Program-made: the position numbers and the translations under genes | In this document: positions 1 to 64,000 of the stretch, one piece after another | Position numbering within the stretch: the stretch's first letter is position 1 | Layout of the letters: each line of letters starts with the position of its first letter | Source: an uncultured delta proteobacterium | GTDB taxonomy: Bacteria > Desulfobacterota > Syntrophia > Syntrophales > UBA2192 | NCBI GenBank assembly: GCA_963828305.1 | Contig: CAWHEJ010000012.1 | Location: 117,129-181,128, forward strand | Direction: 5' to 3' | Length of the DNA stretch: 64,000 nucleotides | Notes under the pieces: model-generated | Seen by the model: only the letters and a program-made list of their open reading frames with translations | Told to the model about the DNA's origin: nothing | The model's database searches: none

Positions 1-3000
1 GAGGACCGCACTTCCGCCGATGTCTTCATCAAGATCATGACGGACGGCATCCTCCTCATGGAGGCCCAGGCCGACCCCTTTCTCAACGGCTACGACACGA
101 TCATCGTCGACGAGGCCCACGAGCGCAGCCTCAACATCGACTTCGTCCTGGGGATGCTGAAAAATCTCCTGCGAAAACGCAGGGACCTCAAGGTCGTCAT
201 CACCTCCGCCACGATCGACACGGAGAAGTTCTCCGCCGCCTTCGGGGGGGCCCCCATCCTCGAGGTCTCGGGCCGCATGTACCCGGTAGACATCCGCTAC
301 GAACCCCTGGACGAGGGGATGGAGGAGCGCGAGGAGGTTACCCATGTCGAGGCCGCCGTGAGGGCCGTCGACGGGATCATCGATGAGGGCGAGGGCGGCG
401 ACATCCTCGTCTTCATGCCCACGGAGCAGGACATCCGCGAGTCCTGCGAGCAACTCGAGGGGCGGGAGCACCGGGGGGTGAAGATCCTGCCCATGTACGC
501 GCGGCTTTCCTCGCAGGAGCAGCGGCGGGTCTTTTTCCCGATGCGGGAGCGCAAGATCGTCGTGGCCACCAACGTCGCAGAGACCTCCATCACGATCCCC
601 GGCATCCGCTTCGTCATCGACACGGGGCTTGCCCGGATCTCCTACTACAACCCCAGGACGAGGACATCCAGTCTGCCCGTCCGGCCCGTTTCCCGAAGCA
701 GCGCCGACCAGCGGGCGGGCCGCTGCGGGCGCGTGGAGCACGGCGTGTGCATCCGCCTCTATTCCAGGGAGGACTACGAGAACCGGGCGCTCTACACGGC
801 CCCCGAGATCCTGCGCTCCAACTTAGCCGAGGTCATCCTGAGGATGCTCACCCTGCGGATCGACGACCCCGCCGCCTTCCCCTTTGTCGACCCGCCGGCG
901 CCGAAGAGCTTCCGCGCGGGCTACGACATCCTCGAGGAGCTCGGCGCCATCGAGCGGGAAAACGGGGAGGACGGGGCTGCCCGCTACCGCCTCACGGCCC
1001 GGGGTCGCAGGATGGCCCGCCTACCCCTCGACCCCCGGATCTCCCGGATGATCCTCGAGGCCGAAACGGAGGGCTGCCTGGGGGAAATCCTCGTCATCGC
1101 GGCGGCCCTCAGCACCCAGGACCCGCGGGAGCGTCCCTCCGGTAAGGAGAAGGACGCCGACGGGGCCCAGGCACTCTTCGTCAACCCCTCCTCGGATTTT
1201 CTCACCCTGATCAACATCTGGGAGCGCTTCCACGAAAACGGACCGAGCGCAAAATCCCCGGGCCGCCTCCGGAAGTACTGCCGCGACCACTTCCTTTCCT
1301 TTCGCCGGATGAGGGAGTGGCGGGACGTCCACGGCCAGATCCGGGAGATTGTCGAGGAGCAGGCCCCCCCGCCCGGGGAGAAGCACCCCGCCAGGAAGCA
1401 GGACGGCGACCCCCAGGCCTGGTATGGCCGTATTCACCGCTCGGTACTGAGCGGCTACCTTTCGAACATCGCCGTAAAAAAGGAAAAAAACACCTACGGC
1501 GCCACGGGCGGGCGCCAGGTCGTGGTCTTCCCCGGCTCGGGTCTCTACAACCGGGGCGGCGACTGGATCGTGGCGGCGGAACTCGTGGAGACGACACAGC
1601 TCTTTGCCCGCACGGCCGCCAACATCGACAGGGAGTGGCTCGAGGCCCTGGGCGGAAACCTCTGCCGCTCGATTTATCTGAATGCCCGCTGGGACCGCAA
1701 ACGGGGCGAGGTGACGGCCCTCGAACGGGTGAGCCTCTACGGGCTCGTGATCATCGAGGGAAGGCGCGTCTCCTACGGTCGCATCGATCCGCAGGAGGCC
1801 ACCCGGATCTTCATCCGCGAGGCCCTCGTGCCGGCGGAGATGGAGAGGCCCCTGCCCTTTCTCGCCCACAACCGCAACCTCATCGAACGGGTCCGGGACA
1901 TGGAGAACAGGCTCCGCAGGCGGACGTTCCTGACCACGGACGACGTCCTGGCCGCCTTCTACGAGGAGCGGCTCCAGGACATCTACGACGTCCGGACCCT
2001 CCAGAGAATGGTCAGAGACCGGGGGAGCGATTCGTTTCTGAGGATGACCGAAGAGGACGTTCTCCGTCAGGCCCCTGACCCGGCGGAGCTGTCCCTTTAC
2101 CCGGACACCGTCGCCGCGGGCAGGCTTGCGCTGCCGCTTTCTTACCGGTTCAGGCCGGGAGAAACCGACGACGGGGTTACCCTGAAGCTTCCGGCGAGCG
2201 CTCTCACGCGCCTGCGGCCCGAGGCCGTCGAGTGGGCCGTCCCGGGTCTTCTGCAGGAGCGGGTCACTGCACTCGTCAAGGCCCTGCCCCGGGACATCCG
2301 CAGGCACCTCATTCCCATCCCGCAGTCGGTCGAAACGATCCTGCGGGAGATGAAGCGCGGCGAAGGGTCGCTGCCCGCGGCCCTCTCGGAGTGCCTGAAG
2401 CGCAAGTTCTGGCTGGACGTCCCCCTCGCGGCCTGGGACCTGGGGGGACTGCCCGATCACCTGAAGCTCCGCTACGCCGTCGTGGACCCGAAGGGCAAAG
2501 AACTCCGCTCGACGCGCGACCTTGAATCCCTGAGAAAAGACCGTCTTGAAGAGGAGGAGTCCCGGGCGTTCGGCCGGGCCAGGGCGGCCTGGGAACGGAC
2601 GGGGATCGTACGCTGGGTGTTTCCCGATCTGCCCGAGGAGATCCCCGAGGAAATCCGCCTGGATGCGCAAAACGTCCTCGAGGGGATCGCCTACCCGGCC
2701 CTCGTCCCCGCCGGCGAGGCCGTCGACCTTCGGCTCATGAGAAACCGAAGGGAAGCCGACAAAGCCCACCGGGCCGGCGTAAGGACGCTCCTGACCCTTC
2801 ATTTCCGGAAAGATCTGGAACTCGCCCGCCGTTACCTTGCCCTCCGGGGAGAGATGAAGGTCTGGTCCGCCTATTTCGGCGGGACGAAGGTGCTGGAGGA
2901 GGCCCTCTTCCAGGGTCTTGTCCGCCGCCTCCTGGAAAAGGACATCCGGACCCGACAGGACTTCGAAGCGTATACCCGCCTCCTGGAGCCGACGCTTCTC

Positions 3001-3492
3001 AAGGCGCCCCAGGAGCTTCTCGGGGAAGTGGAGTCCGTTCTTCGCGCCTACCACGAGACACGTCAAGCCCTGGCGGGGCTCGAGGCGGCAAACCTCTCGA
3101 ACCGTACCGTTCTGAATTTCCTCGAAGAGATGCGCGCCGAGCTTCAGCGGCTCCTGCCCCTGACGTTTCTTGAGATCTATGACAGGGAGCGCCTCTCCCA
3201 GGTGATCCGTTACCTCAAGGCGCTCCAGGTCCGTGCCGAGCGGGGCGCCGTGCACATCGACAAGGACCGGGGCCGCCTCTCCGAGATCCGCCCCTACGAG
3301 GACAAGCTGGAGGAGTTCCGGAAAGGCGTCGCCCCGTCCGCCTCCGAGCAGAGACTCCGGGCCGTCGACGAGTACCGGTGGATGGTGGAAGAGTACCGGG
3401 TGTCGCTCTTTGCCCAGGGCCTGAAGACCCCCTACCCCGTTTCGCCGAAACGACTGCGGGAGAAGATCCGCGAGATCGAAGGCCTGACGTAA
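1..3492 (+). CDS. hrpA: ATP-dependent RNA helicase HrpA (DEAH-box), 5' end truncated by window edge
   Basis: Frame-1 reading from nt 1 runs continuously into ORF 37..3492. Motifs [16 protein letters not shown] (DEAH), [11 protein letters not shown] and the long HrpA-specific C-terminal extension are present. Confidence 0.9.
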
Positions 3493-3583
3493 AATTTTGC
3501 TGGGATTTCGGGTGCGGATGTAATAAGAAATAGCGTTTGAAAGACCGGGTTACACCCGCCCCACCCGACAAGGAAAAACATCC

Positions 3584-3967
3584 ATGGAAAAGAAGCTCCT
3601 CATCGTGGATGACGAGTTGACCGTCAGGGAGTTCTTCAAGGACTTCTTCAGCGCCTCGGGCTACCAGGTCCTGACGGCGGAGGGCGCCGAGAACGCCCTC
3701 GAGATCCTCCGGGACGAGGAGATCGACGTGATCTTTCTGGACCTCAGGCTCTTCGGTACGAACGGGCTCGAGCTGGGCCGGCAGATCCACAGGGAAAAGC
3801 CCCTTTCCATTCTCTTTGCCATCACGGGGTGGGCCGGCCTCTTCGAGGTCGAGGAGTGCCGGGAGGCCGGCTTCGACGACTTTTTCATCAAGCCCGTGCA
3901 ATTCGACATGCTCCTGAAAGCCGTCGAGGAAGCCTTCGCCCGGGTCGAGCGATGGAGGAAAAGGTAG
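3584..3967 (+). CDS. stand-alone response-regulator receiver domain protein (CheY-like)
   Basis: 127 aa. LIVDDE...DLRL...GLEL pattern places the phospho-acceptor Asp in [10 protein letters not shown]. There is no output domain. Confidence 0.8.
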
Positions 3968-4016
3968 GGCTCGCACCGTCGCGAGCTTGACAATCGGGCA
4001 AGCGGCATTAACTTGA

Positions 4017-5696
<1,680 letters not shown>

Positions 5697-5823
5697 GAAG
5701 TACCCGCCCCCTCACACCGCCAAACCGCATAAAAGCGTTCCGGCCCCCGGGGGAGCTCACCCTTCCCCGGGGGCTTTTCTCTCAAAAACAGAAAGACAAC
5801 CGGGAGGAGCAGCGGGACGTGCC

Positions 5824-7530
5824 ATGAAACCCCCATCGAAGCCCACATCACCGGACAACAGGGTTGAGATACCCGCCTCGCGCGGAAAGGAGCTCCTGCG
5901 TGAGTTCGACAGCCTCGGCGGCGGGGAGATCCTGGAGCGCATCCTCAACGAGAAGAATCCCCGCAAGGTGGTCGAGGAATTTCCCGCCGGGGATTTTTTC
6001 TGGCTCATCAAGAAGATCGGAAGCGACGACTCTCTGGCGCTGCTGGAGCTTGCCACCCCGGATCAGTGGCAATATATCCTCGACATGGAGATCTGGGACC
6101 GCGACGATATCAACACCGGCGAGACCCTGTCCTGGCTGAGGCGGCGCTTCGACACCGACAGCCGCAAAACGGTTGCCTGGCTGCTGGGAGAGGGAAGCGC
6201 CCTGACCTATTATATCCTGCAAAAGAGCATCGAGGTGATGGTCCGGGAGGAGGACGACAACGAGAAGGAGATCCCCGAGGGGTTCTTCACCCACGAGGGG
6301 GTCATCTATTTGAGGGCCGTTGATACGGAGTTCGAGCCATTTCTGAGGGAGCTGACGGGCGCCATCGCCGCGGCCAGTATGCCTGCCTTTCATGCCCTGG
6401 TGTCCAGTCTTGCCGGGGTGATCCCCTCGGAGCTGCAAGACGGGATGTCCCGGATGAGAAACGTGCGCCTGGCCGAGTACGGGTTTCTCCCCTTTGACGA
6501 GGCCATCTCCATCTATTCACCCCTTTCGCTCGAACAGATGAACCTCGCAGGAAAGCCTGCCGCAATCGTCGACATCACGGCCGATGAAGAGGACCGGGCC
6601 CTGGTCCCCTTCCTGCCGCTCCACGAGGGGCCGCAGGGAAGCTTCCTGCAGGAGGCGCTGAGAGCCGTGAATGACCCCCTCCTTCTGGACCGGATGCGCC
6701 TGGAGTTCGCGGGGCTTGCAAACCAGATCGCTTCGGTGGAAGGGCTCGCCCGCGTGGAGCTGGCCGGCATGGTACGTACGACCCGTAAGGCCGCCGGTTA
6801 TCTCAATATCGCACTGGAAGAAATGACGGGAAGGGACCCCGGCCGCGCAGGCACTCTCCTGGAGAGCAACACCCTGACATCGCTCTTCCGCGCCGGATTC
6901 GGTCTCACTCTCCGCGTAAAACGAGTGGCCGATACCTGGCTCAGAATGGCCTGGTTCCGCAGGAGCGGGTTCAAGGACGGTTTCTGGGGCGATGAACGGG
7001 GCTCGCTGTTGTCGGGCCTCCTTCTGAAGAAGCCCCTGCTGTACACCGGATTGCAGGAAGGGGAGCTCTACCGGGATTTCGCCGGTGCCGAGGACCTCAC
7101 CAGGGCAAGCAGGGCCCTCATGGGACTGATCGCCATGGACGGGCTGATGGATGCCCTGACAAAGGAAATCCCGATCGGTCCTGAGAGTTCCGGACGGGAG
7201 GACCTGACCTGCTTCCATCTGCTGTTGACGTTCTGGGCCCGCAGGCGGCTCGGGCTCGAGCCCGGGTTTGCGGCGATCGAGCCTGGAGAGGCCCGGGCCT
7301 TCTTTGCGATCCTTCGCGAGGGTGAAACGGCACCCCCTTACCAGATGGCCCGCTTCCGGGAAGTTTTCATCGAGGACATGCTCGGGATTGCATCGGTCCT
7401 GCCCGACGATCTGCAGGCCGCCCTGCGCGAGGAGCTATCCAACGTCTGGGAGGAGTTCCGGGACGAATACGAAGAGGTCCCCCCCGCCGACACGGACATG
7501 AAACACAATCCGTTCCTGATGATCAGCTAG
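5824..7530 (+). CDS. hypothetical protein (569 aa), no recognisable domain
   Basis: Long ORF with coding-like composition. Internal ATG at 5824 (MKPPSKP...) chosen because the upstream part of the ORF overlaps the groEL 3' end and its stop region. Confidence 0.55.
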   Translation: MKPPSKPTSPDNRVEIPASRGKELLREFDSLGGGEILERILNEKNPRKVVEEFPAGDFFWLIKKIGSDDSLALLELATPDQWQYILDMEIWDRDDINTGETLSWLRRRFDTDSRKTVAWLLGEGSALTYYILQKSIEVMVREEDDNEKEIPEGFFTHEGVIYLRAVDTEFEPFLRELTGAIAAASMPAFHALVSSLAGVIPSELQDGMSRMRNVRLAEYGFLPFDEAISIYSPLSLEQMNLAGKPAAIVDITADEEDRALVPFLPLHEGPQGSFLQEALRAVNDPLLLDRMRLEFAGLANQIASVEGLARVELAGMVRTTRKAAGYLNIALEEMTGRDPGRAGTLLESNTLTSLFRAGFGLTLRVKRVADTWLRMAWFRRSGFKDGFWGDERGSLLSGLLLKKPLLYTGLQEGELYRDFAGAEDLTRASRALMGLIAMDGLMDALTKEIPIGPESSGREDLTCFHLLLTFWARRRLGLEPGFAAIEPGEARAFFAILREGETAPPYQMARFREVFIEDMLGIASVLPDDLQAALREELSNVWEEFRDEYEEVPPADTDMKHNPFLMIS

Positions 7531-7562
7531 TTGGGAAATTGGGTATTGGGATATTGGGGATT
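7531..7562. repeat. tandem 8-bp-period array TTGGGNNN x4
   Basis: ttgggaaa/ttgggtat/tgggatat/tggggatt lies immediately after the stop of the 5824..7530 ORF. Confidence 0.6.
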
Positions 7563-7602
7563 AGAAATCCGGAAGCCCGAGTCCCAAATTCCTTCTTTTC
7601 TT

Positions 7603-7640
7603 CACTCAGACACTCAGACACTTAGTCACTCAGACACTTC
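7603..7640. repeat. tandem octamer array CACTCAGA x about 5
   Basis: cactcaga cactcaga cacttagt cactcaga cacttcc. Same family as arrays at 25891, 34350 and 59600. Confidence 0.65.
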
Positions 7641-7650
7641 CCTCTGGTCC

Positions 7651-8844
7651 CTAGTTTTTAGCCACCAGGCGGCGTACTGCCCCCTCGAGCCCGTCCAGCG
7701 TCAGCTCGTACATGGGGAAGACCTGGCGGATCATCCCGATGGTGCGGACGCGCTCCCACTCCCACAGCGGTGAGGGGTTGAGCCAGACGGCATGGCGGAA
7801 GCGGCCCGCAAGGAACTTGAGCCGGTCGATGCTGGGACGGGTGCTTCGCTGCGTGTAGTCGATGGCGCCCCCGGCATACATGAGCTCGTAGGGCGACATG
7901 CTCGCATCGCCCAGGACGATGAGTCGCGTCTCGGGGTCGCGATGGGCGAATTCGTCGAGCCGCTCGGGGCGATAGAAACGCTGGGCATCCTGCCAGATGA
8001 CGTCGTAGACGGAGTTGTGGAAGTAATAGGTGCGAACGTCCTTGAACTGGGAGCGGGCGTAGCTGAAAAGGGTCTGAACGAGCTCGACGTAGGGCTCCAT
8101 GGACCAGCCGCCGTTGTCGATCATGAGGATGACCTTGAGGCGGTCCGTAAGCCGGCGGTCGAAGACGATCTCGATCTCGCCTGCGTTGCGCAGGGTCTCG
8201 CGGATCGTCTTGTCCACGTTGACGAGGTCCTTGGGGCCGGCCGGCACCATCCGCCGAAGCCTCTTGAGGGCCTCGCCCATCTGGGCCTGCGTGAGGGGGC
8301 CTTCCTGGGAGTAATCCCGCCAGCGCCGGTCCATGGCCACCTTGATGGCCGACTTGTTCCGCGAGACCCCTCCCACGCGCATCCCCTCGGGGTGCGTACC
8401 CGAGTGCCCCACGGGGGAGGTGCCCCGGGTGCCGATCCAGCGGCTCCCGCCGTGGTGGGCCTCCGCCTGCTCCTTCAACCGGTCGAGGAAGTACTGGATG
8501 AGCTCCTCGGGGGTCATCTTCTTGAGCTTCTTCTCGTCGATGCCGAAGGCGGCGGCCACCCCTGCAGGGTCCTTCAGCCACTCTTCCAGCAAGGCCTTCG
8601 CGATGTCGGTCAGCTCGTGGGTCTCGGGGTCTTTCAGCTCCACGCCCCGGAAGTGATGGAGGAAGACCTGGTCGTAGAGATCGAAGTAGCGCTCGCTTTT
8701 AACCAGCAGCGACCGGGCGACGGTGTAGAAATCGTCGAGCGACGTGACGAGCCCCAGCGAGAGCGCCCTCTGGAGGCGCAGAAACGAGGTGGGCGTCACG
8801 GGGACGCCACGGTCCCGCAGGGTGTAGAAGAATTGAATGAACAT
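7651..8844 (-). CDS. VWA (von Willebrand factor A) domain protein, MoxR-associated (CoxE-like)
   Basis: 397 aa. The C-terminal VWA-like segment VILMIDNGGWSM...LIVLGDASMS carries a DxGxS MIDAS-like motif. It sits directly downstream of and co-oriented with the MoxR ATPase gene. Confidence 0.75.
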   Translation of the reverse strand: MFIQFFYTLRDRGVPVTPTSFLRLQRALSLGLVTSLDDFYTVARSLLVKSERYFDLYDQVFLHHFRGVELKDPETHELTDIAKALLEEWLKDPAGVAAAFGIDEKKLKKMTPEELIQYFLDRLKEQAEAHHGGSRWIGTRGTSPVGHSGTHPEGMRVGGVSRNKSAIKVAMDRRWRDYSQEGPLTQAQMGEALKRLRRMVPAGPKDLVNVDKTIRETLRNAGEIEIVFDRRLTDRLKVILMIDNGGWSMEPYVELVQTLFSYARSQFKDVRTYYFHNSVYDVIWQDAQRFYRPERLDEFAHRDPETRLIVLGDASMSPYELMYAGGAIDYTQRSTRPSIDRLKFLAGRFRHAVWLNPSPLWEWERVRTIGMIRQVFPMYELTLDGLEGAVRRLVAKN

Positions 8845-9041
8845 ATCCGGCGTATCGTCCGTACGGTTGGCTTATTGTAATCCCGTCCCTTCATTACCGC
8901 GAAGCGAGGAAGAGCGGACAAGAAAAGAAAAAAGTCACCTTCCACTCCGCGCTTCCGCTCTTCTTCACTTCCTAGCTTCGTCATCACCAATCTTAACGCC
9001 GGCTTAATGCTTGCCGCCTGCCGTGAGCCCGGAGATCATGC

Positions 9042-9896
9042 TCAGCGACGAAGACGGGCGATGGCCTTGGCGGCCAGGCCTAGATCGGCGCTTTTCTTGT
9101 AGAGGACCCCCAGGTACGGCACCTCGCCGCGCTGCAGGACGGCCGGCCGGAAGTCGGGGTCCGATCTCAGGGCGCGGATCCAGTTGATGAGCTCCCGCGT
9201 GGCGGGTTTCTTCTCGATACCCCCGATATCGCGGAGCCGGTAGAAGGTCTGCAGGCAGGCCGTGGCCATCTCGTCGCTGAGCTTCGGGAAGTGGACCTCC
9301 ACGATCCTGCGCATCATCTCGGGCTCGGGGAAGGCGATGTGGTGGAAGTTGCAGCGCCCCAGGAAGGGGTCCGAGAGGTCCTTCTTGGCATTCGAGGTGA
9401 TGACGACGACGGGGCGGTTTTTGGCCTTTACGGTCTTGTCGATCTCGATGATGTCGAAGGACATCTGGTCGAGCACGTCGAGCATGTCGTCCTGGAAGTC
9501 CGTGTCGGCCTTGTCGATCTCGTCGATGAGAAGCACCGTCTTGGCGTCGGCCACGAAGGACTGGCCGATCTTGCCCATCCGGATGTAGGCCTCGATGTCG
9601 CTCACGTTGCGCTTCGAGTCGCCGAAGCGGCTGTCGTTGAGGCGCGTGAGGGTGTCGTACTGGTAGAGGGCCTCGACAAGCTTCATGCTCGACTTCACGT
9701 TCAGGATGATGAGCGGCAGATCGAGGCTCTCGGCGATGGCGTAGGCGAGCATCGTCTTGCCCGTGCCCGGCTCGCCTTTCAGCAGGAGGGGCATCTCCAG
9801 GGCGATGGAGATGTTCACGATCTTGGCCAGTTCCTCGTCGAGGACGTATTTCGAGGCGCCGCGGAAGGAATTGGGTTTCTTTTCCTGTTCTTTCAT
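9042..9896 (-). CDS. MoxR-family AAA+ ATPase
   Basis: Walker A LKGEPGTGKTMLA, Walker B VLLIDEIDKA, and the sensor region VVITSNAKKDLSDPFLGRC are present. Start placed at MKEQEKK (9896) rather than the ORF-track 9968. Confidence 0.85.
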   Translation of the reverse strand: MKEQEKKPNSFRGASKYVLDEELAKIVNISIALEMPLLLKGEPGTGKTMLAYAIAESLDLPLIILNVKSSMKLVEALYQYDTLTRLNDSRFGDSKRNVSDIEAYIRMGKIGQSFVADAKTVLLIDEIDKADTDFQDDMLDVLDQMSFDIIEIDKTVKAKNRPVVVITSNAKKDLSDPFLGRCNFHHIAFPEPEMMRRIVEVHFPKLSDEMATACLQTFYRLRDIGGIEKKPATRELINWIRALRSDPDFRPAVLQRGEVPYLGVLYKKSADLGLAAKAIARLRR

Positions 9897-10021
9897 CTTT
9901 CGCTCCGTTGCAGATTCTCGCTCAGTGGCAATGCAAACCCCCGGGAAGCGATCCCGGGGGCGAGTCAATCTACTTCAAAATCCCGAAAAATTCCACAGCA
10001 AACAGCAGGGCTTCATTTACG

Positions 10022-11219
10022 CTACGAGAGATCGAACCCTTCCTCTTCCAGCTTTTTCTTGACCGAAGAGAGTTCCTTGTGTCCCTCGATGGCCGCCTGG
10101 ATCTCCTTCTCCCCCCGGAGATCCCCCAGGAGGATCGCCCCGGCGATGGAATTGTTCTCGATGACCAGTTTGCGGTAGATGCACTTCTCTTCATCTTCCT
10201 GGACGATGCACTCGTCGTCGCCCTCGGCGTCGATGTCCCCTATGGATACAAGGTCGATACCGGCTACCTTGAGCTTGTTTGCGGTCAAGGTTCCCTCATA
10301 AAGGGTCTCCTTGCCCGCCATGTTGGCCCCTGCGGCCCTGCCCTGGGCCATGGCGGCCGGCCAGCTCCCGTAATATCGCCCCCGGTGTTCGATATCGTCG
10401 CCGGCGGCAAAAATATCCTCGAGCCCCGCCTGCAGCCTGTCGTCGACCTTTACGGCCCGGCCGATGGGAAGGCCGATCTGCCGTGCCAGGGTCAGCTCAG
10501 GCTCCACGCCCGCCGAAAAGAGAACCATATCCGTATCGAGCCTGTTTCCGCTCTCGAAGAGAACGGTCAATCGCCCGTCCGCAGGGACGATCTCCCGTGC
10601 CCTCTCGCTGAGCAGGAAGGAAAACCCCATCTCTTCCATCCTGTGCTGAAGCAGCTGAGCCCCGGCCGGGTCCATCTGGCGGGGGAGCATTCGGGGGTTT
10701 CTCTCAACGAGCGTCACCTTGAGCCCTCTTTTGCGCAGCCCGTTTCCCGCCTCGAGGCCCAGAAGGCCGCCGCCGATGAGGGCGACGGATTTTGCCGACT
10801 CTGCGCGCTTCAGGATGGCATCGGCATCTTCCAGGGTCCTGAGCGTGAAGACGCCCGGTGCATCGGCGCCCTTGATGTCCGGACGCGAGGACCGGCCGCC
10901 CGTCGCCAGAAGAAGCCGGTCGTAGGAAAAGGCGTGGCCTTCCTTCGTTGTCACGGTCCGGGCGCCGGGATCGACACGAACGATCTCCGTCGAGAGGTGG
11001 AGATCGATCCGGTTCTTCTCGTACCAGGCCCCGTCGTGCAGGGTGAACGCTCTTGAGGGTCTTTTCCCCGGCCAGATACTCCGGCAGGGCCGGCCGGTAA
11101 TAGTAGAAAGCCCCCTCCTTCGTGAACATCCGGATCTCGGAATCCGGCTCGAGCTTCCGGATCGCCTCGGCGGCCGAATTTCCTGCCGCCCCACACCCCA
11201 CGATCACGTAACGGCTCAT
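10022..11219 (-). pseudogene. NAD(P)/FAD-dependent pyridine-nucleotide-disulfide oxidoreductase (NirB N-terminal/NADH-oxidase-like), apparent frameshift near 11046
   Basis: N-terminus MSRYVIVGCGAAGNSAAEAI (GxGxxG) is in frame 10704..11219. The protein continues (FTLHDGAWYEKNRIDLHL...VALIGGGLLGLEAG...) in frame 10022..11194. A single-base shift lies between about 11040 and 11060. Confidence 0.6.
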
Positions 11220-11383
11220 GCCTCATTCCCCTTTTACTATAGGCACTTGCAGATTCGTTATTACTGTACACTTCATGACAAAGGTCGTCAAGCTGCAATG
11301 CCTTGTCGGTATTGGTAGGAATATGTTATTTTTTGTTGCTCTTTGTCAGTCATTTTACTATGATCCCTGCTCCGGAGGGTATC

Positions 11384-12302
11384 ATGTCCGAAGAAATGAT
11401 GAACACAAAGGGTGTGGCCGCCTATCTGGGCATCAACGAAAAACAGGTCTATGCCCTGATCAAGGCGGGACGGATCCCGGGGACCCGCGTCACGGGAAAG
11501 TGGGTCTTCCCGAAGAAGCTCATCGACGAGTGGATCGAGGAGGATGCCCGCGGCGGATTGCACCAGGCAAGGGAACGCAGCCGATCGATGGAGGGGGCGC
11601 TCCTGGCCTCGGGAAGCAACGACCCTGTTCTGGACTTCCTGCTCACCGGGATGAGGCATTCCCATCCCGACTTCTACTTCTTCTGCGCCAACACGGGAAG
11701 CACCGAGGGTCTGAAGGCACTCGGCGGCGGGTACACCGACATCGCCTGGACCCATCTCTTCGACCAGGAGAGCGGCCGTTATAACGTTCCCTTCATTCCG
11801 AAATACCTGCCCGACATGAAAGCCGTGCTGGTGCACCTCTTTCGCAGGGAGATCGGCATCGTCGCGGCACCCGGCAACCCCATGGGAATCGCCGGCATTG
11901 AGGACATCGCCGGCAAGAAGGTTCGATTCGTGAACCGCCAGGCCGGCTCGGGCACGAGGAGTGCTCCTGGATTACCATCTGAAAAACTCCGGCATCCCGT
12001 CCGATGCAATCACCGGTTACGACCGGGAGGTTTACACCCACGTCGAGGTCGGGCTCTCGATCCTCTCGGGTGAGGCCGACGCCGGCATCGCCACGGTGGC
12101 CGTCTCGAGGCTCATGGGACTTCACTTCGTCCCCGTGACGCAGGAAAATTTCGACATGGTCCTGGGGCAGTCCACCTATTTCAGCAAGGGCATCCAGGCC
12201 CTTGTGGAAGTTTTAAGATCCCCCGGTTTCCGGGAGCGTTTCGAGCGTCTCGGCGGCTACGGTTTCGAGGATTCGGGAAAGATCCTTTATTCGAACATCT
12301 GA
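11384..12302 (+). pseudogene. HTH (excisionase/MerR-like) plus periplasmic-binding-protein (TupA/ModA-like) domain regulator, apparent +1 frameshift at about 11959
   Basis: N-terminus MSEEMMNTKGVAAYLGINEKQVYALIKAGRIPG is followed by a PBP-like domain. Frame 11303 ends just after ...RQAGSGTR, and the protein continues as VLLDYHLKNSG... in frame 11961..12302. The extra A lies in context cgagg-A-gtg. Confidence 0.6.
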
Positions 12303-12314
12303 AGGAGGGAAAAT

Positions 12315-13175
12315 ATGAAAAAGTGGCTGTTACCGGTACTGTTGAGCTTCCTTTTCCTCGTACCCGGCCTTTGCTGGGCACAGAAAGGCGGCTTTGTCTT
12401 CATGGCGAGCACCATCGGCCCCATCGACTCGGGGAGTCGTGGGAGCCCTGGAGGATCAATTCGAGAAGGATACCGGCATCCGGGTCCGCCATGTCGGCGC
12501 AGGCACCGGGGCCGCCCTGAAGATCGCCGAGAAGGGAAACGTCGATCTCGTCATGGCCCACGCCAAATCCCTGGAGGAGAAATTCATCGCCGAGGGCTAC
12601 GGAACCGAACGGATCCCCCTGATGTACAACGACTTTGTCATCCTGGGCCCCGCGGCCGACCCCGCCGGGATCAGGGGGATGAAAACGGGTGCAGAGGCCC
12701 TGAAGGCGATCGCCGCCAAGCAGGCCCTCTTCATCACCCGCGGCGACAAGTCGGGAACCCATGTGGCCGAGATGGAGATCTGGGCAAAGGCCGGGATCAA
12801 GCCCGCCGGCCCATGGTACGTCACCTACGAGAAGGGCTCCCAAGGAAATGCACCCACGACCCGATTTGCCGATTCGAGAAGGGGGCCTATGTCTTCATGG
12901 ATCGGGCGACCTACCTGGCGCTCAAGAAGGAGATCAAGCTCGTCATCCTCGTGGAGAAGGACGAGGCCCTGCTGAATTACATATCCATCATCCCCGTGAA
13001 CCCGAAGAAGTTCCCCCGCGTGAACCATGCGGACACGATGACGTTCGTGAAATGGCTCACCGACCCCGCGAAGGGGCAGAAGATCATAGCCGATTTCGGC
13101 AAAGACAAATACGGCGCCCCCCTCTTCTTCGCCAACTCGAGGGAGTGGCAGGCCGCGCAGAAGAAAACGAAGTGA
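12315..13175 (+). pseudogene. tungstate ABC transporter substrate-binding protein TupA paralogue with two frameshifts
   Basis: Signal peptide and start are in frame 12315. The core (GVVGALEDQFEKDTGIRV...GDKSGTH) is in frame 12394. The C-terminus (EKGAYVFMDRATYLALKK...IIPVNPKKFP) returns to frame 12315. An extra A sits at about 12435 (context gggg-A-gtc) and a second indel at about 12860. Homologous along its length to the intact TupA at 13230. Confidence 0.6.
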
Positions 13176-13229
13176 GGAAGCGCGGGAGAGCGGAAAGAGA
13201 TTTGAAAATAACGTAAAAGGAGTGACGAT

Positions 13230-14087
13230 ATGAAACGAAAATTCGCCTCAATGATCATGTTTGCGATGTTGGCTGCCCTGTTTGTGTTTCCAGCAACGAC
13301 GGCGGCCCAGCCGGCCCAGAAAAACGTCATCCTGGCCACGACGACGAGCACCCAGGACTCGGGACTTCTCGACGTTCTCATCCCCATTTTCGAGAAAAAG
13401 ACGGGCTACTTCGTGAAAACGATCGCCGTGGGCTCCGGCCAGGCCATGGCCATGGGCGCCAAGGGCGAGGCCGATGTGCTGCTCGTCCACTCGCCCGCGG
13501 CGGAAAAGAAGTTCATGGCCGACGGCAACGGCGTCGAGCGCCGGCTCGTCATGCACAACGATTACATCATCCTGGGCCCCCCTGCCGACCCGGCCAGGAT
13601 CAAGGGAATGAAAAAGGCCTCCGAGGCCTTCAAAAAGATCGCCGCAACAGGCAGCATCTTCATGTCCCGCGGTGACAACTCGGGGACCCACGCCAAGGAG
13701 AAGGACATCTGGAAGGCCTCCGGCGTGAAGTTCGAAGGCGAGAAGTGGTACCAGCAGACAGGGCTCGGCATGGGGCAGACACTGGCCGTGGCGGCCGAGA
13801 AGAAAACCTACGTCCTCGCCGACCGCGGGACATATCTGGCCCTGAAGAAGAACCTCGGCCTCGACATTCTGGTCGAGGGCGACGGGATCCTGCTCAACAT
13901 TTACCACGTCATCGAGGTGAACCCGAAGAAGTGGCCCAAGGCAAACTTCACCGGCGCCAAGGCCTTCGGCGACTTCATGGTTTCCAGGGAAACACAGGAG
14001 ATTATCAAGACCTTCGGCGTCGAAAAGTACGGCTCGCCGCTCTTCTTCCCCGATGCCGGCAAGAAAGAGGAGGCCCTGGGCATCTAA
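13230..14087 (+). CDS. tupA: tungstate ABC transporter substrate-binding protein TupA
   Basis: Signal peptide plus TTTSTQDSGLLD, SRGDNSGTH and VIEVNPKKWP motifs typical of TupA/WtpA-like PBPs. RBS AGGAG lies 7 nt upstream. Confidence 0.8.
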   Translation: MKRKFASMIMFAMLAALFVFPATTAAQPAQKNVILATTTSTQDSGLLDVLIPIFEKKTGYFVKTIAVGSGQAMAMGAKGEADVLLVHSPAAEKKFMADGNGVERRLVMHNDYIILGPPADPARIKGMKKASEAFKKIAATGSIFMSRGDNSGTHAKEKDIWKASGVKFEGEKWYQQTGLGMGQTLAVAAEKKTYVLADRGTYLALKKNLGLDILVEGDGILLNIYHVIEVNPKKWPKANFTGAKAFGDFMVSRETQEIIKTFGVEKYGSPLFFPDAGKKEEALGI

Positions 14088-14786
14088 ATGGACATCATCC
14101 TTGAAGGCATCCGTCAGGCCTTCATCCTGCTTATCACCTTTGACCCCGAGGTCCTGGGGATCACGTGGTTTTCCCTGAAGGTCTCGGGCACGGCGACGTT
14201 TATCAGCCTTTTTATCGGGATGTCCGTGGGGACCGTGGTGGCCCTCACGCAGTTTCCGGGCCGCAGCTTCGTCGTGAGCCTCATCAACACGGGGATGGCC
14301 CTGCCTCCCGTGGTGGTGGGGCTCTTCGTCACCATCTTCTTGTGGCGAAACGGGCCCCTGGGCTTCCTGGAGATCCTCTACACGCCGGCGGCCATGATCC
14401 TCGCCCAGGCGATCATCGCCACCCCCATCGTGATGGGGATCTCTCTTGCGGCCATGCAGCAGTTGCCCAGGAAGCTGCGCCTGCAGATCCTGGCCCTGGG
14501 GGCCACGCGCCTGCAGATGGTCCGGATCCTCATCCGCGAGGCGAGGCTCCCCCTGCTGGCGGCCATCATGGCGGGCTTCGGCAGTGTCATCTCCGAGGTT
14601 GGCGCTTCCATCATGGTGGGCGGAAACATCAAGGGCTACACGCGCGTGCTCACGACGGCGACGGTGATGGAAACTAGCCGGGGCAACTTCGACATTGCCA
14701 TCGCCCTGGGGATCATCCTGCTTCTCTTTGCCTACCTCATCAATCTCGTCCTCACGACCGTCCAGCAGAGGGAGAGGCCGCGATGA
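14088..14786 (+). CDS. tupB: tungstate ABC transporter permease TupB
   Basis: 232 aa, multi-TM, with the ABC permease EAA-like loop (AAMQQLPRKLRLQILALGAT). The stop overlaps the tupC start. Confidence 0.8.
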   Translation: MDIILEGIRQAFILLITFDPEVLGITWFSLKVSGTATFISLFIGMSVGTVVALTQFPGRSFVVSLINTGMALPPVVVGLFVTIFLWRNGPLGFLEILYTPAAMILAQAIIATPIVMGISLAAMQQLPRKLRLQILALGATRLQMVRILIREARLPLLAAIMAGFGSVISEVGASIMVGGNIKGYTRVLTTATVMETSRGNFDIAIALGIILLLFAYLINLVLTTVQQRERPR

Positions 14787-15871
14787 CGATCCTGGAGGCA
14801 AAGAACCTGAAGGTGATCCGCGGGGGAAGCCTGCTGGTCGATGTTGCGGGCATTGAGATCTTCGAGGGGGAGACCCTCTCGCTCATCGGCCCCAATGGCG
14901 CGGGAAAGACGACGCTCCTGCAGGCCCTGTCTTACCTGATGAAACCCTCGGCGGGAGAGATCTTCTTCCGGGGGCAGGCGGTGGGTGCAGAGCAGCGCAT
15001 ATTGGAATACCGGAGGCGGCTCGCCATGGTCTTCCAGGAGCCTTTGCTCTTCGATACGACTGTCTTCGGCAACGTCGTATCGGGGCTCAAGATCCGCGGG
15101 ACGGGCGGTGCCGAGGCCCGACGCATCGTGGAGTCGCAGCTGGATCGTTTCGGCATTGCGCACCTGGGCGACCGATCCGCAAAAACGCTCTCGGGAGGGG
15201 AGGCCCAACGGACAAGCCTTGCCCGGGCCTTCGCCATCTCGCCGGAGATCCTCTTTCTCGACGAGCCCTTCGCATCGCTCGACCCGCCGACCCGGGAAGC
15301 CATCGTCACGGACCTGGAGAAAGTCCTCGCCGAGACGAAGACCACCACGATCATGGCCACCCACGACCGCAACGAGGCCCTGCGCCTCTCGGACCGCATC
15401 GCCATCATGGAAGGGGGCCGAATCGCCCAGATCGACCGGCCTGCCGTCATCATGAACAGGCCCGTTGACGAGTTCGTCGCTTCCTTTGTTGGGACCGAGA
15501 CGATCCTGGAGGGACGAGTCGGGGACGTCAACGAAACGTCCCTGATCGTCAACGTGAACGGAGCGGAGATCGAAGTCGTGGGCAGAGGCAAGGCCGGCGA
15601 ACGGGTGCTTCTCTGCATCCGCCCCGAAAACGTCACCCTCACCATCCCCGAGGGGAACGTAAAGACCAGCGCCAGAAACGTATTCCGCGGGCGGATCGGC
15701 AGGATCGTCCCGCTGGGGCTCTTCCACAAAGTCGAAATTGCCTGCGGGTTCCCCCTGGTGGCCTACGTGACGACACACGCCCGCGAGGAACTGGCCCTGA
15801 GTGTGGGCATGGAGGTGACCGCCGCCTTCAAGGCCACCGCCATCCACGTCATCCGAAAGAGCGGCTCATAA
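14783..15871 (+). CDS. tupC: tungstate ABC transporter ATP-binding protein TupC with C-terminal TOBE domain
   Basis: Walker A GPNGAGKTT, signature LSGGEAQR, Walker B ILFLDEP. The C-terminal 120 aa resemble a Mo/W-binding TOBE domain. Confidence 0.8.
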   Translation: MTILEAKNLKVIRGGSLLVDVAGIEIFEGETLSLIGPNGAGKTTLLQALSYLMKPSAGEIFFRGQAVGAEQRILEYRRRLAMVFQEPLLFDTTVFGNVVSGLKIRGTGGAEARRIVESQLDRFGIAHLGDRSAKTLSGGEAQRTSLARAFAISPEILFLDEPFASLDPPTREAIVTDLEKVLAETKTTTIMATHDRNEALRLSDRIAIMEGGRIAQIDRPAVIMNRPVDEFVASFVGTETILEGRVGDVNETSLIVNVNGAEIEVVGRGKAGERVLLCIRPENVTLTIPEGNVKTSARNVFRGRIGRIVPLGLFHKVEIACGFPLVAYVTTHAREELALSVGMEVTAAFKATAIHVIRKSGS

Positions 15872-15910
15872 ACAAATGCGTACCTTTATTTGGAGGTCAA
15901 TCAGAAAACC

Positions 15911-16642
15911 ATGAAAGTATATATCGGCTTTGACGACACGGACAACCTGGACGCCGACATCGGCACGGGCAAACTGGCCCGCTGGTTCGAGGCATTGCTT
16001 CCAGAGGACTGTCGTCTCCAGGGTGTCGTGCGGCAGCAGCTTCTCGTCGACGACCGCATCCCCTACACCTCTCACAACAGCTCCGCCTGCATCATCGTGG
16101 AAGTTCCCGACATCGCCCTGCTGGAGACCATCAGGGAGAGGGCCGTCCGCCACATCGAAAAAGAGTCCCTGACGGGAAGCGACCCGGGGCTTTGCATCGC
16201 CTGGGGCGATAACGGGGTCTTCGAGCCCATCATGGAGTTCGGCCGCGGCTGCACGGAGCGCGTCGTCACCCAGAAAGATGCCCTTAAGGCAGCCAAAGGC
16301 TTCCATCTCTCCGGCCATGGCGGGACCAACGACGGGATCATCGGGGCGGCAGCCGGCGTGGGGCTCACAGCATCGGGCTGGAGCGGGCGGTTTATCGAAT
16401 TCGCCCGCCTTAGGGATTTTCCAAACATCGTCACCGTCGGGCAACTCGAAGAGCGCGGCATTTTCGTAGTCTCCATGGACCGCGACGCCGTCTCCCCGCA
16501 CCCAGAAGACCGGGTGGACACGAAGGGATGGCTCCGGCCGCGCCTTTTGGGCCACAGGGCGGTCGTTCCCGTGCTACCTTCCGGCAAGGGTTTGTGGTAC
16601 ACTCTCTGGGAGAAGCGCAGCAAAAAATCCCATGGGAGGTAA
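15911..16642 (+). CDS. hypothetical protein resembling the N-terminal kinase-like domain of archaeal TiaS (DDTD motif)
   Basis: MKVYIGFDDTDN...GTGKLA, IPYTSHNSSACIIVEV and GIIGAAAGVG match my recollection of TiaS N-domain motifs (GIDDTDS...CTTY, IPYKTRGNGAVSF). It lacks the TiaS C-terminal tRNA-binding domains. Confidence 0.45.
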   Translation: MKVYIGFDDTDNLDADIGTGKLARWFEALLPEDCRLQGVVRQQLLVDDRIPYTSHNSSACIIVEVPDIALLETIRERAVRHIEKESLTGSDPGLCIAWGDNGVFEPIMEFGRGCTERVVTQKDALKAAKGFHLSGHGGTNDGIIGAAAGVGLTASGWSGRFIEFARLRDFPNIVTVGQLEERGIFVVSMDRDAVSPHPEDRVDTKGWLRPRLLGHRAVVPVLPSGKGLWYTLWEKRSKKSHGR

Positions 16643-16647
16643 CGATC

Positions 16648-16896
16648 ATGCCAGGAAAAATATTCTACCGTGAGCGCGGAAAGATCGGCGAGGGGGAGAA
16701 AAAGCCCCGGTTCAAGATCGTAGCAGTCTCGGGGGTGGAGATCGATTTTTACTCCTACCATCTCCGGAAGAAGGAGCTGGAGCAAATCGCCAAGGCGGTC
16801 GGCGCAAAGCTCGTCCTGATGGAAAGGGGCACAAAGGGCAGCGAAGACGAGGTGGAAGTGGGTGAACCGACAAAAGGCAGAAAGTCAAAAAAGTAG
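16648..16896 (+). CDS. small hypothetical protein (82 aa), Lys/Glu-rich C-terminus
   Basis: ATG preceded by GGGAGG at 8 nt spacing. No recognisable domain. Positioned between the TiaS-like and MoSto-like genes. Confidence 0.45.
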   Translation: MPGKIFYRERGKIGEGEKKPRFKIVAVSGVEIDFYSYHLRKKELEQIAKAVGAKLVLMERGTKGSEDEVEVGEPTKGRKSKK

Positions 16897-16963
16897 CGGA
16901 GCCCGCCGGACTTTCAGGCTCACCCGCGGCAAGTAAACCCTAATAAACCAGTGGAGGCAGAAC

Positions 16964-17791
16964 ATGGCGCTGATCAGGGAGCGCGACGGGAAACGACTGC
17001 ACGTCAAGAGCAAGCTCATGGGGGAGAGTCTCGTCAGTAAATCCTTCGCCGAGGAGTACGACGTGGCCCCGCAGCAGAGGCTCTTTCCGGACGTGCACGT
17101 CCTGAAGATCGGCGGGCAGTCCATCTGTGATTTGGGCAAGAAGGCCCTGCCGGCAGTCGTAAAGGAAATCGCCGCAAACAAGAAGAAACACAAGATGTTC
17201 CTGCTCACAGGCGGGGGGACAAGGAGCCGTCACATCTATGCCATCGGCCTCGAGCTGGGGATGCCCACGGGGATCATCTCCAAGTTCGGCAGCTCCATCT
17301 CCGAGCAGAACGCGCTGCTGGTTGCCACGCTGCTTTCTCCCTGGGGCGGCGTAAAGATCGGCCATGACGAAGTCCTGAAGCTCCCGACTTACTTTGCCCA
17401 GGGCTGCATCCCCGTCATGCACGGGATGCCCCCTTACGACTACTACGCCCTGCCGTCGCCGAAATGGCGGATCCCCATCCACCGAACCGACGTGGGCACC
17501 CTGATCGTGGCGGATCTCATCGGGGCAAAGAGCTGCATCCTCGTGAAGGACGAGGACGGCCTCTACACGGACAACCCCAAGAAGAACAAGAAAGCGAAAT
17601 TCATCGCCGAGATCAGCGCCGGGGAGCTGATCAAAAGAAACCTCGACGATCTCATCATCGAGAGGCCCTGCCTGGAGATCCTCCAGAACAGCGAGGTCCT
17701 CGATCGCATCCAGATCATAAACGGTCTCAAGAAGGGAAACATCACGAAGGCCCTCAACGGCAAGCACGTCGGGACGATCATTTACAAGTAA
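16964..17791 (+). CDS. molybdenum storage protein subunit-like (MosA/MosB family, amino-acid-kinase/UMP-kinase fold)
   Basis: VLKIGGQSI, LTGGGTRSRHIYAIGLELGMP, HRTDVGTLIVADLIGAKSCILVKDEDGLYTDNPK and INGLKKGNITKALNGKHVGTIIYK align well with my recollection of A. vinelandii MosB (VIKIGGQSV, TGAGTRARHLYSIAAGLGLP, YRTDAGCFLLAEQFGCKQMIFVKDEDGLYTANPK, VNGLVPGNLTRALAGEHVGTI). RBS GGAGG at 6 nt. Confidence 0.65.
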   Translation: MALIRERDGKRLHVKSKLMGESLVSKSFAEEYDVAPQQRLFPDVHVLKIGGQSICDLGKKALPAVVKEIAANKKKHKMFLLTGGGTRSRHIYAIGLELGMPTGIISKFGSSISEQNALLVATLLSPWGGVKIGHDEVLKLPTYFAQGCIPVMHGMPPYDYYALPSPKWRIPIHRTDVGTLIVADLIGAKSCILVKDEDGLYTDNPKKNKKAKFIAEISAGELIKRNLDDLIIERPCLEILQNSEVLDRIQIINGLKKGNITKALNGKHVGTIIYK

Positions 17792-17957
17792 GACACAGCC
17801 TCCGGGGGATCGTCGCCGCCCTCGCTGAGAAGGCTTTTCGGGAAAGCGCAAAGGCAACGGCCATCCATGTCATCCGGCACGGGAGATATGCGTTATCTTC
17901 ATCGTGACTCAGGAGGATTTGCCGGAGGATCATTTCAATAGTAAAGGGGTATTGACC

Positions 17958-18449
17958 ATGAAAAAAGGATTGCTTGTTCTCGCCATCGTTCTCACCGTAA
18001 CGCTCGCGCTTTCGGGCATGCTCTTCGCGCAGGCCAAAAAGGGCCCTGCCACCGACGGCAAGTCCGTCTGGGACTTCATCCAGAAGGGGAAATACCAGAG
18101 CTGGAAGACGTGGCCCGGCACCGAGTCCCAGTATGCAGGGCCCGAGCCCCACGGGGCGTTTCTGACGACCTACGTCAACCAGGTTGCCTTCGACTCCATC
18201 AAGGCCAAGAAGGGCAAGTTTGCCGACGGGGCCATGATCGTGCAGGAGAACTTCGGCAAGGACAAGAAGCTCAAGCACATCGACGTGATGTACAAGGTGA
18301 AGGGCTACAACCCCAAGGGCGGCGACTGGTTCTGGGCGCAGTACAAGGCCAGCGGCAAGGTGGACCAGGAAGGCAAGATCGACGATTGCATCAAGTGCCA
18401 CGAGGCCCAGAAGACCAACGACTACGTCTACACGAGCAAGATGAAGTAG
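17958..18449 (+). CDS. periplasmic monoheme c-type cytochrome (P460-like)
   Basis: Signal peptide MKKGLLVLAIVLTVTLALSGMLFA and a single CIKCH haem-binding motif near the C-terminus. Size 163 aa. Confidence 0.7.
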   Translation: MKKGLLVLAIVLTVTLALSGMLFAQAKKGPATDGKSVWDFIQKGKYQSWKTWPGTESQYAGPEPHGAFLTTYVNQVAFDSIKAKKGKFADGAMIVQENFGKDKKLKHIDVMYKVKGYNPKGGDWFWAQYKASGKVDQEGKIDDCIKCHEAQKTNDYVYTSKMK

Positions 18450-18546
18450 ATTTGCAGGCGATTTGTCATACAGCGGCTCAAGTTGCGGCCGGCCCTGATC
18501 GGGAAAAAGGCTTCCCATCGGGCGCCGGCCGCCTTATATTGTCCCC

Positions 18547-18909
18547 ATGGCAAAAGCCCACCCCAGAATCGAGCGGGAGCGCAAAACACTGGAGACCATG
18601 ATCGGGATCTTCTGCCGGGACCGCCACGGCACAAAAGGGGAAATCTGCAGCGATTGCGCGGGACTTCTTGCCTACGCCGTAAAGCGTCTCGACAAATGCC
18701 CCTTCGGGGCGAAGAAGCCCACCTGCGCCCACTGCCCCGTGCACTGCTACAGGCCCGACATGCGGGAAAAGATCCGGGAGGTCATGCGTCATGCCGGCCC
18801 CCGCATGATCTGGAGGCACCCGGTCCTTGCCGCCTGTCACCTCATCGAGGGCCGACGCAAAGCGCCGGCCCTTTCCAGCCCCGAAGGCCGGGCCGCAAAT
18901 AAACCTTGA
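18547..18909 (+). CDS. nitrous-oxide-stimulated promoter family protein (YgbA-like, Cys-rich)
   Basis: 120 aa with the Cys pattern C..C..C...CP...C..CP.HC characteristic of the YgbA family. Confidence 0.65.
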   Translation: MAKAHPRIERERKTLETMIGIFCRDRHGTKGEICSDCAGLLAYAVKRLDKCPFGAKKPTCAHCPVHCYRPDMREKIREVMRHAGPRMIWRHPVLAACHLIEGRRKAPALSSPEGRAANKP

Positions 18910-19048
18910 CAATGATCAGGAAAAGCATTAAGTTACCCGTGCTTTGAACCGGTTATGACGCATATTGTCCCCAGAGAGCCCGTGAAAGGCCATGGGGATT
19001 TTTTTTGGCCTGATCTATGCACATTTTGCCGGTTCGCACAGGAGGAAC

Positions 19049-19213
19049 ATGGGAAAAAGAAATCACAACCAGTTCATCAAGCGACAGAAAGAATTGGAGC
19101 GCCTGAGAAAGGCAACCGAGAAGATGGCCAAGCGCCAGGGTAAGAACATGAGGAACGAGCCGGAAGTGGAGTCAGCCGGCGCGGAACCCGCCCAGGCAGA
19201 GGCAGAAGCGTAA
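19049..19213 (+). CDS. small basic hypothetical protein (54 aa)
   Basis: ATG preceded by AGGAGG. Lys/Arg-rich, immediately upstream of the DEAD-box helicase gene. Weak support. Confidence 0.35.
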   Translation: MGKRNHNQFIKRQKELERLRKATEKMAKRQGKNMRNEPEVESAGAEPAQAEAEA

Positions 19214-19306
19214 ACAATCCTTAATCAATAAACAATCGCCCGCCACGGTGGCGGGCAGACCGGTAATGTTGCCGGTAGAAATGCCAGAAAAGAGGTTTAT
19301 CTGTTA

Positions 19307-20632
19307 ATGAGTTTCAAGTTGTTCGAGTTACATCCACTGATTCAAGCGGGCGTTGAGGCCCTCGGCTACGAGGAGCCCACGCCGATCCAATCCGAATGCA
19401 TCCCACTCATACTCCAGGGCCGGGATGTCATGGGAATGGCCCACACCGGTACGGGAAAAACGGCCGCCTTTGGTCTCCCGATCCTGCAGAGACTAATGAC
19501 AGGGCCGCGCCGTCACGTTCGTGTGCTCATCATCGCCCCCACCCGGGAGCTGGCCGAGCAGATCCACGAGGCCATACGCGAACTGGGCCGAAAAACGAAA
19601 GTGAAGAGCGTTACCGTCTACGGGGGCGTGAAACAGACCTCCCAGGTCAGAAAGCTCCAGGAGGGCGCCGAGATCGTCGTGGCATGCCCGGGGCGCCTGA
19701 TCGACCTCATGGACCAGGGGGTCATTGACCTCACCCATCTGGAGGTCCTCGTCCTGGACGAGGCGGACCGCATGTTCGACATGGGGTTCATGCCCGATGT
19801 CCGGAAAATCCTGAAAAGAATCCCCGCCCAGCGCCAGACCCTCCTGTTCTCGGCCACCATTCCCGACGAAATCAGGCATCTGGCAAAGGAAGTGCTGCGG
19901 GACCCCGTCACCGTGCAGGTCGGCGAATCGACCCCGGTCTCCACGGTCTCCCACGCCCTGTACCCCGTGGAACAGCATCTCAAGACGGGCCTGCTGACGA
20001 AGATCCTCGACCGTACGGACACGGATTCGGTTCTCGTCTTCACCCGGACCAAAGCCCGGGCAACACGCGTGGCAACGCACCTGAAAAAAGCGGGATTCCC
20101 CGTCGCCTCCATGCAGGGAGATCTGTCTCAGGGCCAGCGCCAGGATGCGCTCAACGGCTTCCGCACCGGCAAGTACAGGATCCTCGTGGCGACCGACATC
20201 GCCGCCCGCGGTCTCGACATCTCCCGGATCTCGCACGTGATCAATTACGACATGCCGGACACGGTTGACGCCTACACGCATCGTATCGGCCGAACGGGCC
20301 GCGCCGAGAGAACCGGCGACGCCTTCACGTTTGTCACCCGTGAGGACAGGGCCTTCGTGTGGGCCATCGAGAATGTCCTGGGCGAAGAGATCGAGAGGCG
20401 GACGCTGGAAGACTTCGACTATACCGCGGCACCCAAGGAGAGCCCAAGAGGAGGCTTCCAGAGATACGGGGGCCGGGAACGTGAAGCGAGTCCGAAGGCT
20501 GGGCCGATGCGCCGCGAGCTTTCATCCTTTGCAGCTGCGCAGTCGGGCTCCGACTCGACGGAGGGAGCGCGGAAAGTGACGCTTTTCTCCACGCCCCGCT
20601 CGAGATCACGCAGGGCACGCAGTGTCCGCTGA
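19307..20632 (+). CDS. DEAD-box ATP-dependent RNA helicase (RhlE/DeaD-like) with basic C-terminal tail
   Basis: Q-motif FELHPLIQAGV...PTPIQ, motif I AHTGTGKT, DEAD (LVLDEADRM), SAT, HRIGRTGR. Confidence 0.9.
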   Translation: MSFKLFELHPLIQAGVEALGYEEPTPIQSECIPLILQGRDVMGMAHTGTGKTAAFGLPILQRLMTGPRRHVRVLIIAPTRELAEQIHEAIRELGRKTKVKSVTVYGGVKQTSQVRKLQEGAEIVVACPGRLIDLMDQGVIDLTHLEVLVLDEADRMFDMGFMPDVRKILKRIPAQRQTLLFSATIPDEIRHLAKEVLRDPVTVQVGESTPVSTVSHALYPVEQHLKTGLLTKILDRTDTDSVLVFTRTKARATRVATHLKKAGFPVASMQGDLSQGQRQDALNGFRTGKYRILVATDIAARGLDISRISHVINYDMPDTVDAYTHRIGRTGRAERTGDAFTFVTREDRAFVWAIENVLGEEIERRTLEDFDYTAAPKESPRGGFQRYGGREREASPKAGPMRRELSSFAAAQSGSDSTEGARKVTLFSTPRSRSRRARSVR

Positions 20633-20771
20633 GCAGGAAGCCTTAAAGAAGGGGGCATGATTAGCATTGCAGTCAGGCCCCGTATGTGATAACGACTCGT
20701 TCAGTATTCGGAAAAGTCGGAAGAGTTTCAGGCCAACATCACTAGAACCATTAATTTTTCAGGAGAGGTCG

Positions 20772-21083
20772 ATGAAGATTTACGTCGGGAACATGCCTTA
20801 CGGTGTCACGGAAGAGGATCTGAAGCAGTCTTTTTCAGCATTTGGCGAGGTCACGTCCGTGTCGATCATCAAGGACAAGATGAGCGGGCAGTCGAAGGGG
20901 TTCGGCTTTGTCGAGATGGCATCGGCTGAGCAGGGCCAGGCCGCCATCAGCGGGATGAATGGCAAGGAACTCAAGGGACGGAAGCTCAATGTCAACGAGG
21001 CGCGCCCCCGCCAGGACGACGGTCGTGGTGGTGGTGGTGGCATGAGACGCCCCGGTGGCGGCGGTGGCAGACCCCGTTACTAG
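20772..21083 (+). CDS. RRM-type RNA-binding protein with Gly/Arg-rich tail
   Basis: RNP-2 IYVGNM and RNP-1 KGFGFVEM. RBS AGGAGAGG upstream. Confidence 0.85.
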   Translation: MKIYVGNMPYGVTEEDLKQSFSAFGEVTSVSIIKDKMSGQSKGFGFVEMASAEQGQAAISGMNGKELKGRKLNVNEARPRQDDGRGGGGGMRRPGGGGGRPRY

Positions 21084-21290
21084 ACTCCGGCTTTTCTCAC
21101 TCTAAACAACAGTCAAAAAGCGGGGTCTCCCGGCAACGGGAGGCCCCCGACAATTTCATCGGCTCCCGTCCCGCCACAGGACCGCCCTCCGGACGGCCGC
21201 AGGCATGTACGCGCATGCAAAGGCCTCAAGTCCCCTTGACAAGGATCGGATGGGTGGCTTAATTAGCGGAAAACCTTAGGGAGTTGTACC

Positions 21291-21557
21291 TTGAACGTCA
21301 ATGGATCGGGCGGCAAGCCTGATATCGATTATCCCTGCCCCTGGGGCTACAAGGTCATCGGCTCGGACGTGGAACGTTTGCGAAGCGCCATCGCCGAGGT
21401 GATCCAGGAGCGGCCTCACACCATTACCCCCTCCAACACAAGCCTCACGGGTAAATACCACTGCCTCGACGTGGAGATCGTCGTCACGAGCGAGGAGTGC
21501 CGTATCGAGATCTACGAATGCCTGCGCAGGCACCCCGCCGTCAAGGTCGTTCTGTAA
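21291..21557 (+). CDS. DUF493 (YbeD-like) family protein
   Basis: 88 aa. The CPWGYKVIG motif is typical of the UPF0250/DUF493 family. Starts with TTG in the ORF track. Confidence 0.65.
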   Translation: MNVNGSGGKPDIDYPCPWGYKVIGSDVERLRSAIAEVIQERPHTITPSNTSLTGKYHCLDVEIVVTSEECRIEIYECLRRHPAVKVVL

Positions 21558-21563
21558 AAACAG

Positions 21564-21598
21564 CCACAAGCCGCAAGCCGCAAGCCACAAGCCACAAG
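21564..21598. repeat. tandem heptamer array CCRCAAG x5
   Basis: ccacaag ccgcaag ccgcaag ccacaag ccacaag lies 6 nt after the DUF493 stop codon. Confidence 0.7.
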
Positions 21599-21667
21599 TT
21601 AAAAGAAGAGGCCCCGACTGATGTCCGGCAGGGGCCTTTTTCCGCACACTTCCATTCGATTCGTCAC

Positions 21668-22714
21668 TCACTGAAAATAGTAGGTGCCGCCGTGGGGGAC
21701 GAGGGGTGTTTGCTCTGCCGTCAGGCCCATCATCCCGGCCGCCTTCCGGAAGTCCTTCGGCGGGAGATTCATCGGTTCGTCGGTGAGGTCGAAGACGCCC
21801 CACTGCTGGGGGATGAGAACCTTTGCGCGGAGGTCTTTGAAGGCCTTCAAGGCCTCGCTGGGGTCCATGTGGTAGACGGACATGAACCACCTGGGCTCGT
21901 AGGACCCTATCGGAAGAAGGGCGGCGTCCATGGGGCCGAACTTTTGGCCATACTCGGCAAAGCCCGGGAAATAGCCCGAATCGCCGGCGAAGTAGATCTT
22001 GCGACTGGCCGACTCGATCAGCCAGGAGCCCCAAAGCGAACGGTTCGTGTTGAAGGGAGTTCGCTTCGTCCAGTGCTGGACGGGCAGCAACCGGTAGGTC
22101 ACGCCGTGAAGCGTGTATTTCTGGAACCAGTCCAGTTCGATGACTCTTGCCCCGGGAAGAATGTCCTCGAACCACTCCCGGTAGCCCAGCGGTGTCAGGT
22201 AAAGGGGCCCCGTACCGAGTTTGCGGAGGCTGTCCTTGTCGAGATGGTCATAATGGTTGTGGGAAATGAGGACGACCTGCATGGGGGCCAGTTCCCCGGG
22301 CGGCAGGGGAAACGGGGCATGGCGGCCGATGAACCAGACGATGTCGCCGAAGACGGGGTCCGTTATGATGTTCTGGCCGTTGACCCGTATCCAGAGGGTT
22401 GCATGCCCGAGATAGGTGACGGAGTCTTCCCCCTGCACGATGGCCTTCACATCGGGCCTGGTCACCGAAAAGTACGGCTTCTGCTTTTTTTCTTTCCGGT
22501 AGGGGTTGGGGCTGACCTTCCACTCGAGAAGCCGCATCGTGCTGCCCGCCCGCTCGTCGGATATCCAGGGGTTGCGAAAGCCCGGGTTTGTGTGATGGGC
22601 CCTCTCCCGGGCCAGCGTCTCGATGTCCTTCACCTGCCCCCAGGCCGGAGCGGGGCCGGCAAAAACGGCCGTCAGGAAAGCAATAAAAAAGATCAGATTC
22701 GACAACGCCTGCAT
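21668..22714 (-). CDS. secreted MBL-fold metallo-hydrolase (NAPE-PLD-like)
   Basis: Signal peptide MQALSNLIFFIAFLTAVFAGPAPAWG and metallo-beta-lactamase motif VLISHNHYDHLD. RBS GGAGGG upstream of 22714. Confidence 0.75.
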   Translation of the reverse strand: MQALSNLIFFIAFLTAVFAGPAPAWGQVKDIETLARERAHHTNPGFRNPWISDERAGSTMRLLEWKVSPNPYRKEKKQKPYFSVTRPDVKAIVQGEDSVTYLGHATLWIRVNGQNIITDPVFGDIVWFIGRHAPFPLPPGELAPMQVVLISHNHYDHLDKDSLRKLGTGPLYLTPLGYREWFEDILPGARVIELDWFQKYTLHGVTYRLLPVQHWTKRTPFNTNRSLWGSWLIESASRKIYFAGDSGYFPGFAEYGQKFGPMDAALLPIGSYEPRWFMSVYHMDPSEALKAFKDLRAKVLIPQQWGVFDLTDEPMNLPPKDFRKAAGMMGLTAEQTPLVPHGGTYYFQ

Positions 22715-22875
22715 ATTCTCCCTTCCGTCTGGCCTTCGAAGGCCCGCCTGCCGGCCAGCCAACGGCTAGCGCAATACATATAATCATGAGGACCTGACAA
22801 TCAACAGAAATCTTGCCCCGCCGGCCGGGACGATCCCCCTATCTTTTTGCCCGGTTCTCCGGTAAAAAGGTCTCC

Positions 22876-23994
22876 ATGCGGCCAACCCTTGTCATTGCAG
22901 CCATCGCGCTGATCATTTTTGCCGGCGCAACCCCCGCGTCCGTCGTTTCCGGTGCCGAACCCAGTCTCGAAGTGAAGGCGGGGCAGATGATCATGGTGGG
23001 ATTCCGCGGGCTTTCCGTAACCGACGAACACCCTGTCGCCCGGGATATCCGGGAGCGGCGTATCGGCGGCGTGATCCTCTTTGATTACGACGTCCCCACG
23101 CGCACCTACGGGCGCAACATCGAATCGCCGAAGCAGCTGAGGGCCCTCACGGCCTTCCTGCAGAGCCGGACGGACATCCCCCTTTTCATCGCCGTCGACC
23201 AGGAGGGGGGCAGGATCAGCCGCCTCAAGGAGAAAAACGGATTTCCCCCGACCCTTTCCCAGAAACGGCTCGGTGCGCTTGACGACTTGAAGAAAACGGC
23301 GCGGCAGGCGGAGGTTACGGCAAAAACCCTGGCGGGGCTTGGCATCAACCTGAACTTCGTCCCCGTCGTGGACCTCGACCTGGACCCCGAAAACCCCATC
23401 ATCGGCAAGCTCGAGAGGAGCTTTTCCCGCAGCCCCGCCACGGTGACCCGCCATGCGGTGGCCGTCATCGACGCCCACCGGCGCAACGGGGTCCTGACGG
23501 CCCCGAAGCACTTCCCGGGGCACGGAAGCGCCGCGGGGGACACTCATGATGGGTTCGTCGACGTGACGGACCGATGGTCGGCCGTGGAACTCGAGCCTTT
23601 CCGCAGCCTGATCCGGCAGGACAAGGCCGACATGGTCATGACGGCCCATGTCTTCAACGGGAAGCTCGACCCCGCCTGGCCGGCAACCCTTTCGCGGAAA
23701 ACACTGACCGATCTTCTGCAACAGGAGATGGGGTTTACGGGCGTGGTGATCTCCGACGACATGCAGATGAGAGCCATAGCCGCCCGCTACGGCCTCGAGA
23801 CGGCCATCCGGCAGGCGATCCTCGCCGGCGTGGACATCCTGCTGTTTGCCAACAATTCCGTCTACGAAGAGGACATCGCCGCCCGGGTCGCGGCGATGAT
23901 CCGCACCCTCGTCGAGAAGGGCGAGATCCCCCGGGCGCGGATCGACGCCTCCTACGGGCGGATCATGAAACTCAAGGAACGACTGAAAAAATAA
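22876..23994 (+). CDS. nagZ: glycoside hydrolase family 3 beta-N-acetylhexosaminidase (NagZ-like), secreted
   Basis: Signal peptide plus GH3 N-domain motifs (GGVILF, KHFPGHG, ISDDMQM). Confidence 0.75.
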   Translation: MRPTLVIAAIALIIFAGATPASVVSGAEPSLEVKAGQMIMVGFRGLSVTDEHPVARDIRERRIGGVILFDYDVPTRTYGRNIESPKQLRALTAFLQSRTDIPLFIAVDQEGGRISRLKEKNGFPPTLSQKRLGALDDLKKTARQAEVTAKTLAGLGINLNFVPVVDLDLDPENPIIGKLERSFSRSPATVTRHAVAVIDAHRRNGVLTAPKHFPGHGSAAGDTHDGFVDVTDRWSAVELEPFRSLIRQDKADMVMTAHVFNGKLDPAWPATLSRKTLTDLLQQEMGFTGVVISDDMQMRAIAARYGLETAIRQAILAGVDILLFANNSVYEEDIAARVAAMIRTLVEKGEIPRARIDASYGRIMKLKERLKK

Positions 23995-24158
23995 CAAACC
24001 GCGCCGCAGATCGATTTCCCCCCTTGCGAAAAAAATTCGGCGTATTTCCTTGATCCGCAGAGGCCTGTCCATTACATTGAGCCATGCGGCCCGGCCCTTG
24101 CAAAGGGACGTCGATGATCTACTCTCGCAGGAAATTTGATCAGGGGCGGTGTCTCTTC

Positions 24159-25661
24159 ATGAAAAGAATCCCGGCTGTCTTCATTGCACTCCTGTTCCTC
24201 TTCGCCTTCTCGAACTTCAGTCCCGCAGCTGCCGAAACGGTCGATCTGACGATCCTTCACATCAACGACTTCCACGGCAACCTCCTTCCCAAGCCCGGCA
24301 AGGAAGGCAAGCCGGCAACGGGGGGCATGGCCTACCTCGCGAATATGGTCACTCAGGAGCGGGAGAAAAACCCTGACGGGACCCTCCTGCTGTCGGCGGG
24401 GGACATGTTTCAGGGAACGCCGATTTCCAACCTTTTCCGCGGAAAGCCCGTCATCGAGACCATGAACCGGATGCGGTTCGACGCCATGACCCTGGGCAAC
24501 CACGAGTTCGACTGGGGGATGGAGGCCTTCGGCGACCTGCGAAAAGCGGCGGCCTTTCCTTTCCTGTCGGCCAATATCGTCGACGAAAAAGGGGCGCTCC
24601 TGCCGGGGGTAAAGCCCTACGTCATCGTCCAGAGAAAGGGCCTGAAGGTGGCCATCATCGGCATTACGACGCCCGAGACGCACTACGCCACGAAATCGGG
24701 AAACCTCAAGGGTTACCGGGTGATCGCCGTCGAGAAGGTGCTCCCGGCACTCATTGAAAAAGTCAAAAAGGAAGGGGCCGGCCCCGTCGTCGTCCTGTCG
24801 CATATGGGTCTCGATGAAGACAAGGGGATGGCCTCGCGGATCAGCGGAATCGATCTGATCGTGGGCGGTCACAGCCACACGGAGGTAAAGACCCCGGTGG
24901 TGGTCGTCGGTGCCACGATCATCCAGGCAGGCTACTACGGCCAGCAGCTTGGGGTCATGAAGATCACCGCGGATACCGACACGAAGAAGATCATCCGGTA
25001 CAGCGAGCGCGGAATTCTGCGAAAGGTCAAAGCGGGCCCCCATGACGCCTATGACACCGCCGTGGCCGAGATCATCAAGAAATATGACGACCAGATCCGC
25101 GGGGAATTCGGCCGCGTCGTGGGCGAGACCCGTGTCGATCTCGCAAAGCGGCCCTTCGAGTCCAATCTCGGAAACCTCGTCTGCGATGCGATGCGCGAGT
25201 CGGCGGGGGCCGATGCGGCCATCCAGAACAACGGGGGGATCCGCACGACCATCCCGAAAGGGAAGATCACCCTGGAGCAGGTCTACATGCTGCTGCCCTT
25301 CGACAACAACCTCATGACCATGGATCTCACGGGCGCACAGATCGTCGACATCCTGGAGCAAAACGCGAAAACGGAGGGCATGCTGCAGGTCTCGGGCCTG
25401 AAGGTGGTCTACGACATGGCGGCAGCGGAAGGCTCGCGGGTCAAAGAGCTGGTCATCGGCGGCAGACCGGCGGACCGGTCGCGCAGCTACCGGGTGACCA
25501 CCAACGACTTCCTCGCCGCGGGCGGCGACCGTTTCGGGATGTTCCGGGACGGGAAAAACGCCGTGATCGGCGACAACGTGAGGGATGCCTTTCTGGATTA
25601 CCTCAAGAAACACTCCCCCGTTTACCCCCGGACCGAGGGAAGGATTGTGGTGACGCCATGA
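24159..25661 (+). CDS. bifunctional metallophosphatase/5'-nucleotidase (UshA-like), secreted
   Basis: Signal peptide. The ILHINDFHG metallophosphoesterase motif is followed by a 5'-nucleotidase C-terminal domain. Confidence 0.85.
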   Translation: MKRIPAVFIALLFLFAFSNFSPAAAETVDLTILHINDFHGNLLPKPGKEGKPATGGMAYLANMVTQEREKNPDGTLLLSAGDMFQGTPISNLFRGKPVIETMNRMRFDAMTLGNHEFDWGMEAFGDLRKAAAFPFLSANIVDEKGALLPGVKPYVIVQRKGLKVAIIGITTPETHYATKSGNLKGYRVIAVEKVLPALIEKVKKEGAGPVVVLSHMGLDEDKGMASRISGIDLIVGGHSHTEVKTPVVVVGATIIQAGYYGQQLGVMKITADTDTKKIIRYSERGILRKVKAGPHDAYDTAVAEIIKKYDDQIRGEFGRVVGETRVDLAKRPFESNLGNLVCDAMRESAGADAAIQNNGGIRTTIPKGKITLEQVYMLLPFDNNLMTMDLTGAQIVDILEQNAKTEGMLQVSGLKVVYDMAAAEGSRVKELVIGGRPADRSRSYRVTTNDFLAAGGDRFGMFRDGKNAVIGDNVRDAFLDYLKKHSPVYPRTEGRIVVTP

Positions 25662-25876
25662 GTGATGACAAGATGACCGTATTCGTAAACGGGCAGCAGG
25701 TGCTCCTTCACCGGGGCATGAAGGTCAAGCACGCCCTCATCGCCTGCGACCAGTCCCTCTGCGACGCCGCCGAGGCGGGAGATCTGGCCGTGCGCGATGT
25801 CGACGGCTTCAATGTCGGCCTCGAGGGGAGCCTGCGCGACGGGGCGAAACTTTTCACCGGCAAGCCCGACGAATAG
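25658..25876 (+). CDS. small hypothetical protein (72 aa), translationally coupled to the 5'-nucleotidase gene
   Basis: ATGA start/stop overlap with the upstream gene. No recognisable domain. Confidence 0.4.
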   Translation: MSDDKMTVFVNGQQVLLHRGMKVKHALIACDQSLCDAAEAGDLAVRDVDGFNVGLEGSLRDGAKLFTGKPDE

Positions 25877-25890
25877 AGCCTGACGGCTCC

Positions 25891-25926
25891 AGTGTCTGAG
25901 TGTCTGAGTGCTTGAGTGCGTAAGTG
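25891..25926. repeat. tandem octamer array (reverse orientation of the CACTCAGA family)
   Basis: agtgtctg agtgtctg agtgcttg agtgcgta agtg is the reverse complement of the CACTCAGA-type units. Confidence 0.65.
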
Positions 25927-26035
25927 ATTGAACGCTTCGAGATATTCTTCACTAAAGCACTATCGCACTTCTGCACTGCACCGCTTTTTGACCAGCCCAA
26001 AGAGGAATCCTCCTTATCGTGGCGGACGGGTGCCG

Positions 26036-27043
26036 ATGAAGAAGCTGTTTGACGTGATCATCATCGGGGCGGGGCCGGCGGGGATCGCTTGCGCACAGGC
26101 CCTCGCGGGCTCGAGCCTGAGCGTTCTCCTCGTCGAAAAAAATGAGACCGTCGGCCCCAAGATCTGTGCCGGCGGCCTGACCCGCATGGCCTTTGACTTC
26201 GGCATCCCCGAGGATCAGGCTCGCACGTTCCACATCCAAACGGTGCACATCAATGGGCGCCCGCCCTGCCGAATCGTCCTGACCAACCCCCTGAAAATGG
26301 TGGACAGAACCTCCCTGGGCCGATACCACCTGTCGAAAGTAGAAAACGCCCGCAACATCGAACTGCTCACCGGGGCAAAGCTCACGGCCGTGGATCAGGG
26401 CTCCATCGTGACGACGAAAGGGGCCTTCCGATACCGGCAACTCATTGCGGCCGACGGGTCCCTCTCCCCGGTTCGAAAACACCTCGGGCTGCCCTCCCAA
26501 TTCGGCGTCGGTCTCTACTACGAGGTGCCCCGGATTTCCGACGACGTCCTGTTTCACTTCAAGCCCGGGATCGTCCGCTCGGGCTATCTCTGGGTCTTTC
26601 CCCACCTGAAGCACACCAATATCGGGATCTGTTTCAATCCCGGCACGTTCACGGCCGGCCTGGCAAAAATCATTCTGCAGCAGTATATTCAGGAAAAGGG
26701 GTTTCAGCAGGAGGGCGCCCGCCTGAAGGGGGGCCTGATCAACCATCTCTATTGCGGTTTCCATTTCGGAAATATCTTCCTGGCCGGGGATGCGGCAGGG
26801 CTGGCCTCCCGGCCCTCGGGAGAGGGCATCCACTTTGCGCTCGCGAGCGGCCGCGAGATCGGCCGCAAGATCCTCGACCCGGGGTACGACATGAAGGAAT
26901 TCCGCACACTTCTCTCCCTGAAGCGCAGGCAGGAGGGCTATTCGCGGCTCTTCGAGAGCGTGCCCCGGTTGCAGAAGATATTCCTGGCAGGCTACTTCAG
27001 GATGATGAGGCAACCGTGGATGCAGGCCCACATGGGCTATTGA
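26036..27043 (+). CDS. geranylgeranyl reductase family FAD-dependent oxidoreductase
   Basis: DVIIIGAGPAGIACA dinucleotide fold, GDAAG motif, about 335 aa. Confidence 0.75.
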   Translation: MKKLFDVIIIGAGPAGIACAQALAGSSLSVLLVEKNETVGPKICAGGLTRMAFDFGIPEDQARTFHIQTVHINGRPPCRIVLTNPLKMVDRTSLGRYHLSKVENARNIELLTGAKLTAVDQGSIVTTKGAFRYRQLIAADGSLSPVRKHLGLPSQFGVGLYYEVPRISDDVLFHFKPGIVRSGYLWVFPHLKHTNIGICFNPGTFTAGLAKIILQQYIQEKGFQQEGARLKGGLINHLYCGFHFGNIFLAGDAAGLASRPSGEGIHFALASGREIGRKILDPGYDMKEFRTLLSLKRRQEGYSRLFESVPRLQKIFLAGYFRMMRQPWMQAHMGY

Positions 27044-27187
27044 CGACCCATGCCTTAGTCTTCCTCTCCCCTCCGGGGGAGAGGATAAGAGGTGAGGGGG
27101 ACTAATCCCCTTCCGCTTTTACCCTCATGCCAGCGGCAGTGGTCAGTGACCCGTGAAGAAAAAGGAAATCGCCCGGCAAAGTTCGTT

Positions 27188-27937
27188 ATGAGAGAATCGT
27201 CGGAAAGCAAAGTTCGCTACAATCCCGGCAACTTGGGCGATCTGCTCAAGCATGGCTGGCTTGTGGAGATCGTGCGGTTTCTCCGCCGGCTCAAAGGCGG
27301 GGAGCCCCTACACTATGCCGACACCTTTTGCGGCTTCGCGGAATATGACGTCGGCGATGAGGTGGCCCAGCGCATCCGCGACCGGTTCCATGTCCTGACC
27401 TTCCGGAGGCTGCAGGAACCCTTCCTCGACCGCGGGAAATATGCCGGGAGCGTCACCCTCGCGAGACTTGCCGCGGAGGGAAATCTCAGGGCCTCCATCT
27501 TCGACAACAACCCGGAAGCCCTGGCCAGCTTTCCCTCCGGCGAGGCGGAGATTCTGGAAATTCGTTCCGGCTGTGATATACTGGATTCAGCAGAACCCTA
27601 CGACCTGATTTTCCTCGACCCCTACGACGATATCCTGGATGTCTGCCAGACCGTTTTGGCAAAGAGCGCGGCCCGGCGCAGTCTCTCATCGGTTCTGATC
27701 TTCTTTCCCTTCCAGACGGAGGCGCAGGGCGATCTCCTGTCAACGGCCATCGACCGGCTTGGCGTCAACTGCCAGCTGGGGATCGTGATGAACCCCGGGA
27801 GCCTGCAGGACGGGCGGTGTCACTCCGCCGCAGTTTTCCTGCCGGTTTCTTCCCTGAACCTGGGCGCAGTGCTTGGCCTGTTCGGTGAGCTGAATATCGT
27901 CACGGCCCGGGTCAACTCCCTGGCCGCCGATCCCTGA
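27188..27937 (+). CDS. rlmJ: 23S rRNA (adenine-N6)-methyltransferase RlmJ-like (DUF519)
   Basis: YNPGNLGDLLKH, HYADTFCGFAEY, YAGSVTLARL, LIFLDPYDD and GIVMNP align with RlmJ motifs (HAGNHADVLKH, YLDTHAGAGRY, YPGSPLIA, LILIDPPYE, GMIVINPPW). Confidence 0.65.
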   Translation: MRESSESKVRYNPGNLGDLLKHGWLVEIVRFLRRLKGGEPLHYADTFCGFAEYDVGDEVAQRIRDRFHVLTFRRLQEPFLDRGKYAGSVTLARLAAEGNLRASIFDNNPEALASFPSGEAEILEIRSGCDILDSAEPYDLIFLDPYDDILDVCQTVLAKSAARRSLSSVLIFFPFQTEAQGDLLSTAIDRLGVNCQLGIVMNPGSLQDGRCHSAAVFLPVSSLNLGAVLGLFGELNIVTARVNSLAADP

Positions 27938-28007
27938 CCGGGGCACGGTCCCTGCAAAGAAGTCATCGGATGCACGCCATTGCGTGAATGTCGGCCTGGA
28001 GGACTGG

Positions 28008-29363
28008 ATGAAGGAATACGAAGTCATCATCGTCGGCGGCGGCCCCGCCGGGATCTTTGCGGCATTGACGCTGGCCGGGGGCGGCGCCAAAGACGTTCTG
28101 CTGCTCGAGCAGGGGAAAGGCAGCGGGGAGCGAAGCCGCCAGTGCGCAGGCGACATGCTCTGCGGCTGGGGCGGTGCCGGGGCCTACAGCGACGGCAAGC
28201 TGACCCTCTCCACGGAGGTGGGCGGCCACCTGGGAGAATTCCTCGACGACAACTCCCTCTTCGATCTTTTGACCGAGGCCGACGGGATCTACGTGGATCA
28301 CGGCGCCCCCGACAGGCTCTTCGGTGACATCTCCCCCGAGGTGGAGGAGCTGGGCGAGAAGGCGCGCCTTGCGGGCCTGGAGTTCATCCCGTCGCGGATC
28401 CGCCACATCGGCACGGAGAACTGCCTCGATGTGCTTGGCCGGATGCACGAATCACTCTCCGGGAAAATCGAGATCTGTACGGACTGCCGGGTCCAGTCCC
28501 TGCTGGCCCAGGAAGGGAAGATCATCGGCGTGAAGCTCGCCGACGGCGAGATCCGTTACGGTCGTCACGTGATCGTGGCGCCGGGCCGCTCGGGCGCCTC
28601 CTGGATGAAGGGCGAGGCAAAGAACCTCGGGCTCCGGACACAGTCGAGCGCCGTTGATATCGGTGTCCGTGTGGAACTGCCCGCGACGGTCCTCAAGCCG
28701 CTCACCGACGTGAGCTACGAATCCAAGCTTGTTTACTACTCGAAGAGTTTCGACGACCGGGTCCGCACCTTCTGCATGAATCCCTTCGGCGAGGTGGTGG
28801 CGGAGAGCAACGGCGGGCTCATCACCGTGAACGGCCACAGCTACGCATCGAAGAAGTCCGCCAACACCAACTTCGCCATCCTGGTGAGCAGCTCCTTCAC
28901 GGAGCCCTTCGACGACCCCATCGCCTACGGCCGCTACATCGCTCAGCTCGCCAATCTCCTGGGCCAGGGGGTCATCGTCCAGCGGCTGGGGGATCTGCTG
29001 CAGGGGCGGCGCTCCACGAAAGAGCGCATTGCCAAATGTCTCACGCGGCCCACGCTTGCCGACGCCACCCCGGGGGACCTCAGCTTCGTCTTCCCCTACC
29101 GGCATCTCAAAAACATCATCGAGATGCTGCAGGTCATGGACACCCTGGCACCGGGTGTCAACTCCCGCCACACGCTACTCTACGGCGTGGAGGTGAAGTT
29201 CTACTCGAACCGCATCGAGGTGTCGAACGAGCTCGAGACGAAGATCGCAAACCTCTTCGCCATCGGCGACGGGGCGGGAATCACACGGGGGCTCCTGCAG
29301 GCTTCGGCCAGCGGGATCCTCGCCGCGCGGGCAATCGCCGAGCGCCTCGGTCACGGCCACTAG
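28008..29363 (+). CDS. FAD-dependent protein (COG2509-like uncharacterised dehydrogenase)
   Basis: EVIIVGGGPAGIFAA Rossmann motif, 451 aa. RBS GGAGGA lies 6 nt upstream of 28008. Confidence 0.7.
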   Translation: MKEYEVIIVGGGPAGIFAALTLAGGGAKDVLLLEQGKGSGERSRQCAGDMLCGWGGAGAYSDGKLTLSTEVGGHLGEFLDDNSLFDLLTEADGIYVDHGAPDRLFGDISPEVEELGEKARLAGLEFIPSRIRHIGTENCLDVLGRMHESLSGKIEICTDCRVQSLLAQEGKIIGVKLADGEIRYGRHVIVAPGRSGASWMKGEAKNLGLRTQSSAVDIGVRVELPATVLKPLTDVSYESKLVYYSKSFDDRVRTFCMNPFGEVVAESNGGLITVNGHSYASKKSANTNFAILVSSSFTEPFDDPIAYGRYIAQLANLLGQGVIVQRLGDLLQGRRSTKERIAKCLTRPTLADATPGDLSFVFPYRHLKNIIEMLQVMDTLAPGVNSRHTLLYGVEVKFYSNRIEVSNELETKIANLFAIGDGAGITRGLLQASASGILAARAIAERLGHGH

Positions 29364-29467
29364 CGCCCGGCTGAATCACAACGTCCGGGAAAAATGAATC
29401 TGGAGAGGGTGTGCCGATGAGATGACTGGGAGCGCTGCTCGCCGTTGCGGGCCTCGCGAGTCTCTGG

Positions 29468-29722
29468 ATGGTTTTCCTGGCCCTCCGGGCGGGCGATATG
29501 AGCGGAGCCCTTCTCTTCTTCGGCTTCGCGATGTTGCTTGGCCTTATCGCCTTCGCCTTGATCAGGCAATGGGATACGGGATGCGCGAGCGATGCCGACG
29601 GGGAAAAATCCCCCCCGCCCGCCCCGGTCCGGTTTGTCCCGCACCGTTTCATGATGGCCGCGTTGATCCTGACCGCCCTGGCCGTCCTGGCGGCCATCGT
29701 AATCCCCTTCATTACGCGCTAG
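29468..29722 (+). CDS. small two-TM membrane protein, hypothetical
   Basis: Two hydrophobic helices. Weak support. Confidence 0.3.
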   Translation: MVFLALRAGDMSGALLFFGFAMLLGLIAFALIRQWDTGCASDADGEKSPPPAPVRFVPHRFMMAALILTALAVLAAIVIPFITR

Positions 29723-29887
29723 GCAGCCCGGTCCGAACACAGATCGGAAACGATCCCTTCGAAGAGATCCCCGACCGCCCTGCTGCCGTGCACGTTTAGT
29801 TTTTCTCTTTCTTTTCAAATGCTTCTTCGGTATGCTTTCCATCGAGGGCTGCAAAGGACAAACGACATCATCCAAGGAGGGGGAAAG

Positions 29888-30355
29888 ATGAAAAAAGTCG
29901 GGTTCACACTTGGGTTGGTTGTGGCATTTTGCCTGGTGTTCTCGTCGGCCTGGGCGGCAAGTCCGGACGACATCATAGGGAAATGGCTGAACGGGAAACA
30001 GACAGCCCACGTGGAGATCTACAAGGCCGACGGGAAGTACCACGGAAAGATCGTCTGGCTGAAGGAGCCCGTTTACCCCGCCGATGACAAGAAAGGCATG
30101 GCGGGAAAGCAGAAGGTGGACCGTGAAAACCCGGATGCTGCAAAGCGCAACCAACCCATCCTGGGCCTGGCCATTCTCCGGGATTTCGTTTTCGTGAAGG
30201 ACGGCCTCTGGGAAAACGGGATGATCTACGACCCGGAAAACGGCAAGGACTACAAGTGCAAGATGACCCTGGAATCACCGGACGTGCTCAATGTCCGCGG
30301 CTACATCGGCATCTCCCTTCTCGGCCGGACGGATACGTGGACGAGGGTTAAATAG
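29888..30355 (+). CDS. DUF2147 domain secreted protein
   Basis: Signal peptide plus the IIGKWLNGKQTAHVEIYKADGKYHGKIVW motif typical of DUF2147. RBS AGGAGG. Confidence 0.7.
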   Translation: MKKVGFTLGLVVAFCLVFSSAWAASPDDIIGKWLNGKQTAHVEIYKADGKYHGKIVWLKEPVYPADDKKGMAGKQKVDRENPDAAKRNQPILGLAILRDFVFVKDGLWENGMIYDPENGKDYKCKMTLESPDVLNVRGYIGISLLGRTDTWTRVK

Positions 30356-30361
30356 CACAGG

Positions 30362-30388
30362 ATCGAGGTTCGAGGAACGAGGTTAAGG
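30362..30388. repeat. tandem heptamer array CGAGGWW x3 (GGA-rich)
   Basis: cgaggtt cgaggaa cgaggtt aaggaaa. The core cgaggaacgagg also occurs at 57662. Confidence 0.55.
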
Positions 30389-30390
30389 AA

Positions 30391-30456
30391 AAAAGAAATC
30401 CCCCTTACATCCCCCTTTCATAAAGGGGGAAAAGAGGGGGATTTTTTATTGCCTGA
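30391..30456. repeat. 66-bp two-tier palindromic element, copy 1 (terminator-like hairpin plus T-run)
   Basis: aaaagaaatcccccttacatccccctttcataaagggggaaaagagggggattttttattgcctg has outer stem aaatccccct/agggggattt and inner stem cccccttt/aaaggggg. Confidence 0.8.
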
Positions 30457-31043
30457 ATCCCGAATCCTCACGCGCAAATGACAGACCGTGGGTGTCAACC
30501 CGGGCATTAACTTCTTCCTGCATCCGATAAACATCACTTTTCGCATTATGGCGGATTACAATCGGCAATACTGGCCGCTCCCTTCAATTTCCCCAAAAAA
30601 AAACACAAGATTCAGCTGAAAATGTCGAAAAGGATAGATGAAGACTTATCGTAATGGCCGCAATAGTCGAAGAGGTTGCCGAACTCATTCTCTGGCTGAT
30701 TTCGGCTTTCTCTCTGCCTAGACGGGCGAAATAGTCTTATTTGTCGTGACGCCAGGAAAACACAAACCAAGATGGGATCTTTATACGACATACTCTCCGG
30801 TCCGGTTTGGGCTCTTCTCAGACATCAGTTTTTGGATCGGCATGGCTTTCCGGGTTGTGATGCTTGTCGCGCTCTATGAGCGATTGCTTGAGTGATGGAA
30901 TAATACAGAGAACGTATAACCGGCACGTCCAGCGAAGCCGCGAGAGACGCGTCTCGGTGACGCCGGTGTTGGGCTTTCAATCTCGCTGGAGCAAGTACTC
31001 TAAGCCCAAAGGGCATTGAGAATACACAAGAAGGAGAACTACA

Positions 31044-32957
31044 TTGATAACAGGAATGATAGCATTGATTGCTGCAGGTATCGTTGTTATTGGTGTCCTG
31101 CTGCTTATCCTTGGCGGTTTTTGTTTGATTGGCCCCAATCAAGTCGGCATCCTTACGAAAAACATGTTTGGCAAAAAAATGCCTGAAGGACAAATCATCG
31201 CGCGTAACGGGGAAATAGGGGTTCAGGCGAGGACTTTGATGCCGGGGCTCTATTGGAGGATGCCTGTAATCTGGTCATTTGCCAAAGTTCCGGTAGTGGC
31301 GGTAGATATTGACAGTATCGGCATCGTCGAATCTATTGACGGCGAACCACTCCCCAAAGGGAGAGTGTTGGCCGACGAAGTCGAGTGTAATCAATTTCAA
31401 GATGCAGAGATGTTCTTAGCCAATCATGGAAAAAAGGGGCCGCAGGTCGGAATTCTGCGTCCAGGCACCTACCGGATCAATTCCAGACTGTTCAATATTA
31501 CCGCAGCTCCCGCGGTGAAAATAGATGAGAATACGGTTGGTATCGCCGTTGCCAAGGATGGGATTCCCTTGCCGACTGGCTATGTCATCGCCCCGAAGGC
31601 TCAAAATAATGACGGCACCGAAGCAGACCACAAGGCGTATCAAAATGGGCAGCTCTTTATCGACAGCAAAGGGTACCGGGGACCGCAGTTGGATACCCTG
31701 CAGCCGGGAATCTACTTCATCAATCCGAACTTATTTGACATTAAGATTGAAACGGTTGCAGAGGTCCTTCCAGGATACGTGGCGGTAATCAGGTCCAACG
31801 TGGGATTGGAGTTGGAGAGGACATCCGAGGGGCCAGATAAAACTTCCGGTGAAGGAAGACTGGGAGGTCCGATCCATGAAGATGTTGAGAAAATACTGAT
31901 CACCAATAAATATACTCGCGGCATTTGGAGAGAGCCGATCGCGCCAGGGAAATACAATCTGAATACGATTGCTTTCTCTGTCTATCAAGTGCCTACTTCC
32001 GCCGTCACCATCGATTGGGCAAGCGAGGGAAGAATCGGGACAGAGGTAAAGGGAGTTAAACCGACGGAGGCTAAGGCCGCGGGGGTACTGTACAGTTTTG
32101 ATCCCTTGAAGGTGACTTCTAAAGACGGCTTTCAATTGGAAGTCAATGTTCGAATGGTGATTCGAGTTCAGCCGGGCAATGCGGCCTACATCATAGCCCG
32201 GTTCGGGTCCGTGGCCAATCTGATCGATCAAATCGTCCATCCGCTGATCGATTCGTCTTTCAGGAATAAAGCCGGCGAGAAGAAAGCGATTGACTTTTTC
32301 CAAAGCCGGACGGACTTGCAGACCGAAGCACTGGCACACGCCAAAGAAAGATTTTCCGAATACAACGTAGAGGCTCAAAACCTGCTCATTGCCTATATCG
32401 ATATCCCGAAGGATTTGTTGGATACTCAAACCAAGAAGGAGATTGCCAATCAGCAGCAAGCCCAGTATGACCAGGAGGCACTGGCCCAGGAAAAACGCAT
32501 TGCGGTCATGGAGAAATCGTCTCGGGCGGATAAACAGAAAGATGTTATTGATGCCAAATTATCTATCGACATCAATAATGATCGGGCTGAGGCCAAAGTG
32601 AAGGAAGCTGACGGGAACAGGCGCTCTGTGATTCTTCAAGCTCAAGGGACAAAAGACTCCACAATCCTGATGGCTCAAGGGACTAAAGAATCTACCATAC
32701 TGGTGGCCGATGGCAATTCTTACAAAAGCAAGATTGAGGGCGACGGTGTTGCCGCTGCCTACATTGCCCAGAAGGAGGCCATTGGTCAGCAGAATGTAGC
32801 GATCATCAAACTCATTCAGGAAATAGCGGCCGGTAAGATTCAGATTGTGCCCCAGGTTCTGGTTGGGGGTGGGGAGGGCTCGGCGAGCGGCAACCTGTTC
32901 AATGCGTGGTTATCTCAAATGATTTCTCAAAACGCACCGAAAAATGAGGGAAAATAG
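31044..32957 (+). CDS. flotillin/SPFH (band-7) family protein, YqiK-like, N-terminal TM anchor
   Basis: TTG start 7 nt after AAGGAG. The N-terminal TM helix is followed by an SPFH-like region and a long Ala/Glu/Gln-rich coiled coil (EALAQEKRIA...). The gene is about 48% GC against about 64% in its surroundings. Confidence 0.7.
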   Translation: MITGMIALIAAGIVVIGVLLLILGGFCLIGPNQVGILTKNMFGKKMPEGQIIARNGEIGVQARTLMPGLYWRMPVIWSFAKVPVVAVDIDSIGIVESIDGEPLPKGRVLADEVECNQFQDAEMFLANHGKKGPQVGILRPGTYRINSRLFNITAAPAVKIDENTVGIAVAKDGIPLPTGYVIAPKAQNNDGTEADHKAYQNGQLFIDSKGYRGPQLDTLQPGIYFINPNLFDIKIETVAEVLPGYVAVIRSNVGLELERTSEGPDKTSGEGRLGGPIHEDVEKILITNKYTRGIWREPIAPGKYNLNTIAFSVYQVPTSAVTIDWASEGRIGTEVKGVKPTEAKAAGVLYSFDPLKVTSKDGFQLEVNVRMVIRVQPGNAAYIIARFGSVANLIDQIVHPLIDSSFRNKAGEKKAIDFFQSRTDLQTEALAHAKERFSEYNVEAQNLLIAYIDIPKDLLDTQTKKEIANQQQAQYDQEALAQEKRIAVMEKSSRADKQKDVIDAKLSIDINNDRAEAKVKEADGNRRSVILQAQGTKDSTILMAQGTKESTILVADGNSYKSKIEGDGVAAAYIAQKEAIGQQNVAIIKLIQEIAAGKIQIVPQVLVGGGEGSASGNLFNAWLSQMISQNAPKNEGK

Positions 32958-32970
32958 ACAACAGCGACTG

Positions 32971-33036
32971 AAAAGAAAATCCCCCTTGCAGCCCCCTTTC
33001 ATAAAGGGGGCTGCAAGGGGGATTTTTTATTGCCTG
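32971..33036. repeat. 66-bp two-tier palindromic element, copy 2 (about 90% identical to copy 1)
   Basis: aaaagaaaatcccccttgcagccccctttcataaagggggctgcaagggggattttttattgcctg. Confidence 0.8.
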
Positions 33037-33054
33037 TGCCCTTTACCCTGGACC

Positions 33055-33705
33055 CTAGTCTGAGACGACTTCTGGGCGCATGGACACGATCGCCGTCCTG
33101 CCTTCCTTCGGTTCGCTGCCGTACTGCTTGTACAGGGCCAGGACACGCTTGACGTAGCCCTTCGTTTCCGCGTAGGGAGGGATGCCGCCGTATCTGGCCA
33201 CGGCCTTTTCGCCCGCGTTGTAGGCTGCAAGGGCAAGGGGAAGGTGGCCGTTGTAAACGTTCATGAGATAGCGCAGGTACTTGACGCCGCCTTCGATGTT
33301 GGACTCGGGTTCGAAGCTGTCCTTCACCTGCAGGGTCGAGGCGGTCTTCGGCATGAGCTGCATGAGGCCCTGGGCGCCCTTGGGCGAGACGGCCTTGTGG
33401 TTGAAGTTGGACTCGGCCTTAATGACGGCCTTGACGAGGGAGTAATCGACCTTGTACTTGTCGGAGGCCTTCTGGATCAAGGGCCCGTATTTCGTCATGT
33501 CGATGCCGGCCTTGATGATCACCCGCCGCTCCTTGATCCAGAGCTTGTAATCGGGGCTGGTGGGCAGGTTGGTGATGTGCATGACCCCTTTCTCGTCCGT
33601 GTAACGGTAGATGTCGGCATGGGCCGGCACAGCCGGGAAAAGGACGCCAAGCGTCAACATCCCGAGCACGACGGCAACGAAAACGGGCTTTGCATAGGGG
33701 TTCAT
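33055..33705 (-). CDS. lytic transglycosylase domain protein (Slt/MltE family), secreted
   Basis: Signal peptide MNPYAKPVFVAVVLGMLTLGVLFPAVPAHA and catalytic motif AVIKAESNFNHKAVSPKGAQGLMQLMP. Upstream ATGs at 33798 and 33828 are alternatives. Confidence 0.7.
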   Translation of the reverse strand: MNPYAKPVFVAVVLGMLTLGVLFPAVPAHADIYRYTDEKGVMHITNLPTSPDYKLWIKERRVIIKAGIDMTKYGPLIQKASDKYKVDYSLVKAVIKAESNFNHKAVSPKGAQGLMQLMPKTASTLQVKDSFEPESNIEGGVKYLRYLMNVYNGHLPLALAAYNAGEKAVARYGGIPPYAETKGYVKRVLALYKQYGSEPKEGRTAIVSMRPEVVSD

Positions 33706-34063
33706 ATACGGCACCGACGGGTCATCGAATTCTACCCAGGCGATTCTTCTATCAAAATTATGGGTTGGGAGAAAGCGGAAACTTTCCCGGCCCATCATGC
33801 CTGAAAAGAGCTTCAAGAACCATACCACCTCTATTTCCTATCGGCATCGCCCGCCATAACCTGAGCCTCAGCCGCGCAATCCGATGGACCGTCCGGGGAC
33901 GCCTGGGGAGTTTTGGCCCTACATCCCGGGGCAGACCGGCCCTGACTCGACGACAATCTAAATTTTCCTAATGATATTGAATAAGTTACCGATAATTAAC
34001 TTCAGGGGCCGGTCGAGGCCCGATGGAAAACGGCCCGCCAACAGCGACCCCCAAGGAGCGGTG

Positions 34064-34294
34064 ATGAGCGAAAGAATCCATGTAATTTTTTCGAGTACGA
34101 ATAAAAACTTTCTCTACAACTGCGAGATCCCGATCTCCATGCTGCCCAGAATCGGCGAGCGCATCCGGCTGAGCATCCCGGGCCACTCCGACATCCGTTG
34201 CTACGTGGAAGACATGGAGTGGCAGTATGCCGAGCTGGAAAAGATTATCGATATCTCTATCGTTGCACGGATCAAGATGCTGCAGGAGGACTAA
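34064..34294 (+). CDS. hypothetical protein (77 aa)
   Basis: Internal ATG of ORF 33971..34294. No recognisable domain. Weak support. Confidence 0.3.
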   Translation: MSERIHVIFSSTNKNFLYNCEIPISMLPRIGERIRLSIPGHSDIRCYVEDMEWQYAELEKIIDISIVARIKMLQED

Positions 34295-34295
34295 A

Positions 34296-34385
34296 GGATA
34301 GTGTCAAAGTGCATGAGTGCGAAAGTGTCGAAGTGAAGAAATCAAAAACGAAAACACTCAAACACTTAGACACTCAGACACAGCC
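34296..34385. repeat. inverted pair of octamer arrays (AGTGNNNN x4 then CACTNANA x3)
   Basis: agtgcatg agtgcgaa agtgtcga agtgaaga ... cactcaaa cacttaga cactcaga. The two halves are roughly reverse-complementary and could form a long hairpin. Confidence 0.6.
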
Positions 34386-34394
34386 GCACAGCGG

Positions 34395-34598
34395 CTAAAG
34401 CCTCCTGGCGATCATCTGCAGCAACATTCCCGCAATGAGCAAAAAGATGTACCATCGCCCGATTTCCAGAATCTGCGCCGACGAGATCGTTCCCAGCGTT
34501 CCCAGGATGATCACTACCACGAAGAATGCCAGCCCCCCCAAGATGAGCCAGTAGACGATTTTCGCCTTTTTCAGCCATTCACGCCAGGGCGTTTCCAT
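34395..34598 (-). CDS. small two-TM membrane protein, hypothetical
   Basis: 67 aa with two hydrophobic segments. Confidence 0.35.
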   Translation of the reverse strand: METPWREWLKKAKIVYWLILGGLAFFVVVIILGTLGTISSAQILEIGRWYIFLLIAGMLLQMIARRL

Positions 34599-34672
34599 CG
34601 GTTTCCCGTTCTCCGGGTCGTTTGCGAGTTGACAGGCCGTTCGTTTTCACATAAAAAAGCTCAGGGGATGCC

Positions 34673-35128
34673 ATGAATCGACGGGTCGTAACAATCATGC
34701 TCTCATGCACGCTGCTGGTAGCGGGGTGTGCTGGGCTTTTTTTTGACGAGCCCACCATCACCTTGAAAGAAATCCACGTCCGCCAGCTTTCCCTGACCGA
34801 TGCGTCGCTTGTCTTCGTCGCCGAGATCCAGAACCCCAACAGCTATGAGCTTCGACTGAAGTCGCTCGACTACACCGTCCACCTTAGCGGACGAGAGGCC
34901 GGCAACGGGTCGTTGCAGAAAGAGATTTTAGTCCCCGCTTCCTCCTCGACCCCGATCGAGATCCCCGTTTCGGCGCGCTTCGGCGGCCTGGGAGGAATTG
35001 CCAGAATGTACCTCTCCGGCCAGGAGCTTCCCTACCGGATCGAGGGTAAAGCCCTCGTAAAGGCGGGCCTCTTCGACCGCACCTTCCCCTTCTCCCGCAC
35101 CGGCACCCTGTCGACGAAAAAGTCCTGA
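34673..35128 (+). CDS. LEA type 2 (NDR1/HIN1-like) family lipoprotein
   Basis: Lipobox LVAGC. The pattern ITLKEIHVRQLSLTDASLVFVAEIQNPNSYELRLKSLDYTVHLSG is typical of LEA_2. Confidence 0.65.
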   Translation: MNRRVVTIMLSCTLLVAGCAGLFFDEPTITLKEIHVRQLSLTDASLVFVAEIQNPNSYELRLKSLDYTVHLSGREAGNGSLQKEILVPASSSTPIEIPVSARFGGLGGIARMYLSGQELPYRIEGKALVKAGLFDRTFPFSRTGTLSTKKS

Positions 35129-35189
35129 GGATTTAATCTCTCAGTTCTTCCTGAAGCCTGCTGCCTGTAGCCTGCAGCCGCAAAGCTGC

Positions 35190-36572
35190 TTATATTTCGT
35201 AGCTTTCCCCCAATGCCGGCACTCTCGTCAAAAAACCCAGCTTCTCCTTCACCTGCTTCTCGAAATCGAGGGCCGCTGTCTCCTCGCCGTGGACGATGAA
35301 GACCTCAGGCTTGTTTTTAAAGAGGCCCAGCCACTCCAGCAGTTCCTTCTGGTCGGCGTGGGCGGAGAAGCCGCCGATCGTGAAGACGCGGGATCGGACG
35401 GCGACCTTGTCGCCCAGGATCCAGACCTCCTTTGCCCCGTCGACGATGGCCCGCCCCAGGGTCCCTTTGGCCTGGAACCCCACGAAGACGACGCTGCACT
35501 CCGGGCGCCAGAGGTTGTGCTTGAGGTGGTGGCGGATGCGCCCGCCTTCACACATCCCGCTTCCGGCCATCACGATGACCCCCGAGGTGATCTGGTTGAG
35601 CTTCATGGATTCCTGGACGGAGGAGGTGAAGTGCACGCGTAAGGCTTTGCCCTTCTTCTTCCCGAAGAGGCCTTTCGCATCTTTGTCGAAGAGCTCGGGA
35701 TGGGAAGAGTAGACCTTTGTGACTTCGTCGGCCAGCGGGCTGTCCACGTAGACGTCCAGCGGTGAGGCCAGCCGTCCCTCGCGAACGAGCTTGTTGAAGA
35801 TGTAGATGAGATCCTGTGTGCGCCCCACGGCAAAAGAGGGAATGTACACGTTCCCGCCCCGCTTGAAGGTGGTCTCGACAGCATCGGCGAGCTCCTCGAG
35901 GCTGTCTCCCGTCCCCTTGTGGAGGCGGTTGCCGTAGGTGGACTCGACGACGACGTAGTCGGCCTCGGCTGCGTGTTCAGGATCCTGGATGATGGGGTTG
36001 CCCTTTTTCCCGATGTCGCCGGAAAAGATGATTTTCTTCTCCGGGTTATTCCGGTACCAGAGCTCCAGGGTCCCCGACCCGAGGATGTGCCCCGCGTCAC
36101 AGAAGCGGTACCGGATCACGCTGTCCAAAGCATAGGTTTCCCCGTACTGTTTCTTCTCGAAAAAGGGAATGGCGGCAATGGCATCCTCGACGGTGTAGAG
36201 GGGCTCGAAAACCTTTTCGCTTCCGGAGCGCCGGGCCTTCTTCGTCATCCACTTGGCGTCCATCTCCTGGATGTGGGCCGAGTCGGCCAGCATGACCCTC
36301 GAGAGCTCCGCTGTGGCGGCCGTCGTGATGATCCTGCCCTTGAAGCCCTCCCGGACCAGGCGCGGCACGAGCCCCGTGTGGTCGATGTGGGCGTGGGTCA
36401 AAAAGACGCATTCGATCTCCCGGGGGTTAAAGCCGAAGGGCTTGCGGTTGAGCTCGTCGGACTCGATCCCCTGGTGCATCCCGCAGTCCACGAGGAACTG
36501 CCGGCTGTTTACGGAGAGGTGAAAACACGACCCCGTGACTTTACGCGCCGCGCCGAGGAAGGTGATCTTCAT
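35190..36572 (-). CDS. MBL-fold beta-CASP ribonuclease (RNA-metabolising metallo-beta-lactamase)
   Basis: FLGAARKVTGSCF...HAHIDHTG, with a beta-CASP region and C-terminal RNA-specificity domain. 460 aa. Confidence 0.85.
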   Translation of the reverse strand: MKITFLGAARKVTGSCFHLSVNSRQFLVDCGMHQGIESDELNRKPFGFNPREIECVFLTHAHIDHTGLVPRLVREGFKGRIITTAATAELSRVMLADSAHIQEMDAKWMTKKARRSGSEKVFEPLYTVEDAIAAIPFFEKKQYGETYALDSVIRYRFCDAGHILGSGTLELWYRNNPEKKIIFSGDIGKKGNPIIQDPEHAAEADYVVVESTYGNRLHKGTGDSLEELADAVETTFKRGGNVYIPSFAVGRTQDLIYIFNKLVREGRLASPLDVYVDSPLADEVTKVYSSHPELFDKDAKGLFGKKKGKALRVHFTSSVQESMKLNQITSGVIVMAGSGMCEGGRIRHHLKHNLWRPECSVVFVGFQAKGTLGRAIVDGAKEVWILGDKVAVRSRVFTIGGFSAHADQKELLEWLGLFKNKPEVFIVHGEETAALDFEKQVKEKLGFLTRVPALGESYEI

Positions 36573-36690
36573 GAGGTAGCCTCGCTAGGTTTCGCTGGTG
36601 AAGGAGAATAGGACAACCGATGGACAACACATTATTCATATAATAAAATAATCGGGCCGCGCAACAGAATAACACAGGCGGGATCGAATC

Positions 36691-37335
36691 GTGACAGAAA
36701 ATCGAAATGACACGCTCACGGCGGAAACCAAGTCGCGGTGGGACCGTCTTGCGAAACACTACGGCCTCGTCGAGTTCGTCTCGGAGTGGTACCTGAAGCC
36801 CTTCCGAAGGATCCTGTGGGCTTATGCCGCGGGACGCATCCTCGAGGCGGGAGCCGGGACGGGGCTCAATATAGCTTTCTACCCGCCGGGGGCCCGGGTC
36901 ACGGCGACGGATCTGTCCGGAACCATGCTGAGGAGGGCCCGGGAGCGCGCCCGCGAGCAGAAGGTAGATGTCACCTTCGAGGAGGCGGATCTCTGCGCCC
37001 TCCCCTTCGCAGACCACGCTTTCGATACGGCCGTGGCGACCTTCGTCTTCTGCTCCATGCCGGACCCGGTTGCGTGCCTGCGCGAAATGGGTCGTGTGAC
37101 CAGACCTGGCGGGCAGATCCTTCTTCTGGATCACGTGCGGATCGAGAGCCCGCTGATCGGCCCGCTGATGGACCGGCTCAACTCCGCAACGGTCCGCCTC
37201 GCCGGCGAGCACATCAGTCACCGGATGGATGAATTCGTGCGTGAGGCCGGAATTGAAATCCTGGAAAAACGCCGCCTTGGTCTGATGGGCATCATCCAGT
37301 TCATCGTCGCCCGGCCTGGAAAAGACAGAAGTTGA
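36691..37335 (+). CDS. class I SAM-dependent methyltransferase
   Basis: GTG start. Motif I ILEAGAGTGLN and post-I ATDLS. Confidence 0.75.
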   Translation: MTENRNDTLTAETKSRWDRLAKHYGLVEFVSEWYLKPFRRILWAYAAGRILEAGAGTGLNIAFYPPGARVTATDLSGTMLRRARERAREQKVDVTFEEADLCALPFADHAFDTAVATFVFCSMPDPVACLREMGRVTRPGGQILLLDHVRIESPLIGPLMDRLNSATVRLAGEHISHRMDEFVREAGIEILEKRRLGLMGIIQFIVARPGKDRS

Positions 37336-37358
37336 GAAGGTAAGAAGTTGAGAAGGTA
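37327..37358. repeat. 16-bp direct repeat x2 (agaagttgagaaggta)
   Basis: It begins within the methyltransferase stop codon (gaagtTGA). Confidence 0.6.
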
Positions 37359-37513
37359 AGAAAAAACCGGGGAAAGAGGTTTGTAACGAAAGCGTCGAGC
37401 CATAACGCGGGAAGCGGCTGCAGGCATTCTCTTGACAGCTCGGAAATGCTTCCCTAGACTCATTTTGCAACCATTAACCGCGCATCGTGCGGACAAAGAG
37501 GAGAAACGGGCCT

Positions 37514-39166
37514 ATGAACACCTTCAAGCAGGCCGCCGTGAAGATATACAACGACGCAAAGAAAGAGAAGCGCCTCACCGAGGGCCGCACCCTCGATGAG
37601 CTCAAGCGCATCGCCCTGCGCCATGAGGGCGTGATCCAGACGCAGGCCGGCTCGGTTGCCGCCGACTCGGAACCCATGAGCCGCTCGGCCCCCCACACCC
37701 GCAACAACATCGATCACGCCTTCGGCGAGCCTGAGGAGAAGCTCGCGCATCAGGCCGTGGAGCGCCTCTCGAAAGAAAAGATCGTCTGCCTCGACACGAT
37801 GGTGGGCGACGGCCGCGATGGGGTCACGGCGCGGTTCATCATGCCCGAGCAGTACGCCCAGATCGCTTACGGGCTCAAGCTGCTCATGGACTACCCCGCA
37901 GCGAGGGTCGTCGAGGAGCCCACCTACACGATCATTTTCTTCACCGACGAGGCTTTCGAGCCGAACAAGAAAAAGAAGCTCCTGGACAAGGACATCACCG
38001 TGCGCCTCTGGATGGGCGAGAAGCGGGGCGAGCAGGTCAAGATCTGCCGCAACACCGTCTACCTCGGTGAGGGGAAAAAGGGCGTCTTCATGTTCGAGGA
38101 CTGGCGCGTGAAGGCCATCGACAGGACGGGCATCTTCCTTCACGCCGGCGCCCGGAGGGACTGGCTCTGGATCCACGACCTCGAGACGGACAGGCCGGAG
38201 CTGACGGAAGTCGTCACGGCCATCTCGGGGCTCACGGCCACCGGGAAAACGACGACGCTGTGCCGCCGTCTTGCCCGCCTGCCCCGGGAGACCTCCGAGA
38301 TGATCGGCGACGACGGCGGGGCCTTCGCCTTCGACGGCGGCTATGCCGCCTACGAGATCGGCGGGCTCTACGTAAAGACGGAAGGCCTTGACCAGAGCCA
38401 GCCCGAGATCCTCCGGGCGGCCGAGTCGAGGGACGCCTTCCTGGAAAACGTGGCCGTCACGAAGTACCCCTACATGCCGGACTTCAAGGACACCCGCAAG
38501 ACCGGCAACGGCCGGGCCATCGTGACACGGGAGAAGCTCGAGATCGCAAGCCCCGGGCTTCGCGCCGACCGGCTGCACTACATCGTCATGCTCACGCGAA
38601 ACCCTCTGGCCAATGTGATCAGCAAGCTCACGCCCGAGCAGGCCACCATGCAGTTCATCTATGGCGAGTCCATCGAGAGCTCAGGCGGCAACCCCGAGGA
38701 GGCGGGCAGGTTCAAGCGCGAGTTCTTCCTCGACCCCTTCGTGGCGGGCGACCGGCTCGAGCACGCTATGATCTTCTACGAAATCCTCCGGAAGAGCCGC
38801 ATCAAGTGCTACCTGGCCAACACGGGGACCATCGGCCAGGACGAGCAGAAGGTGACGCTGAGGCAGTCGCTGGCGACCTACAACGACTTGCTTCGCTACC
38901 AGCTCCGCTTCAGCTACGAACCGGACTACCTCGGGCTGCACTACCCGATCAAGTGCGACCGGGCAAATCTCGATTTCATGATCGCCCACCGCCTCTTCCC
39001 CGACAAAGAGCTGCTCAAGAAGAAGCTCAGCGATTTCTTCCGCGGCCGCGAGCAGTACCTGGAGGCCTTCGAAGGCAAATACGGGAAGATCCCCGAGGCG
39101 ATCCGCGAGTCCGTCCCCTACCGCTACCGCGACATCAACGACAGCGAGAGGATCATGGCGGAATAG
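37514..39166 (+). CDS. phosphoenolpyruvate carboxykinase (ATP)-family protein, divergent
   Basis: Kinase-1a-like GLTATGKTTTL, FDGGYAAYEIGGLYVKTEGL (compare hDEWgW..GvFNfEGGCYAKt), and CYLANTGTIG (compare LVNTGWnG). 551 aa. Confidence 0.6.
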   Translation: MNTFKQAAVKIYNDAKKEKRLTEGRTLDELKRIALRHEGVIQTQAGSVAADSEPMSRSAPHTRNNIDHAFGEPEEKLAHQAVERLSKEKIVCLDTMVGDGRDGVTARFIMPEQYAQIAYGLKLLMDYPAARVVEEPTYTIIFFTDEAFEPNKKKKLLDKDITVRLWMGEKRGEQVKICRNTVYLGEGKKGVFMFEDWRVKAIDRTGIFLHAGARRDWLWIHDLETDRPELTEVVTAISGLTATGKTTTLCRRLARLPRETSEMIGDDGGAFAFDGGYAAYEIGGLYVKTEGLDQSQPEILRAAESRDAFLENVAVTKYPYMPDFKDTRKTGNGRAIVTREKLEIASPGLRADRLHYIVMLTRNPLANVISKLTPEQATMQFIYGESIESSGGNPEEAGRFKREFFLDPFVAGDRLEHAMIFYEILRKSRIKCYLANTGTIGQDEQKVTLRQSLATYNDLLRYQLRFSYEPDYLGLHYPIKCDRANLDFMIAHRLFPDKELLKKKLSDFFRGREQYLEAFEGKYGKIPEAIRESVPYRYRDINDSERIMAE

Positions 39167-39265
39167 CGATCAATGAACAATCCTGTCATTCCCGCGGAGG
39201 CGGGAATCCAGAAAAGATTGGATGCCGGATCAGGTCCGGCATGACATATTCACACAACAAATCGA

Positions 39266-39297
39266 AGCCGCCCCTCGTTTCGAGCGGGCGGCTTTTC
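39266..39297 (+). terminator. rho-independent terminator candidate after the PEPCK-like gene
   Basis: agccgccc-ctcgtttcgag-cgggcggc followed by ttttcatt. Confidence 0.5.
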
Positions 39298-39312
39298 ATT
39301 ACACGATCCGGT

Positions 39313-39356
39313 GATTGCCTCTAACGCAGAATAACACGACTGCCCCCAACTGCACC
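39313..39356. repeat. 44-bp direct repeat, copy A (partner at 40669..40710)
   Basis: gattgcctctaacgcagaataacacgactgcccccaactgcacc is about 80% identical to copy B. It shares cagaataacac with 36664. Confidence 0.65.
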
Positions 39357-39497
39357 CCAGGAGCGCCCAGGCCGCGCCTTTCACCTGTTTATCCTCAAAC
39401 TTCCATAATGTTGAAGTGTGACGATTACGTAAAGTAAGGTTCGATTTCTCATGAACTTTCGGCGATCGTATTTTCCGCTCGCTCTCACGTGGCACTC

Positions 39498-40250
39498 TCA
39501 TATCAGCCCTAATTTCCGTCCGAGGGAGAACCCGAGTTTTTCCAGCCGTCTCATGTACCAGTAGGTCCCCGCATTGTCGAGTGAGTCGAGTGATGCAATC
39601 AGATCGGTAAGGTAATCCCCCATGTGAGAGAAGTAGTCAAGCTCCCTGCGCTTCGTGAAATACGGACCGGAAAAAAGCCGCATCAAATCACGCAGAGCGA
39701 TGATCCCTCCCCTTTTTTCCTTGTTGAATTCTCCCCACTTGCGAAGATGTTCTTCCGACCGGAAGAAGTGCATCGTGCTTCACGAGTAGGGTACGTTGAG
39801 CATCCACCTTCCGATGGGTACGGAGACATGGCCAATCAACCCTTTCGGCTCCTCCGTCTCGATCTTGCCGTCCTTCACCTCCACTCTTATGGGCTCGCCA
39901 CAATCAAGACACACTGAATCGATACGCACCGTCTTCCCCGGAAAAAGCCAGCAGACCGCCAGCGATTCAAACGCTCACTGGCCGAACCATTTCTGAATGC
40001 CATCGATAGTCAAACGGTAATGTGTTGGGAGATTGTTGAAGGGTGCGAAAGACACGATATTGTCGGTTTTCGGGTAAAGCCACCCCGGAAAGCCGAGGGT
40101 CGAAAAGAGCTTGCGGAGTGTATTCCTGCCTTTCTCGGGCGACACACCCAGCGCGGCTGCTATCTCTGTGTAGTGCGGCGCTTGTCCGGTTGCAATCATC
40201 TTTTCGATGATAATGTGAAACGTCTGATCCAGTTCACTTGGCGTTGACAT
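39498..40250 (-). CDS. organomercurial-lyase (MerB)-like protein with two in-frame TGA codons at the positions of the MerB catalytic cysteines; candidate selenoprotein
   Basis: Three same-frame segments (40250..39978, 39974..39783, 39779..39498) are separated only by TGA at 39975..39977 and 39780..39782. Each nucleotide was hand-verified, and there are no other stops. Context ...KWFGQ-U-AFESLAV... matches MerB YAWC96ALD99TL, and ...PYS-U-STMHFFRS... matches MerB FC159CHVHFFAS. Strong SD AGGAGGT lies 6 nt upstream of ATG 40250. Hairpin UUCUUCC-GGUC-GGAAGAA starts 13 nt after the second UGA. Confidence 0.7.
39750..39767 (-). promoter_or_regulatory. SECIS-like stem-loop downstream of the second in-frame UGA
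   Basis: The perfect palindrome ttcttccgaccggaagaa forms a 7-bp stem with apical loop GGUC, 12 nt after UGA 39780..39782. Spacing is typical of bacterial SECIS. Confidence 0.45.
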
Positions 40251-40668
40251 GTCTTTACCTCCTTTTTCACAGGCAGGTGAATGCATGAATTTGTTTTATG
40301 CAAAAATAGATATTCTGAGTCTCGTAAAACGTGATTCCCCACAGAGGTATGGTAACCGCCATGGAAGCCGTAATATCGGCACCAGCCGATAACTCCTTTT
40401 CACGGCGGACTCCAGAAGGTAAAGGGGAAGGTTGATGGGTTTATTGAGCTAATAAGAGAAACGACGATTGATGAATGCTCTTATGAGAAGGTAAAGTCAA
40501 AAGAAAAATAGTCTCGGTTCTGAGCCCAAATTGAAGATACAGGGTTGTAAAAATTCGATTATTGGGAAAACCAACAGTTCCGTCAGGAAGGATTACTGTC
40601 TGAAAGGGTTATCTTTTGCAGAATTGCCGGACGCTTTGTTACAGGAAGAAGTAGATGCCCGCCCCCAT

Positions 40669-40710
40669 TATTGCCTATCACGCATAATAACGTGACTCTC
40701 CCCAACTGCC
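40669..40710. repeat. 44-bp direct repeat, copy B
   Basis: tattgcctatcacgcataataacgtgactctccccaactgcc. Confidence 0.65.
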
Positions 40711-40814
40711 AATCTGATGGTGACAAACCGGGTCATCTGCCATAAAATGGATACGCTGACTGTTTCGTATGGAGTCTCGAAAGATGGTATAATGAGTTGG
40801 TCGGAAGGAGCTGC

Positions 40815-41243
40815 ATGATGCTCGAGGAAACAACCCTGTCCAGAAAAGAGATGCGGGGCAAACGCAAGCCGTCGATGCTGATTCTTGGCAGCTTCGAGAA
40901 GCTGAAGCAGGATCTGATCCCCGCGCTTTTCCGCATCGCCGGCGATCATGGGATCGGGCATATCGACATCAAACCGTCGACGGAGGCTGTCGATGTGAAG
41001 CAGCTCAAGGGATACACCCTGGTCTTTGTGGCTTTCGAGATTTACAGAGACAATGAATCCTTCTTCCGCTTGCTGCCGGAATCCATCCAGGAACGGATCA
41101 CCATCCTGTCAAGGCCCGCAGACTTCCCTTCCGTGGCCCCGGATATCAAATGCGCATGCTACTGCTCTGAGTTGAAGGCTCTCCTGCCCAGGGAAGAGGC
41201 GCAACTCTTCGACCACCACACCGAGTCCCCTAAGCCCCGATAG
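40815..41243 (+). CDS. hypothetical protein (142 aa)
   Basis: ATGATG preceded by GGAAGGAG. No recognisable domain. The segment is AT-richer than its surroundings. Confidence 0.45.
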   Translation: MMLEETTLSRKEMRGKRKPSMLILGSFEKLKQDLIPALFRIAGDHGIGHIDIKPSTEAVDVKQLKGYTLVFVAFEIYRDNESFFRLLPESIQERITILSRPADFPSVAPDIKCACYCSELKALLPREEAQLFDHHTESPKPR

Positions 41244-41319
41244 CGTAAAGTTCGAGCAGGACCCCGATTAATTCTCACGCAAATCCAAATCTGCAAATGT
41301 GAAGGGATGCCCCTGGTTT

Positions 41320-41673
41320 CTATACTTCGACCAGGACCTTGAATCCGCCGTATACCATCCGCTTGATGTCGAAGGGCATCTCCTTCATATCGCCCATTTT
41401 TTCCATTTCTTTCATCACCTTTGCATTGACGCGATCGCGATGTGCCCGCGACTTGAATACGATATACGAGAAAACCACGGTTTCGCCGGGCTTCAACTTC
41501 ATCAGGCGCGAAAATGGCATCCCCCACTTGGTCTTTAAGTCCTCACCGACGCATTCCTTGTAATCAAGGGCACCGTGTTTCATCCATATCTTTGCTCCCA
41601 TCCTGGCCATGCGTGCATAGGTTTTCAGGTTTTTCTTCGGGATAGGTAAAACGTATCCATCAACGTATCTCAT
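41320..41673 (-). CDS. DUF1428 family protein
   Basis: MRYVDGYVLPIPKKNLKTYARMARMGAKIWMKHGALDYKECVGEDL is typical of DUF1428 (YbaA-like). RBS AAGGAGGT lies 5 nt upstream of 41673. Confidence 0.7.
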   Translation of the reverse strand: MRYVDGYVLPIPKKNLKTYARMARMGAKIWMKHGALDYKECVGEDLKTKWGMPFSRLMKLKPGETVVFSYIVFKSRAHRDRVNAKVMKEMEKMGDMKEMPFDIKRMVYGGFKVLVEV

Positions 41674-42123
41674 CGTAACCTCCTTTTGCGTCAATGATGA
41701 AGTTGTCACGGCTATAGGCTTAATCGCTGTTCTACGAACGTTAGAAATGAGGTAGTTGGATTGACGGGACGACAGACGGGAACATCTACAAACTCATTTG
41801 TAAATACGTCCATACTGAAGGGCAGTCAAGAGCAATCGTAATGATGACATGCATTTGAAATGTGAGAGGGCGGTATTTCTTTACACCATCGGGTCTTATT
41901 CGAGAGTCATTGTCCGTGATTTATTTGCGGGAGTTATTATAGACATCTGAGAGTAAACATATGTCAATGTTCAAGGCTGATGCCGCTTTTACAATGCACG
42001 CAGCTCATGCAAAGCCAAATCTGCAAATGTGAGGGGCGTCCCCGATTTTCCACTCTTGAGGGTTAGGAGGTTATGTTCAGCGTCTAGGTTCGCCAGCATT
42101 CTATCCAGATAAATGCTTCATCC

Positions 42124-42576
42124 TTAATCGGGTACGTTACGCGGGAGCGGTTGCCCCTTCTTAACAATTTCCACCGCTTGTGCGAACCTCTTATGATAAG
42201 TACCTTCTGTCAGGGTCGTTGCAATGTTCACCGTGACTCTTCGTTTTGTGACAACGGTGACTTTTGTGTTCTTCTTATCAACGGGCTCAATCCACGCCCC
42301 CATAACGGCTCCCCATGAAACCAGATTCATTCCACTGCTGGTCAGCATGTAACCCTGATCCCTGTGCTCTTCAATTGCATCGGAGCCCTCCCACCGGAAC
42401 ACGGTTTTTGAGATTTCCCATGCTTGATCGACATTAACAGGGTAAACCTTTGTTGTGCCTTCCGACCCGTCCTCCTTGACCCGCACCACATCGTTCATCG
42501 TGGCACATCCACTAAGCAGCGCAACAAATGACAAGAAAATGATCCATGCCAAGACCCTGCATCCCTTTTCCTTCAT
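42124..42576 (-). CDS. hypothetical lipoprotein
   Basis: Lipobox LLSGC after an N-terminal hydrophobic segment. 150 aa. Confidence 0.6.
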   Translation of the reverse strand: MKEKGCRVLAWIIFLSFVALLSGCATMNDVVRVKEDGSEGTTKVYPVNVDQAWEISKTVFRWEGSDAIEEHRDQGYMLTSSGMNLVSWGAVMGAWIEPVDKKNTKVTVVTKRRVTVNIATTLTEGTYHKRFAQAVEIVKKGQPLPRNVPD

Positions 42577-42781
42577 GTGCCGACCCCCTTATTGGTATTT
42601 GCCATAAAAAACCGGACTTACCAAAGATTTAGCTTCAGCAGTCCGGTTGATACACGCATTTCAACTACCATACTCCGCATCCCGCGTTCACAGGTGTGGC
42701 TATGTAAAAATGTTCTTTGCTCATTAATGAATTGACTCATAAAACTCGATGAAGCCGGATCAGGCACCCGATTGTACTGCA

Positions 42782-43960
42782 TCAAAGATATGAGAGCCAC
42801 CAATCGTGACGCCGAGCCTTGACTCCCGCGAACCATGCACAGGCGGGGTACATGGTAACAACGGTGAGCAACCACACGATATAGACGCCGCCGAGTGAAA
42901 GCCCGAAGTTTGGTGGAGTCTCAAGAAAGACAACGGCCATCTCGCGCAGAGTGAATCCCTGCCAAAGCCCGATGGAAACGGCGATCGCGTGAATGAGGTA
43001 AAGATGGAGGATATAGTAGAAAAATGACACCCGCCCGATAGTCACCAGGATTGTGACGGCTTTCCCCGTTAGCCGCTCGAACCATCCGAGCAGCATGAGT
43101 GCGGGCCCCAGCGTCATAAGCAGGAACTGCAGGGAAACGGGATACTTCGTGACATTGAGAAAGCTGATAATCGTTGCAGCCGTGTTCTGCTGTGGCGCCC
43201 AAACCGCCGGGTCGCCGTAGAGATTTGTCAGGCGAAGCAGGAGGAACGAGAGCGTCAGGACTGCACCGGTGAGCAGGAGACGCCCGGGGCGCTCAGGGTT
43301 GGGGCCCACAAAATAGGGGCCTATCGCGTAACCGAGTGCCATGACGCCGATCCACGGAATCAGCGGGTAGATAATGAATGCCACAGGCGTGCCGCCAACC
43401 TCGAGAGTCCCGGGGATGTGCAGAATAATCCACAGGGGCGAAGCCTCGGAGAGCACCGGCTGAATGCCGTCCAGTCCATTATGCGCAGCGATCATCACCA
43501 CGCCGAAACCCGCGATGGCAGCCCGGGGCAACCAGACGAGAGCGGAGAGCGCGATCATCGACCACCCGATTGCCCAGATCACCTGCAGCAAGAGCTTTGA
43601 GTGCAGGTTGAAGGACCAGGCGAATCCGATGACGGTCAATTCGAGGAAAACAAGCCACACACCGCGGCTTGCCAAAAAGCGCGTGACCTCGCCCGTGGAC
43701 CGTTGCCGGGTCGCGCCGTACATGAACGCGCTCACACCCGCGAGCAGCACGAAGGTCGGCGCGCAAAAATTCGTGATCCAGCGGGTGAAAAACAACGCAC
43801 CTGCCGAACCGGCGAAATCCACCGCTGCCGAATAATTGGCACTCTGCGGGTGTGTCACCATGTCGCGCACGTGGTCGAGCGCCATGATGACCAGGACGAC
43901 GCCGCGCAACATGTCGATCGAGGTGAGACGATTTCTGCGAGCCGGCGCTTCTACGCCCAT
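42782..43960 (-). CDS. DUF1624/acyltransferase-family integral membrane protein (heparan-alpha-glucosaminide N-acetyltransferase-like)
   Basis: RLTSIDMLRGVVLVIMALDHVRD N-terminal motif and about 10 TM segments. Confidence 0.6.
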   Translation of the reverse strand: MGVEAPARRNRLTSIDMLRGVVLVIMALDHVRDMVTHPQSANYSAAVDFAGSAGALFFTRWITNFCAPTFVLLAGVSAFMYGATRQRSTGEVTRFLASRGVWLVFLELTVIGFAWSFNLHSKLLLQVIWAIGWSMIALSALVWLPRAAIAGFGVVMIAAHNGLDGIQPVLSEASPLWIILHIPGTLEVGGTPVAFIIYPLIPWIGVMALGYAIGPYFVGPNPERPGRLLLTGAVLTLSFLLLRLTNLYGDPAVWAPQQNTAATIISFLNVTKYPVSLQFLLMTLGPALMLLGWFERLTGKAVTILVTIGRVSFFYYILHLYLIHAIAVSIGLWQGFTLREMAVVFLETPPNFGLSLGGVYIVWLLTVVTMYPACAWFAGVKARRHDWWLSYL

Positions 43961-44271
43961 TCAGTCATGTTCTCCCTATCTCTGCAAAATAGCGCCCGTA
44001 TTTGAACGGATCCTGACCCGAAAGGTCTTCACGAATAGCGTCGTTACCTGGGGTCGTGTCTTGCATTTCAACTTCTCCATCCTCTCCCGGAAAGCTCAAA
44101 ATGCAAAAGACCCCGCTCTCTTCCGAGGTACGGGGTCTGTTAACTCATTGTACTCCTCCCTAGGAGGGTTCGGAGGTTATGTTGGGTTATGCCTGCTTCA
44201 TTTCATCCGGTGCATTTGTAAACGGATTATCCATCCATTTCAAGAGCTTTGTTTATGGGTACCCGCTTGTT

Positions 44272-46098
44272 TTACGGTAGAGGCGGCCGCTCTGCGATCT
44301 TGCGAATCCGGCAGTGCTGCCTGATGATGTCCAGGACAACGTCTCCGTATTTCTCGAGTTTCGCAGCGCCTATGCCGTGGATCCGGGAAAGACCGTCCTT
44401 GGTTTGCGGCAGATGGGTCGCCATTTCCTTCAAGGTACGGTCATGGAATACCGTATAGGGAGGGATGTTCAGCCGGTCGGCGATCTCTTTGCGTTTTTTC
44501 CGCAGAAGCTCAAAAAGGCCGGGGTCGTATTGACCTGGGGCTTCCGCCCTGGAATCGAGGCCCGCAACCTCCTTCTCCAAAAGCCCCGAGACGGATTCCT
44601 TTCCTCTCAAAACCTCCCATGCCTTGTGGGTCAGCTTCAGGGCTCCGTGCTCCAGATCCTGGATCATCAGGCCCTTGCGAATAAACTGACGGGCCAGGTG
44701 GCGCCATTGCTTTGCCGAATGCGCCTTTCCTATGCCATAGGTGGATAACCGGTCATGCTCATGTTGTAGAATTTTGATCGATTTCGAGCCCCGCAAAATG
44801 TCGACGACATGACCGGCGCCGAAGCATTCACCGGTTCGCTTGACACAGGAAAGAAACATCTGCGCGGGAATCGTGATATCGGACAGATCCCTCTTCTCGA
44901 TTTTGCAGTTGTCGCACATCCCGCAGGCAGCATGTTCAGCTTTTTCGCCGAAATACTCCAGCAGGGGGACGCGCCGGCAAAGCTCCGTCTCCGCGTAGCC
45001 CAGGATGGTGTCCAGAAGAACATTGGCGATCACCTGTTCATTCCCGGTTTTTTGCTGGATGAAGTACCGGACATTCCGCACGTCGCCATAACCGAACAGC
45101 ATCAGGCAGCGGGCGGGCAGACCGTCCCGTCCGGCCCGTCCGATCTCCTGGTAGTACGTTTCCAGGCTTTTCGGCAGGTCGTAATGGATAACGAAACGGA
45201 CATTGGGCTTGTTGATTCCCATGCCGAAGGCAATCGTCGCCACGATGATCTGGATGTCATCCTTGACGAAGAGGTCCTGATTTTCCGTGCGCACCTCGTC
45301 GGACAGGCCGGCATGGTAAGGCCTGACGGAATAGCCCTTTTCGTGGAGAAATGCATGGAGATGGTCCGTCTGCCTGCGCGAAAAGCAATAGATGATCCCC
45401 GATTCGTTCCGGCAGGATTTCAGGAATTCCGCGATTTGCTCGAGAGGCGCGATCTTGGGTTCGACTTCCAGGAAGAGATTCGGACGATTGAAACTGCCGA
45501 TGAATTCTTCGGTCGCACCGATCTGCAGGGACTTTTTGATGTCGTCGCGAACCCGCCTGGTTGCGGTGGCGGTCAGGGCGACACAGACTGCGTCCTTGAA
45601 CAGATCGCGCAACCCGCCCAGTTGACGGTATTCCGGCCGGAAATCATGGCCCCACTCCGAGATGCAATGCGCTTCGTCAATGGCGATGCAGTCGACTTTC
45701 ATCGTCGATAGCAGGGCAAGGGTCCTGGGACTCAACAGGGCTTCCGGGGACAGGTAAAGCAGTTTCACCCTGTTCGCCTTGAGCTTCTCGACATGACGGC
45801 GATACTCATCGGGCTTCAGGGTACTGTTCAGAAATACGGCCGCAACGCCGCATTCCTGCAGCTCGTCCACCTGGTTTTTCATCAGCGAGATCAGGGGAGA
45901 GATGACGATCGTCAATCCCTCGTAGATCAGGGCCGGGATCTGATAGCAGAGGGACTTGCCTCCCCCTGTCGGCAAGACGACAAGGGCATTCCTCTTTTCC
46001 AGGAGATGGGCGATGATGGCCTCCTGGAGGGGCCAGAAGTCATCATAGCCGAACACGTTTTTGAGAACGGACTTCGCCCCGGCCAGCCCTTCACTCAT
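44272..46098 (-). CDS. recQ: ATP-dependent DNA helicase RecQ
   Basis: Motifs LPTGGGKSLCYQIPAL and DEAH (AIDEAHCISEWGHDFR), a zinc-binding Cys cluster and an HRDC-like C-terminus. RBS GGAGG lies 5 nt upstream of 46098. Confidence 0.9.
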   Translation of the reverse strand: MSEGLAGAKSVLKNVFGYDDFWPLQEAIIAHLLEKRNALVVLPTGGGKSLCYQIPALIYEGLTIVISPLISLMKNQVDELQECGVAAVFLNSTLKPDEYRRHVEKLKANRVKLLYLSPEALLSPRTLALLSTMKVDCIAIDEAHCISEWGHDFRPEYRQLGGLRDLFKDAVCVALTATATRRVRDDIKKSLQIGATEEFIGSFNRPNLFLEVEPKIAPLEQIAEFLKSCRNESGIIYCFSRRQTDHLHAFLHEKGYSVRPYHAGLSDEVRTENQDLFVKDDIQIIVATIAFGMGINKPNVRFVIHYDLPKSLETYYQEIGRAGRDGLPARCLMLFGYGDVRNVRYFIQQKTGNEQVIANVLLDTILGYAETELCRRVPLLEYFGEKAEHAACGMCDNCKIEKRDLSDITIPAQMFLSCVKRTGECFGAGHVVDILRGSKSIKILQHEHDRLSTYGIGKAHSAKQWRHLARQFIRKGLMIQDLEHGALKLTHKAWEVLRGKESVSGLLEKEVAGLDSRAEAPGQYDPGLFELLRKKRKEIADRLNIPPYTVFHDRTLKEMATHLPQTKDGLSRIHGIGAAKLEKYGDVVLDIIRQHCRIRKIAERPPLP

Positions 46099-46376
46099 TA
46101 TGGCCTCCGGGCATCTGCGTCTGGAATGGCCCGTCATCGATGCGGTTCGTCGTTCTCATGAGTTCGCTGCTCCATGCCATATTTTATGGACGCATGAATA
46201 TGCATGGAATATGGGCCGATGTCGAGGTTATTGTAAAATGATGATTGATTTCCCCGGGCTTTGGAGATAAAAGCACTACTTCGCCAAGAACGATAAGGTG
46301 GGGCAGTCTACGCTTTGGAATCCAAAAACGAATATTACACCGCTCCGCTCCCAAGAAGCAGCACCATTTCAGGGAG

Positions 46377-46417
46377 GGGAAAATCCCCCTCTATCCCCCT
46401 TTATGAAAGGGGGAGGT
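46377..46417. repeat. third, degenerate and inverted copy of the palindromic element family
   Basis: ggggaaaatccccctctatccccctttatgaaagggggagg. The inner hairpin loop ttatgaa is the reverse complement of ttcataa in copies 1 and 2. Confidence 0.5.
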
Positions 46418-46459
46418 CCTTCGCAATGACACTGACGGTTGAACATTGACTTTCGTCCT

Positions 46460-47413
46460 ATGACTTTACTGAAAAAGATAGCGCGGCTCCTCCTCATCGC
46501 GGTTTTCCTCCTGGCGGGGGCGGTCCTCGTCTACACCACGACGGCCTTCTACTACGACGACGTCGCGGCGCTGAAGAAGAAAAACCCCGGAAAGACCTCC
46601 TTCATGACCCACCGGGAGTTCGAGTGGGAGTTCAAGGGGCTCAAGAACAAGAAGATCCACCAGGTCTGGGTCCCCCTCTCGAAGATCTCCCCCTACGCCG
46701 CAAAGGCCGTCCTCATCGCCGAGGACGACAAGTTCTGGCAGCACGAAGGATTCGATGTGGAGGCCATGCAGAAGGCCATCGAGAAGGACATCAAGCTGGG
46801 CAAGCTCAAGTACGGCGGCAGCACCATCAGCCAGCAGCTCGCCAAGAACCTCTTTTTGTCCCCTTCGAAGAATCCCTTGCGGAAGGTCAAAGAGGCCATC
46901 CTCACCTGGCGAATCGAGAACAACCTCTCGAAGCGCCGTATCCTGGAGATCTACCTGAACGTGGCCGAGTGGGGCGACGGGATCTTCGGCATCGAGGCCG
47001 CCTCGCGGCACTACTTCGGCAAGTCCGCCGCGGAGCTCACGCCGATGGAGGCGGCCCGGCTTGCCGTCGTCCTTCCCAACCCGCTCAAGTACAACCCCAC
47101 GGGCACGTCGAAGTACGTGGAGAAGAGGGCCGAGATCGTCTACGGGATCATGGTGAGGCGAGGCATTGTCATCGAGGACTTCGAGGACATCATGACGGCG
47201 CCCCCCGACGGGCCGCCGTCTGACACGGGGGCCCCCAGGCCGCCCGGAATGACCTCCGGTACGTTGGATGTCGCAGAAAAGAAAGAAAGTGTGCCGGACA
47301 GGCAGCAGGCCGCTGCCGCGCCGGAGACAAAGGAGGCGACGCCCCCGCAGGCGGCAGAAAAGGCAAGGGAGAAGGCCGAAGCGCTTCTCCCTGCGTCAAA
47401 GGAGGGGAGGTAG
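46460..47413 (+). CDS. mtgA: monofunctional biosynthetic peptidoglycan transglycosylase (MtgA) with Pro/Ala-rich C-terminal extension
   Basis: TM anchor plus GT51 motifs (IAEDDKFWQHEGFD, GGSTISQQLAKNLF, RKVKEAILTWRIE, RILEIYLNVAEWG). A TTG start at 46439 is an alternative. Confidence 0.8.
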   Translation: MTLLKKIARLLLIAVFLLAGAVLVYTTTAFYYDDVAALKKKNPGKTSFMTHREFEWEFKGLKNKKIHQVWVPLSKISPYAAKAVLIAEDDKFWQHEGFDVEAMQKAIEKDIKLGKLKYGGSTISQQLAKNLFLSPSKNPLRKVKEAILTWRIENNLSKRRILEIYLNVAEWGDGIFGIEAASRHYFGKSAAELTPMEAARLAVVLPNPLKYNPTGTSKYVEKRAEIVYGIMVRRGIVIEDFEDIMTAPPDGPPSDTGAPRPPGMTSGTLDVAEKKESVPDRQQAAAAPETKEATPPQAAEKAREKAEALLPASKEGR

Positions 47414-47466
47414 ACAAGGCTGTATTCTATGGAACGGTCAGCCGGGGCTCATCGTTCGCTCGATCC

Positions 47467-47847
47467 TCATTTCGACCTGGCGTAGTCGAGCATTCCCTGG
47501 AAATCGACAACCACGACCGGTTCGTTGCCTACCACCCAGGCATCGTGACCCACCGGCAGAAGCGTCACGTCGCCGGCCCTGCTGTCGAACTCCGTCCCGT
47601 CGTCCATGACGATGTGAATGGTCCCGGACAGTTGATATTGGAAGTGCGGGGCTTCGCAGCTCTTGGTCTTCGCCAGGGGCTTCACCGAGGTGGACCACTT
47701 CCAACCCGGCTCGAAGGTCGCCCGGCCGATCATGCCCCCCCCTATTTTTACCAACTCGACTTTCCCCTTGGGAAACGTCCTCACCTCGTCGGGTTTGCCG
47801 AAGCTCTTCAGTTCCGCTTTTTTCTGGTCGCTTTTCATGGAGTCCTC
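47467..47847 (-). CDS. cupin domain protein
   Basis: The C-terminal beta-barrel pattern GTIHIVMDDGTEFDSRAGDVTLLPVGHDAWVV is cupin-like. Start chosen at MKSDQ with GGAGGA 5 nt upstream. Confidence 0.55.
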   Translation of the reverse strand, partial: EDSMKSDQKKAELKSFGKPDEVRTFPKGKVELVKIGGGMIGRATFEPGWKWSTSVKPLAKTKSCEAPHFQYQLSGTIHIVMDDGTEFDSRAGDVTLLPVGHDAWVVGNEPVVVVDFQGMLDYARSK

Positions 47848-48113
47848 CATGTCATTCAGTTTCGATGTTTCAGGGAAATTCTGATTCTTGGAATCGTTTG
47901 CCGCAGAATACTCTGGACTTTCATTGGCCCTTTTTACATGGTGCACGTTGCCCCGCATTCCCTCAATCAGGGGGCGGATGAATTCCCCTTTGCCAAATGC
48001 CTTAGCAACCATCGGGGAATGGCTGAGAAGAAAGAAAGGGGTACCCCGCGTTGAAAATCAACGGCTTTGGTGGTATCGTGGCAAATGTGTGATGTTCATG
48101 CCGGGGGTACTCG

Positions 48114-48563
48114 ATGAAACATGGCCTTATCCCCTTTCTGATCGTCGGTCTTATGATCCTGACAGGCTGCCCGAAAACGGTTCCGGGAACGACCGGCCTG
48201 ACGGCGGACGGCAAGCTCCGGCCCTGCCCGGACAAGCGAAACTGCATCTGTACCCAGGACCCGGCGGAGCAGCACCGGGTCGAACCCATCCGCTACGCCG
48301 TCGCACAGGACGAGGCCCGGGAAAAGCTCCTGGGGATCATCCGGCACATGACGCAGTCAACCCTCGTGAAGGCCGACCCGGATTACATCCATGTCGAATT
48401 CCGGTCTGCCTTCTTTGAATTCGTCGACGACGTGGAGTTCCTCTTTGACGACGGCGCAAAGCTCATCCACTTCCGCTCCGCAGCGCGCACGGGGTCCTAT
48501 GATTTCAACGTAAACCGCAAACGGATGGAGGACATCCGCAAGCGGTTCATGGGGCCCGGATGA
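48114..48563 (+). CDS. DUF1499 family lipoprotein
   Basis: Lipobox ILTGC. The FRSAARTGSYDFNVNRKRMEDIRKRF C-terminal motif is typical of DUF1499. Confidence 0.6.
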   Translation: MKHGLIPFLIVGLMILTGCPKTVPGTTGLTADGKLRPCPDKRNCICTQDPAEQHRVEPIRYAVAQDEAREKLLGIIRHMTQSTLVKADPDYIHVEFRSAFFEFVDDVEFLFDDGAKLIHFRSAARTGSYDFNVNRKRMEDIRKRFMGPG

Positions 48564-49264
48564 GCCGGGCGATGGCACCGTCCGTCTCCGTCATCATCCC
48601 CATCCTGGGGGAAACCCGGCCAATCGATTCGCTGATCGATCACCTCTTGCAGACCGCAGACGGCCAACCCGTCGAGATGATCGTCGTCGACGGGAGCCCC
48701 GATGGGGCATCGATCAAGGCCGTTTCCCGCGAAGGCGTGACCCTGCTTGCCGCCCCGACGGGCAGGGCCCGGCAGATGAACGCGGGGGCGGCAGCGGCAA
48801 GGGGGGCTTATCTTCTCTTCCTCCATGCCGACACCCTCCTTCCGCCAGGGGCCTTCCGGCGCATCGAAGAAACCCTCTCGGAGGGCGATTGCGTGGCCGG
48901 GGCCTTCGACCTGCGCTACAACTCGGAGCGGCCGTCGATGCGGTTCATCGCGCGGGTGGCCTGCATGAGATCGCGCCTCACGCGAATCCCCTACGGCGAC
49001 CAGGCCCAATTCTTCCGGAGGGACTATTTCGAGAAGCTCTGCGGGTTTGCGGACATCCCCTTGATGGAGGACGTGGAGATCATGCGCCGCATCAAGGATC
49101 GCGGAGACCGCATTTCCATTCTGCCCGAGGCCGTGGTAACATCGGCGCGCCGCCACGAGAAGGAAGGCATCGCCTTCTGCACGCTGAGAAACTGGACGAT
49201 CATCACTCTCTACCTGCTGGGGATGTCGCCGGAGCGGCTGGTGCGCTTCTACAAGAACCACTGA
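48560..49264 (+). CDS. family 2 glycosyltransferase (TIGR04283-type)
   Basis: VSVIIPILGE N-terminal GT-A motif and a DxD-like HAD/ED region. 4-nt overlap with the upstream gene. Confidence 0.7.
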   Translation: MSRAMAPSVSVIIPILGETRPIDSLIDHLLQTADGQPVEMIVVDGSPDGASIKAVSREGVTLLAAPTGRARQMNAGAAAARGAYLLFLHADTLLPPGAFRRIEETLSEGDCVAGAFDLRYNSERPSMRFIARVACMRSRLTRIPYGDQAQFFRRDYFEKLCGFADIPLMEDVEIMRRIKDRGDRISILPEAVVTSARRHEKEGIAFCTLRNWTIITLYLLGMSPERLVRFYKNH

Positions 49265-49274
49265 AAGGGCCTTC

Positions 49275-49985
49275 ATGCAAAAAAAGCCGGTCACTGCCGG
49301 GGCGCAAGGGAAGGACATCTTGAAGCTGGTCCTCTTCGCGGCGGTTGTCCTTTCGCTGATCGTTCTTGCCCGCCTCTTCGGGCTGGGTGACAGGCTCTTG
49401 GAGCTTCGCGACTGGATTGCGGGCATGGGCAACCTGGGGATGGTGGCCTTCGTGGCCCTCTATATCGTGGCCGTCGTGGCCGCCGTGCCGGGGCTGCCCA
49501 TCTCGATCGCCGGGGCGGCCATCTTCGGGGCCCTGAAAGGGGTGATCCTGGTGAGCATCGGCTCCACCCTGGGCGCGAGCCTTGCCTTCCTGATCGCCCG
49601 CTACCTCGCCCGGGACGCCATCTATGGCCGGCTCTCGGGAAACGAGAAGTTCCAGCGCCTCGACCGTCTGACGGAGCAGCACGGGGCCATGATCGTCGCC
49701 ATCACCCGCCTCGTGCCCCTGTTTCCCTTCAATCTGCTGAACTACGGCTTCGGGCTCACGCGGGTGCCCTTTCCGACGTACGCCTTCTGGTCCTGGCTCT
49801 GCATGCTCCCGGGGACCATCGTCTACCTGGTGGGGACTGACGCCATCGTCAGCGCAGCCACAACCGGTGAGGTCCCCTGGCTCATCGTGGGGGTCTTTGT
49901 TGCCGCCCTGGTGGTCGTCATCCTGGCCGTGCGCATCGCAAGCGGCAAATTGAAGGAAAAGGAAAAAGCCCAAGCACAGAAATGA
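49275..49985 (+). CDS. TVP38/TMEM64 (DedA-type) family membrane protein
   Basis: FPFNLLNYGFGLTRVPF signature. Multi-TM. Confidence 0.75.
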   Translation: MQKKPVTAGAQGKDILKLVLFAAVVLSLIVLARLFGLGDRLLELRDWIAGMGNLGMVAFVALYIVAVVAAVPGLPISIAGAAIFGALKGVILVSIGSTLGASLAFLIARYLARDAIYGRLSGNEKFQRLDRLTEQHGAMIVAITRLVPLFPFNLLNYGFGLTRVPFPTYAFWSWLCMLPGTIVYLVGTDAIVSAATTGEVPWLIVGVFVAALVVVILAVRIASGKLKEKEKAQAQK

Positions 49986-50027
49986 GAGAGAAAAGTACGC
50001 AGATGCCGCCTTTCACGCTTATCTTGA

Positions 50028-50055
50028 CACGCTACACGCTACACGCTGCACGCTG
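50028..50055. repeat. tandem heptamer array CACGCTR x4
   Basis: cacgcta cacgcta cacgctg cacgctg lies downstream of the DedA stop. Confidence 0.6.
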
Positions 50056-50124
50056 CCGGCGTTCATTTAAGGATGGCCGGTCGCTTCCAATTGAACAGTC
50101 GGCAGACACCCATGGAGGCACACC

Positions 50125-51138
50125 TTGCTTCTAGCCGGCGACATCGGGGGCACAAAGCTTCACTTCGGCCTCTTTTCGAAAGAAAGGGGGCTCCGCAGGC
50201 CCCTGGCAGAGGCCGTCTACCCCAGTTCCGATCACGACAGCCTCGGGGGCGCCGTCAACCGCTTCCTCGGTGAGACGCGCCGCCGCGCAACGAAGGCCGT
50301 CTTCGGCGTTGCCGGGCCGGTATTCGAGGGAAAGTCGCAGATCACGAATCTCCCCTGGGTGATCGACGAGGGTCTCCTGCTGGAGTCCCTGAAGATGAAG
50401 TCCGTGAGGGTTATCAACGACGTGGAGGCCATCGCCTCCTTTGTCCCCTTCCTTCGCGCGGAGGATGTCATCACCCTTCGGGAAGGGATGCCCGTGCGCC
50501 ACGGCGTCAAGGCCGTGATCGCCCCCGGGACGGGCCTGGGCGAGGCATGGCTCGCCTGGGACGGAAAGCAGTACCGGGCCTATCCCTCCGAGGGGGGGCA
50601 CGCCGACTTTGCGCCGGCAGCGGAGCTCGAGAATGACCTGCTGGCAACTCTGCGCGGCCTCCACGGCCACGTGAGCTACGAGCGGGTCTGCTCGGGAATC
50701 GGGATCGTGAACATCTACAATTTCCTGAAGAAAAGCGGAGTTGCCGCTGAACCGGCCTGGCTCGCCCAAAGGCTGAGCCAAGAGGCCGACCCCGTCCCGG
50801 TGATCGTCGAAAAAGCGCTTGACCGGGAAACTCCCTGTGATATCTGTGTCAGGACGCTCGGCCTTTTCGCCTCCATCCTGGGGGCCGAGGCGGGCAACAT
50901 GGCCCTCAAGATCCTGGCCACGGGAGGCATCTACCTCGGGGGAGGGATACCGCCGCGGATTCTCCCATTTCTCGAAAAAGGACAATTCACGGAGGCGTTC
51001 CTCCGGAAGGGACGGATGCGGGATCTCGTCGCGCGGATCCCCGTTCACGTCATCACCAATCCGAAGACGGCACTCCTGGGAGCGGCCGCACAGGGGCTCA
51101 GACCCAAAGCACAAGCGAGGAGCAGATCATCAAGATGA
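50125..51138 (+). CDS. glk: glucokinase
   Basis: [17 protein letters not shown]-terminal ROK/Glk motif. TTG start 6 nt after GGAGG. Stop overlaps the tkt start. Confidence 0.8.
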
Positions 51139-53174
51139 GTCAAACCGACACCCTTTGCATCAACACCATCCGCATGCTTGCCGTCGACGCCATCGAGAAG
51201 GCGAAATCGGGCCACCCGGGCCTGCCGCTGGGTGCGGCCCCGATGGCCTACGTCCTGTGGACGCGGCACCTGCGATTCACCCCGGCAAACCCGCGCTGGC
51301 CCAACCGCGACCGCTTTGTCCTGTCCGCCGGGCACGGCTCCATGCTTCTCTATGCGATGCTCCACCTGACGGGCTACGAGCTGCCTCTTGCCGAGATCAA
51401 GAAATTCCGCCAGTGGGACAGCTTGACGCCCGGGCACCCCGAGCGGGGGCAAGACGGGGTCGAAGTCACCACGGGTCCCCTGGGGCAGGGGATCTCGAAT
51501 GCCGTGGGGCTTGCCATCGGCGAGGCCCACATGGCGGCCCGTTTCAACCGGGAAGGGTTTCCCCTCGTCGATCACTATACATATGTTCTTGCCAGCGACG
51601 GCGACCTGATGGAAGGGGTTGCAAACGAGGCCTGCGCCCTGGCCGGCCATCTGGGCCTGGGCAAGCTCATTGTCCTGCACGATGACAACCGGATTACCCT
51701 GGCGGGCAGCACGAACCTCTCCTTCACCGAGGACCCTGCGAAGCATTACGAGGCCTGCGGCTGGCATGTTCAAACCGTGAACGACGGCAACGACATCGAC
51801 GCGATCGATGCGGCCATCGAGGCCGCAAAGAAGGAGACCGGCAGGCCGTCGCTGATCTGCGTGCGGACGATCATCGGCTACGGCTCGCCCCACAAGCAGG
51901 GGTCCTACGAATCCCACGGCTCGCCCCTCGGCCCCAGGGAAACCGAGGAGACCAAGAAAAATCTCGGCTGGCCGCTGGAGCCCGCATTCCATGTGCCCGA
52001 AGAGGCACAAAAGGTTTTCTGCGAGGCCCCGTCGAGGGGAAAGCAACTCGAAGGCCGGTGGTCCGGCATGCTCATCCAGTACGAGAAGGCCTTCCCGGAA
52101 ATGGCCGACGAGTTCAAGCGGCGCCAGGCCGATCTCCTCCCGAAAGGCTGGGACAGGGGGCTTGCCGAGTACCCCGCGGGCAAATCCGTCGCCACCCGCA
52201 AGGCCTCCGAAGAGATCATGCAGGTCCTCGGGAAAAACATCCCCGAGCTGATCGGCGGCACGGCCGACCTCAACAATTCCGTCTTCGCCTGGCTCAAAGG
52301 CATGGGCGACTTCCAGAAACCCGGCGAAAAGCCCGCCGGAGTGCAGGGCGCCGCCGGAGGCGAGTGGGGCTGCGGGGGCCGCAACATCCACTTCGGGGTG
52401 CGCGAGCATGCCATGGGCTCGATTGCCAACGGGCTTGCAGCCTATGGCGGCATCCTGCCCTTCACGGGGACCTTCTTCGTCTTTTCGGACTACATGCGGC
52501 CGCCGATCCGGCTTGCCGCCATCTCGCAGCTCCACGTCCTGTTCATCTTCACCCATGACAGCATCGGCGTGGGCGAGGACGGCCCCACCCACCAGCCCAT
52601 TGAACAGCTCATGGCCCTGCGGGCCGTGCCGAACCTGACGGTCCTGCGGCCGGCCGATGCCAACGAGACGCTTGCCGCATGGAAGGTGGCCCTGCAGCGC
52701 CGCAACCCCACGGTCTTTGTCTTCTCGCGGCAGAACCTGCCGATCCTCGATGCCTCGAAATACCCCGTCGCCGACGGGGTGAGCCGCGGGGCCTATGTGC
52801 TTGACAGCGGGGGCGACAACCCGGACATCGTCCTCATCGCCACGGGCTCCGAGGTGTCACTCGCCCTGCGGGCGGCCGACGAGCTTGCGGCCAGGAAGGT
52901 GCGCGCCCGCGTCGTCTCCATGCCCTCCTGGGAGCTCTTCAGGGAGCAGGGACAGGGCTACCGCGACGCCGTGATCCCGCCGGAAACGAAAAAGCGCCTG
53001 GCCATAGAGGCCGGGGCGACACTCGGCTGGTGGCGCTGGGTGGGCGACGAGGGCGACGTGATCGGCCTGGATCACTTCGGGGCCTCGGCGCCGGGAGACG
53101 TGCTCATGGAGAAGTTCGGCTTCACCGTGGAGAACGTCGTGAACAGGGCACTGAAGCTGCTTGGAAAAGAATAG
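51135..53174 (+). CDS. tkt: transketolase
   Basis: TPP motif [25 protein letters not shown] and the [17 protein letters not shown] signature. Confidence 0.9.
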
Positions 53175-53299
53175 ATCGAAAAGGACTTTGATTTCGAATC
53201 CTGTTTGTGATGTACTGAAAACAAGTTAAGGCTCTCCCGATAAAGCCAAACCCTTCGCAAGGAGGGGACGGAAAGCGGCGGGTCTTGGAACGAAGATGG

Positions 53300-53343
53300 C
53301 CGAGCTGCCGGAGGAGAACCCTTCGGTGCGCTCGGTTTTTTTA
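53300..53343 (+). terminator. rho-independent terminator candidate after tkt
   Basis: Stem ccgagc/gctcgg encloses an inner hairpin and is followed by ttttttatt. Confidence 0.45.
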
Positions 53344-53370
53344 TTCAACGTGCAGACAGGGGATGGACAC

Positions 53371-54663
53371 ATGGCTCAACAACAAACCCCTTCAACCTTT
53401 GACGCCATCGTAGTCGGTTCAGGGCCCGGGGGAGCCACAGTCACGCGGGAGCTTGCGCGGGCAGGGAAAAATGTGCTGCTGCTCGAATGGGGGGGCAGAC
53501 CTGAAATCCGGGGCAGCTTTATCCAGCTCGCGAGCATGGTGCGCCGGCCCGGCAGAGGCGTCCTGGTCACCCCCGACGGTCTTGCCTTGTTCCGTAATAT
53601 CACCACGGGAGGCTCCTCGATGTCTTACTATGCGACGGCCTGGGAGCCGCCCGTTGAAGCGTTGAAGCGTTACGGAATCGATGTTTCGAGGGAGCTGGAG
53701 GAGATCCGGAGCGAACTGCCCATCAACGTCCTTACAGACGAGTTGATCGGACCGTTTGCCCGACGAATCACGGATAGTGCCCGGGATCTCGGTTACGATT
53801 GGGACAAGTTCCGGAAGTTCGTATACCTGGAAAAGTGCAGACCGGACTGCGACAAATGCATTTACGGATGCCCGCACGGCGCCAAGTGGACGGCACGGAT
53901 GTACGCGGAGGAGGCCGTCGGATCGGGTGCGACGCTTCTGAACGGGGCGCGGGTGACGCAGGTCCTCGTGCAAAACGGAAAGGCCGTCGGGGTTGAGTTC
54001 CGGATGAACGGTGAGGAACAAAAGGCCCTGGCGCCACAAGTCGTGCTGTCTGCCGGGGGAATCGGTTCGCCCGTTATCCTCAGGGCGAGCGGGATCAGGG
54101 CAGCCGGCCGGGACTTCTTCTTCGACCCGCTGATTGGCGTCTTCGGTACGGCAAAGGGGATCAGGGGCGGCCGTGAATTCCCCATGGCGACGGGCTGTCA
54201 TTTCGAGGAGGAGGGCTACATCCTGTCGGACTACAACCTTCCGGCGCCTCTCTACATGGCCTTTGCCTGCGAGGTCCTTCGATTCGACCGCGCCTTCTCC
54301 CACTCCCGCACCCTCCAGATCATGGTCAAGGCCAGGGACCCCCTCGGGGGACGGTTGACGGATCGGGGCGGGGTGAGGAAACGGCTGTCCGCGGCAGATA
54401 AAGACCGGCTGCATCATGGCTGCGAGAGGGCGAAGGACATTCTGAAACATGCAGGGGCAAAGAACATCTTCAGGAGCGGGTACATCGCGGCCCATCCTGG
54501 AGGCACGGTTAAGATCGGCGACCTGGTGGACTCCGATCTCCAGACGGAAATCGAGAACCTCTACGTCTGCGACAGCTCCGTCATCCCGGCTGCCTGGGGC
54601 CTGCCGCCCGTCTTCACGATTCTCTGCCTGGCCAAGAGGCTCGCAGGACATCTCTCCGCATGA
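53371..54663 (+). CDS. GMC-family FAD-dependent oxidoreductase
   Basis: FDAIVVGSGPGGATVTRELA and a GMC C-terminal region (CDSSVIPAAWGLPPVFTILCLA). Confidence 0.7.
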   Translation: MAQQQTPSTFDAIVVGSGPGGATVTRELARAGKNVLLLEWGGRPEIRGSFIQLASMVRRPGRGVLVTPDGLALFRNITTGGSSMSYYATAWEPPVEALKRYGIDVSRELEEIRSELPINVLTDELIGPFARRITDSARDLGYDWDKFRKFVYLEKCRPDCDKCIYGCPHGAKWTARMYAEEAVGSGATLLNGARVTQVLVQNGKAVGVEFRMNGEEQKALAPQVVLSAGGIGSPVILRASGIRAAGRDFFFDPLIGVFGTAKGIRGGREFPMATGCHFEEEGYILSDYNLPAPLYMAFACEVLRFDRAFSHSRTLQIMVKARDPLGGRLTDRGGVRKRLSAADKDRLHHGCERAKDILKHAGAKNIFRSGYIAAHPGGTVKIGDLVDSDLQTEIENLYVCDSSVIPAAWGLPPVFTILCLAKRLAGHLSA

Positions 54664-54852
54664 AAGCGGCGATGGGTGTGCTTGTGTTCCGCATGCGGAT
54701 TGTGTATAAATAAAAGTGTGTCGATAAACCTGCCTTTCCTTTTGAAGATACACTTGGGGAATGTCGACAAGCGTCCCTTTTCCGTCCCGGATCGAAACGA
54801 ACCTACCGCTCTCTAATGCCCGTTGCGCCCGTCTTGCTCAAGGAGGGGCCCC

Positions 54853-57642
54853 ATGAGCAGAATCAAGGAATTAAACAAGCTCGGCCAGTCCGTCTGGCTC
54901 GATTTCATCCGCCGCTCGCTGATCACCTCCGGCGAGCTGGACGCCCTTATCGCCCGGGGCGTCTCCGGCATCACCTCCAACCCCACCATCTTCGAAAAGG
55001 CCATCGCGGGAAGCTCGGATTACGACGAGGCCCTCCGGGAACTCGTGGCCGAGGGAAAATCGAATGACGAGATCTACCTGGCGCTCGTTCTCGACGACAT
55101 CCGGCGGGCCGCTGATTTCTTCCGGCCGGTCTGGGACGCCACGGGGGGCACCGACGGCTATGTGAGCCTCGAGGCAAACCCGAAGCTCGCCTCTGACACC
55201 GAGGGGACCATCGCCGAGGCGAAAATGCTCTTCAAGGCCCTCGACCGGCCCAACGTGATGATCAAGGTCCCCGCCACGGCGCAGGGGGTTCCGGCCATCG
55301 AGGCCCTCATCGCCACGGGCGTCAACGTCAACGTGACGCTCATCTTCTCGCTGGCTCACTACGAGGCCGTGGTCCGGGCCTACATCGCCGGCCTCGAGAA
55401 GCTGGCCGCCAGGGGGGGCAATCTTCGCAAGGTCGCCTCCGTGGCCTCCTTCTTCGTGAGCCGCATCGACACGGCGGTGGACAAAAAACTCCAGGCCCTC
55501 GGGAATCAGGGCCTCCAGGGAAAGGCGGCGATCGCCAGCGCGAAGCTGGCCTACGACCGCTTCCGTGCGATATGCTCCTGGAAGCGCTGGGAAAAGCTCG
55601 CAGGCCAAGGGGCCCGCGTGCAGCGGGTCCTCTGGGGGAGCACGGGCACCAAGAACCCGCGCTACCCGGATACGCTCTACGTCGACGAGTTGATCGGACC
55701 CGACACGGTGAACACCCTGCCGCCGGCCACCCTCGAGGCCTTTCTTGACCACGGAAAGGCTGCCCCGACGCTGCGCAGGGGCGTGCGGGAGGCCAGGCAG
55801 GTTTTTAACGGAATCGAAAAGCTGGGCATCCACCTGGACGGAATCACCGAGGAGTTGCAGCGCGAGGGCGTGCTTGCCTTCGAGACTTCCTTCGATGCGC
55901 TGATGACAAGTATCCGCTCCAAACGGGACGAGATCCGGGCGGGATGGAAGCCCGAGTCCACCGAGGCCGGCACCTTCCGCGGGCAGATTGACGAAGCCCT
56001 CATCGGACTTCGCAAGGACCGCATCCTGGACCGCATCTGGGCGAAGGACCACACCGTCTGGAAACCCGATCCGAAGGAGATCGCCAATCGCCTCGACTGG
56101 CTCACGAGTGCTTCCGACATGATGGAGCGCCTCGACGAGATCGAGGCCTTCGCGAAGGGCGTACGGTCTGACGGTTTCACCCAGGTGCTGCTCCTGGGGA
56201 TGGGCGGCTCGAGCCTCGCCCCGGATGTCTTCGCGAAGACCTTCGGCAGCGAACCCGGGTGGCCAACGCTTGCCGTCCTGGACAGCACCGACCCGGGCGC
56301 CGTGTTTCGCCGCGCGGGAGAGCTCGACCCGGCAAGGACCCTCTTCATCGTCTCTTCGAAATCGGGGACGACCGTCGAGATCCTCTCGTTTTTCAAGTTC
56401 TTCTATAACTGGACCTGCGAGCGGCTCGGAAAGGAAATGGCGGGCGGACGCTTCGCGGCCATCACTGACCCCGGATCGAAACTCGAGGGGTTGGCACAAA
56501 AGTATGGTTTCCGCCAGGTCTTCCTGAACGACCCGGACATCGGCGGCCGCTTCTCGGCCCTGTCCTTCTTCGGCCTGGTGCCTGCGGCGCTCACCGGTTT
56601 CGATATCAGGAAACTTCTCGAGCGGGCCATGACGATGGCCGCCAACTGCGATGCCGCCAACTGCCCCGTGACGGGCGACAACCATGGAGCAAGGCTCGGC
56701 GCTTACCTGGGAAGGCTCGCACAACTCGGCCGCGACAAGCTCACCCTGATCACCTCGCCCTCGATCCAGCACTTCGGCGACTGGGTGGAGCAGCTCATCG
56801 CCGAGAGCACCGGGAAGGAGGGCAAGGGCATCCTGCCCGTACTCCGCGAGGCCCCGGGCAAGCCCGACGTCTACGGGCCGGACCGGCTCTTCGTGGGGTT
56901 GGAGGCGGCGGGGGAGCCGCTTCGCGCAACGTTCCTCCGGTCCCTGGAGGATGCGGGCCACCCCGTGGAGATATTGCGCCTCCATGACCCTTATGACCTG
57001 GGCGGGCAGTTCTTCCTCTGGATGATGGCCACCGCCGTGGCGGGCCGGTTCCTGGGCATCAACCCCTTCGACCAGCCCGACGTAGAGGCCGCCAAGGCGG
57101 GCGCCCGCGAGGCCGTGGAAGCCTACAGGACAAGCGGCAGGCTTCCCGAGGAGAAGCCGGCCTTGAGCTACGGCGGCGTCGACGTGTACGGCAGCGTGAA
57201 GGGGAAGGACACGGTGAGCGCCCTGGAGGGATTCCTGGAAGATGCGGCGCCGGGGAGCTACATCGCCGTCATGGCTTACGTAAACGCTTCGGACGAGACG
57301 GACATCCTGCTGCAGGTCTTCCGCACGAGGCTGCGCGACCGCTACCGGGTCCCCGTGACCGTGGGTTACGGCCCCCGCTTTCTCCACTCGACAGGACAGC
57401 TCCACAAGGGCGACGGCGGGCGGGGGCTCTTCATCCAGATCACGGCGGACGGCGAAGAGGACGTCCCGATCCCCGACGCGCCGGGGGCGGCGGCGTCTTC
57501 GATCACCTTCGGGACCCTCGAGGCGGCCCAGGCCATGGGCGACCGGCAGGCCCTTCTGGGGAGAGGGCGCCGGGTCATCCGGCTCCACCTGGGCCCCGAT
57601 ATCGTCGGAAGGCTGGCTCTTTTGACAGAAGGGATTCTCTGA
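54853..57642 (+). CDS. bifunctional transaldolase / glucose-6-phosphate isomerase fusion
   Basis: N-terminal transaldolase (QSVWLDFIRRSL...TSNPTIF, KVPAT). The C-terminal PGI (LGMGGSSLAPDV, sugar-isomerase signature) gives 929 aa. RBS AGGAGG. Confidence 0.9.
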   Translation: MSRIKELNKLGQSVWLDFIRRSLITSGELDALIARGVSGITSNPTIFEKAIAGSSDYDEALRELVAEGKSNDEIYLALVLDDIRRAADFFRPVWDATGGTDGYVSLEANPKLASDTEGTIAEAKMLFKALDRPNVMIKVPATAQGVPAIEALIATGVNVNVTLIFSLAHYEAVVRAYIAGLEKLAARGGNLRKVASVASFFVSRIDTAVDKKLQALGNQGLQGKAAIASAKLAYDRFRAICSWKRWEKLAGQGARVQRVLWGSTGTKNPRYPDTLYVDELIGPDTVNTLPPATLEAFLDHGKAAPTLRRGVREARQVFNGIEKLGIHLDGITEELQREGVLAFETSFDALMTSIRSKRDEIRAGWKPESTEAGTFRGQIDEALIGLRKDRILDRIWAKDHTVWKPDPKEIANRLDWLTSASDMMERLDEIEAFAKGVRSDGFTQVLLLGMGGSSLAPDVFAKTFGSEPGWPTLAVLDSTDPGAVFRRAGELDPARTLFIVSSKSGTTVEILSFFKFFYNWTCERLGKEMAGGRFAAITDPGSKLEGLAQKYGFRQVFLNDPDIGGRFSALSFFGLVPAALTGFDIRKLLERAMTMAANCDAANCPVTGDNHGARLGAYLGRLAQLGRDKLTLITSPSIQHFGDWVEQLIAESTGKEGKGILPVLREAPGKPDVYGPDRLFVGLEAAGEPLRATFLRSLEDAGHPVEILRLHDPYDLGGQFFLWMMATAVAGRFLGINPFDQPDVEAAKAGAREAVEAYRTSGRLPEEKPALSYGGVDVYGSVKGKDTVSALEGFLEDAAPGSYIAVMAYVNASDETDILLQVFRTRLRDRYRVPVTVGYGPRFLHSTGQLHKGDGGRGLFIQITADGEEDVPIPDAPGAAASSITFGTLEAAQAMGDRQALLGRGRRVIRLHLGPDIVGRLALLTEGIL

Positions 57643-57643
57643 C

Positions 57644-57712
57644 AGGTTCGAGGTCCGAGGAACGAGGACCGAGGAAAATCCTCGAGCCTCGAACCTCGTT
57701 CCTCGAGCCTCC
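57644..57712. repeat. GGA-rich heptamer array (MCGAGGA x4) forming an imperfect large palindrome
   Basis: ggttcgaggtccgaggaacgaggaccgagga...cctcgaacctcgttcctcgagcc contains a 12-bp inverted repeat cgaggaacgagg/cctcgttcctcg. Confidence 0.55.
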
Positions 57713-57784
57713 TCCTGCATGACGCGATCACAACGAAATCCGTAAAGAGGCAAATTAACGATACGGCACGGCAAGGAGGGTCCT

Positions 57785-58519
57785 ATGGGCGTCGATGCTG
57801 CAGAGCTGAAAAAACAGGCGGCGGCCTATGCCGTCGATCTCGTTCAATCGGGAATGATCGTCGGGCTCGGCCACGGCAGCACGGCGATCCATGTCGTGGG
57901 ACTTTTGGCGGAGAAACTGAAGGCCGGTCAACTCAAGGATGTCATCGGCGTGCCCAGCTCCTACCAGGTCGAGGAGGAGGCCATGCGGTTCGGACTGCCC
58001 CTCAGGACACTCGACGAAAACCCCACGATCGACCTGACCATCGACGGGGCCGACGAGGTGGACCCGCAGCTCAACCTGATCAAGGGGGGCGGAGGGGCGC
58101 TGCTGCGCGAGAAGATCATCGCGCAGGCCAGCCGGCGGGAGATCATCGTCGTCGACGAGGCCAAGCTCACGCCCGTCCTCGGCCGGAAACGCTGCGTGCC
58201 CGTGGAGGTGATCCCCTTCGGGTGGAAATCGCAGGTGATGTTCCTCGAATCGCTGGGCGCAAAGGTGACCATGAAGCGCAACGCCGACCGAAGCCCCTTC
58301 AACACGGACTGCGGAAACTGGCTTTTCGAGTGCAATTTCGGCCCCATCGAGAGGCCCCACATCCTTGCCGAGAAGATCAAGAACCGCGCCGGGATCGTGG
58401 AGCACGGGCTCTTTCTGGGCCTCGCCTCGGACGTGGTCGTCGCCGGCGTCGGCGGCATCCGGCACCTCAAGCGCGGCGAGGGCGGGATCTCGCCGAGCGA
58501 TTTCGGGAAGGAGTTTTGA
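57785..58519 (+). CDS. rpiA: ribose-5-phosphate isomerase A
   Basis: MIVGLGHGSTA, DGADEVD and KGGGGALLREK motifs. RBS AAGGAGGG. Confidence 0.9.
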   Translation: MGVDAAELKKQAAAYAVDLVQSGMIVGLGHGSTAIHVVGLLAEKLKAGQLKDVIGVPSSYQVEEEAMRFGLPLRTLDENPTIDLTIDGADEVDPQLNLIKGGGGALLREKIIAQASRREIIVVDEAKLTPVLGRKRCVPVEVIPFGWKSQVMFLESLGAKVTMKRNADRSPFNTDCGNWLFECNFGPIERPHILAEKIKNRAGIVEHGLFLGLASDVVVAGVGGIRHLKRGEGGISPSDFGKEF

Positions 58520-58520
58520 A

Positions 58521-58572
58521 AAGGATAGAAGCGCGGAATAGCAGAAGATCGGAAGAGCGGATAACGGACCAA
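58521..58572. repeat. GGA-rich 8-bp-period array (6 GGA motifs)
   Basis: aaggatag aagcgcgg aatagcag aagatcgg aagagcgg ataacgga lies immediately after the rpiA stop. Confidence 0.55.
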
Positions 58573-58673
58573 CCTATCTGTTTTGTTTTTCTGATCCGAT
58601 CTTCCTGACTTCTGAGCTTCTTAACTTCACGTTCACATGGCGCCAGGCCGCCTCGAAGCAACGGGATTGCAAT

Positions 58674-59585
58674 ATGGAAATCGCAGTGATCGGACTGGGA
58701 CGGATGGGGGCGAATATCGCCCGGAGGCTCGCCCGTGGCGGGCACCGCGTGGTGGTGTTCAACCGCAGTGAGGCGAAGGCCCTCGAACTGGCGAAGGAAG
58801 ACCCGCGCATCGAGGCGGTACCCTCTCTTGCCGAAATCGCAAAGAAACTCAAGCCGCCGCGCCGCGCCTGGGTCATGGTCCCCGCGGGCGAAGCCACGGA
58901 CGAGATGATTGCGGATCTCACGGGAATCCTCTCCCCGGGGGACGTGATCATCGACGGCGGGAACTCGAACTTCCGCGATTCCATGCGGCGGGCCGAAGAG
59001 ATCAAGCGCAAGGGGCTCCACTTCGTCGACTCGGGTACGAGCGGCGGGATCTGGGGCCTCACCGAGGGCTACAGCATCATGGTGGGCGGCGAGAAGCCCG
59101 TCGTGGAGGGGCTCCGCCCCGTTTTCGAGACGCTGGCGCCGGCGCCGGATCGCGGCTGGGGGCACGTGGGGCCGGCAGGCTCCGGGCACTTCGTCAAGAT
59201 GGTCCACAACGGCATCGAGTACGGCCTTATGCAGGCATTCGCCGAGGGCTTCGAGATCCTCAAGGCCCGCAAGGACTTCGACCTCGACCTGCACCAGGTG
59301 GCCGAGATCTGGCGCTCGGGGAGTGTTGTGCGCTCCTGGCTCCTCGACCTCATCGCCGAGAGCCTCTCGGAAGACCGGGAGCTGAGCGGGATCAAGGGCT
59401 GGGTGGCCGACTCCGGCGAGGGCCGCTGGACGGCCTTCGAGGCAATCAACGAGGATGTACCGGCCCCCGTGATCACGCTGGCCCTCATGATGCGCTTTGT
59501 GAGCCGCCAGGACGAGAGCTACGCAGCAAAGCTTCTGGCCGCCATGCGCAACAAATTCGGGGGACACGCAGTGAAGACGAAGTGA
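58674..59585 (+). CDS. gnd: 6-phosphogluconate dehydrogenase, short (YqeC/Gnd-like) form
   Basis: IAVIGLGRMGANIARRL Rossmann motif and the 6PGDH signature region. 303 aa. Confidence 0.8.
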   Translation: MEIAVIGLGRMGANIARRLARGGHRVVVFNRSEAKALELAKEDPRIEAVPSLAEIAKKLKPPRRAWVMVPAGEATDEMIADLTGILSPGDVIIDGGNSNFRDSMRRAEEIKRKGLHFVDSGTSGGIWGLTEGYSIMVGGEKPVVEGLRPVFETLAPAPDRGWGHVGPAGSGHFVKMVHNGIEYGLMQAFAEGFEILKARKDFDLDLHQVAEIWRSGSVVRSWLLDLIAESLSEDRELSGIKGWVADSGEGRWTAFEAINEDVPAPVITLALMMRFVSRQDESYAAKLLAAMRNKFGGHAVKTK

Positions 59586-59625
59586 AAGAAGTGACTGATA
59601 GACACTTAGACACTCAAGCACTTTT
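59586..59625. repeat. octamer arrays (GTGA-type then GACACTYA x3), CACTCAGA family
   Basis: gtgaaagaagtgactgata gacactta gacactca agcacttt. Confidence 0.55.
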
Positions 59626-59679
59626 TCTGCCGACACGCTGTCTCTCTGTTGAACAGCAACAAACTTGTTTGAGGAAAGA

Positions 59680-61167
59680 ATGGCTGAGCCAAGGATTCTG
59701 ACCGATCCCTGCACCATCGTCATCTTCGGCGCCTCGGGCGATCTGACGTGGCGCAAGCTCGTGCCTGCGCTGCACAGTCTTTCCTGCGAAGGTCTCGTCC
59801 ACCCCAACACCGGGATCGTTGGGGTGGCGCGCACGCCTCTCGATAAAAAGGCCTTCACCGACCATCTCTATGAAGGGGTCCTCGGTTACGGCCGGCTCAA
59901 GCCCGAGAAAGATACCCTCTGTGATGCCTGGCAGCAATTCGCTCCCCGAATCGATTATATCCACGGGGACTACGATGATCATGAGTTGTATGTCTCCCTG
60001 GGTAAACTGCTGGACAACCCCGAGATACGGTCATGGGCGAAAGGAAACGTCCTTTTCTACCTGGCTACCCCACCTGAGCTCTTTCCTGTCATCGTGGGGC
60101 ACCTCGGATCCGCAGGAATGAACCGGAGCTACCCGGGATGGCGTCGGATCATCGTCGAGAAACCCTTCGGCCGCCACGTGAAGAGTGCCCGGAGATTGAA
60201 CGATGAACTCTACTCTGTCTTCACGGAAAATCAGATCTTCCGGATCGACCACTACCTCGGGAAGGAGACGGTCCAGAACATTCTCTCTCTGCGCTTCGCC
60301 AATGCGATCTTCGAGCCTCTGTGGAACCGCAACTACGTCGACCACATCCAGATCATGGTCGCCGAGCAGGTCGGTGTGGGCACCCGTGGCGGATACTACG
60401 ACCATTCCGGCGTCGTCCGGGACATGATCCAGAACCACCTGATACAGCTGCTTACCCTGATGACCATGGAGCCTCCCGTAGCCTATAACGCCCGGGCCCT
60501 GCGCGACGAAAAGGTCAAGGTGCTCCAGGCAGTCAGCAACGCCAAGCTCATGGACTGTGTCTGGGGCCAGTACCGCGGTTATCGGGACGAGCCTGGAGTA
60601 GCGCCCGACTCGAGAACACCGACCTACGCTGCCCTCAAAGTCTACGTAGACAACTGGCGGTGGCAGGGGGTGCCCATCTATCTCCGGACAGGGAAAAAGC
60701 TGGCCGAGCGGTCTTCCGAAATCTCCCTGCAATTCAAGCGGGTGCCCCATTTCCTGTTCCCGGAGAACTGCGATCCCACGCCAAACCACGTCTCCATCTG
60801 CATCGCCCCCGACGAGGGCGTTCACCTGGGCTTCGAGACAAAGGTCCCCGGCATCTCGATGAAGACGGACCCCGTCGACATGATTTTTCGATACTGCGAC
60901 CGGTTTCCGAGCTCTGTCATCCCCGACGCCTACGAACGCCTGCTGACGGATGCCATCCAAGGGGATGCTACCCTCTTTGCCCGCCGGGATGAAATTGAGT
61001 GGTCCTGGAACGTCGTGGATTGGCTCATCTCAGCCATGGAAAAGCCCGCAGCGCCGCCGCCTCTTCTTTACGAGCCGGGCAGTTGGGGTCCCGAGGAGGC
61101 GAATCAATTTATCGGCCGGGATGGCTTCACGTGGCACCATAGCTGCAGCCGGGGTGATGCTTCATGA
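59680..61167 (+). CDS. zwf: glucose-6-phosphate 1-dehydrogenase
   Basis: IVIFGASGDLTWRKL and the RIDHYLGKE signature. Confidence 0.9.
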   Translation: MAEPRILTDPCTIVIFGASGDLTWRKLVPALHSLSCEGLVHPNTGIVGVARTPLDKKAFTDHLYEGVLGYGRLKPEKDTLCDAWQQFAPRIDYIHGDYDDHELYVSLGKLLDNPEIRSWAKGNVLFYLATPPELFPVIVGHLGSAGMNRSYPGWRRIIVEKPFGRHVKSARRLNDELYSVFTENQIFRIDHYLGKETVQNILSLRFANAIFEPLWNRNYVDHIQIMVAEQVGVGTRGGYYDHSGVVRDMIQNHLIQLLTLMTMEPPVAYNARALRDEKVKVLQAVSNAKLMDCVWGQYRGYRDEPGVAPDSRTPTYAALKVYVDNWRWQGVPIYLRTGKKLAERSSEISLQFKRVPHFLFPENCDPTPNHVSICIAPDEGVHLGFETKVPGISMKTDPVDMIFRYCDRFPSSVIPDAYERLLTDAIQGDATLFARRDEIEWSWNVVDWLISAMEKPAAPPPLLYEPGSWGPEEANQFIGRDGFTWHHSCSRGDAS

Positions 61168-61910
61168 TGTCCGTCGAGATCTTCCCCGCCCCCATGCAGA
61201 TGTCCGAAGCTGCGGCAAAGCTGTTTACCGCAAGGGCGGCCGAGGCCGTGTCGGCGCGAGGCCTTTTCACCGCGGCCCTCAGCGGCGGGAAGACCCCGGT
61301 CGCGATCTATGCCTTTCTAGCGCAAGCCCCCTTCATATCGCAGATCCCCTGGGCGCACGTTCATCTCTTCTGGGGGGATGAGCGATGCGTGCCCCCCGAC
61401 CACGGGGACAGCAACTACCGGATGACCCGGGAATTCCTTCTCGATCATGTCCCCATCCCGCCGGCCAACATCCACCGGATGCCGGGAGAGATGGACCCCG
61501 CGGAGGCCCCGGCCCGATACGAAAAGGAACTGAGGGAATTCTTCGCACCGCACGGGGATGACTTTCCCGTCTTTGACTTCATCCTTCTCGGCCTCGGTGA
61601 AGACGGCCACACGGCCTCGCTTTTTCCCGGCACCCGGGCAATCCGCGAATCGGCACGTTGGGTTGCCGGCCACTTCGTGGATGCGCAGAAGGGCTGGCGG
61701 ATCACCCTGACACCGCCTGTCATCAACTCCGCACGCATGGTAGCCTTCATCGTTGCAGGAGCCGGGAAGGCAGCCGTCCTGAAGGAGATCCTGGAGGGGC
61801 CCTTCCGGCCCGATACACTCCCCGCGCAGATCGTCAGGCCTGCTGACGGCACTCTTTTGTGGATGCTGGACTGCGAGGCGGCAGCCCTGCTGAAAAGAGG
61901 GAAAACATGA
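61164..61910 (+). CDS. pgl: 6-phosphogluconolactonase
   Basis: LSGGKTP, LFWGDERCVP and LLGLGEDGHTASLFP motifs. Confidence 0.85.
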   Translation: MMSVEIFPAPMQMSEAAAKLFTARAAEAVSARGLFTAALSGGKTPVAIYAFLAQAPFISQIPWAHVHLFWGDERCVPPDHGDSNYRMTREFLLDHVPIPPANIHRMPGEMDPAEAPARYEKELREFFAPHGDDFPVFDFILLGLGEDGHTASLFPGTRAIRESARWVAGHFVDAQKGWRITLTPPVINSARMVAFIVAGAGKAAVLKEILEGPFRPDTLPAQIVRPADGTLLWMLDCEAAALLKRGKT

Positions 61911-62620
61911 CCCGCACGGCGAAAACGATGTTCCTGTTTCTTGTCATCATCCTTCTGCCTGCCCTCGCGGCCGCTCAGGGGAGAGTCCTGCTGCGTGAGG
62001 AATTCAATGACCTCGCCAAATGGCGGCCCGTCACGTTCCCGAAGATCAAGGAGCACACGCAGTACACCATCGAAGACCAGGGGCGCGAAAAGGTCCTCCG
62101 GGCCGAAAGCCGCGCCTCGGCCTCGGCCATCGTCTACCGGAGCCCCTTCAATGTTTTCGATCATCCCCGGCTTCACTGGAAATGGAAGGTCGAAAACGTT
62201 TACGACAAGGGCAATGCCCGGACGAAAGAAGGCGACGATTACCCCCTGAGGATCTACGTCCTTTTCGAGTACGACCCGGACAAGGCAGGCACCTACGACA
62301 AAGCGAAATATGGGCTTGCCAAGGCGCTCTATGGCGAATACCCGCCCCACAGCGCCTTGAATTACATCTGGACGAGCCGGGAGGACGAGAGTGGCATCAT
62401 CACGAACCCCTACGCGTCGAATACGAAGATGATCGTACTCCAGAAGGGAAAGAAGAACCTCGGCCGGTGGATCGTGGAGGAGCGAAACATCCTTGACGAC
62501 TACCGCAAGGCCTTCGGGAGCGACCCGCCCACCATGGCCACCCTCGGGATCATGAACGATTCGGACAACACCAAAGAGGCCTCCGTCTCCTACGTGGGGT
62601 TTATCGAGGTGTACCGATAG
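61907..62620 (+). CDS. DUF3047 domain secreted protein
   Basis: Signal peptide. The YPLRIYVLFEYDP and NYIWTSRE motifs are typical of DUF3047. 4-nt overlap with pgl. Confidence 0.6.
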   Translation: MTRTAKTMFLFLVIILLPALAAAQGRVLLREEFNDLAKWRPVTFPKIKEHTQYTIEDQGREKVLRAESRASASAIVYRSPFNVFDHPRLHWKWKVENVYDKGNARTKEGDDYPLRIYVLFEYDPDKAGTYDKAKYGLAKALYGEYPPHSALNYIWTSREDESGIITNPYASNTKMIVLQKGKKNLGRWIVEERNILDDYRKAFGSDPPTMATLGIMNDSDNTKEASVSYVGFIEVYR

Positions 62621-62660
62621 GAGGCGCGAGGATCGAGGACGGAAGAAGAAAAGGGAGCGG
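62621..62660. repeat. GGA-rich heptamer array (GMGAGGA x3 and following)
   Basis: gaggcgc gaggatc gaggacg gaagaag aaaaggg agcggag. Confidence 0.5.
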
Positions 62661-62669
62661 AGTTTTATC

Positions 62670-64000
62670 ATGGCGAAATATGATTTTGACATCGGCATCA
62701 TCGGCGGGGGGTCGGCGGGGCTGACGATCGCGGCAGGGGCTGCGCAGCTCGGCGCAAAGACCCTGCTGATCGAAAAGGAAAAGGTACTCGGTGGGGACTG
62801 CCTCCACTTCGGTTGCGTGCCCAGCAAGACCCTGATCAAGACGGCCAATGTCTATCACCAGATGAAGAACGCGATGACCTACGGTCTGCCCGAGATGGAT
62901 GTTAAGCCCATCGACTTCGCAAAGGTCGTCGGGCGAATCCGCTCCGTCATCAGCACGATCCAGAAGCACGACTCGGCGGAGCGCTTCTGCGGCCTCGGCG
63001 CCCGCGTGGAATTCGGAAGCCCCGCCTTCGTCGACGAGCACAGCGTGAGCCTCGATGGGATCCCGTATACTGCAAAGACCTGGGTCATCGCGACGGGCTC
63101 CTCCCCGGTCATCCCGCCCATTGCGGGCCTCGAAAAGACCGGCTGCATGACCAACCGGGATATCTTCACCCTCGAGCGCCTGCCGAAATCGATGATCATC
63201 ATCGGCGGCGGGCCTGTCGGCATCGAGATGGGCCAGGCGTTCAACCGGCTCGGGACAACCGTGACGATCGTCGAGATGGGGGCCGCCATCCTGCCGAAGG
63301 AGGACAAGGACATGGCCGATCTCGTCATGGGCGTGCTCCAGGCCGAAGGGGTCCGCTTCCGTCTCGATGCCACGGTCCTGAGGGCGGTGAAAACCGGGAC
63401 GGAGCATGAGGTCGTGATCAAGATCGGCGACACGACGGAGGCCCTGTGCGCGGAGACGATCCTCGTGGCCGCGGGAAGAGAAGCCAACCTGAAGGGACTC
63501 GGCCTGGAAATCATCGGGGTCGAATTCGACCGGCGGGGCCTCAAGCTCGATGAGCGGCTCAGGACCACTCAGAAACACATCTACGGCGCAGGGGATGTGA
63601 CGGGCGGCTACCCGTTCACGCACGCGGCGGGATATGAAGGCGGCGTCGTCGTAACCAACGCCGTCTTCCGCCTCCCCCGCAAGGTGGACTACACGTACCT
63701 TCCCTGGTGTACCTACACGGACCCGGAGCTTGCAAGCATCGGCATGAACGAGACGGCAGCGAAAGAGGCGGGGATACGGTACGATGTCTGGTCCGAGAAC
63801 TTCCGCGACAACGACCGCAGCCTCGCGGAAGGAGAGGCGACGGGGAAGATCAAGATGCTCCTCGACGAGAAGGAGAAGCCGATCGGCGTGCAGATCCTGG
63901 GCCCGAGGGCGGGGGATCTCCTCGCGGAGTGGGTCGCTGTGTTCAACGGAAAAACAGGACTATCCACACTGGCTGCGGCCGTGCACCCCTACCCCACGCT
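62670..64000 (+). CDS. pyridine nucleotide-disulfide oxidoreductase (dihydrolipoyl dehydrogenase / mercuric reductase family), 3' end beyond window
   Basis: DIGIIGGGSAGL FAD motif, redox-active disulfide GGDCLHFGCVPSK, NAD site IIGGGPVGIEMG. The reading frame stays open to the window edge. Confidence 0.8.
   Translation, partial: MAKYDFDIGIIGGGSAGLTIAAGAAQLGAKTLLIEKEKVLGGDCLHFGCVPSKTLIKTANVYHQMKNAMTYGLPEMDVKPIDFAKVVGRIRSVISTIQKHDSAERFCGLGARVEFGSPAFVDEHSVSLDGIPYTAKTWVIATGSSPVIPPIAGLEKTGCMTNRDIFTLERLPKSMIIIGGGPVGIEMGQAFNRLGTTVTIVEMGAAILPKEDKDMADLVMGVLQAEGVRFRLDATVLRAVKTGTEHEVVIKIGDTTEALCAETILVAAGREANLKGLGLEIIGVEFDRRGLKLDERLRTTQKHIYGAGDVTGGYPFTHAAGYEGGVVVTNAVFRLPRKVDYTYLPWCTYTDPELASIGMNETAAKEAGIRYDVWSENFRDNDRSLAEGEATGKIKMLLDEKEKPIGVQILGPRAGDLLAEWVAVFNGKTGLSTLAAAVHPYPT

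What the first reader, a model, noticed from the sequence alone, without database searches (positions are those of the whole stretch)
13230..17791. Tungstate uptake operon followed by a molybdenum-storage-protein (MoSto)-like gene plus a TiaS-N-domain-like protein and an 82-aa ORF: possible tungsten/molybdenum storage module
Downstream of tupA-tupB-tupC, and co-oriented, are three genes. The first is a 243-aa protein whose N-terminus (YIGFDDTDN...IPYTSH...GIIGAAAGVG) resembles the ATP-using N-terminal kinase domain of archaeal TiaS. The second is an 82-aa Lys/Glu-tailed ORF. The third is a 275-aa amino-acid-kinase-fold protein that aligns along its length with Azotobacter MosB (KIGGQS, TGxGTRxRHxY, KDEDGLYTxNPK, NGLxxGNxTxALxGxHVGTI). 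MoSto is an ATP-dependent polyoxometalate (Mo or W) storage cage normally made of two paralogous subunits. Here only one mos-like gene is present, next to two uncharacterised partners. Placed right behind a W transporter in a likely anaerobe, this could be an undescribed tungsten storage system of different subunit composition.
Basis: partly seen in the sequence, partly recalled or inferred. Interest (0 to 1): 0.65.

Follow-up and report, generated by a model that had tools for sequence, protein, structure and literature searches.

The report
Candidate tungsten storage gene module
Right behind a tungstate importer, this anaerobe carries a conserved trio of genes that probably stores or hands on imported tungsten: one copy of a molybdenum-storage-cage gene, a tiny basic protein and an ATP-using enzyme. 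This trio has not been described in the literature I could search.

Summary
tupA-tupB-tupC (13230-15871) is followed on the same strand by three genes.

- **82-aa ORF:** a real, conserved, basic protein with no known family or fold.
- **275-aa protein:** an amino-acid-kinase-fold protein. Its closest solved relatives are MosB (E 2e-64) and MosA (E 3e-43); UMP kinase is far behind (E 3e-7).

The trio recurs in at least 90 independent loci, mostly Thermodesulfobacteriota, in three different gene orders. The small ORF was beside mos in 67/67 genome loci. No second mos gene appears in any of 160 loci. Neighbours are strongly enriched for Mo/W uptake systems (TupABC, ModA-type, MOT1, an ECF cassette) and formate-dehydrogenase-type enzymes.

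My best reading is a probably homomeric MoSto-like, ATP-driven tungstate/molybdate store with two new accessory proteins. Storage itself and the roles of the partners are inferred, not shown. A distant second mos paralogue could not be excluded genome-wide. I rate it a new variant of a known kind, testable in Syntrophus buswellii.

The parts
11381..12302 (+). HTH_17 + PBP_like one-component regulator of the TaoR/TunR architecture. In this window it is split by a frameshift near 11958.
   Evidence: Pfam HTH_17 (E 2.5e-12) and PBP_like (E 1.9e-35). An extra G at 11958 relative to the 93%-identical locus L001. Found upstream of tup in 20 of 66 long genome loci. The TaoR-like HTH_17 architecture is mentioned in PMC11980592.
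12315..13175 (+). tupA' paralogue, a second TupA-like binding protein without the TTTS motif. In this window it is interrupted by three single-G insertions.
   Evidence: tblastn with TupA gives 46-51% identity in two frames, 12433-12819 and 12876-13130. Extra G at 12436, 12878 and 12881 relative to L001. The same paralogue precedes tupA in most tup-bearing loci.
13230..14087 (+). tupA, periplasmic tungstate-binding protein
   Evidence: PBP_like_2 E 7e-51; NCBIfam TupA E 9.6e-73, 244.8 bits, below the equivalog cut-off of 400. The TTTS motif and the Arg118-equivalent are present.
14088..14786 (+). tupB, ABC permease
   Evidence: BPD_transp_1; NCBIfam ABC_perm1 270 bits (cut-off 100); TupB 166 bits.
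14783..15871 (+). tupC, ABC ATPase with a C-terminal TOBE domain
   Evidence: ABC_tran E 2.7e-31; TOBE E 6.7e-13; the best NCBIfam hit is the tungstate ATPase WtpC, E 7.8e-83.
15911..16642 (+). 243-aa TCKD-like protein. Residues ~1-160 have the fold of the TiaS N-terminal kinase domain. Residues ~165-243 form an extra small beta-rich domain. The tRNA-binding domains of TiaS are absent.
   Evidence: The family has 3195 proteins. Invariant motifs are GFDDTD, GTGK, IPYTSHNS.AC, GSDPG.C, HLSGHGG, GIIGAAA.VG, GW.GRFIE and W.RPR.
16648..16896 (+). 82-aa basic protein ('orf82'): a conserved 60-aa core plus a variable, disordered Lys/Glu tail
16964..17791 (+). 275-aa MoSto-like protein, the only Mos-family gene in the locus
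   Evidence: PF00696 E 2.8e-23. MosB E 2.1e-64, MosA E 3.3e-43, UMP kinase E 2.7e-7. KIGGQS, TGGGTRSRH, HGMPPY and KDEDGLYTDNPK motifs and the MoSto-type ~45-aa N-terminal extension are present. It forms its own clade with type-2 and P0243-type relatives.

Best explanation
This is a tungsten (or, in other genomes, molybdenum) handling locus typical of Thermodesulfobacteriota. A TaoR/TunR-type regulator and TupABC bring tungstate in. The three downstream genes form a conserved module that takes it over.

Core of the module. The core is a single MoSto-family protein. I infer that it assembles as a homo-oligomer, probably a hexamer like UMP kinase and MoSto. I infer that it works like the catalytic beta subunit of Azotobacter MoSto. 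In that model ATP and the oxyanion bind in the amino-acid-kinase active site, a labile phospho-oxyanion forms, and the metal is driven into a protein cavity and deposited as polyoxometalate.

Accessory proteins. The 60-80-aa basic protein is the obligate partner of this subunit. I infer that it binds the oligomer or the oxyanion. The TCKD-like protein is an ATP-using accessory enzyme. I infer that it couples the store to uptake or to release towards tungsten-cofactor synthesis.

Shown: the homologies, the folds, the single-gene status in every locus examined, and the conserved gene linkage to Mo/W transporters.

Inferred: oligomeric state, metal deposition, which metal, and the roles of both partners.
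For: Homology.
- The closest solved relatives are MosB and MosA over the full length, far above any kinase of the fold.
- The curated UMP-kinase cut-offs are missed by a wide margin.
- The MoSto-type N-terminal extension and the ATP-site motifs are kept. So is Met in 'GMPPY', the beta-149 gate residue as I recall it from Bruenle 2019; MosA has Phe there.

Module conservation.
- Of 80 TiaS-like-anchored genome loci, 67 of the 77 with room downstream hold mos, and all 67 hold orf82.
- Of Mos-anchored metagenome loci, 35/39 have orf82 within 1.5 kb and 11/20 have the TiaS-like gene.
- The trio survives three different gene orders and orientations: tias-orf82-mos; tias-PadR(-)-orf82-mos(-); mos-orf82(-)-tias.
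- Divergence of orf82 tracks that of mos (Spearman 0.74, n=91).

Single subunit. No second Mos-family gene appears in any of 160 loci. In an NJ tree the clade branches outside the MosA/MosB pair.

Metal theme.
- 44 of 66 long genome loci carry Tup-, ModA- or MOT1-type transporter genes.
- 50 of 66 do so if the ECF cassette is counted.
- 17 of 66 carry formate-dehydrogenase-type molybdopterin enzymes.
- A distant Mos-family member (P0251) is fused to an ECF T component.
- The window's TupA has the tungstate-binding TTTS/Arg118 signature.
Against: - There is no biochemical evidence.
- Canonical MoSto needs two subunits, and as I recall the polyoxometalate-binding His/Glu residues lie mainly in alpha. 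I could not check them because the primary papers are not held.
- The alpha-versus-beta signature test was inconclusive: 3 beta, 4 alpha, 1 neither, of 8 columns.
- In two clades orf82 and mos are convergently transcribed, which is less typical of stoichiometric partners.
- A few loci hold mos alone among unrelated genes (L107, L117).
- The TiaS-like gene also occurs without mos, next to a TonB-receptor/ECF cassette, so its function is not tied to the cage.
- Type-2 relatives have Ile instead of the gate Met.
- Whole genomes were not scanned for a second paralogue.
Confidence: 0.55

Rival explanations
1. Metal trafficking rather than bulk storage. The Mos-like protein acts as an ATP-dependent tungstate/molybdate 'kinase' or gate that activates or discriminates the oxyanion. 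With the basic small protein as chaperone and the TCKD-like enzyme, it passes the metal on to cofactor synthesis (MoeA) without building large polyoxometalate deposits.
For: The gene context is the same as for the best explanation. The small basic protein resembles a carrier in size, as Mop/Tub do (PMC11980592). The TCKD-like enzyme is linked to importers even without mos. The alpha-type cluster-binding residues could not be confirmed.
Against: Full-length similarity to MoSto subunits includes the regions outside the kinase core. orf82 has no TOBE domain and no other known oxyanion-binding fold. No moeA or moa genes were among the recurrent neighbours.
Confidence: 0.2
2. A salvage or activation pathway for an imported organic compound. 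The TonB receptor and ECF transporter import a vitamin-like or pterin-like molecule. The TCKD-like enzyme and the amino-acid-kinase-fold protein phosphorylate it. The Tup linkage reflects co-regulation only.
Against: Only about 13 of 160 loci carry the ECF cassette, while Tup/Mod/MOT1 genes are several times more frequent. The Mos-like protein is far closer to MoSto than to any small-molecule kinase. The HPPK matches sit at the level of generic ferredoxin-like folds.
Confidence: 0.15
3. Ordinary two-subunit MoSto whose second subunit is encoded elsewhere in the genome. On this reading the TiaS-like gene and orf82 are merely neighbours.
For: Whole genomes could not be searched. The window protein scores well against both MosB and MosA.
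Against: As the mosBA constructs of PMC6448029 imply, the two Azotobacter genes are adjacent; here none of 160 loci has a second copy. orf82 and the TiaS-like gene stay with mos through three rearrangements, and orf82 co-diverges with it. The clade lies outside the alpha/beta split in the tree.
Confidence: 0.07
4. A bona fide UMP kinase (or other housekeeping amino-acid-kinase-family enzyme) that happens to lie downstream of tupABC. NCBI pipelines annotate close relatives as uridine or uridylate kinase.
For: PF00696 membership. NCBI names for close relatives are 'uridine kinase' or 'uridylate kinase'.
Against: pyrH models score 54.9 and 36.6 bits against cut-offs of 158 and 243.9. PDB UMP kinases reach E 3e-7 at best, against 2e-64 for MosB. 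The protein has the MoSto-specific N-terminal extension.
Confidence: 0.02

Closest known systems
Molybdenum storage protein MoSto (MosA/MosB) of Azotobacter vinelandii
   Same: Amino-acid-kinase fold; full-length similarity (MosB 220 bits, 42.6% identity; MosA 151 bits); MoSto-type N-terminal extension; conserved ATP-site motifs and the 'GMPPY' segment. MoSto is known to deposit W as well as Mo (PMC6448029; PDB 2OGX entry listed in PMC6294228).
   Different: One gene instead of the adjacent mosB-mosA pair. It forms its own clade. It is accompanied by a small basic protein and a TCKD-like enzyme that MoSto is not known to have. It sits behind tungstate/molybdate importers in strict anaerobes rather than serving nitrogenase in an aerobe. 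No nif genes were seen in the window ORFs examined.
TiaS (archaeal tRNA-Ile2 agmatidine synthetase), N-terminal TCKD kinase domain
   Different: Only 243 aa. It lacks the ferredoxin-like, OB and zinc-ribbon domains that hold the tRNA, and has its own ~80-aa C-terminal domain. It scores 19.7 bits against the TiaS equivalog cut-off of 600. It is bacterial, and its gene context is metal transport, not translation.
Tub / Mop molbindins (TOBE-domain tungstate/molybdate storage proteins)
   Same: Small (~70 aa) cytoplasmic proteins encoded near Mo/W transporters. Tub was presented in 2025 as the first characterised tungsten storage protein (PMC11980592).
   Different: orf82 has no TOBE domain and no Pfam or NCBIfam match. 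Its predicted fold matches nothing. It always accompanies a MoSto-like gene.
UMP kinase (PyrH)
   Same: Same fold and homo-hexameric ancestry. MoSto is thought to derive from it (my memory of Bruenle et al. 2019).
   Different: Scores are far below the family cut-offs. The ~45-aa N-terminal extension and the MoSto-type insertion around 'PPY...IP.HRTD' are present.

Membership tests
MoSto (molybdenum storage protein, MosA/MosB) | Amino-acid-kinase fold (PF00696) | tested here: met
   PF00696 E 2.8e-23, 83.3 bits against a cut-off of 24.9.
MoSto (molybdenum storage protein, MosA/MosB) | Closer to MosA/MosB than to any other member of the fold, over the full length | tested here: met
   MosB E 2.1e-64 (query 16-273), MosA E 3.3e-43, best UMP kinase E 2.7e-7.
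MoSto (molybdenum storage protein, MosA/MosB) | Beta-subunit catalytic features: KIGG lysine, glycine-rich TG.G.R.RH loop, KD.DG.Y adenine motif, and Met-beta149 in 'GMPPY' (the residue's role is from my memory of Bruenle 2019) | tested here: met
   KIGGQS, TGGGTRSRH, KDEDGLYTDNPK and HGMPPY align with the MosB motifs. Type-2 relatives have GIPPY instead.
MoSto (molybdenum storage protein, MosA/MosB) | Two paralogous subunits, alpha and beta, encoded side by side and forming an (alpha-beta)3 cage | tested here: not met
   There is one Mos-family gene in the 64-kb window and one per locus in 160 related loci. Whole genomes were not scanned.
MoSto (molybdenum storage protein, MosA/MosB) | Clear alpha or beta subunit identity at alpha-versus-beta discriminating positions | tested here: inconclusive
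   Of 8 discriminating columns, 3 are beta, 4 alpha and 1 neither. The tree puts the protein outside both.
MoSto (molybdenum storage protein, MosA/MosB) | ATP-dependent deposition of polyoxomolybdate/tungstate clusters in a cage | not testable with these tools
   Needs purified protein, ICP-MS and structure determination.
UMP kinase (PyrH) | Reaches the curated NCBIfam equivalog score | tested here: not met
   TIGR02076 54.9 bits (cut-off 158.05); TIGR02075 36.6 bits (cut-off 243.9).
TiaS (tRNA-Ile2 2-agmatinylcytidine synthetase) | TCKD kinase-domain fold with the N-terminal DDxD motif | tested here: met
TiaS (tRNA-Ile2 2-agmatinylcytidine synthetase) | Ferredoxin-like, OB-fold and zinc-ribbon domains that bind tRNA; length about 420 aa | tested here: not met
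   The protein is 243 aa. Only about 159 residues align to TiaS, and the rest is a different small domain.
TiaS (tRNA-Ile2 2-agmatinylcytidine synthetase) | Reaches the curated NCBIfam equivalog score | tested here: not met
   NF040849 19.7 bits against a cut-off of 600.
TupABC tungstate transporter | TupA with the TTTS motif and the Arg118-equivalent in the binding pocket | tested here: met
   'ATTTSTQDSG' and 'MSRGDNSGTH' are present in the 13230-14087 product. The motif definition is from PMC5517513.
TupABC tungstate transporter | Reaches the curated NCBIfam TupA/TupB equivalog scores | tested here: not met
   TupA 244.8 bits against 400; TupB 166.3 against 320. These are the best-scoring specific models, apart from the generic ABC_perm1 subfamily for the permease, but both fall below cut-off.
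Molbindin / TOBE storage proteins (Mop, Tub) | TOBE domain (PF03459) in the small protein | tested here: not met
   orf82 has no Pfam or NCBIfam hit at E up to 0.01 and no fold match.

The most novel reading that the evidence does not exclude
A widespread, undescribed three-component tungsten/molybdenum store of anaerobes. It would consist of a homomeric MoSto-like cage, a dedicated 60-80-aa basic subunit that replaces what the alpha subunit does in Azotobacter, and a stand-alone TCKD-type kinase that loads or unloads it. The kinase fold is so far known only from archaeal tRNA modification. The unit would be plugged directly into whichever importer the organism uses: TupABC, ModABC, MOT1, or a TonB/ECF system that would then be a new kind of Mo/W uptake route.
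Probability: 0.3. Interest if true: 0.8.

Novelty: new variant of a known kind. Interest (0 to 1): 0.66.

Why it matters
- **Tungsten supply in anaerobes.** Syntrophs and sulfate reducers depend on tungsten for formate dehydrogenases, aldehyde oxidoreductases and benzoyl-CoA reductases (general knowledge). How they buffer this scarce metal is largely unknown.
- **State of the literature.** The only tungsten store characterised so far is the small TOBE protein Tub, reported in 2025 (PMC11980592). MoSto has been treated as an Azotobacter-type curiosity "having no known homologs" (PMC6448029), and as a rare, late-evolving MosAB pair (PMC13144720).
- **What this would change.** A single-subunit MoSto relative with two new partners occurs in hundreds of Thermodesulfobacteriota species. 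It would change the picture of how common cage-type Mo/W storage is. It would also show what the minimal machine looks like before the alpha/beta duplication.
- **A new role for the TCKD fold.** It would give the TCKD kinase fold a first role outside tRNA modification.
- **Testability.** Syntrophus buswellii DM-2, whose genome record is a named strain, carries the complete locus (L008).

Tried and rejected
- **Moco/Wco riboswitch upstream of the operon:** none at gathering score in the window, and none at E up to 1 in 11000-18600.
- **Promoter and terminator scan:** uninformative. No + strand terminator lies inside the operon, and the promoter-like hits are weak.
- **Second mos gene in the window:** none.
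- **Alpha-versus-beta signature columns:** too few (8), and the result was mixed.
- **Structure prediction of orf82 with locus-derived homologues:** I repeated it with database homologues.
- **Exact look-up of the window's Mos protein, to find the source contig:** not on record.
- **Primary MoSto mechanism paper (Bruenle 2019, PMC6936712):** not held. Residue roles are therefore from memory.
- **Two literature searches with poorly chosen terms:** returned noise.
- **Similarity between the membrane part of the P0251 fusion and the ECF S-like protein:** not significant (E 0.2).
- **Cytochrome P460 and YgbA genes downstream:** rejected as parts of the module, because they are conserved only in the closest relatives L001-L006.

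Full report
**1. Observation**

The gaps between the last four genes are 39, 5 and 67 nt. No + strand terminator-like site lies between them, so an operon is plausible.

The transporter genes look like Tup:
- TupA matches PBP_like_2 and has NCBIfam TupA as its best specific model (244.8 bits).
- TupB matches the ABC_perm1 subfamily (270 bits) and TupB (166 bits).
- The ATPase carries a TOBE domain.
- TupA shows the TTTS motif and the 'SRGDNSGT' arginine that define tungstate-binding TupA (PMC5517513).

Upstream lie an HTH_17 + PBP_like regulator of the TaoR/TunR architecture and a second, TTTS-less TupA paralogue. In this window both carry single-base insertions relative to a 93%-identical MAG locus. 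The closest relatives of the locus are Syntrophaceae/Syntrophales MAGs.

**2. The 275-aa protein**

It belongs to the amino-acid-kinase fold (PF00696). Against all PDB sequences its best matches are MosB (E 2.1e-64, 220.6 bits, residues 16-273 against 10-267) and then MosA (E 3.3e-43). The best UMP kinase reaches only E 2.7e-7. Identity to MosB is 42.6% over 258 columns and to a MosA-cluster representative 36.8%. The curated UMP-kinase models are missed by a wide margin, 54.9 against 158 bits and 36.6 against 243.9.

The protein has the ~45-residue N-terminal extension typical of MoSto subunits. It also has the KIGGQS, TGGGTRSRH and KDEDGLYTDNPK motifs, and 'HGMPPY'. The Met of that last motif aligns with Met149 of MosB, where MosA has Phe. 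From my memory of the abstract of Bruenle et al. 2019 (PNAS 116:26497; not held), the beta subunit is the catalytic 'molybdate kinase'. On the same memory, Met-beta149 is the residue the oxyanion pushes aside on its way into the cage.

A search of 1.84 billion cluster representatives shows a small family: 58 clusters at E of 1e-30 or better, many of them fragments. In a neighbour-joining tree the window protein groups with its type-1, type-2 and P0243-type relatives, outside the MosA/MosB pair. This tree is crude. A count of alpha-versus-beta signature columns was inconclusive.

**3. The 243-aa protein**

Only the N-terminal TCKD kinase domain is shared. The tRNA-binding domains of TiaS are absent, and a different ~80-residue beta-rich domain follows. 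The protein is therefore not TiaS; it is a stand-alone TCKD-like enzyme.

The family is large, with 3195 proteins at E of 1e-3 or better. It is also very conserved, at about 60-65% identity across orders, with many invariant residues including GFDDTD and four cysteines.

**4. The 82-aa ORF**

It is a real gene. A GGGAGG ribosome-binding site precedes it. A 60-residue core is conserved in 69 of 80 related genome loci, followed by a variable Lys/Glu tail. The family has 448 members, all unannotated.

The core is basic (pI 9.7; invariant R8, R10, R21, H38, R40). It is predicted with moderate confidence as strands 3-9 and 22-28, a helix 41-51 and a strand 53-58, with a disordered tail. No solved structure resembles it. 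It has no TOBE domain.

**5. Synteny**

Anchored on the TiaS-like gene (80 species-representative genome loci):
- 44 loci have tias-orf82-mos on one strand.
- 23 have tias, a PadR gene on the other strand, orf82, and a convergent mos of a sister subclade (about 49% identity).
- 10 lack mos despite room downstream, and 3 are truncated.
- orf82 is present in all 67 mos-bearing loci.

Anchored on a sister Mos clade (80 metagenome loci):
- A third arrangement appears, [tupBCA]-mos-orf82(-)-tias.
- orf82 lies within 1.5 kb in 35 of 39 loci with enough flank.
- The TiaS-like gene is present in 11 of 20 loci with 3 kb on both sides.

No locus of the 160 has a second Mos-family gene. Divergence of orf82 tracks mos closely (Spearman 0.74) and the TiaS-like gene less so (0.46). 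These figures are confounded by shared phylogeny. The core is therefore orf82 + mos, with the TCKD-like gene as a frequent third member. A few loci hold mos alone among unrelated genes.

**6. What else travels with the module**

An unbiased clustering of all ORFs in the 160 loci, followed by Pfam, found these recurrent neighbours:
- Tup genes and the HTH_17/PBP regulator
- ModA-type binding proteins
- MOT1-family molybdate transporters
- TOBE-bearing ATPases
- PadR and DUF134 regulators
- formate-dehydrogenase-type molybdopterin oxidoreductase subunits

Of the 66 genome loci of at least 10 kb, 44 contain Tup/Mod/MOT1-type transporter genes and 17 contain FDH-type enzymes. Some permease hits counted as 'tupB' may be ModB-type. 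Such genes occupy a tiny fraction of a genome, so I take this as a very strong enrichment.

The loci that lack mos mostly carry a different cassette: a TonB-dependent receptor, the TiaS-like gene, a fused double ECF ATPase, a CbiQ-type T component and a weak PF09819-like S component. In L063/L067 and in several sister-clade loci this cassette sits directly beside tup, orf82 and mos. One distant Mos-family representative (P0251) is fused to a CbiQ-type T component. Importers and Mos-family proteins are thus linked repeatedly and in several ways.

**7. Mechanism**

The best-supported reading is that imported tungstate (here; molybdate in some relatives) is taken over by a MoSto-like, probably homo-oligomeric, ATP-driven store. 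That store would be modelled on the catalytic beta subunit of MoSto. The small basic protein would be its dedicated partner. The TCKD-like enzyme would be an ATP-using accessory that connects the store to uptake or release.

- Shown: the homologies, the folds, the single-gene status per locus, and the conserved linkage.
- Inferred: oligomeric state, cage formation, metal deposition, the metal's identity, and the roles of both partners.

The main rivals are:
- metal trafficking or activation without bulk storage;
- a salvage pathway for an imported organic compound, suggested by the ECF link;
- a canonical heteromer with the second gene elsewhere;
- a plain UMP kinase, which is effectively excluded.

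**8. Comparison with what is known, and novelty**

JGI pipelines already call close relatives 'molybdenum storage protein', while NCBI calls them uridine or uridylate kinase. The homology as such is therefore not new.

In the searchable literature, 24 papers mention the molybdenum storage protein, and none describes homologues in anaerobes or any TiaS-like or small-protein partner:
- PMC6448029 states that MoSto has 'no known homologs'.
- PMC13144720 treats MosAB as a rare pair.
- PMC11980592 presents the TOBE protein Tub as the first characterised tungsten store.

The library lacks most subscription journals, so absence of evidence is weak. I rate the finding a new variant of a known kind. 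It fails one defining feature of MoSto, the alpha/beta pair, but most likely works like it.

**9. Verdict**

Interest is 0.66. Confidence in the storage-module explanation is 0.55. The decisive tests are whole-genome paralogue searches, multimer prediction or cryo-EM, and ATP-dependent W/Mo loading of the recombinant proteins, for example from Syntrophus buswellii DM-2 (L008).

Noticed in passing
window 11958, 12436, 12878, 12881: Single extra G bases relative to the 93%-identical MAG locus L001 put frameshifts into the HTH_17/PBP_like regulator (11381-12302) and the tupA' paralogue (12315-13175). These are either sequencing errors or real pseudogenisation of the regulator and the second binding protein.
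   Followed up: partly
window 12315-13175, and upstream of tupA in most tup-bearing loci (e.g. L001 6460-7218, L008 6183-7007): A second TupA-like binding protein (38-46% identical to TupA, with no TTTS motif) is conserved directly upstream of tupA. Its ligand or role (sensor or second specificity) is unknown.
   Followed up: partly
L010 7974-13333; also L013, L024, L032, L056, L062, L064, L078; next to tup/orf82/mos in L063 and L067; L084, L104, L121, L142: A conserved cassette: a TonB-dependent receptor, the TiaS-like gene, a fused double ECF ATPase, a CbiQ-type T component and a PF09819-like S component. It occurs with or without mos. It may be an undescribed uptake route tied to the same metal theme.
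   Followed up: partly
protein P0251 (732 aa, from the representative search): A distant Mos-family domain (residues ~464-729) is fused to an N-terminal CbiQ/EcfT-like membrane region (PF02361, E 4.8e-10). This fuses an importer component with a MoSto-like domain.
   Followed up: partly
L065 10618-10977 (Leptospirales MAG): The TiaS-like gene is followed by only a ~48-residue C-terminal remnant of mos (81% identical to the window protein). This looks like a decayed module outside Thermodesulfobacteriota.
   Followed up: no
type-2 loci, e.g. L035 10747-11148 (-): A PadR-family regulator is inserted on the opposite strand between the TiaS-like gene and orf82 in the 23 type-2 loci. In the P0243 clade a DUF134 regulator recurs instead (20 metagenome loci).
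   Followed up: partly
window 17955-18909: Cytochrome P460 (PF16694) and a YgbA_NO 'nitrous oxide-stimulated promoter' family protein follow mos. They are conserved only in the closest relatives (L001-L006), so they are probably not part of the module.
   Followed up: partly
window 53236-53313 (+): A c-di-GMP-I-GGC riboswitch aptamer (RF03167, 70 bits against a gathering score of 59), overlapping the predicted start of the 455-aa ORF at 53296-54663.
   Followed up: no
window 4071-7530 (+): A Cpn60_TCP1-family (thermosome-like) chaperonin gene, overlapped at its 3' end by a DUF6178 gene, in a bacterial genome. VWA_CoxE-like and AAA genes lie nearby on the opposite strand (7651-9968).
   Followed up: no
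window 30001-32000 and 40001-42000: G+C drops to 0.50 and 0.48 against about 0.60-0.63 elsewhere. These may be foreign or mobile DNA islands.
   Followed up: no

What the first reader, a model, noticed from the sequence alone, without database searches (positions are those of the whole stretch)
30391..33036. Low-GC flotillin/SPFH gene bounded by two 66-bp palindromic elements: inserted cassette
The 2.5 kb between the two about 90% identical two-tier hairpin elements is about 45-50% GC, against about 64% outside. Each element is also a plausible rho-independent terminator. The interval holds a 580-bp non-coding leader and one gene. The gene has a TTG start after AAGGAG and encodes a TM-anchored SPFH/flotillin-like protein with a long coiled-coil tail. 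The composition break falls exactly at the repeats, which argues for horizontal acquisition with the hairpin element acting as, or duplicated at, the insertion site.
Basis: seen in the sequence. Interest (0 to 1): 0.55.

Follow-up and report, generated by a model that had tools for sequence, protein, structure and literature searches.

The report
Foreign membrane gene between duplicated terminators
A low-GC membrane-scaffold (SPFH) gene from another lineage sits in a slot between two conserved genes where related bacteria carry nothing or other genes, and it is bracketed by two copies of the slot's own terminator hairpin; this is a clear but fairly ordinary gene-acquisition hotspot.

Summary
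Two 66-nt hairpin elements (30390-30455 and 32971-33036, 86% identical) bracket 2.5 kb of 49% GC DNA in a roughly 60% GC chromosome. The interval holds a 588-nt non-coding leader and one 637-aa SPFH/Band_7 gene.

The host belongs to the Syntrophaceae/Syntrophales. In 8 of 15 related loci the convergent genes DUF2147 and SLT (a lytic transglycosylase) are adjacent, with a single terminator hairpin between them. In two of those relatives that hairpin aligns to both window copies. The other relatives carry different cargo in the same slot: rubrerythrin, an M48 peptidase, MoaE plus an ABC transporter, PhaC with two other genes, and a CsgG cluster. None carries SPFH.

The SPFH gene is foreign. Its GC3 is 0.55 against 0.76-0.87 for host genes. 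Its closest relatives (81-93% DNA identity) lie in unrelated contexts in 45-51% GC genomes and have no such hairpins.

A sharp change in divergence inside SLT (p = 2e-8) indicates that the filled slot entered this genome by homologous recombination in the flanking genes. No integrase or transposase lies nearby.

The best reading is a 'minimal mobile element'-type hotspot whose resident bidirectional terminator was duplicated around the insert. How the duplication arose is inferred, not shown. Interest is moderate to low.

The parts
29885..30355 (+). DUF2147 gene, the conserved left flank of the slot (the longest ORF begins at 29819)
   Evidence: Pfam PF09917, E = 2e-37. It is syntenic in all relatives.
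30359..30382 (+). Heptad repeats (AGGATCG/GAGGnnC) that form the outer left arm of the extended palindrome around hairpin copy 1
   Evidence: TRF reports period 7 with 3.4 copies. The repeats pair with 30456-30473 in the fold, dG -58. The same heptads occur at 57644-57711.
30390..30455 (.). Hairpin copy 1: two-tier 'C5' stem-loop with an A-run and a T-run. It is closest to the single orthologous modules of relatives.
   Evidence: It is 92% identical to the L143 module, 91% to L066 and 89% to L070.
30456..30966 (+). Unique low-GC non-coding leader. The first ~18 nt pair with the left heptads; the origin of the rest is unknown.
   Evidence: No ORF of 60 aa or more, no Rfam hit, and no match in any fetched locus or in plasmids. 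The whole leader 30456-31043 has GC 0.485.
30967..31043 (+). Conserved 77-nt upstream region that travels with the SPFH gene and includes the AAGGAG ribosome-binding site
   Evidence: 80-95% identical in five unrelated SPFH loci, and the homology starts abruptly here. There is no structure signal.
31044..32957 (+). SPFH/Band_7 gene, 637 aa, TTG start, N-terminal membrane helix; this is the foreign cargo
   Evidence: Pfam PF01145, E = 1e-22. GC3 is 0.553 against 0.76-0.87 in host genes. More than 120 homologue clusters at 84-95% aa identity.
32640..32705 (+). 33-nt tandem duplication inside the gene (11-aa unit AQGTK(D/E)STIL(M/V), two copies)
   Evidence: Homologues have one or two copies.
32971..33036 (.). 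Hairpin copy 2: perfect 26-bp stem, a bidirectional terminator between SPFH and SLT, and a paralogue of copy 1
   Evidence: Its closest relative is copy 1 at 88% by gapped alignment (86% ungapped). Homology to SPFH loci elsewhere ends at 32972.
33037..33054 (.). Spacer of CCC-heptad type between hairpin copy 2 and the SLT stop codon
   Evidence: The same type of spacer lies next to SLT in relatives.
33055..33705 (-). SLT lytic transglycosylase gene (216 aa from MNPYAKP), the conserved right flank of the slot
   Evidence: Pfam PF01464, E = 8e-32, and DUF4124. Homologues of 216-226 aa at 88-94% identity.
33055..33270 (-). The 3'-terminal ~200 nt of SLT has a different ancestry from the rest of the gene; this is a homologous-recombination footprint
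   Evidence: 18.2% divergence from L070 here against 3.6% upstream, Fisher p = 1.8e-8. The control pair L062/L070 gives 4.7% against 1.8%. The breakpoint lies between 33256 and 33292, and the changes are mostly synonymous.

Best explanation
The interval between the convergent core genes DUF2147 and SLT is a gene-acquisition hotspot in a Syntrophaceae lineage. In its basic state it holds one strong bidirectional intrinsic terminator: a two-tier hairpin flanked by an A-run and a T-run, set within short heptad repeats.

In this genome the slot holds a single foreign transcription unit. The unit consists of about 0.5 kb of unknown leader, a conserved 77-nt upstream region, and an SPFH membrane-scaffold gene that came from a lower-GC lineage.

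The resident terminator module is present twice, once on each side of the insert. As a result DUF2147, the new gene and SLT each end at a terminator, and the insert is transcriptionally insulated.

Shown: the insertion, the duplication of the 66-nt module, the foreign origin of the gene, the hotspot nature of the slot, and a recombination breakpoint inside SLT.

Inferred:
(a) The filled slot entered this genome by homologous recombination in the flanking genes with DNA from an unsampled, more divergent relative. This is the 'minimal mobile element' route.
(b) The primary event was either a duplicative illegitimate insertion at the hairpin, or a tandem duplication of the terminator module (slippage between heptad repeats) followed by insertion between the two copies.
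(c) Copy 2 later became a perfect palindrome through a templated, quasi-palindrome-type correction.
(d) The hairpins act as terminators.
(e) By family analogy, the SPFH protein forms membrane-anchored oligomeric scaffolds.
For: Empty sites. L061, L062, L063, L064, L065, L067, L068 and L071 have a 106-148-nt gap between DUF2147 and SLT that holds one hairpin. The window segments 29854-30444 and 32971-33690 are collinear with L061, and its single hairpin aligns to both copies. The L143 module aligns to both copies over exactly 66 nt.

Hotspot. The same slot holds different cargo in L070 (rubrerythrin), L056 (M48), L057/L058 (MoaE plus ABC), L142 (VTT, PhaC, DUF1003) and L143 (CsgG cluster). L058 and L142 share both flanking hairpins but no cargo.

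Foreign gene. The insert has GC 0.493 against 0.61 and 0.585 in the flanks. GC3 is 0.553 against 0.76-0.87. Substitutions on the window branch run AT->GC 49 against GC->AT 17, as expected for amelioration. DNA identity of 81-93% to five loci in unrelated contexts is confined to 30967-32972. None of those loci has the hairpin.

Hairpin history. Copy 1 is closest to the orthologous modules (89-92%) and copy 2 is closest to copy 1. Nearly all differences lie in the two 6-nt inner arms, apart from a one-base shift in the 5' A-run.

Recombination. There is a breakpoint in SLT at 33256-33292, p = 1.8e-8, with mostly synonymous changes.

No mobility genes. None appears within 8 kb in the annotated relatives or among the 45 window ORFs scanned.

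Terminator features are shown.

Literature. Hotspots that lack mobile elements and show recombination at flanking core genes are described in PMC5635113. The definition of a minimal mobile element is in PMC3082526. Quasi-palindrome template switching is described in PMC7202029 and PMC8794818.
Against: The mechanism that duplicated the 66-nt module is not observed, and 66 nt is far longer than any usual target-site duplication.

The left recombination breakpoint is not clear (DUF2147: p = 0.03-0.2).

The closest relative by flanks (L062) has a different hairpin sequence in its empty slot. Hairpin type therefore does not follow the phylogeny, and the ancestral state of this genome's slot is uncertain.

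The source genome was not found in any collection, so the genome-wide copy number of the hairpin is unknown.

Similar hairpins occur at other terminators in relatives (L070, L061) and in 45 loci across many phyla. Two similar terminators could therefore, in principle, meet without a local duplication.

Terminator activity and SPFH function were not tested.
Confidence: 0.72

Rival explanations
1. Campbell-type integration. A circular DNA carrying the leader, SPFH and one copy of the hairpin module recombined with the resident hairpin by a single crossover, either RecA-dependent on about 66 nt of homology or catalysed in trans. This would leave one module on each side and allow excision by the reverse reaction.
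For: The insert is bracketed by direct repeats of 66 nt in the same orientation, which is the classical product of a single crossover. Identical stretches of 19 and 20 nt are shared by the two copies. The empty site holds exactly one copy.
Against: SPFH loci elsewhere carry no such hairpin, so a donor circle with this clade-specific module needs an intermediate host in the same clade. The pattern of differences does not look like two reciprocal hybrids: copy 2 is a perfect palindrome and copy 1 is close to the orthologous modules. L070 has two different hairpin types around its cargo. No recombinase gene is nearby.
Confidence: 0.15
2. The hairpins are structure-specific recombination sites, in the manner of attC or REP/RAYT, used by an unidentified hairpin-recognising enzyme. 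On this view the slot is a one-site cassette-exchange system.
For: Cargo in four occupied slots (window, L058, L142, L070) is bracketed by hairpin modules, and L058 and L142 share the hairpins but not the cargo. All cargo genes in all six occupied slots point the same way as DUF2147. The conserved C5 blocks repeat with an 11-nt period. The inner arms covary across 45 loci.
Against: There is no GTTRRRY-type core at the hairpin ends and no shared junction motif. No integrase, Y1 transposase or other recombinase lies within 8 kb in any relative, or among the 45 window ORFs scanned. The cargo does not travel with the hairpin: SPFH loci lack it, and the 45 C5 loci lack SPFH. Copy number in sampled DNA is low. 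L143 and L056 were clearly filled by recombination within DUF2147 homologues. The covariation is partly imposed by the search pattern.
Confidence: 0.08
3. There was no local duplication. The incoming DNA simply brought its own terminator of the same widespread hairpin family and landed next to the resident one.
For: The hairpin family is dispersed: 45 loci in many phyla and extra copies at other convergent gene pairs in relatives. L070 and L066 show two different hairpin types side by side in this slot.
Against: The two window copies share the loop (CAT), the 5' A-run and 20 identical nt of 3' flank including ATTGCCTG. These features are specific to this slot's module in L143 and L070. Homology to SPFH loci elsewhere stops exactly at the start of copy 2, and none of those loci has the hairpin.
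Confidence: 0.1
4. Assembly artefact. A low-GC contig was joined into a high-GC contig at the shared hairpin repeat.
For: The source appears to be uncultured: only metagenome-derived relatives were found. Repeats of this kind break or mis-join assemblies, as seen in the JACAEW01 contigs that end at similar hairpins.
Against: It would need two mis-joins and a donor contig with the same clade-specific hairpin at both ends. The gene shows GC-ward substitutions consistent with residence in a GC-rich genome. The two copies differ at 9 positions. Other relatives independently show occupied slots.
Confidence: 0.03

Closest known systems
Minimal mobile elements (Neisseria; Saunders & Snyder 2002, Snyder et al. 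2007, as defined in PMC3082526) and HGT hotspots without mobile elements (Oliveira et al. 2017, PMC5635113)
   Same: Two conserved flanking genes hold different whole-gene cassettes in different relatives. The cargo carries no mobility genes. There is a recombination footprint in a flanking core gene.
   Different: The host is an uncultured anaerobe in the Syntrophaceae, and natural transformation is unknown for it. The insert is bracketed by two copies of the slot's own 66-nt terminator, which is not part of the definition of a minimal mobile element. The left crossover is not resolved.
Integron gene cassettes with attC sites
   Same: One or a few genes, all in the same orientation, are bounded by imperfect palindromes of 60-70 nt whose sequence varies while the hairpin is kept.
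   Different: There are no R/L core sites (GTTRRRY) and no IntI or attI. The cargo does not travel with its hairpin. The empty site keeps a hairpin that belongs to the host's convergent genes and looks like a canonical terminator.
REP/BIME elements and REPINs with RAYT transposases
   Same: Both are extragenic palindromes at the 3' ends of convergent genes, form a dispersed family within a clade, and have terminator-like properties.
   Different: Density is low here (2 copies in 64 kb, both at one site). No RAYT was seen. The two copies form a local duplication around an insert, not a dispersed pair.
IS200/IS605-type elements and their non-autonomous derivatives (PATEs)
   Same: Similar subterminal hairpins lie at both ends of a segment, with no terminal inverted repeats.
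   Different: The empty site retains one hairpin, so the hairpins belong to the target and not to the element. There is no Y1 transposase, and no other copies of the unit are found.
Phage 'morons'
   Same: Both are a single foreign gene of deviant GC inserted between resident genes as an independent unit with its own upstream region and a terminator.
   Different: The context here is chromosomal, not a prophage. No close relative of the gene or of the hairpin was found in IMG/VR.

Membership tests
HGT hotspot / minimal mobile element | Two conserved flanking genes in the same order and orientation across relatives | tested here: met
   DUF2147 and SLT flank the slot in all relatives whose contig reaches both genes. 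The flanks are collinear with the window.
HGT hotspot / minimal mobile element | Different whole-gene cassettes, or none, between the flanking genes in different strains | tested here: met
   Eight slots are empty. Six identified cargo sets (including SPFH in the window) and one occupied slot of unidentified content (L066) were found.
HGT hotspot / minimal mobile element | Incorporation by homologous recombination in the flanking genes | tested here: inconclusive
   The right side has a sharp breakpoint in SLT at 33256-33292, p = 1.8e-8. The left side shows no clear breakpoint in DUF2147.
HGT hotspot / minimal mobile element | No transposase, integrase or other mobility gene associated with the cargo | tested here: met
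   Pfam lists for 8 kb on either side in five relatives and 45 window ORFs show none.
Intrinsic (rho-independent) bidirectional terminator | A G+C-rich stem-loop followed by a U-run on both strands, downstream of convergent genes | tested here: met
   Folds and scan. Copy 2 lies between the SPFH stop (32957) and the SLT stop (33055). Copy 1 begins 35 nt after the DUF2147 stop.
Intrinsic (rho-independent) bidirectional terminator | Transcripts actually end there | not testable with these tools
   This needs Term-seq or RNA-seq of the organism.
Integron cassette / attC | attC core sites (R''/R' = RYYYAAC / GTTRRRY) at the ends of the palindrome | tested here: not met
   The hairpin ends read AAAATCCCCC...GGGGGATTTT, with no GTTRRRY.
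Integron cassette / attC | An IntI integrase and attI next to the array | tested here: not met
   No tyrosine recombinase appears in the window ORFs scanned or within 8 kb in relatives.
Integron cassette / attC | The cassette travels together with its own palindrome | tested here: not met
   Five SPFH loci elsewhere have no such hairpin. The 45 C5-hairpin loci have no SPFH.
REP / REPIN-RAYT | Many dispersed copies per genome | tested here: inconclusive
   There are 2 copies in 64 kb, both at this site, and 2 extra copies in the relatives' DNA. The whole source genome is not available.
REP / REPIN-RAYT | A cognate RAYT (Y1 transposase) gene in the genome | not testable with these tools
   The source genome was not found in the collections.
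Transposon / IS | A transposase, terminal inverted repeats and a short target-site duplication | tested here: not met
   There is no transposase. The ends are direct repeats of 66 nt. The empty site retains one full copy.
SPFH (Band 7) protein family | An SPFH/Band_7 domain | tested here: met
   PF01145, E = 9.7e-23, 81.5 bits against a cut-off of 23.6, residues 299-481.
Flotillin sensu stricto | A flotillin-specific C-terminal domain or family model, or an NfeD partner gene | tested here: not met
   Only Band_7 was matched in Pfam. There was no NCBIfam hit and only a weak QmcA match in the PDB. No NfeD gene lies in the insert. Full-length homologues are annotated only as 'SPFH domain-containing protein'.

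The most novel reading that the evidence does not exclude
The terminator hairpins of this slot (the C5 and 'GGATC' types) may not be passive. They may be structure-specific landing or exchange sites that are cut or copied as hairpins or cruciforms. Foreign single genes would then be inserted with duplication of the whole hairpin, always in one orientation. That would amount to an integron-like cassette site without an integron integrase, built on a transcription terminator.
Probability: 0.08. Interest if true: 0.7.

Novelty: new member of a known kind. Interest (0 to 1): 0.35.

Why it matters
This is a clean natural example, in an uncultured syntrophic lineage, of how a single foreign gene is lodged in a chromosome without any mobile-element machinery. 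The gene sits in a slot between convergent core genes. It is insulated on both sides by copies of the resident terminator, and it is passed between relatives by recombination in the flanking genes.

The population series for one slot is unusually complete: 8 empty slots and 7 occupied ones (six identified cargo sets plus L066). It could serve as a test case for how terminators shape the sites where acquired genes survive.

The SPFH gene itself is of unknown role. It is highly conserved (84-95% aa identity) across many genomes in unrelated contexts, which suggests frequent transfer and a self-contained function. Nothing here overturns current views.

Tried and rejected
- Looking up the source genome by exact protein found nothing, and the window's own hairpins were not among the genome-contig hits.
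- Rfam gave no hit in 29-35 kb, even at E <= 1.
- The 77-nt conserved upstream region shows no structure signal: z = -0.19 and no covariation.
- The leader 30456-30966 matches nothing in the fetched loci or in plasmids.
- The idea that the leader starts with a degenerate copy of the SLT 3' end was tested by local alignment against shuffles and was not significant. Leader versus SLT: 302 of 500 shuffles scored as well. Leader versus the L066 spacer: 20 of 500, which is marginal.
- PADLOC and NCBIfam gave no family for the SPFH protein.
- The AF2 model built from a shallow alignment failed (mean pLDDT 41), so no fold search was run.
- No close SPFH relative and no C5 hairpin were found in IMG/VR.
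- A shared motif at the cargo junctions of the window, L070, L058 and L142 was looked for and not found.
- Integron, IS, IS200/IS605 and REP readings were considered and rejected on the membership tests.
- The reading 'SPFH is ancestral and was lost in relatives' was rejected on GC3, on the unrelated contexts of the homologues, and on the 8 empty slots.
Full report
**Observation**

The window holds two direct copies of a 66-nt sequence at 30390-30455 and 32971-33036. They are 86% identical. A 34-nt core pattern finds only these two sites in 64 kb and none in 100 shuffles.

Each copy is a long 'two-tier' hairpin of the form AAATCCCCC-N6-CCCCCTTT-CAT-AAAGGGGG-N6-GGGGGATTT. Copy 2 is a perfect 26-bp stem (dG -49.1 kcal/mol, z -7.9). 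Copy 1 has an internal loop where the two N6 arms (TTACAT/AAAAGA) do not pair (dG -38.7, z -5.3). Both have an A-run before the stem and a T-run after it. The consensus scan calls copy 2 terminator-like on both strands.

The 2,515 nt between the copies have GC 0.493, against 0.613 and 0.585 for the 5 kb on either side and 0.599 for the whole window. Only this region and a second one at 39-43 kb deviate, in GC and in tetranucleotide usage.

The interval holds a 588-nt stretch with no ORF of 60 aa or more and no Rfam match. It also holds one 637-aa ORF (31044-32957), which has a TTG start 7 nt after AAGGAG and a Pfam Band_7/SPFH domain at residues 299-481 (E = 1e-22). The identity and the background GC were slightly overstated.

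**The flanks and the host**

Upstream lies a DUF2147 gene on the + strand, ending at 30355. Downstream lies a lytic transglycosylase (SLT with DUF4124) on the - strand, ending at 33055. The two genes converge on the interval.

The SLT protein has many homologues at 88-94% identity from metagenomes. Those that carry a name are labelled Syntrophales or Syntrophaceae. The window's own proteins and hairpins are not in the searched collections.

**The slot in relatives**

I fetched the locus from 15 related contigs that are informative for the slot and located DUF2147 and SLT in each.

In eight of them (L061, L062, L063, L064, L065, L067, L068, L071) the two genes are separated by only 106-148 nt. 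That gap folds into one strong hairpin flanked by short heptad repeats, which themselves pair across the hairpin.

In L061 the hairpin is of the same C5 type. The window segments 29854-30444 and 32971-33690 are collinear with L061, and its single hairpin aligns to both window copies. The single module of L143 aligns to both copies over exactly the 66 nt. That module reads AAAAGAAAATCCCCCTTTTCTCCCCCTTTGCAAAAGGGGGAAAAGAGGGGGATTTTTTATTGCCTG.

The resident module is duplicated around a 2.5-kb insertion.

**A hotspot**

The other relatives have other genes in the same slot:
- L070: a rubrerythrin.
- L056: an M48/PDZ peptidase.
- L057/L058: MoaE plus a two-gene ABC transporter.
- L142: a VTT-domain protein, PhaC and DUF1003.
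- L143: a CsgG/DUF4810/GNA1162 cluster.
- L066: something cut off by the contig end.

None has SPFH. All of these inserts are lower in GC than their flanks (0.39-0.54). All cargo genes point the same way as DUF2147.

L058 and L142 share both flanking hairpins (a different 'GGATC' type) and about 100 nt inside each, but share no cargo. L070 has a C5 hairpin on the left and a GGATC hairpin on the right. In L143 the insert carries a low-GC fragment of a DUF2147 gene and splits the resident one. In L056 the DUF2147 gene is itself a divergent allele. Both cases point to recombination within DUF2147 homologues.

No transposase or integrase lies within 8 kb of the slot in any annotated relative, nor among the 45 window ORFs I scanned.

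[quoted passage not shown] It also matches the class of HGT hotspots that lack recognisable mobile elements and show recombination at flanking core genes (PMC5635113).

**The cargo is foreign**

The SPFH protein has more than 120 homologue clusters at 84-95% aa identity. I read the context of five of them (L001-L010). All five contexts differ from one another and from the window, and the host DNA there is 45-51% GC.

DNA identity to the window (81-93%) is confined to 30967-32972. That span runs from 77 nt upstream of the start codon to the stop region of the family's ORF, and it ends exactly where hairpin copy 2 begins. None of these loci has a C5 hairpin.

In the window the gene has GC3 0.553, against 0.76-0.87 for five host genes. 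Polarised with outgroups, the window branch carries 49 AT->GC against 17 GC->AT changes. This is as expected for a gene drifting towards the composition of a GC-rich host. The roughly 72 changes on that branch show that the acquisition is not very recent.

The named homologues are mostly Thermodesulfobacteriota (Smithella, Desulfomonilia), with one Nitrospirota contig. The donor was therefore probably a lower-GC member of the same broad group.

**History of the two hairpins**

Copy 1 is closest to the orthologous single modules of relatives (L143 92%, L066 91%, L070 89%). Copy 2 is closest to copy 1 (88%).

The two copies share the loop (CAT), the A-run, and 20 identical nt of 3' flank (GGGGGATTTTTTATTGCCTG). 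Nearly all differences lie in the two N6 arms; the only other is a one-base shift in the 5' A-run. In copy 2 the arms are perfectly complementary (TTGCAG/CTGCAA).

The simplest history is that copy 2 is a paralogue of the resident module. Two substitutions in one arm were then followed by a single templated 'quasi-palindrome' correction of the other arm, a known template-switch process (PMC7202029, PMC8794818). This step is inferred.

**How it got here**

The window's closest relatives by flanking DNA are L062 (empty slot) and L070 (rubrerythrin), at about 90-93% identity.

Within SLT, the window differs from L070 at 12 of 330 positions in the middle of the gene, but at 39 of 214 positions in the last 200 nt next to the slot (Fisher p = 1.8e-8). 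L062 and L070 differ from each other at 6 of 330 and 10 of 214. The breakpoint lies between 33256 and 33292, and the changes are mostly synonymous. The SLT end, and presumably everything between it and some point on the left, therefore came from a more divergent, unsampled relative by homologous recombination.

On the left, no clear breakpoint is seen in DUF2147. The left heptad repeats do differ in type from those of L062 and L070.

The event that first placed SPFH between two hairpin copies may therefore have happened in another lineage. What it was cannot be read from the sequence. I consider three routes:
- A duplicative illegitimate insertion at the hairpin.
- A tandem duplication of the terminator module by slippage between the heptad repeats, followed by insertion between the copies. 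L066 shows two hairpin modules in tandem, and L058/L142 show a stable two-hairpin scaffold with exchanged cargo.
- A Campbell-type single crossover of a circle carrying one copy.

**What the hairpins are not**

They are not ends of a mobile element, because the empty site keeps one. They have no attC core sites, and the cargo does not travel with them.

They are not abundant. There are two in 64 kb, and two further copies outside the slot in the relatives' DNA, at least one of them at another convergent gene pair.

A scan of 185,579 species genomes for the strict pattern found 45 loci in many phyla. Of these, 34 lie within 150 nt of the end of an ORF, which fits a terminator role. That search pattern fixes the C5 blocks, so it says little about conservation.

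**The gene product**

Only the SPFH domain is recognised. NCBIfam and PADLOC give nothing, and the PDB gives a weak QmcA match in the helical tail. Full-length homologues at 24-33% identity occur on Ralstonia, Rhizobium, Streptomyces and Clostridium plasmids and in a few phages.

A structure prediction from the shallow alignment failed (mean pLDDT 41), so no fold comparison was made.

By analogy with the family, the protein is a membrane-anchored oligomeric scaffold. There is no NfeD partner and no flotillin-specific signature.

**Verdict**

The feature is a new, well-documented member of a known kind: a hotspot or minimal-mobile-element slot. Its one less usual detail is that the slot's own 66-nt bidirectional terminator is duplicated around the insert. 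A more exotic reading, in which the hairpins are active recombination sites, is not excluded but has little support.

Noticed in passing
window 39170-46480: This is a second variable region. In L142, L057 and L056 the PEPCK gene (window 37487-39166) is followed directly by the transglycosylase gene (window 46439-47413), so about 7.3 kb is extra here. Its low-GC part (39.2-42.8 kb, GC 0.42-0.53) holds small genes (DUF1428 at 41320-41709, a lipoprotein-like ORF at 42124-42576). It also holds two pairs of direct repeats that bracket them: 40 nt at 39314 and 40670 (83% identical), and 54 nt at 41274 and 42004 (78%).
   Followed up: partly
window 57644-57711; also 7531-7638, 21562-21598, 25891-25931, 35150-35179, 37327-37362, 50027-50054: There are many short (7-8 nt) tandem repeats in intergenic DNA. 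The stretch 57644-57711 is a long palindrome built of GAGGnnC heptads and their complement. These are the same heptads that flank hairpin copy 1 (30359-30382), but here there is no C5 core. This looks like a genome-wide habit of the host.
   Followed up: partly
window 53236-53313 (+): A c-di-GMP-I-GGC riboswitch aptamer (RF03167, 70 bits against a gathering score of 59) lies at the start of a GMC-oxidoreductase-like ORF (53296-54663).
   Followed up: no
L012, L015, L023, L027, L037, L038, L049, L054, L055 (Syntrophaceae MAG JACAEW01); L030: A hairpin of the same two-tier pattern occurs 9 times in the fetched contigs of one MAG, with identical flanks and often at contig ends. It is therefore a true dispersed repeat there, possibly the end of an IS or MITE. 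The strict pattern occurs in 45 loci from Nitrospirota, Methylomirabilota, Dehalococcoidia, Aminicenantes and others.
   Followed up: partly
window 30967-32972; L001-L010: The SPFH gene, its 77-nt upstream region and nothing else is conserved at 81-93% DNA identity in five unrelated contexts. In each it is a lone gene preceded by 350-620 nt of unrelated non-coding DNA. What moves this 2.0-kb unit is unknown. There are no repeats at its ends.
   Followed up: partly
window 32640-32705: An 11-aa unit, AQGTK(D/E)STIL(M/V), is present once or twice among SPFH homologues. The window has two copies, from a 33-nt tandem repeat.
   Followed up: yes
window 33850-34050 versus L056, L057, L061, L142, L143: Most relatives have a short-chain dehydrogenase gene (adh_short, about 0.83 kb) next to the SLT gene. 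The window, L062 and L070 lack it.
   Followed up: no
L143 8798-12023: In this relative the CsgG-cluster insert splits DUF2147. One called product fuses GNA1162-like and DUF2147 domains, and a low-GC copy of the DUF2147 3' end lies at the other border. This suggests acquisition by recombination between DUF2147 homologues.
   Followed up: partly

What the first reader, a model, noticed from the sequence alone, without database searches (positions are those of the whole stretch)
39170..42780. Lower-GC accessory stretch around the MerB-like gene, bounded by 44-bp direct repeats
From the end of the PEPCK-like gene to about 42.7 kb the composition drops to roughly 45-52% GC. This affects the MerB-like gene, the 370-bp non-coding stretch 40290..40660, a 142-aa hypothetical, DUF1428 and a lipoprotein. 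The MerB-like gene plus its upstream non-coding region is bracketed by two about 80% identical, same-orientation 44-bp elements (39313..39356 and 40669..40710). Part of the element (cagaataacac) also occurs upstream of the methyltransferase gene at 36664. Direct repeats bracketing a compositionally odd gene suggest acquisition by site-specific insertion, or a duplicated promoter/operator.
Basis: seen in the sequence. Interest (0 to 1): 0.5.

Follow-up and report, generated by a model that had tools for sequence, protein, structure and literature searches.

The report
Inserted cassette carrying two-selenocysteine MerB-like gene
The low-GC stretch is a patchwork of small DNA insertions in a recombination hotspot of a Syntrophaceae genome, and the "MerB-like" gene on one 1.36-kb insert is not broken: it encodes an apparently undescribed relative of the mercury-carbon-bond-cleaving enzyme MerB, in which both metal-binding cysteines are replaced by selenocysteine.

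Summary
39.2-43 kb is 44-54% GC against about 60-65% elsewhere. GC3 is 0.56-0.64 against 0.75-0.91, and the tetranucleotide z-score reaches 7.7. The 40-nt direct repeats (39314-39353 and 40670-40709, 83% identical) are not chance; the 11-mer at 36665 is.

A sister genome (L005) has the same flanks and a single copy of the 40-mer, so the 1,356 bp between the copies is an insertion/excision unit. Two relatives carry different cargo between the same conserved ends. No recombinase gene lies in the window, so the enzyme is unknown.

The stretch is a mosaic, not one island. The 142-aa gene is conserved core. DUF1428 and the lipoprotein-plus-acyltransferase segment each have their own repeat pair.

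The MerB-like frame (39498-40250, minus strand) has two in-frame TGA codons, exactly at MerB's catalytic Cys96 and Cys159. Each is followed by a hairpin with a GGUC loop. All 80 metagenomic relatives examined keep both TGAs. Synonymous variation collapses only in the hairpins, and homologues with Cys lack them. The protein falls below the family cut-offs for both MerB and SaoL, the one MerB-like selenoprotein I found described. Databases hold this family as truncated or mistranslated proteins.

The parts
39314..39353 (+). 40-nt junction repeat, left copy (attL-like). Its left half is the host type; its right half is the type that travels with the insert.
39354..39394 (+). Conserved left end of the insert. 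The same ~41 nt follow the site in the L004 insert, and partly in the L147 insert, although their cargo differs.
39498..40250 (-). MerB-superfamily gene: 250 codons plus stop, with Sec92 and Sec157. A Shine-Dalgarno sequence (AAGGAGG) lies 7 nt before the ATG at 40250.
39975..39977 (-). In-frame UGA no. 1 (codon 92). It aligns with MerB catalytic Cys96, in the motif U-A-F-E where MerB has C-x-x-D.
39942..39968 (-). SECIS-like hairpin no. 1: core stem GCUGGC/GCUGGC (39947-39963) with apical loop GGUCU at +21 to +25 from the U of UGA.
39780..39782 (-). In-frame UGA no. 2 (codon 157). It aligns with MerB catalytic Cys159.
39750..39767 (-). SECIS-like hairpin no. 2: 7-bp stem UUCUUCC/GGAAGAA with apical loop GGUC at +23 to +26 from the U of UGA.
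40251..40507 (-). 5' non-coding region that travels with the gene. The span 39491-40507 as a whole is 95.8% identical to L067, where it sits in an unrelated context. Contains an 18-bp palindrome at 40374-40391.
40642..40669 (+). Conserved right end of the insert (GGAAGAAGTAGATGCCCGCCCCCATT). The same end occurs in the L004 and L147 inserts.
40670..40709 (+). 40-nt junction repeat, right copy (attR-like). Read on the minus strand together with 3 nt of host flank, it gives TTGGCA-17 nt-TATTAT.
40815..41243 (+). 142-aa conserved hypothetical gene specific to Syntrophaceae. It is core, not part of any insert, and is the anchor of the hotspot.
41274..41327 (+). D1 repeat, copy 1. This element follows the 142-aa gene in most relatives examined (not found in L003 or L175). 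It overlaps the DUF1428 stop codon.
41320..41673 (-). DUF1428 gene, the cargo of the 730-bp segment between the two D1 copies.
42004..42057 (+). D1 repeat, copy 2.
42058..42077 (+). 20-mer repeat, copy 1. Its partner at 44164-44183 lies in the conserved block downstream of RecQ. The pair brackets the lipoprotein and acyltransferase genes.
42124..42576 (-). 150-aa lipoprotein gene with low GC3 (0.56). Absent from the relatives.
42782..43960 (-). Membrane acyltransferase-like gene (HGSNAT_cat/Acyl_transf_3). Absent from the relatives at this locus.
44164..44183 (+). 20-mer repeat, copy 2.

Best explanation
The interval between the PEPCK gene and the RecQ gene is a recombination hotspot in a Syntrophaceae chromosome (Syntrophales). 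Only the 142-aa gene in it is conserved. The low-GC DNA is a mosaic of at least three small insertions, each bracketed by its own direct repeat.

The MerB-like segment, about 1,356 bp from 39354 to 40669, is an integrated cassette. I infer that a 40-bp chromosomal site upstream of the 142-aa gene recombined with a similar site on incoming, probably circular, DNA. That reaction leaves hybrid attL- and attR-like copies. I think the most likely mechanism is conservative site-specific recombination by a recombinase encoded elsewhere in the genome. The enzyme is not identified, and short-homology RecA recombination is the main alternative.

The cargo is an intact gene for a MerB-superfamily carbon-metal lyase. 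Both metal-binding catalytic cysteines (MerB Cys96 and Cys159) are encoded by UGA and read as selenocysteine (Sec92 and Sec157). Decoding is directed by two separate SECIS hairpins inside the coding sequence, each placing a GGUC loop about 21-26 nt after its UGA. The proton-donor Asp99 of MerB is a Glu here (Glu95).

What is shown and what is inferred:
- Shown: the insertion relative to an empty site, the shared insert ends, conservation of both TGAs, the constraint on the hairpins, and the MerB fold and residue correspondence.
- Inferred: the recombinase, actual selenocysteine insertion in this organism, and the substrate (an organomercurial or another soft-metal organometallic compound).
For: Insertion:
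- The closest relatives keep the order LEA2, beta-CASP, methyltransferase, PEPCK, 142-aa gene, but have no MerB-like, DUF1428, lipoprotein or acyltransferase gene there.
- L005 has the same left flank (terminator hairpin plus TTCATTACACGATCCGGT), one 40-mer, and the same right flank, which is 92.7% identical over 647 nt.
- L005's 40-mer equals positions 1-15 of copy 1 plus positions 16-40 of copy 2, with one mismatch.
- An independent assembly of a 98%-identical strain (L001) has the same occupied structure.
- L004 (OmpA-like cargo) and L147 (response regulator plus histidine kinase) carry different minus-strand cargo between the same right end, site and left end. The reconstructed junction of about 108 nt is about 87% identical between the window and L004.
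- The MerB module (39491-40507) is 95.8% identical to L067, where its surroundings are unrelated.

Foreign composition.

Selenoprotein:
- One frame carries two TGAs. The Pfam MerB match (E 7.7e-23) spans both.
- The TGAs align with Cys96 and Cys159 of solved MerB structures.
- All 80 metagenome relatives examined (55-94% aa identity) have TGA at both sites, with 77-94 further open codons after the second.
- Homologues with Cys at one or both sites exist.
- The hairpins are paired in 99.8% and 98.7% of alignment cells, against 29-68% when the partners are slid. One pair covaries: UA 34, CG 19, UG 9.
- Synonymous codon entropy collapses only at codons +4 to +9 and +5 to +9 after the two TGAs.
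- The hairpins are absent where Cys replaces Sec.
- TGA is the commonest ordinary stop codon in the window, 19 of 40 genes.
- An AF2 model of a Cys/Cys homologue has pLDDT 92.5, and its only significant PDB matches are MerB and MerB2.
Against: - No integrase, transposase or other recombinase gene was found among the ORFs I picked and scanned in the 64-kb window, nor in the insert itself.
- The junction has no attC-like hairpin.
- The hybrid pattern of the two 40-mers rests on 7 variable positions, one of which does not fit. Ordinary divergence (about 7% between the window and L005) could produce part of it.
- Other inserts at this hotspot are flanked by 150-190-bp duplications of host sequence (L157, L147, L004). 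That looks like homologous, Campbell-type recombination, not a dedicated site.
- The polarity cannot be proven. L005 could have lost the cassette by recombination between the repeats.
- The selenocysteine machinery (selA, selB, selC, selD) is not in the window.
- Hairpin no. 1 is not the minimum-free-energy fold of the single sequence.
- Rfam gives no SECIS match.
- No biochemical evidence exists for selenium incorporation or for the substrate. No mer genes and no conserved gene neighbours point to a function.
Confidence: 0.75

Rival explanations
1. The same insertion happened, but by RecA-dependent (Campbell-type or homology-facilitated) recombination between short stretches of shared sequence. 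On this view the 40-mer and its conserved ends are just homology left from earlier exchanges between related strains, with no dedicated recombinase or specific site.
For: Other inserts at this junction are flanked by duplications of arbitrary host sequence: about 150 bp of the PEPCK 3' end plus hairpins in L157, about 190 bp of the PEPCK 3' end in L147, and 156 bp of the 142-aa gene's 5' end in L004. No recombinase was found in the window. Three different repeat families (the 40-mer, D1 and the 20-mer) bracket three neighbouring segments.
Against: The two 40-mers are only 83% identical, and their longest perfect run is 10 nt. That is a very poor RecA substrate (established knowledge of minimal homology requirements). 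Three different cargos share the same junction of about 108 nt and the same orientation, which is what a specific site predicts.
Confidence: 0.3
2. The repeats are a duplicated promoter or operator (a regulatory motif used twice), not recombination scars, and the arrangement is ancestral.
For: On the minus strand, the right-hand copy plus 3 nt of flank reads TTGGCA-17 nt-TATTAT, a 10/12 match to the sigma-70 consensus, pointing at the MerB-like gene. The site lies about 100 nt upstream of the 142-aa gene's TGGTATAAT box.
Against: The left copy has a poor -35 hexamer and no gene downstream of it on either strand. A relative has one copy with identical flanks and lacks everything in between. The motif occurs nowhere else in 64 kb. 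It was not found in the JGI metagenome or viral collections.
Confidence: 0.04
3. The MerB-like gene is a pseudogene with two nonsense mutations, or TGA is reassigned to Trp or Gly in this organism (as in genetic codes 4 and 25).
For: A standard gene caller splits the frame into 91- and 103-aa ORFs. Public databases hold relatives translated with W at both sites.
Against: Both TGAs sit at the same two columns in 80 of 80 relatives down to 55% identity, with the frame kept open. They align with the two catalytic cysteines, and Cys, not Trp, is the alternative residue in homologues. Hairpins with GGUC loops occur only next to TGA. TGA ends 19 of 40 Pfam-supported genes in the window.
Confidence: 0.02

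Closest known systems
SaoL (MerB-like organometallic lyase selenoprotein; NCBIfam NF040728; Haft & Gwadz 2022, bioRxiv 10.1101/2022.07.06.499078)
   Same: A member of the MerB superfamily (PF03243) that is a selenoprotein with Sec at the Cys159-equivalent position. It occurs in anaerobes, including Deltaproteobacteria, and is routinely truncated in databases at the UGA.
   Different: SaoL has one Sec, in a Cys-Sec (CU) dipeptide, and keeps Cys and Asp at the Cys96 and Asp99 positions. It is about 213 aa long and sits in a nine-gene SAO locus. The window protein has two Sec (U-A-F-E ... Y-S-U-S-T), no CU dipeptide, Glu in place of Asp, and 250 aa. It has no SAO neighbours, and it scores 47.8 bits against a cut-off of 140.
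MerB organomercurial lyase (plasmid R831b; PDB 3F0O/3F0P/3F2F; MerB2 5C17)
   Same: The fold: these are the only significant PDB matches to the model (TM-score 0.56-0.69 when normalised to the target). The three active-site positions align.
   Different: Identity is about 20%. Scores are 52 and 46 bits against cut-offs of 193 and 200. The active site is Sec/Glu/Sec in place of Cys/Asp/Cys. There is an extra helical C-terminal region of about 40-60 aa. There are no merR, merA, merT or merP genes nearby.
Bacterial SECIS elements (E. coli fdhF type)
   Same: A hairpin inside the coding sequence directly 3' of the UGA, with a GGUC(U) apical loop whose G and U lie about 22-25 nt from the U of UGA. 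In fdhF these are G23 and U24 (my own knowledge of the fdhF element).
   Different: There are two independent elements in one 750-nt gene. Neither matches an Rfam model. SelB binding has not been tested.
Integrated elements without their own recombinase (CIME-type 'cis-mobilizable elements', integrative mobilizable elements) and integron gene cassettes
   Same: A small, mostly single-gene insert bracketed by direct repeats that are hybrid junctions. An empty site with one copy exists in a relative. Different cargo sits between the same ends, and the cargo orientation is constant.
   Different: No integrase lies nearby. The site is not at a tRNA gene. There is no attC-type imperfect palindrome or GTTRRRY/RYYYAAC core pair (and inspection). 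The site is so far restricted to one sub-lineage and one locus.

Membership tests
MerB superfamily (Pfam PF03243) | Match to the Pfam model above its gathering score | tested here: met
   81.3 bits against a cut-off of 27, E 7.7e-23, residues 73-192, spanning both TGA codons
MerB superfamily (Pfam PF03243) | MerB fold | tested here: met
   AF2 model of the Cys/Cys homologue P0025 (54% identical to the window protein): pLDDT 92.5. Its only PDB matches with E<=1e-3 are MerB and MerB2, prob 1.0, TM-score 0.56-0.69 normalised to the target
Organomercurial lyase MerB proper (NF009710 / NF033555) | Score above NCBIfam's curated cut-off | tested here: not met
   52.3 bits against 193, and 46.4 against 200
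Organomercurial lyase MerB proper (NF009710 / NF033555) | Catalytic Cys96, Asp99 and Cys159 | tested here: not met
   The aligned positions are TGA (Sec92), Glu95 and TGA (Sec157). They are chemically analogous but not the defining residues.
Organomercurial lyase MerB proper (NF009710 / NF033555) | mer operon context (merR, merT, merP, merA) | tested here: not met
   No mer genes among the window ORFs, and no recurrent neighbours in 80 relatives
SaoL (NF040728) | Score above the curated cut-off | tested here: not met
   47.8 bits against 140
SaoL (NF040728) | Cys-Sec (CU) dipeptide at the Cys159 position, with a single Sec | tested here: not met
   The sequence is Y-S-U-S-T, and there is a second Sec at position 92.
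SaoL (NF040728) | Nine-gene SAO neighbourhood | tested here: not met
   The neighbours are the PEPCK gene and the 142-aa hypothetical gene. No ABC transporter or SaoC/SaoE-like genes are present.
Bacterial selenoprotein gene | In-frame UGA at a position where homologues have Cys | tested here: met
   Both sites: U/U in 81 of 81 DNA sequences (the window plus 80 relatives). C/U and C/C homologues were verified.
Bacterial selenoprotein gene | SECIS hairpin directly 3' of each UGA, conserved beyond what the protein sequence requires | tested here: met
   pairing, one covarying pair; synonymous constraint; hairpin absent next to Cys codons
Bacterial selenoprotein gene | selA, selB, selC (tRNA-Sec) and selD present in the same genome | not testable with these tools
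   None in the 64-kb window, and the rest of the genome is not available. Deltaproteobacteria are generally rich in selenoproteins (PMC9312934).
Bacterial selenoprotein gene | Selenium actually incorporated | not testable with these tools
   Needs 75Se labelling or mass spectrometry
Site-specifically integrated element (attL/attR) | Direct repeats at both ends, and an empty site with one copy in a relative | tested here: met
   L005
Site-specifically integrated element (attL/attR) | Hybrid junctions, with a crossover inside the repeat | tested here: inconclusive
   6 of 7 variable positions fit a single switch within positions 11-15. Host-type and insert-type halves recur in L004 and L147. The numbers are small.
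Site-specifically integrated element (attL/attR) | Cognate integrase or recombinase | tested here: not met
   None in the insert or in the scanned window ORFs. The integrases in L175 are not linked to the site.
Integron gene cassette | attC site (imperfect palindrome with RYYYAAC ... GTTRRRY cores) and an intI gene | tested here: not met
   The reconstructed junction has no such hairpin or cores. No intI gene was found.
Transposon / insertion sequence | Terminal inverted repeats, a short target duplication, and a transposase | tested here: not met
   No inverted repeat joins the insert ends. The duplication is 40 nt and imperfect. No transposase was found.

The most novel reading that the evidence does not exclude
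The cargo represents an environmentally widespread and so far undescribed clade of MerB-superfamily enzymes with a two-selenocysteine active site (Sec92, Glu95, Sec157). It is stand-alone, not tied to mer operons or to the SAO locus, and is found in anaerobes such as Syntrophales and in metagenomes, with a Cys/Sec form in a Candidatus Sulfotelmatobacter genome. It could be an enzyme for mer-independent cleavage of methylmercury or other organometallic compounds in anoxic sediments. Here it rides on a small cassette that moves between genomes through a lineage-specific junction site of about 108 bp, using a recombinase that has not been identified.
Probability: 0.3. Interest if true: 0.85.

Novelty: new variant of a known kind. 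Interest (0 to 1): 0.62.

Why it matters
Selenoproteins. A MerB-family enzyme in which both metal-ligand cysteines are selenocysteine would be one of the few prokaryotic proteins with more than one Sec. The May-2026 review counts 119 families or subfamilies, nearly all with one Sec, and lists only SaoL as MerB-like. Each UGA here has its own SECIS element inside a 750-nt gene. The family also offers natural Sec/Sec, Cys/Sec and Cys/Cys variants for comparing selenium and sulfur in carbon-metal bond cleavage.

Annotation. Among the 120 best database relatives, about 71 are truncated just before the second site and 42 are translated with Trp at both sites. Surveys of merB in anoxic environments therefore miscount this family.

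Mercury cycling. From my own knowledge, the enzymes behind mer-independent methylmercury degradation in anaerobes are not established. This family gives a concrete candidate that can be expressed and tested.

Genome dynamics. The locus shows single-gene cassettes exchanged at a chromosomal hotspot with no linked recombinase. Occupied sites, an empty site and differently loaded sites are all available for comparison.

Tried and rejected
- tRNA or tmRNA gene as the integration target: none in the window.
- Rfam: at gathering thresholds only a c-di-GMP riboswitch, located elsewhere. In E-value mode on 39.0-44.4 kb only a sub-threshold FtrB hit on the hairpins after the PEPCK gene, and no SECIS family.
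- The 11-mer at 36665 as a third copy of the repeat: chance.
- The 40-mer as a common genome-wide or promoter motif: two copies in 64 kb, and none in JGI metagenome contigs or IMG/VR. The D1 core and the insert's right end are not in IMG/VR either.
- attC-like or strong hairpin structure in the reconstructed junction: none.
- dif/Xer-type site: by eye only partial resemblance (ACGCATAA...TAACAT) and in the wrong arrangement, so dropped.
- Recombinase in the window: four Pfam batches over 40 ORFs found none.
- Conserved functional partners of the MerB-like gene: clustering the flanking ORFs of 80 loci gave only clade-specific neighbours.
- Other selenoprotein genes in the window, sought by a read-through scan: too noisy in this high-GC DNA, nothing convincing.
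- L001's MerB allele as a recent import from an L067-type allele: no, 95% identical, as for the window.
- Further relatives of the 142-aa gene (L171-L175): they have no 40-mer. The integrases in L175 are not linked to the site or to D1.
- My first coordinate for the second TGA (39774-39776) was a misreading. The correct position is 39780-39782.

Full report

Yes. 500-nt windows from 39001 to 43000 have 44-54% GC, against roughly 57-69% over most of the window.

Codon position 3 shows the contrast more sharply:
- Most Pfam-supported genes: GC3 0.75-0.91.
- The two pieces of the MerB-like frame: 0.57-0.63.
- DUF1428: 0.64.
- The lipoprotein: 0.56.
- The 142-aa gene (0.75) and the acyltransferase (0.73) are close to the host range.

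A tetranucleotide profile marks two atypical stretches, 29.5-34 kb and 39-43.5 kb, with robust z up to 7.7.

The direct repeat is confirmed at 39314-39353 and 40670-40709. It is 33/40 identical, on the same strand, 1356 nt apart. A degenerate consensus finds only these two copies in 64 kb, with none in 100 shuffles.

The 11-mer CAGAATAACAC at 36665 is not evidence. Over all 11-mers of both copies on both strands, 1.4 chance hits are expected in the window. Nothing beyond the 11-mer matches.

**2.

A scan of one genome per species with the PEPCK protein returned 65 loci, all from uncultured Syntrophaceae, Syntrophales and related lineages. That places the window in this group.

tblastn of ten window proteins against these loci shows two things. 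The closest relatives (PEPCK 91-96% identical) keep the order LEA2, beta-CASP, methyltransferase, PEPCK and, where the contig reaches, the 142-aa gene and RecQ. None of them has the MerB-like, DUF1428, lipoprotein or acyltransferase gene.

L005 (Syntrophaceae UBA2192) is an empty site. After the PEPCK gene it has, in order:
- the same terminator hairpin (GCCGCCCCTCGTTTCGAGCGGGCGGC) and TTCATTACACGATCCGGT;
- one 40-mer (L005 6922-6961);
- the same right flank (CAATCTGATGGTGACAAACC...), the TGGTATAAT box and the 142-aa gene, 92.7% identical to the window over 647 nt.

L005's 40-mer is identical to copy 1 over positions 1-15. It matches copy 2 over positions 16-40 with one mismatch. This is what a reciprocal crossover inside ACGCA (positions 11-15) gives, in either direction. 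Because it rests on only seven variable positions, I treat it as suggestive. The flank identities are the hard evidence.

A 98%-identical strain from another assembly (L001) has the occupied arrangement, so it is not an assembly artefact.

**3. The site is used repeatedly, and the stretch is a mosaic**

L004 holds a second unit of the same build:
- site A (14681-14720);
- a left end about 85% identical to window 39354-39394;
- a minus-strand OmpA-like lipoprotein gene;
- about 430 nt of non-coding DNA;
- a right end matching window 40642-40669;
- site B, the same host right flank, and a truncated duplicate of the 142-aa gene.

The reconstructed junctions (right end plus site plus left end, about 108 nt) of the window and L004 units are about 87% identical. 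Everything between them is unrelated.

The L147-L155 group has a response regulator and a histidine kinase, both on the minus strand, between the same ends.

Other occupants of the PEPCK | 142-aa junction:
- nothing (L002, L004's primary copy, L171, L172);
- a small unrelated gene (L003);
- a chemoreceptor block flanked by a ~150-bp duplication of the PEPCK 3' end (L157).

The interval between the 142-aa gene and RecQ is just as variable.

Within the window, two further segments have their own repeat pairs:
- DUF1428 lies between two copies of a second repeat, D1 (41274-41327 and 42004-42057). A single D1 follows the 142-aa gene in most relatives examined, and extra copies sit at gene boundaries in the variable region of L147.
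- The lipoprotein and acyltransferase genes lie between a 19/20-identical 20-mer pair (42058 and 44164).

So the low-GC stretch is at least three small acquisitions around a conserved core gene, not one island.

**4. How did it get in?**

Pfam scans of 40 ORFs across the window found no integrase, transposase or other recombinase. The scanned set covers the ORFs my own crude gene call selected, so it is not every possible ORF.

There is no tRNA gene. The junction has no attC-like structure or integron core sites. No inverted repeats join the insert ends. The 40-mer, the right end and the D1 core are absent from the JGI metagenome and viral collections searched. nhmmer finds the 40-mer only in five sub-lineages, always at this locus.

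For a dedicated site-specific reaction with the enzyme supplied in trans:
- three different cargos share the same ends and the same orientation;
- the two 40-mers share no perfect run longer than 10 nt, which is a poor substrate for RecA.

For homology-driven, Campbell-type recombination:
- neighbouring inserts are flanked by 150-190-bp duplications of arbitrary host sequence;
- three unrelated repeat families are in use.

I lean towards the first, at about 0.5 against 0.3. The enzyme is unknown.

Polarity (gain here or loss in L005) cannot be proven. The foreign composition favours gain. So does the MerB module itself: window 39491-40507 is 95.8% identical to L067, where it sits between unrelated high-GC genes.

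**5. The cargo is a two-selenocysteine MerB relative, not a broken gene**

Translation of 39498-40286 on the minus strand is one frame with two internal TGAs...KWFGQ*AFESLAV... and ...NVPYS*STMHFFRSEEH.... With the start at 40250, behind a good Shine-Dalgarno sequence, these are codons 92 and 157.

The Pfam MerB match (E 7.7e-23) runs across both. In phmmer alignments to solved MerB structures, the first TGA falls on Cys96 (awCALD) and the second on Cys159 (sfCshvHFF). Asp99 corresponds to Glu95.

Database homologues fall into three classes:
- 42 of the best 120 are full-length with W at both sites. These are TGA read as Trp by gene callers using code 4 on short contigs.
- About 71 have Cys at site 1 and stop 63-66 residues later, at or just before site 2.
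- 2 have Cys at both sites.

On DNA, all 80 best metagenome relatives (55-94% identical) have TGA at both sites, with 77-94 further open codons. This set was chosen for similarity to a Sec/Sec query, so it says nothing about the proportions of the classes.

A Candidatus Sulfotelmatobacter MAG (L167) has TGC at site 1 and TGA at site 2. It is annotated as two ORFs of 155 and 76 aa.

**6. SECIS evidence**

Each TGA is followed by a hairpin:
- Site 1: stem GCUGGC/GCUGGC with G-U pairs, loop GGUCU at +21 to +25, plus three outer pairs.
- Site 2: stem UUCUUCC/GGAAGAA, loop GGUC at +23 to +26.

Across 70 and 67 distinct sequences, 99.8% and 98.7% of the pair cells are standard pairs. With the partners slid by 1-3 columns the figure is 29-68%. 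At site 2 the closing pair covaries (UA 34, CG 19, UG 9). At site 1 all changes are one-sided and keep the pairing.

The strongest argument is synonymous constraint. Across 75 sequences, four- to six-fold degenerate codons elsewhere in the gene have 1.5-2.1 bits of codon entropy. The exceptions are codons +4 to +9 after TGA no. 1 and +5 to +9 after TGA no. 2:
- After no. 1: TCG 73/74, GTC 71/75, TGC 70/70.
- After no. 2: TTC 74/75, CGG 74/74, TCG 73/73, GAA 72/75.

Natural controls agree. In L167 the hairpin is missing after the Cys codon and present after the TGA. In the Cys/Cys gene L170 both are missing, although the residues L-F-R-S are kept, now encoded CUC UUU CGA UCG.

TGA is otherwise the commonest stop codon here, ending 19 of 40 genes. 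That excludes a reassigned genetic code.

Not shown: the selenocysteine machinery, which is outside the window, and selenium in the protein.

**7. Comparison with what is known**

In the searchable literature the only MerB-like selenoprotein is SaoL. It has one Sec in a Cys-Sec dipeptide at the Cys159 position, is about 213 aa long, and marks a nine-gene SAO locus (Haft & Gwadz 2022). Two reviews list it as the sole MerB-like entry, with one Sec.

The window protein scores 47.8 bits against SaoL's cut-off of 140, and 52 and 46 bits against MerB cut-offs of 193 and 200. It has no Cys-Sec dipeptide, has two Sec, has Glu in place of Asp, has no SAO or mer neighbours, and has no recurrent neighbours at all across 80 loci.

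An AF2 model of the Cys/Cys homologue P0025 is confident (pLDDT 92.5, pTM 0.87). It matches only MerB and MerB2 in the PDB (E 3e-10 to 4e-7), over about 200 of its 239 residues. That leaves an extra helical C-terminal part.

So it works like MerB, by inference: two soft-metal ligands plus a carboxylate proton donor for protonolysis of a carbon-metal bond. But it is a member of neither MerB proper nor SaoL. It is best called a new subfamily of the MerB superfamily with a two-selenocysteine active site. I found no description of it, but I cannot exclude one outside the library searched.

**8. Verdict**

The insertion reading is supported by the empty site, while the mechanism stays open.

The island itself is an ordinary kind of thing: a hotspot with small acquired segments. 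It has one unusual feature, cassette-like units with shared ends and no linked recombinase.

The unexpected and more valuable result is the cargo gene. Novelty: a new variant of a known kind. Interest about 0.6.

Noticed in passing
window 29500-34000: A second stretch of atypical composition (GC 47-51%, tetranucleotide z up to 6.6). It holds a 637-aa SPFH/Band 7 gene (31044-32957) with GC3 of 0.55. Possibly another acquired segment.
   Followed up: partly
window 53236-53313 (+): c-di-GMP-I-GGC riboswitch aptamer (RF03167, 70 bits against a gathering score of 59), directly 5' of a GMC-oxidoreductase-like ORF.
   Followed up: no
window 41274-41327 and 42004-42057; L147 2551, 6460, 9533, 10367, 11006; L002 12168 and 13527 (inverted): The D1 element (core AATCTGCAAATGTGAGGGGCGTCCCCTATTTTCC) follows the 142-aa gene in most relatives examined. 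It recurs at gene boundaries only inside the variable region, bracketing single minus-strand genes (DUF1428 here, a CMD-domain gene in L147). It may be a terminator, a recombination site, or both.
   Followed up: partly
window 42058-42077 and 44164-44183; block 44043-44271: A 19/20-identical 20-mer pair brackets the lipoprotein and acyltransferase genes. Copy 2 lies in a block of about 230 nt between the RecQ stop and the acyltransferase start that is about 82% conserved in L002 and L004. The block contains a minus-strand terminator (44129-44110). It may be the RecQ 3' UTR or a small RNA.
   Followed up: partly
window 39185-39245; L157 1427-1489, 3952-4014, 8906-8966 (inverted): A 63-nt double-hairpin element (GTCATTCCCGCGGAGGCGGGAATCC...GATGCCGGATCAGGTCCGGCATGAC) sits after the PEPCK gene. 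It occurs three times in L157, once inverted, so it looks like a small dispersed repeat. There is one copy in the window.
   Followed up: partly
window 39500-40200 compared with L001: Between two strains whose flanks (40200-42000) are identical, the MerB-like coding part differs by about 5%. The PEPCK-to-site spacer carries many changes and a 31-nt indel at 39282. This is mosaic divergence inside the cassette.
   Followed up: partly
L147 5660-5850; L004 16232-16405; L157 1395-1545 and 3920-4070: Partial duplications of host genes sit at insert borders: about 190 bp of the PEPCK 3' end, 52 codons of the 142-aa gene, and about 150 bp of the PEPCK 3' end plus hairpins. They look like traces of single-crossover integrations.
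   Followed up: partly
L175 6225-7589 and 12209-14183: In one relative the same hotspot holds a DDE transposase, two adjacent Phage_integrase-family genes and a second copy of the 142-aa gene. It has neither the 40-mer nor D1.
   Followed up: partly
window 40374-40391: An 18-bp palindrome, TATCGGCACCAGCCGATA, lies in the 5' region that travels with the MerB-like gene. L067 keeps it, differing in one loop base. It is a possible operator.
   Followed up: no
public protein databases (P0040-P0120; L167 4001-4705): Members of this family are stored as ~155-aa truncated 'organomercurial lyase' or hypothetical proteins, followed by a separate ~76-aa ORF. Others are stored as full-length proteins with Trp at both Sec positions, from gene calls made with genetic code 4.
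   Followed up: yes
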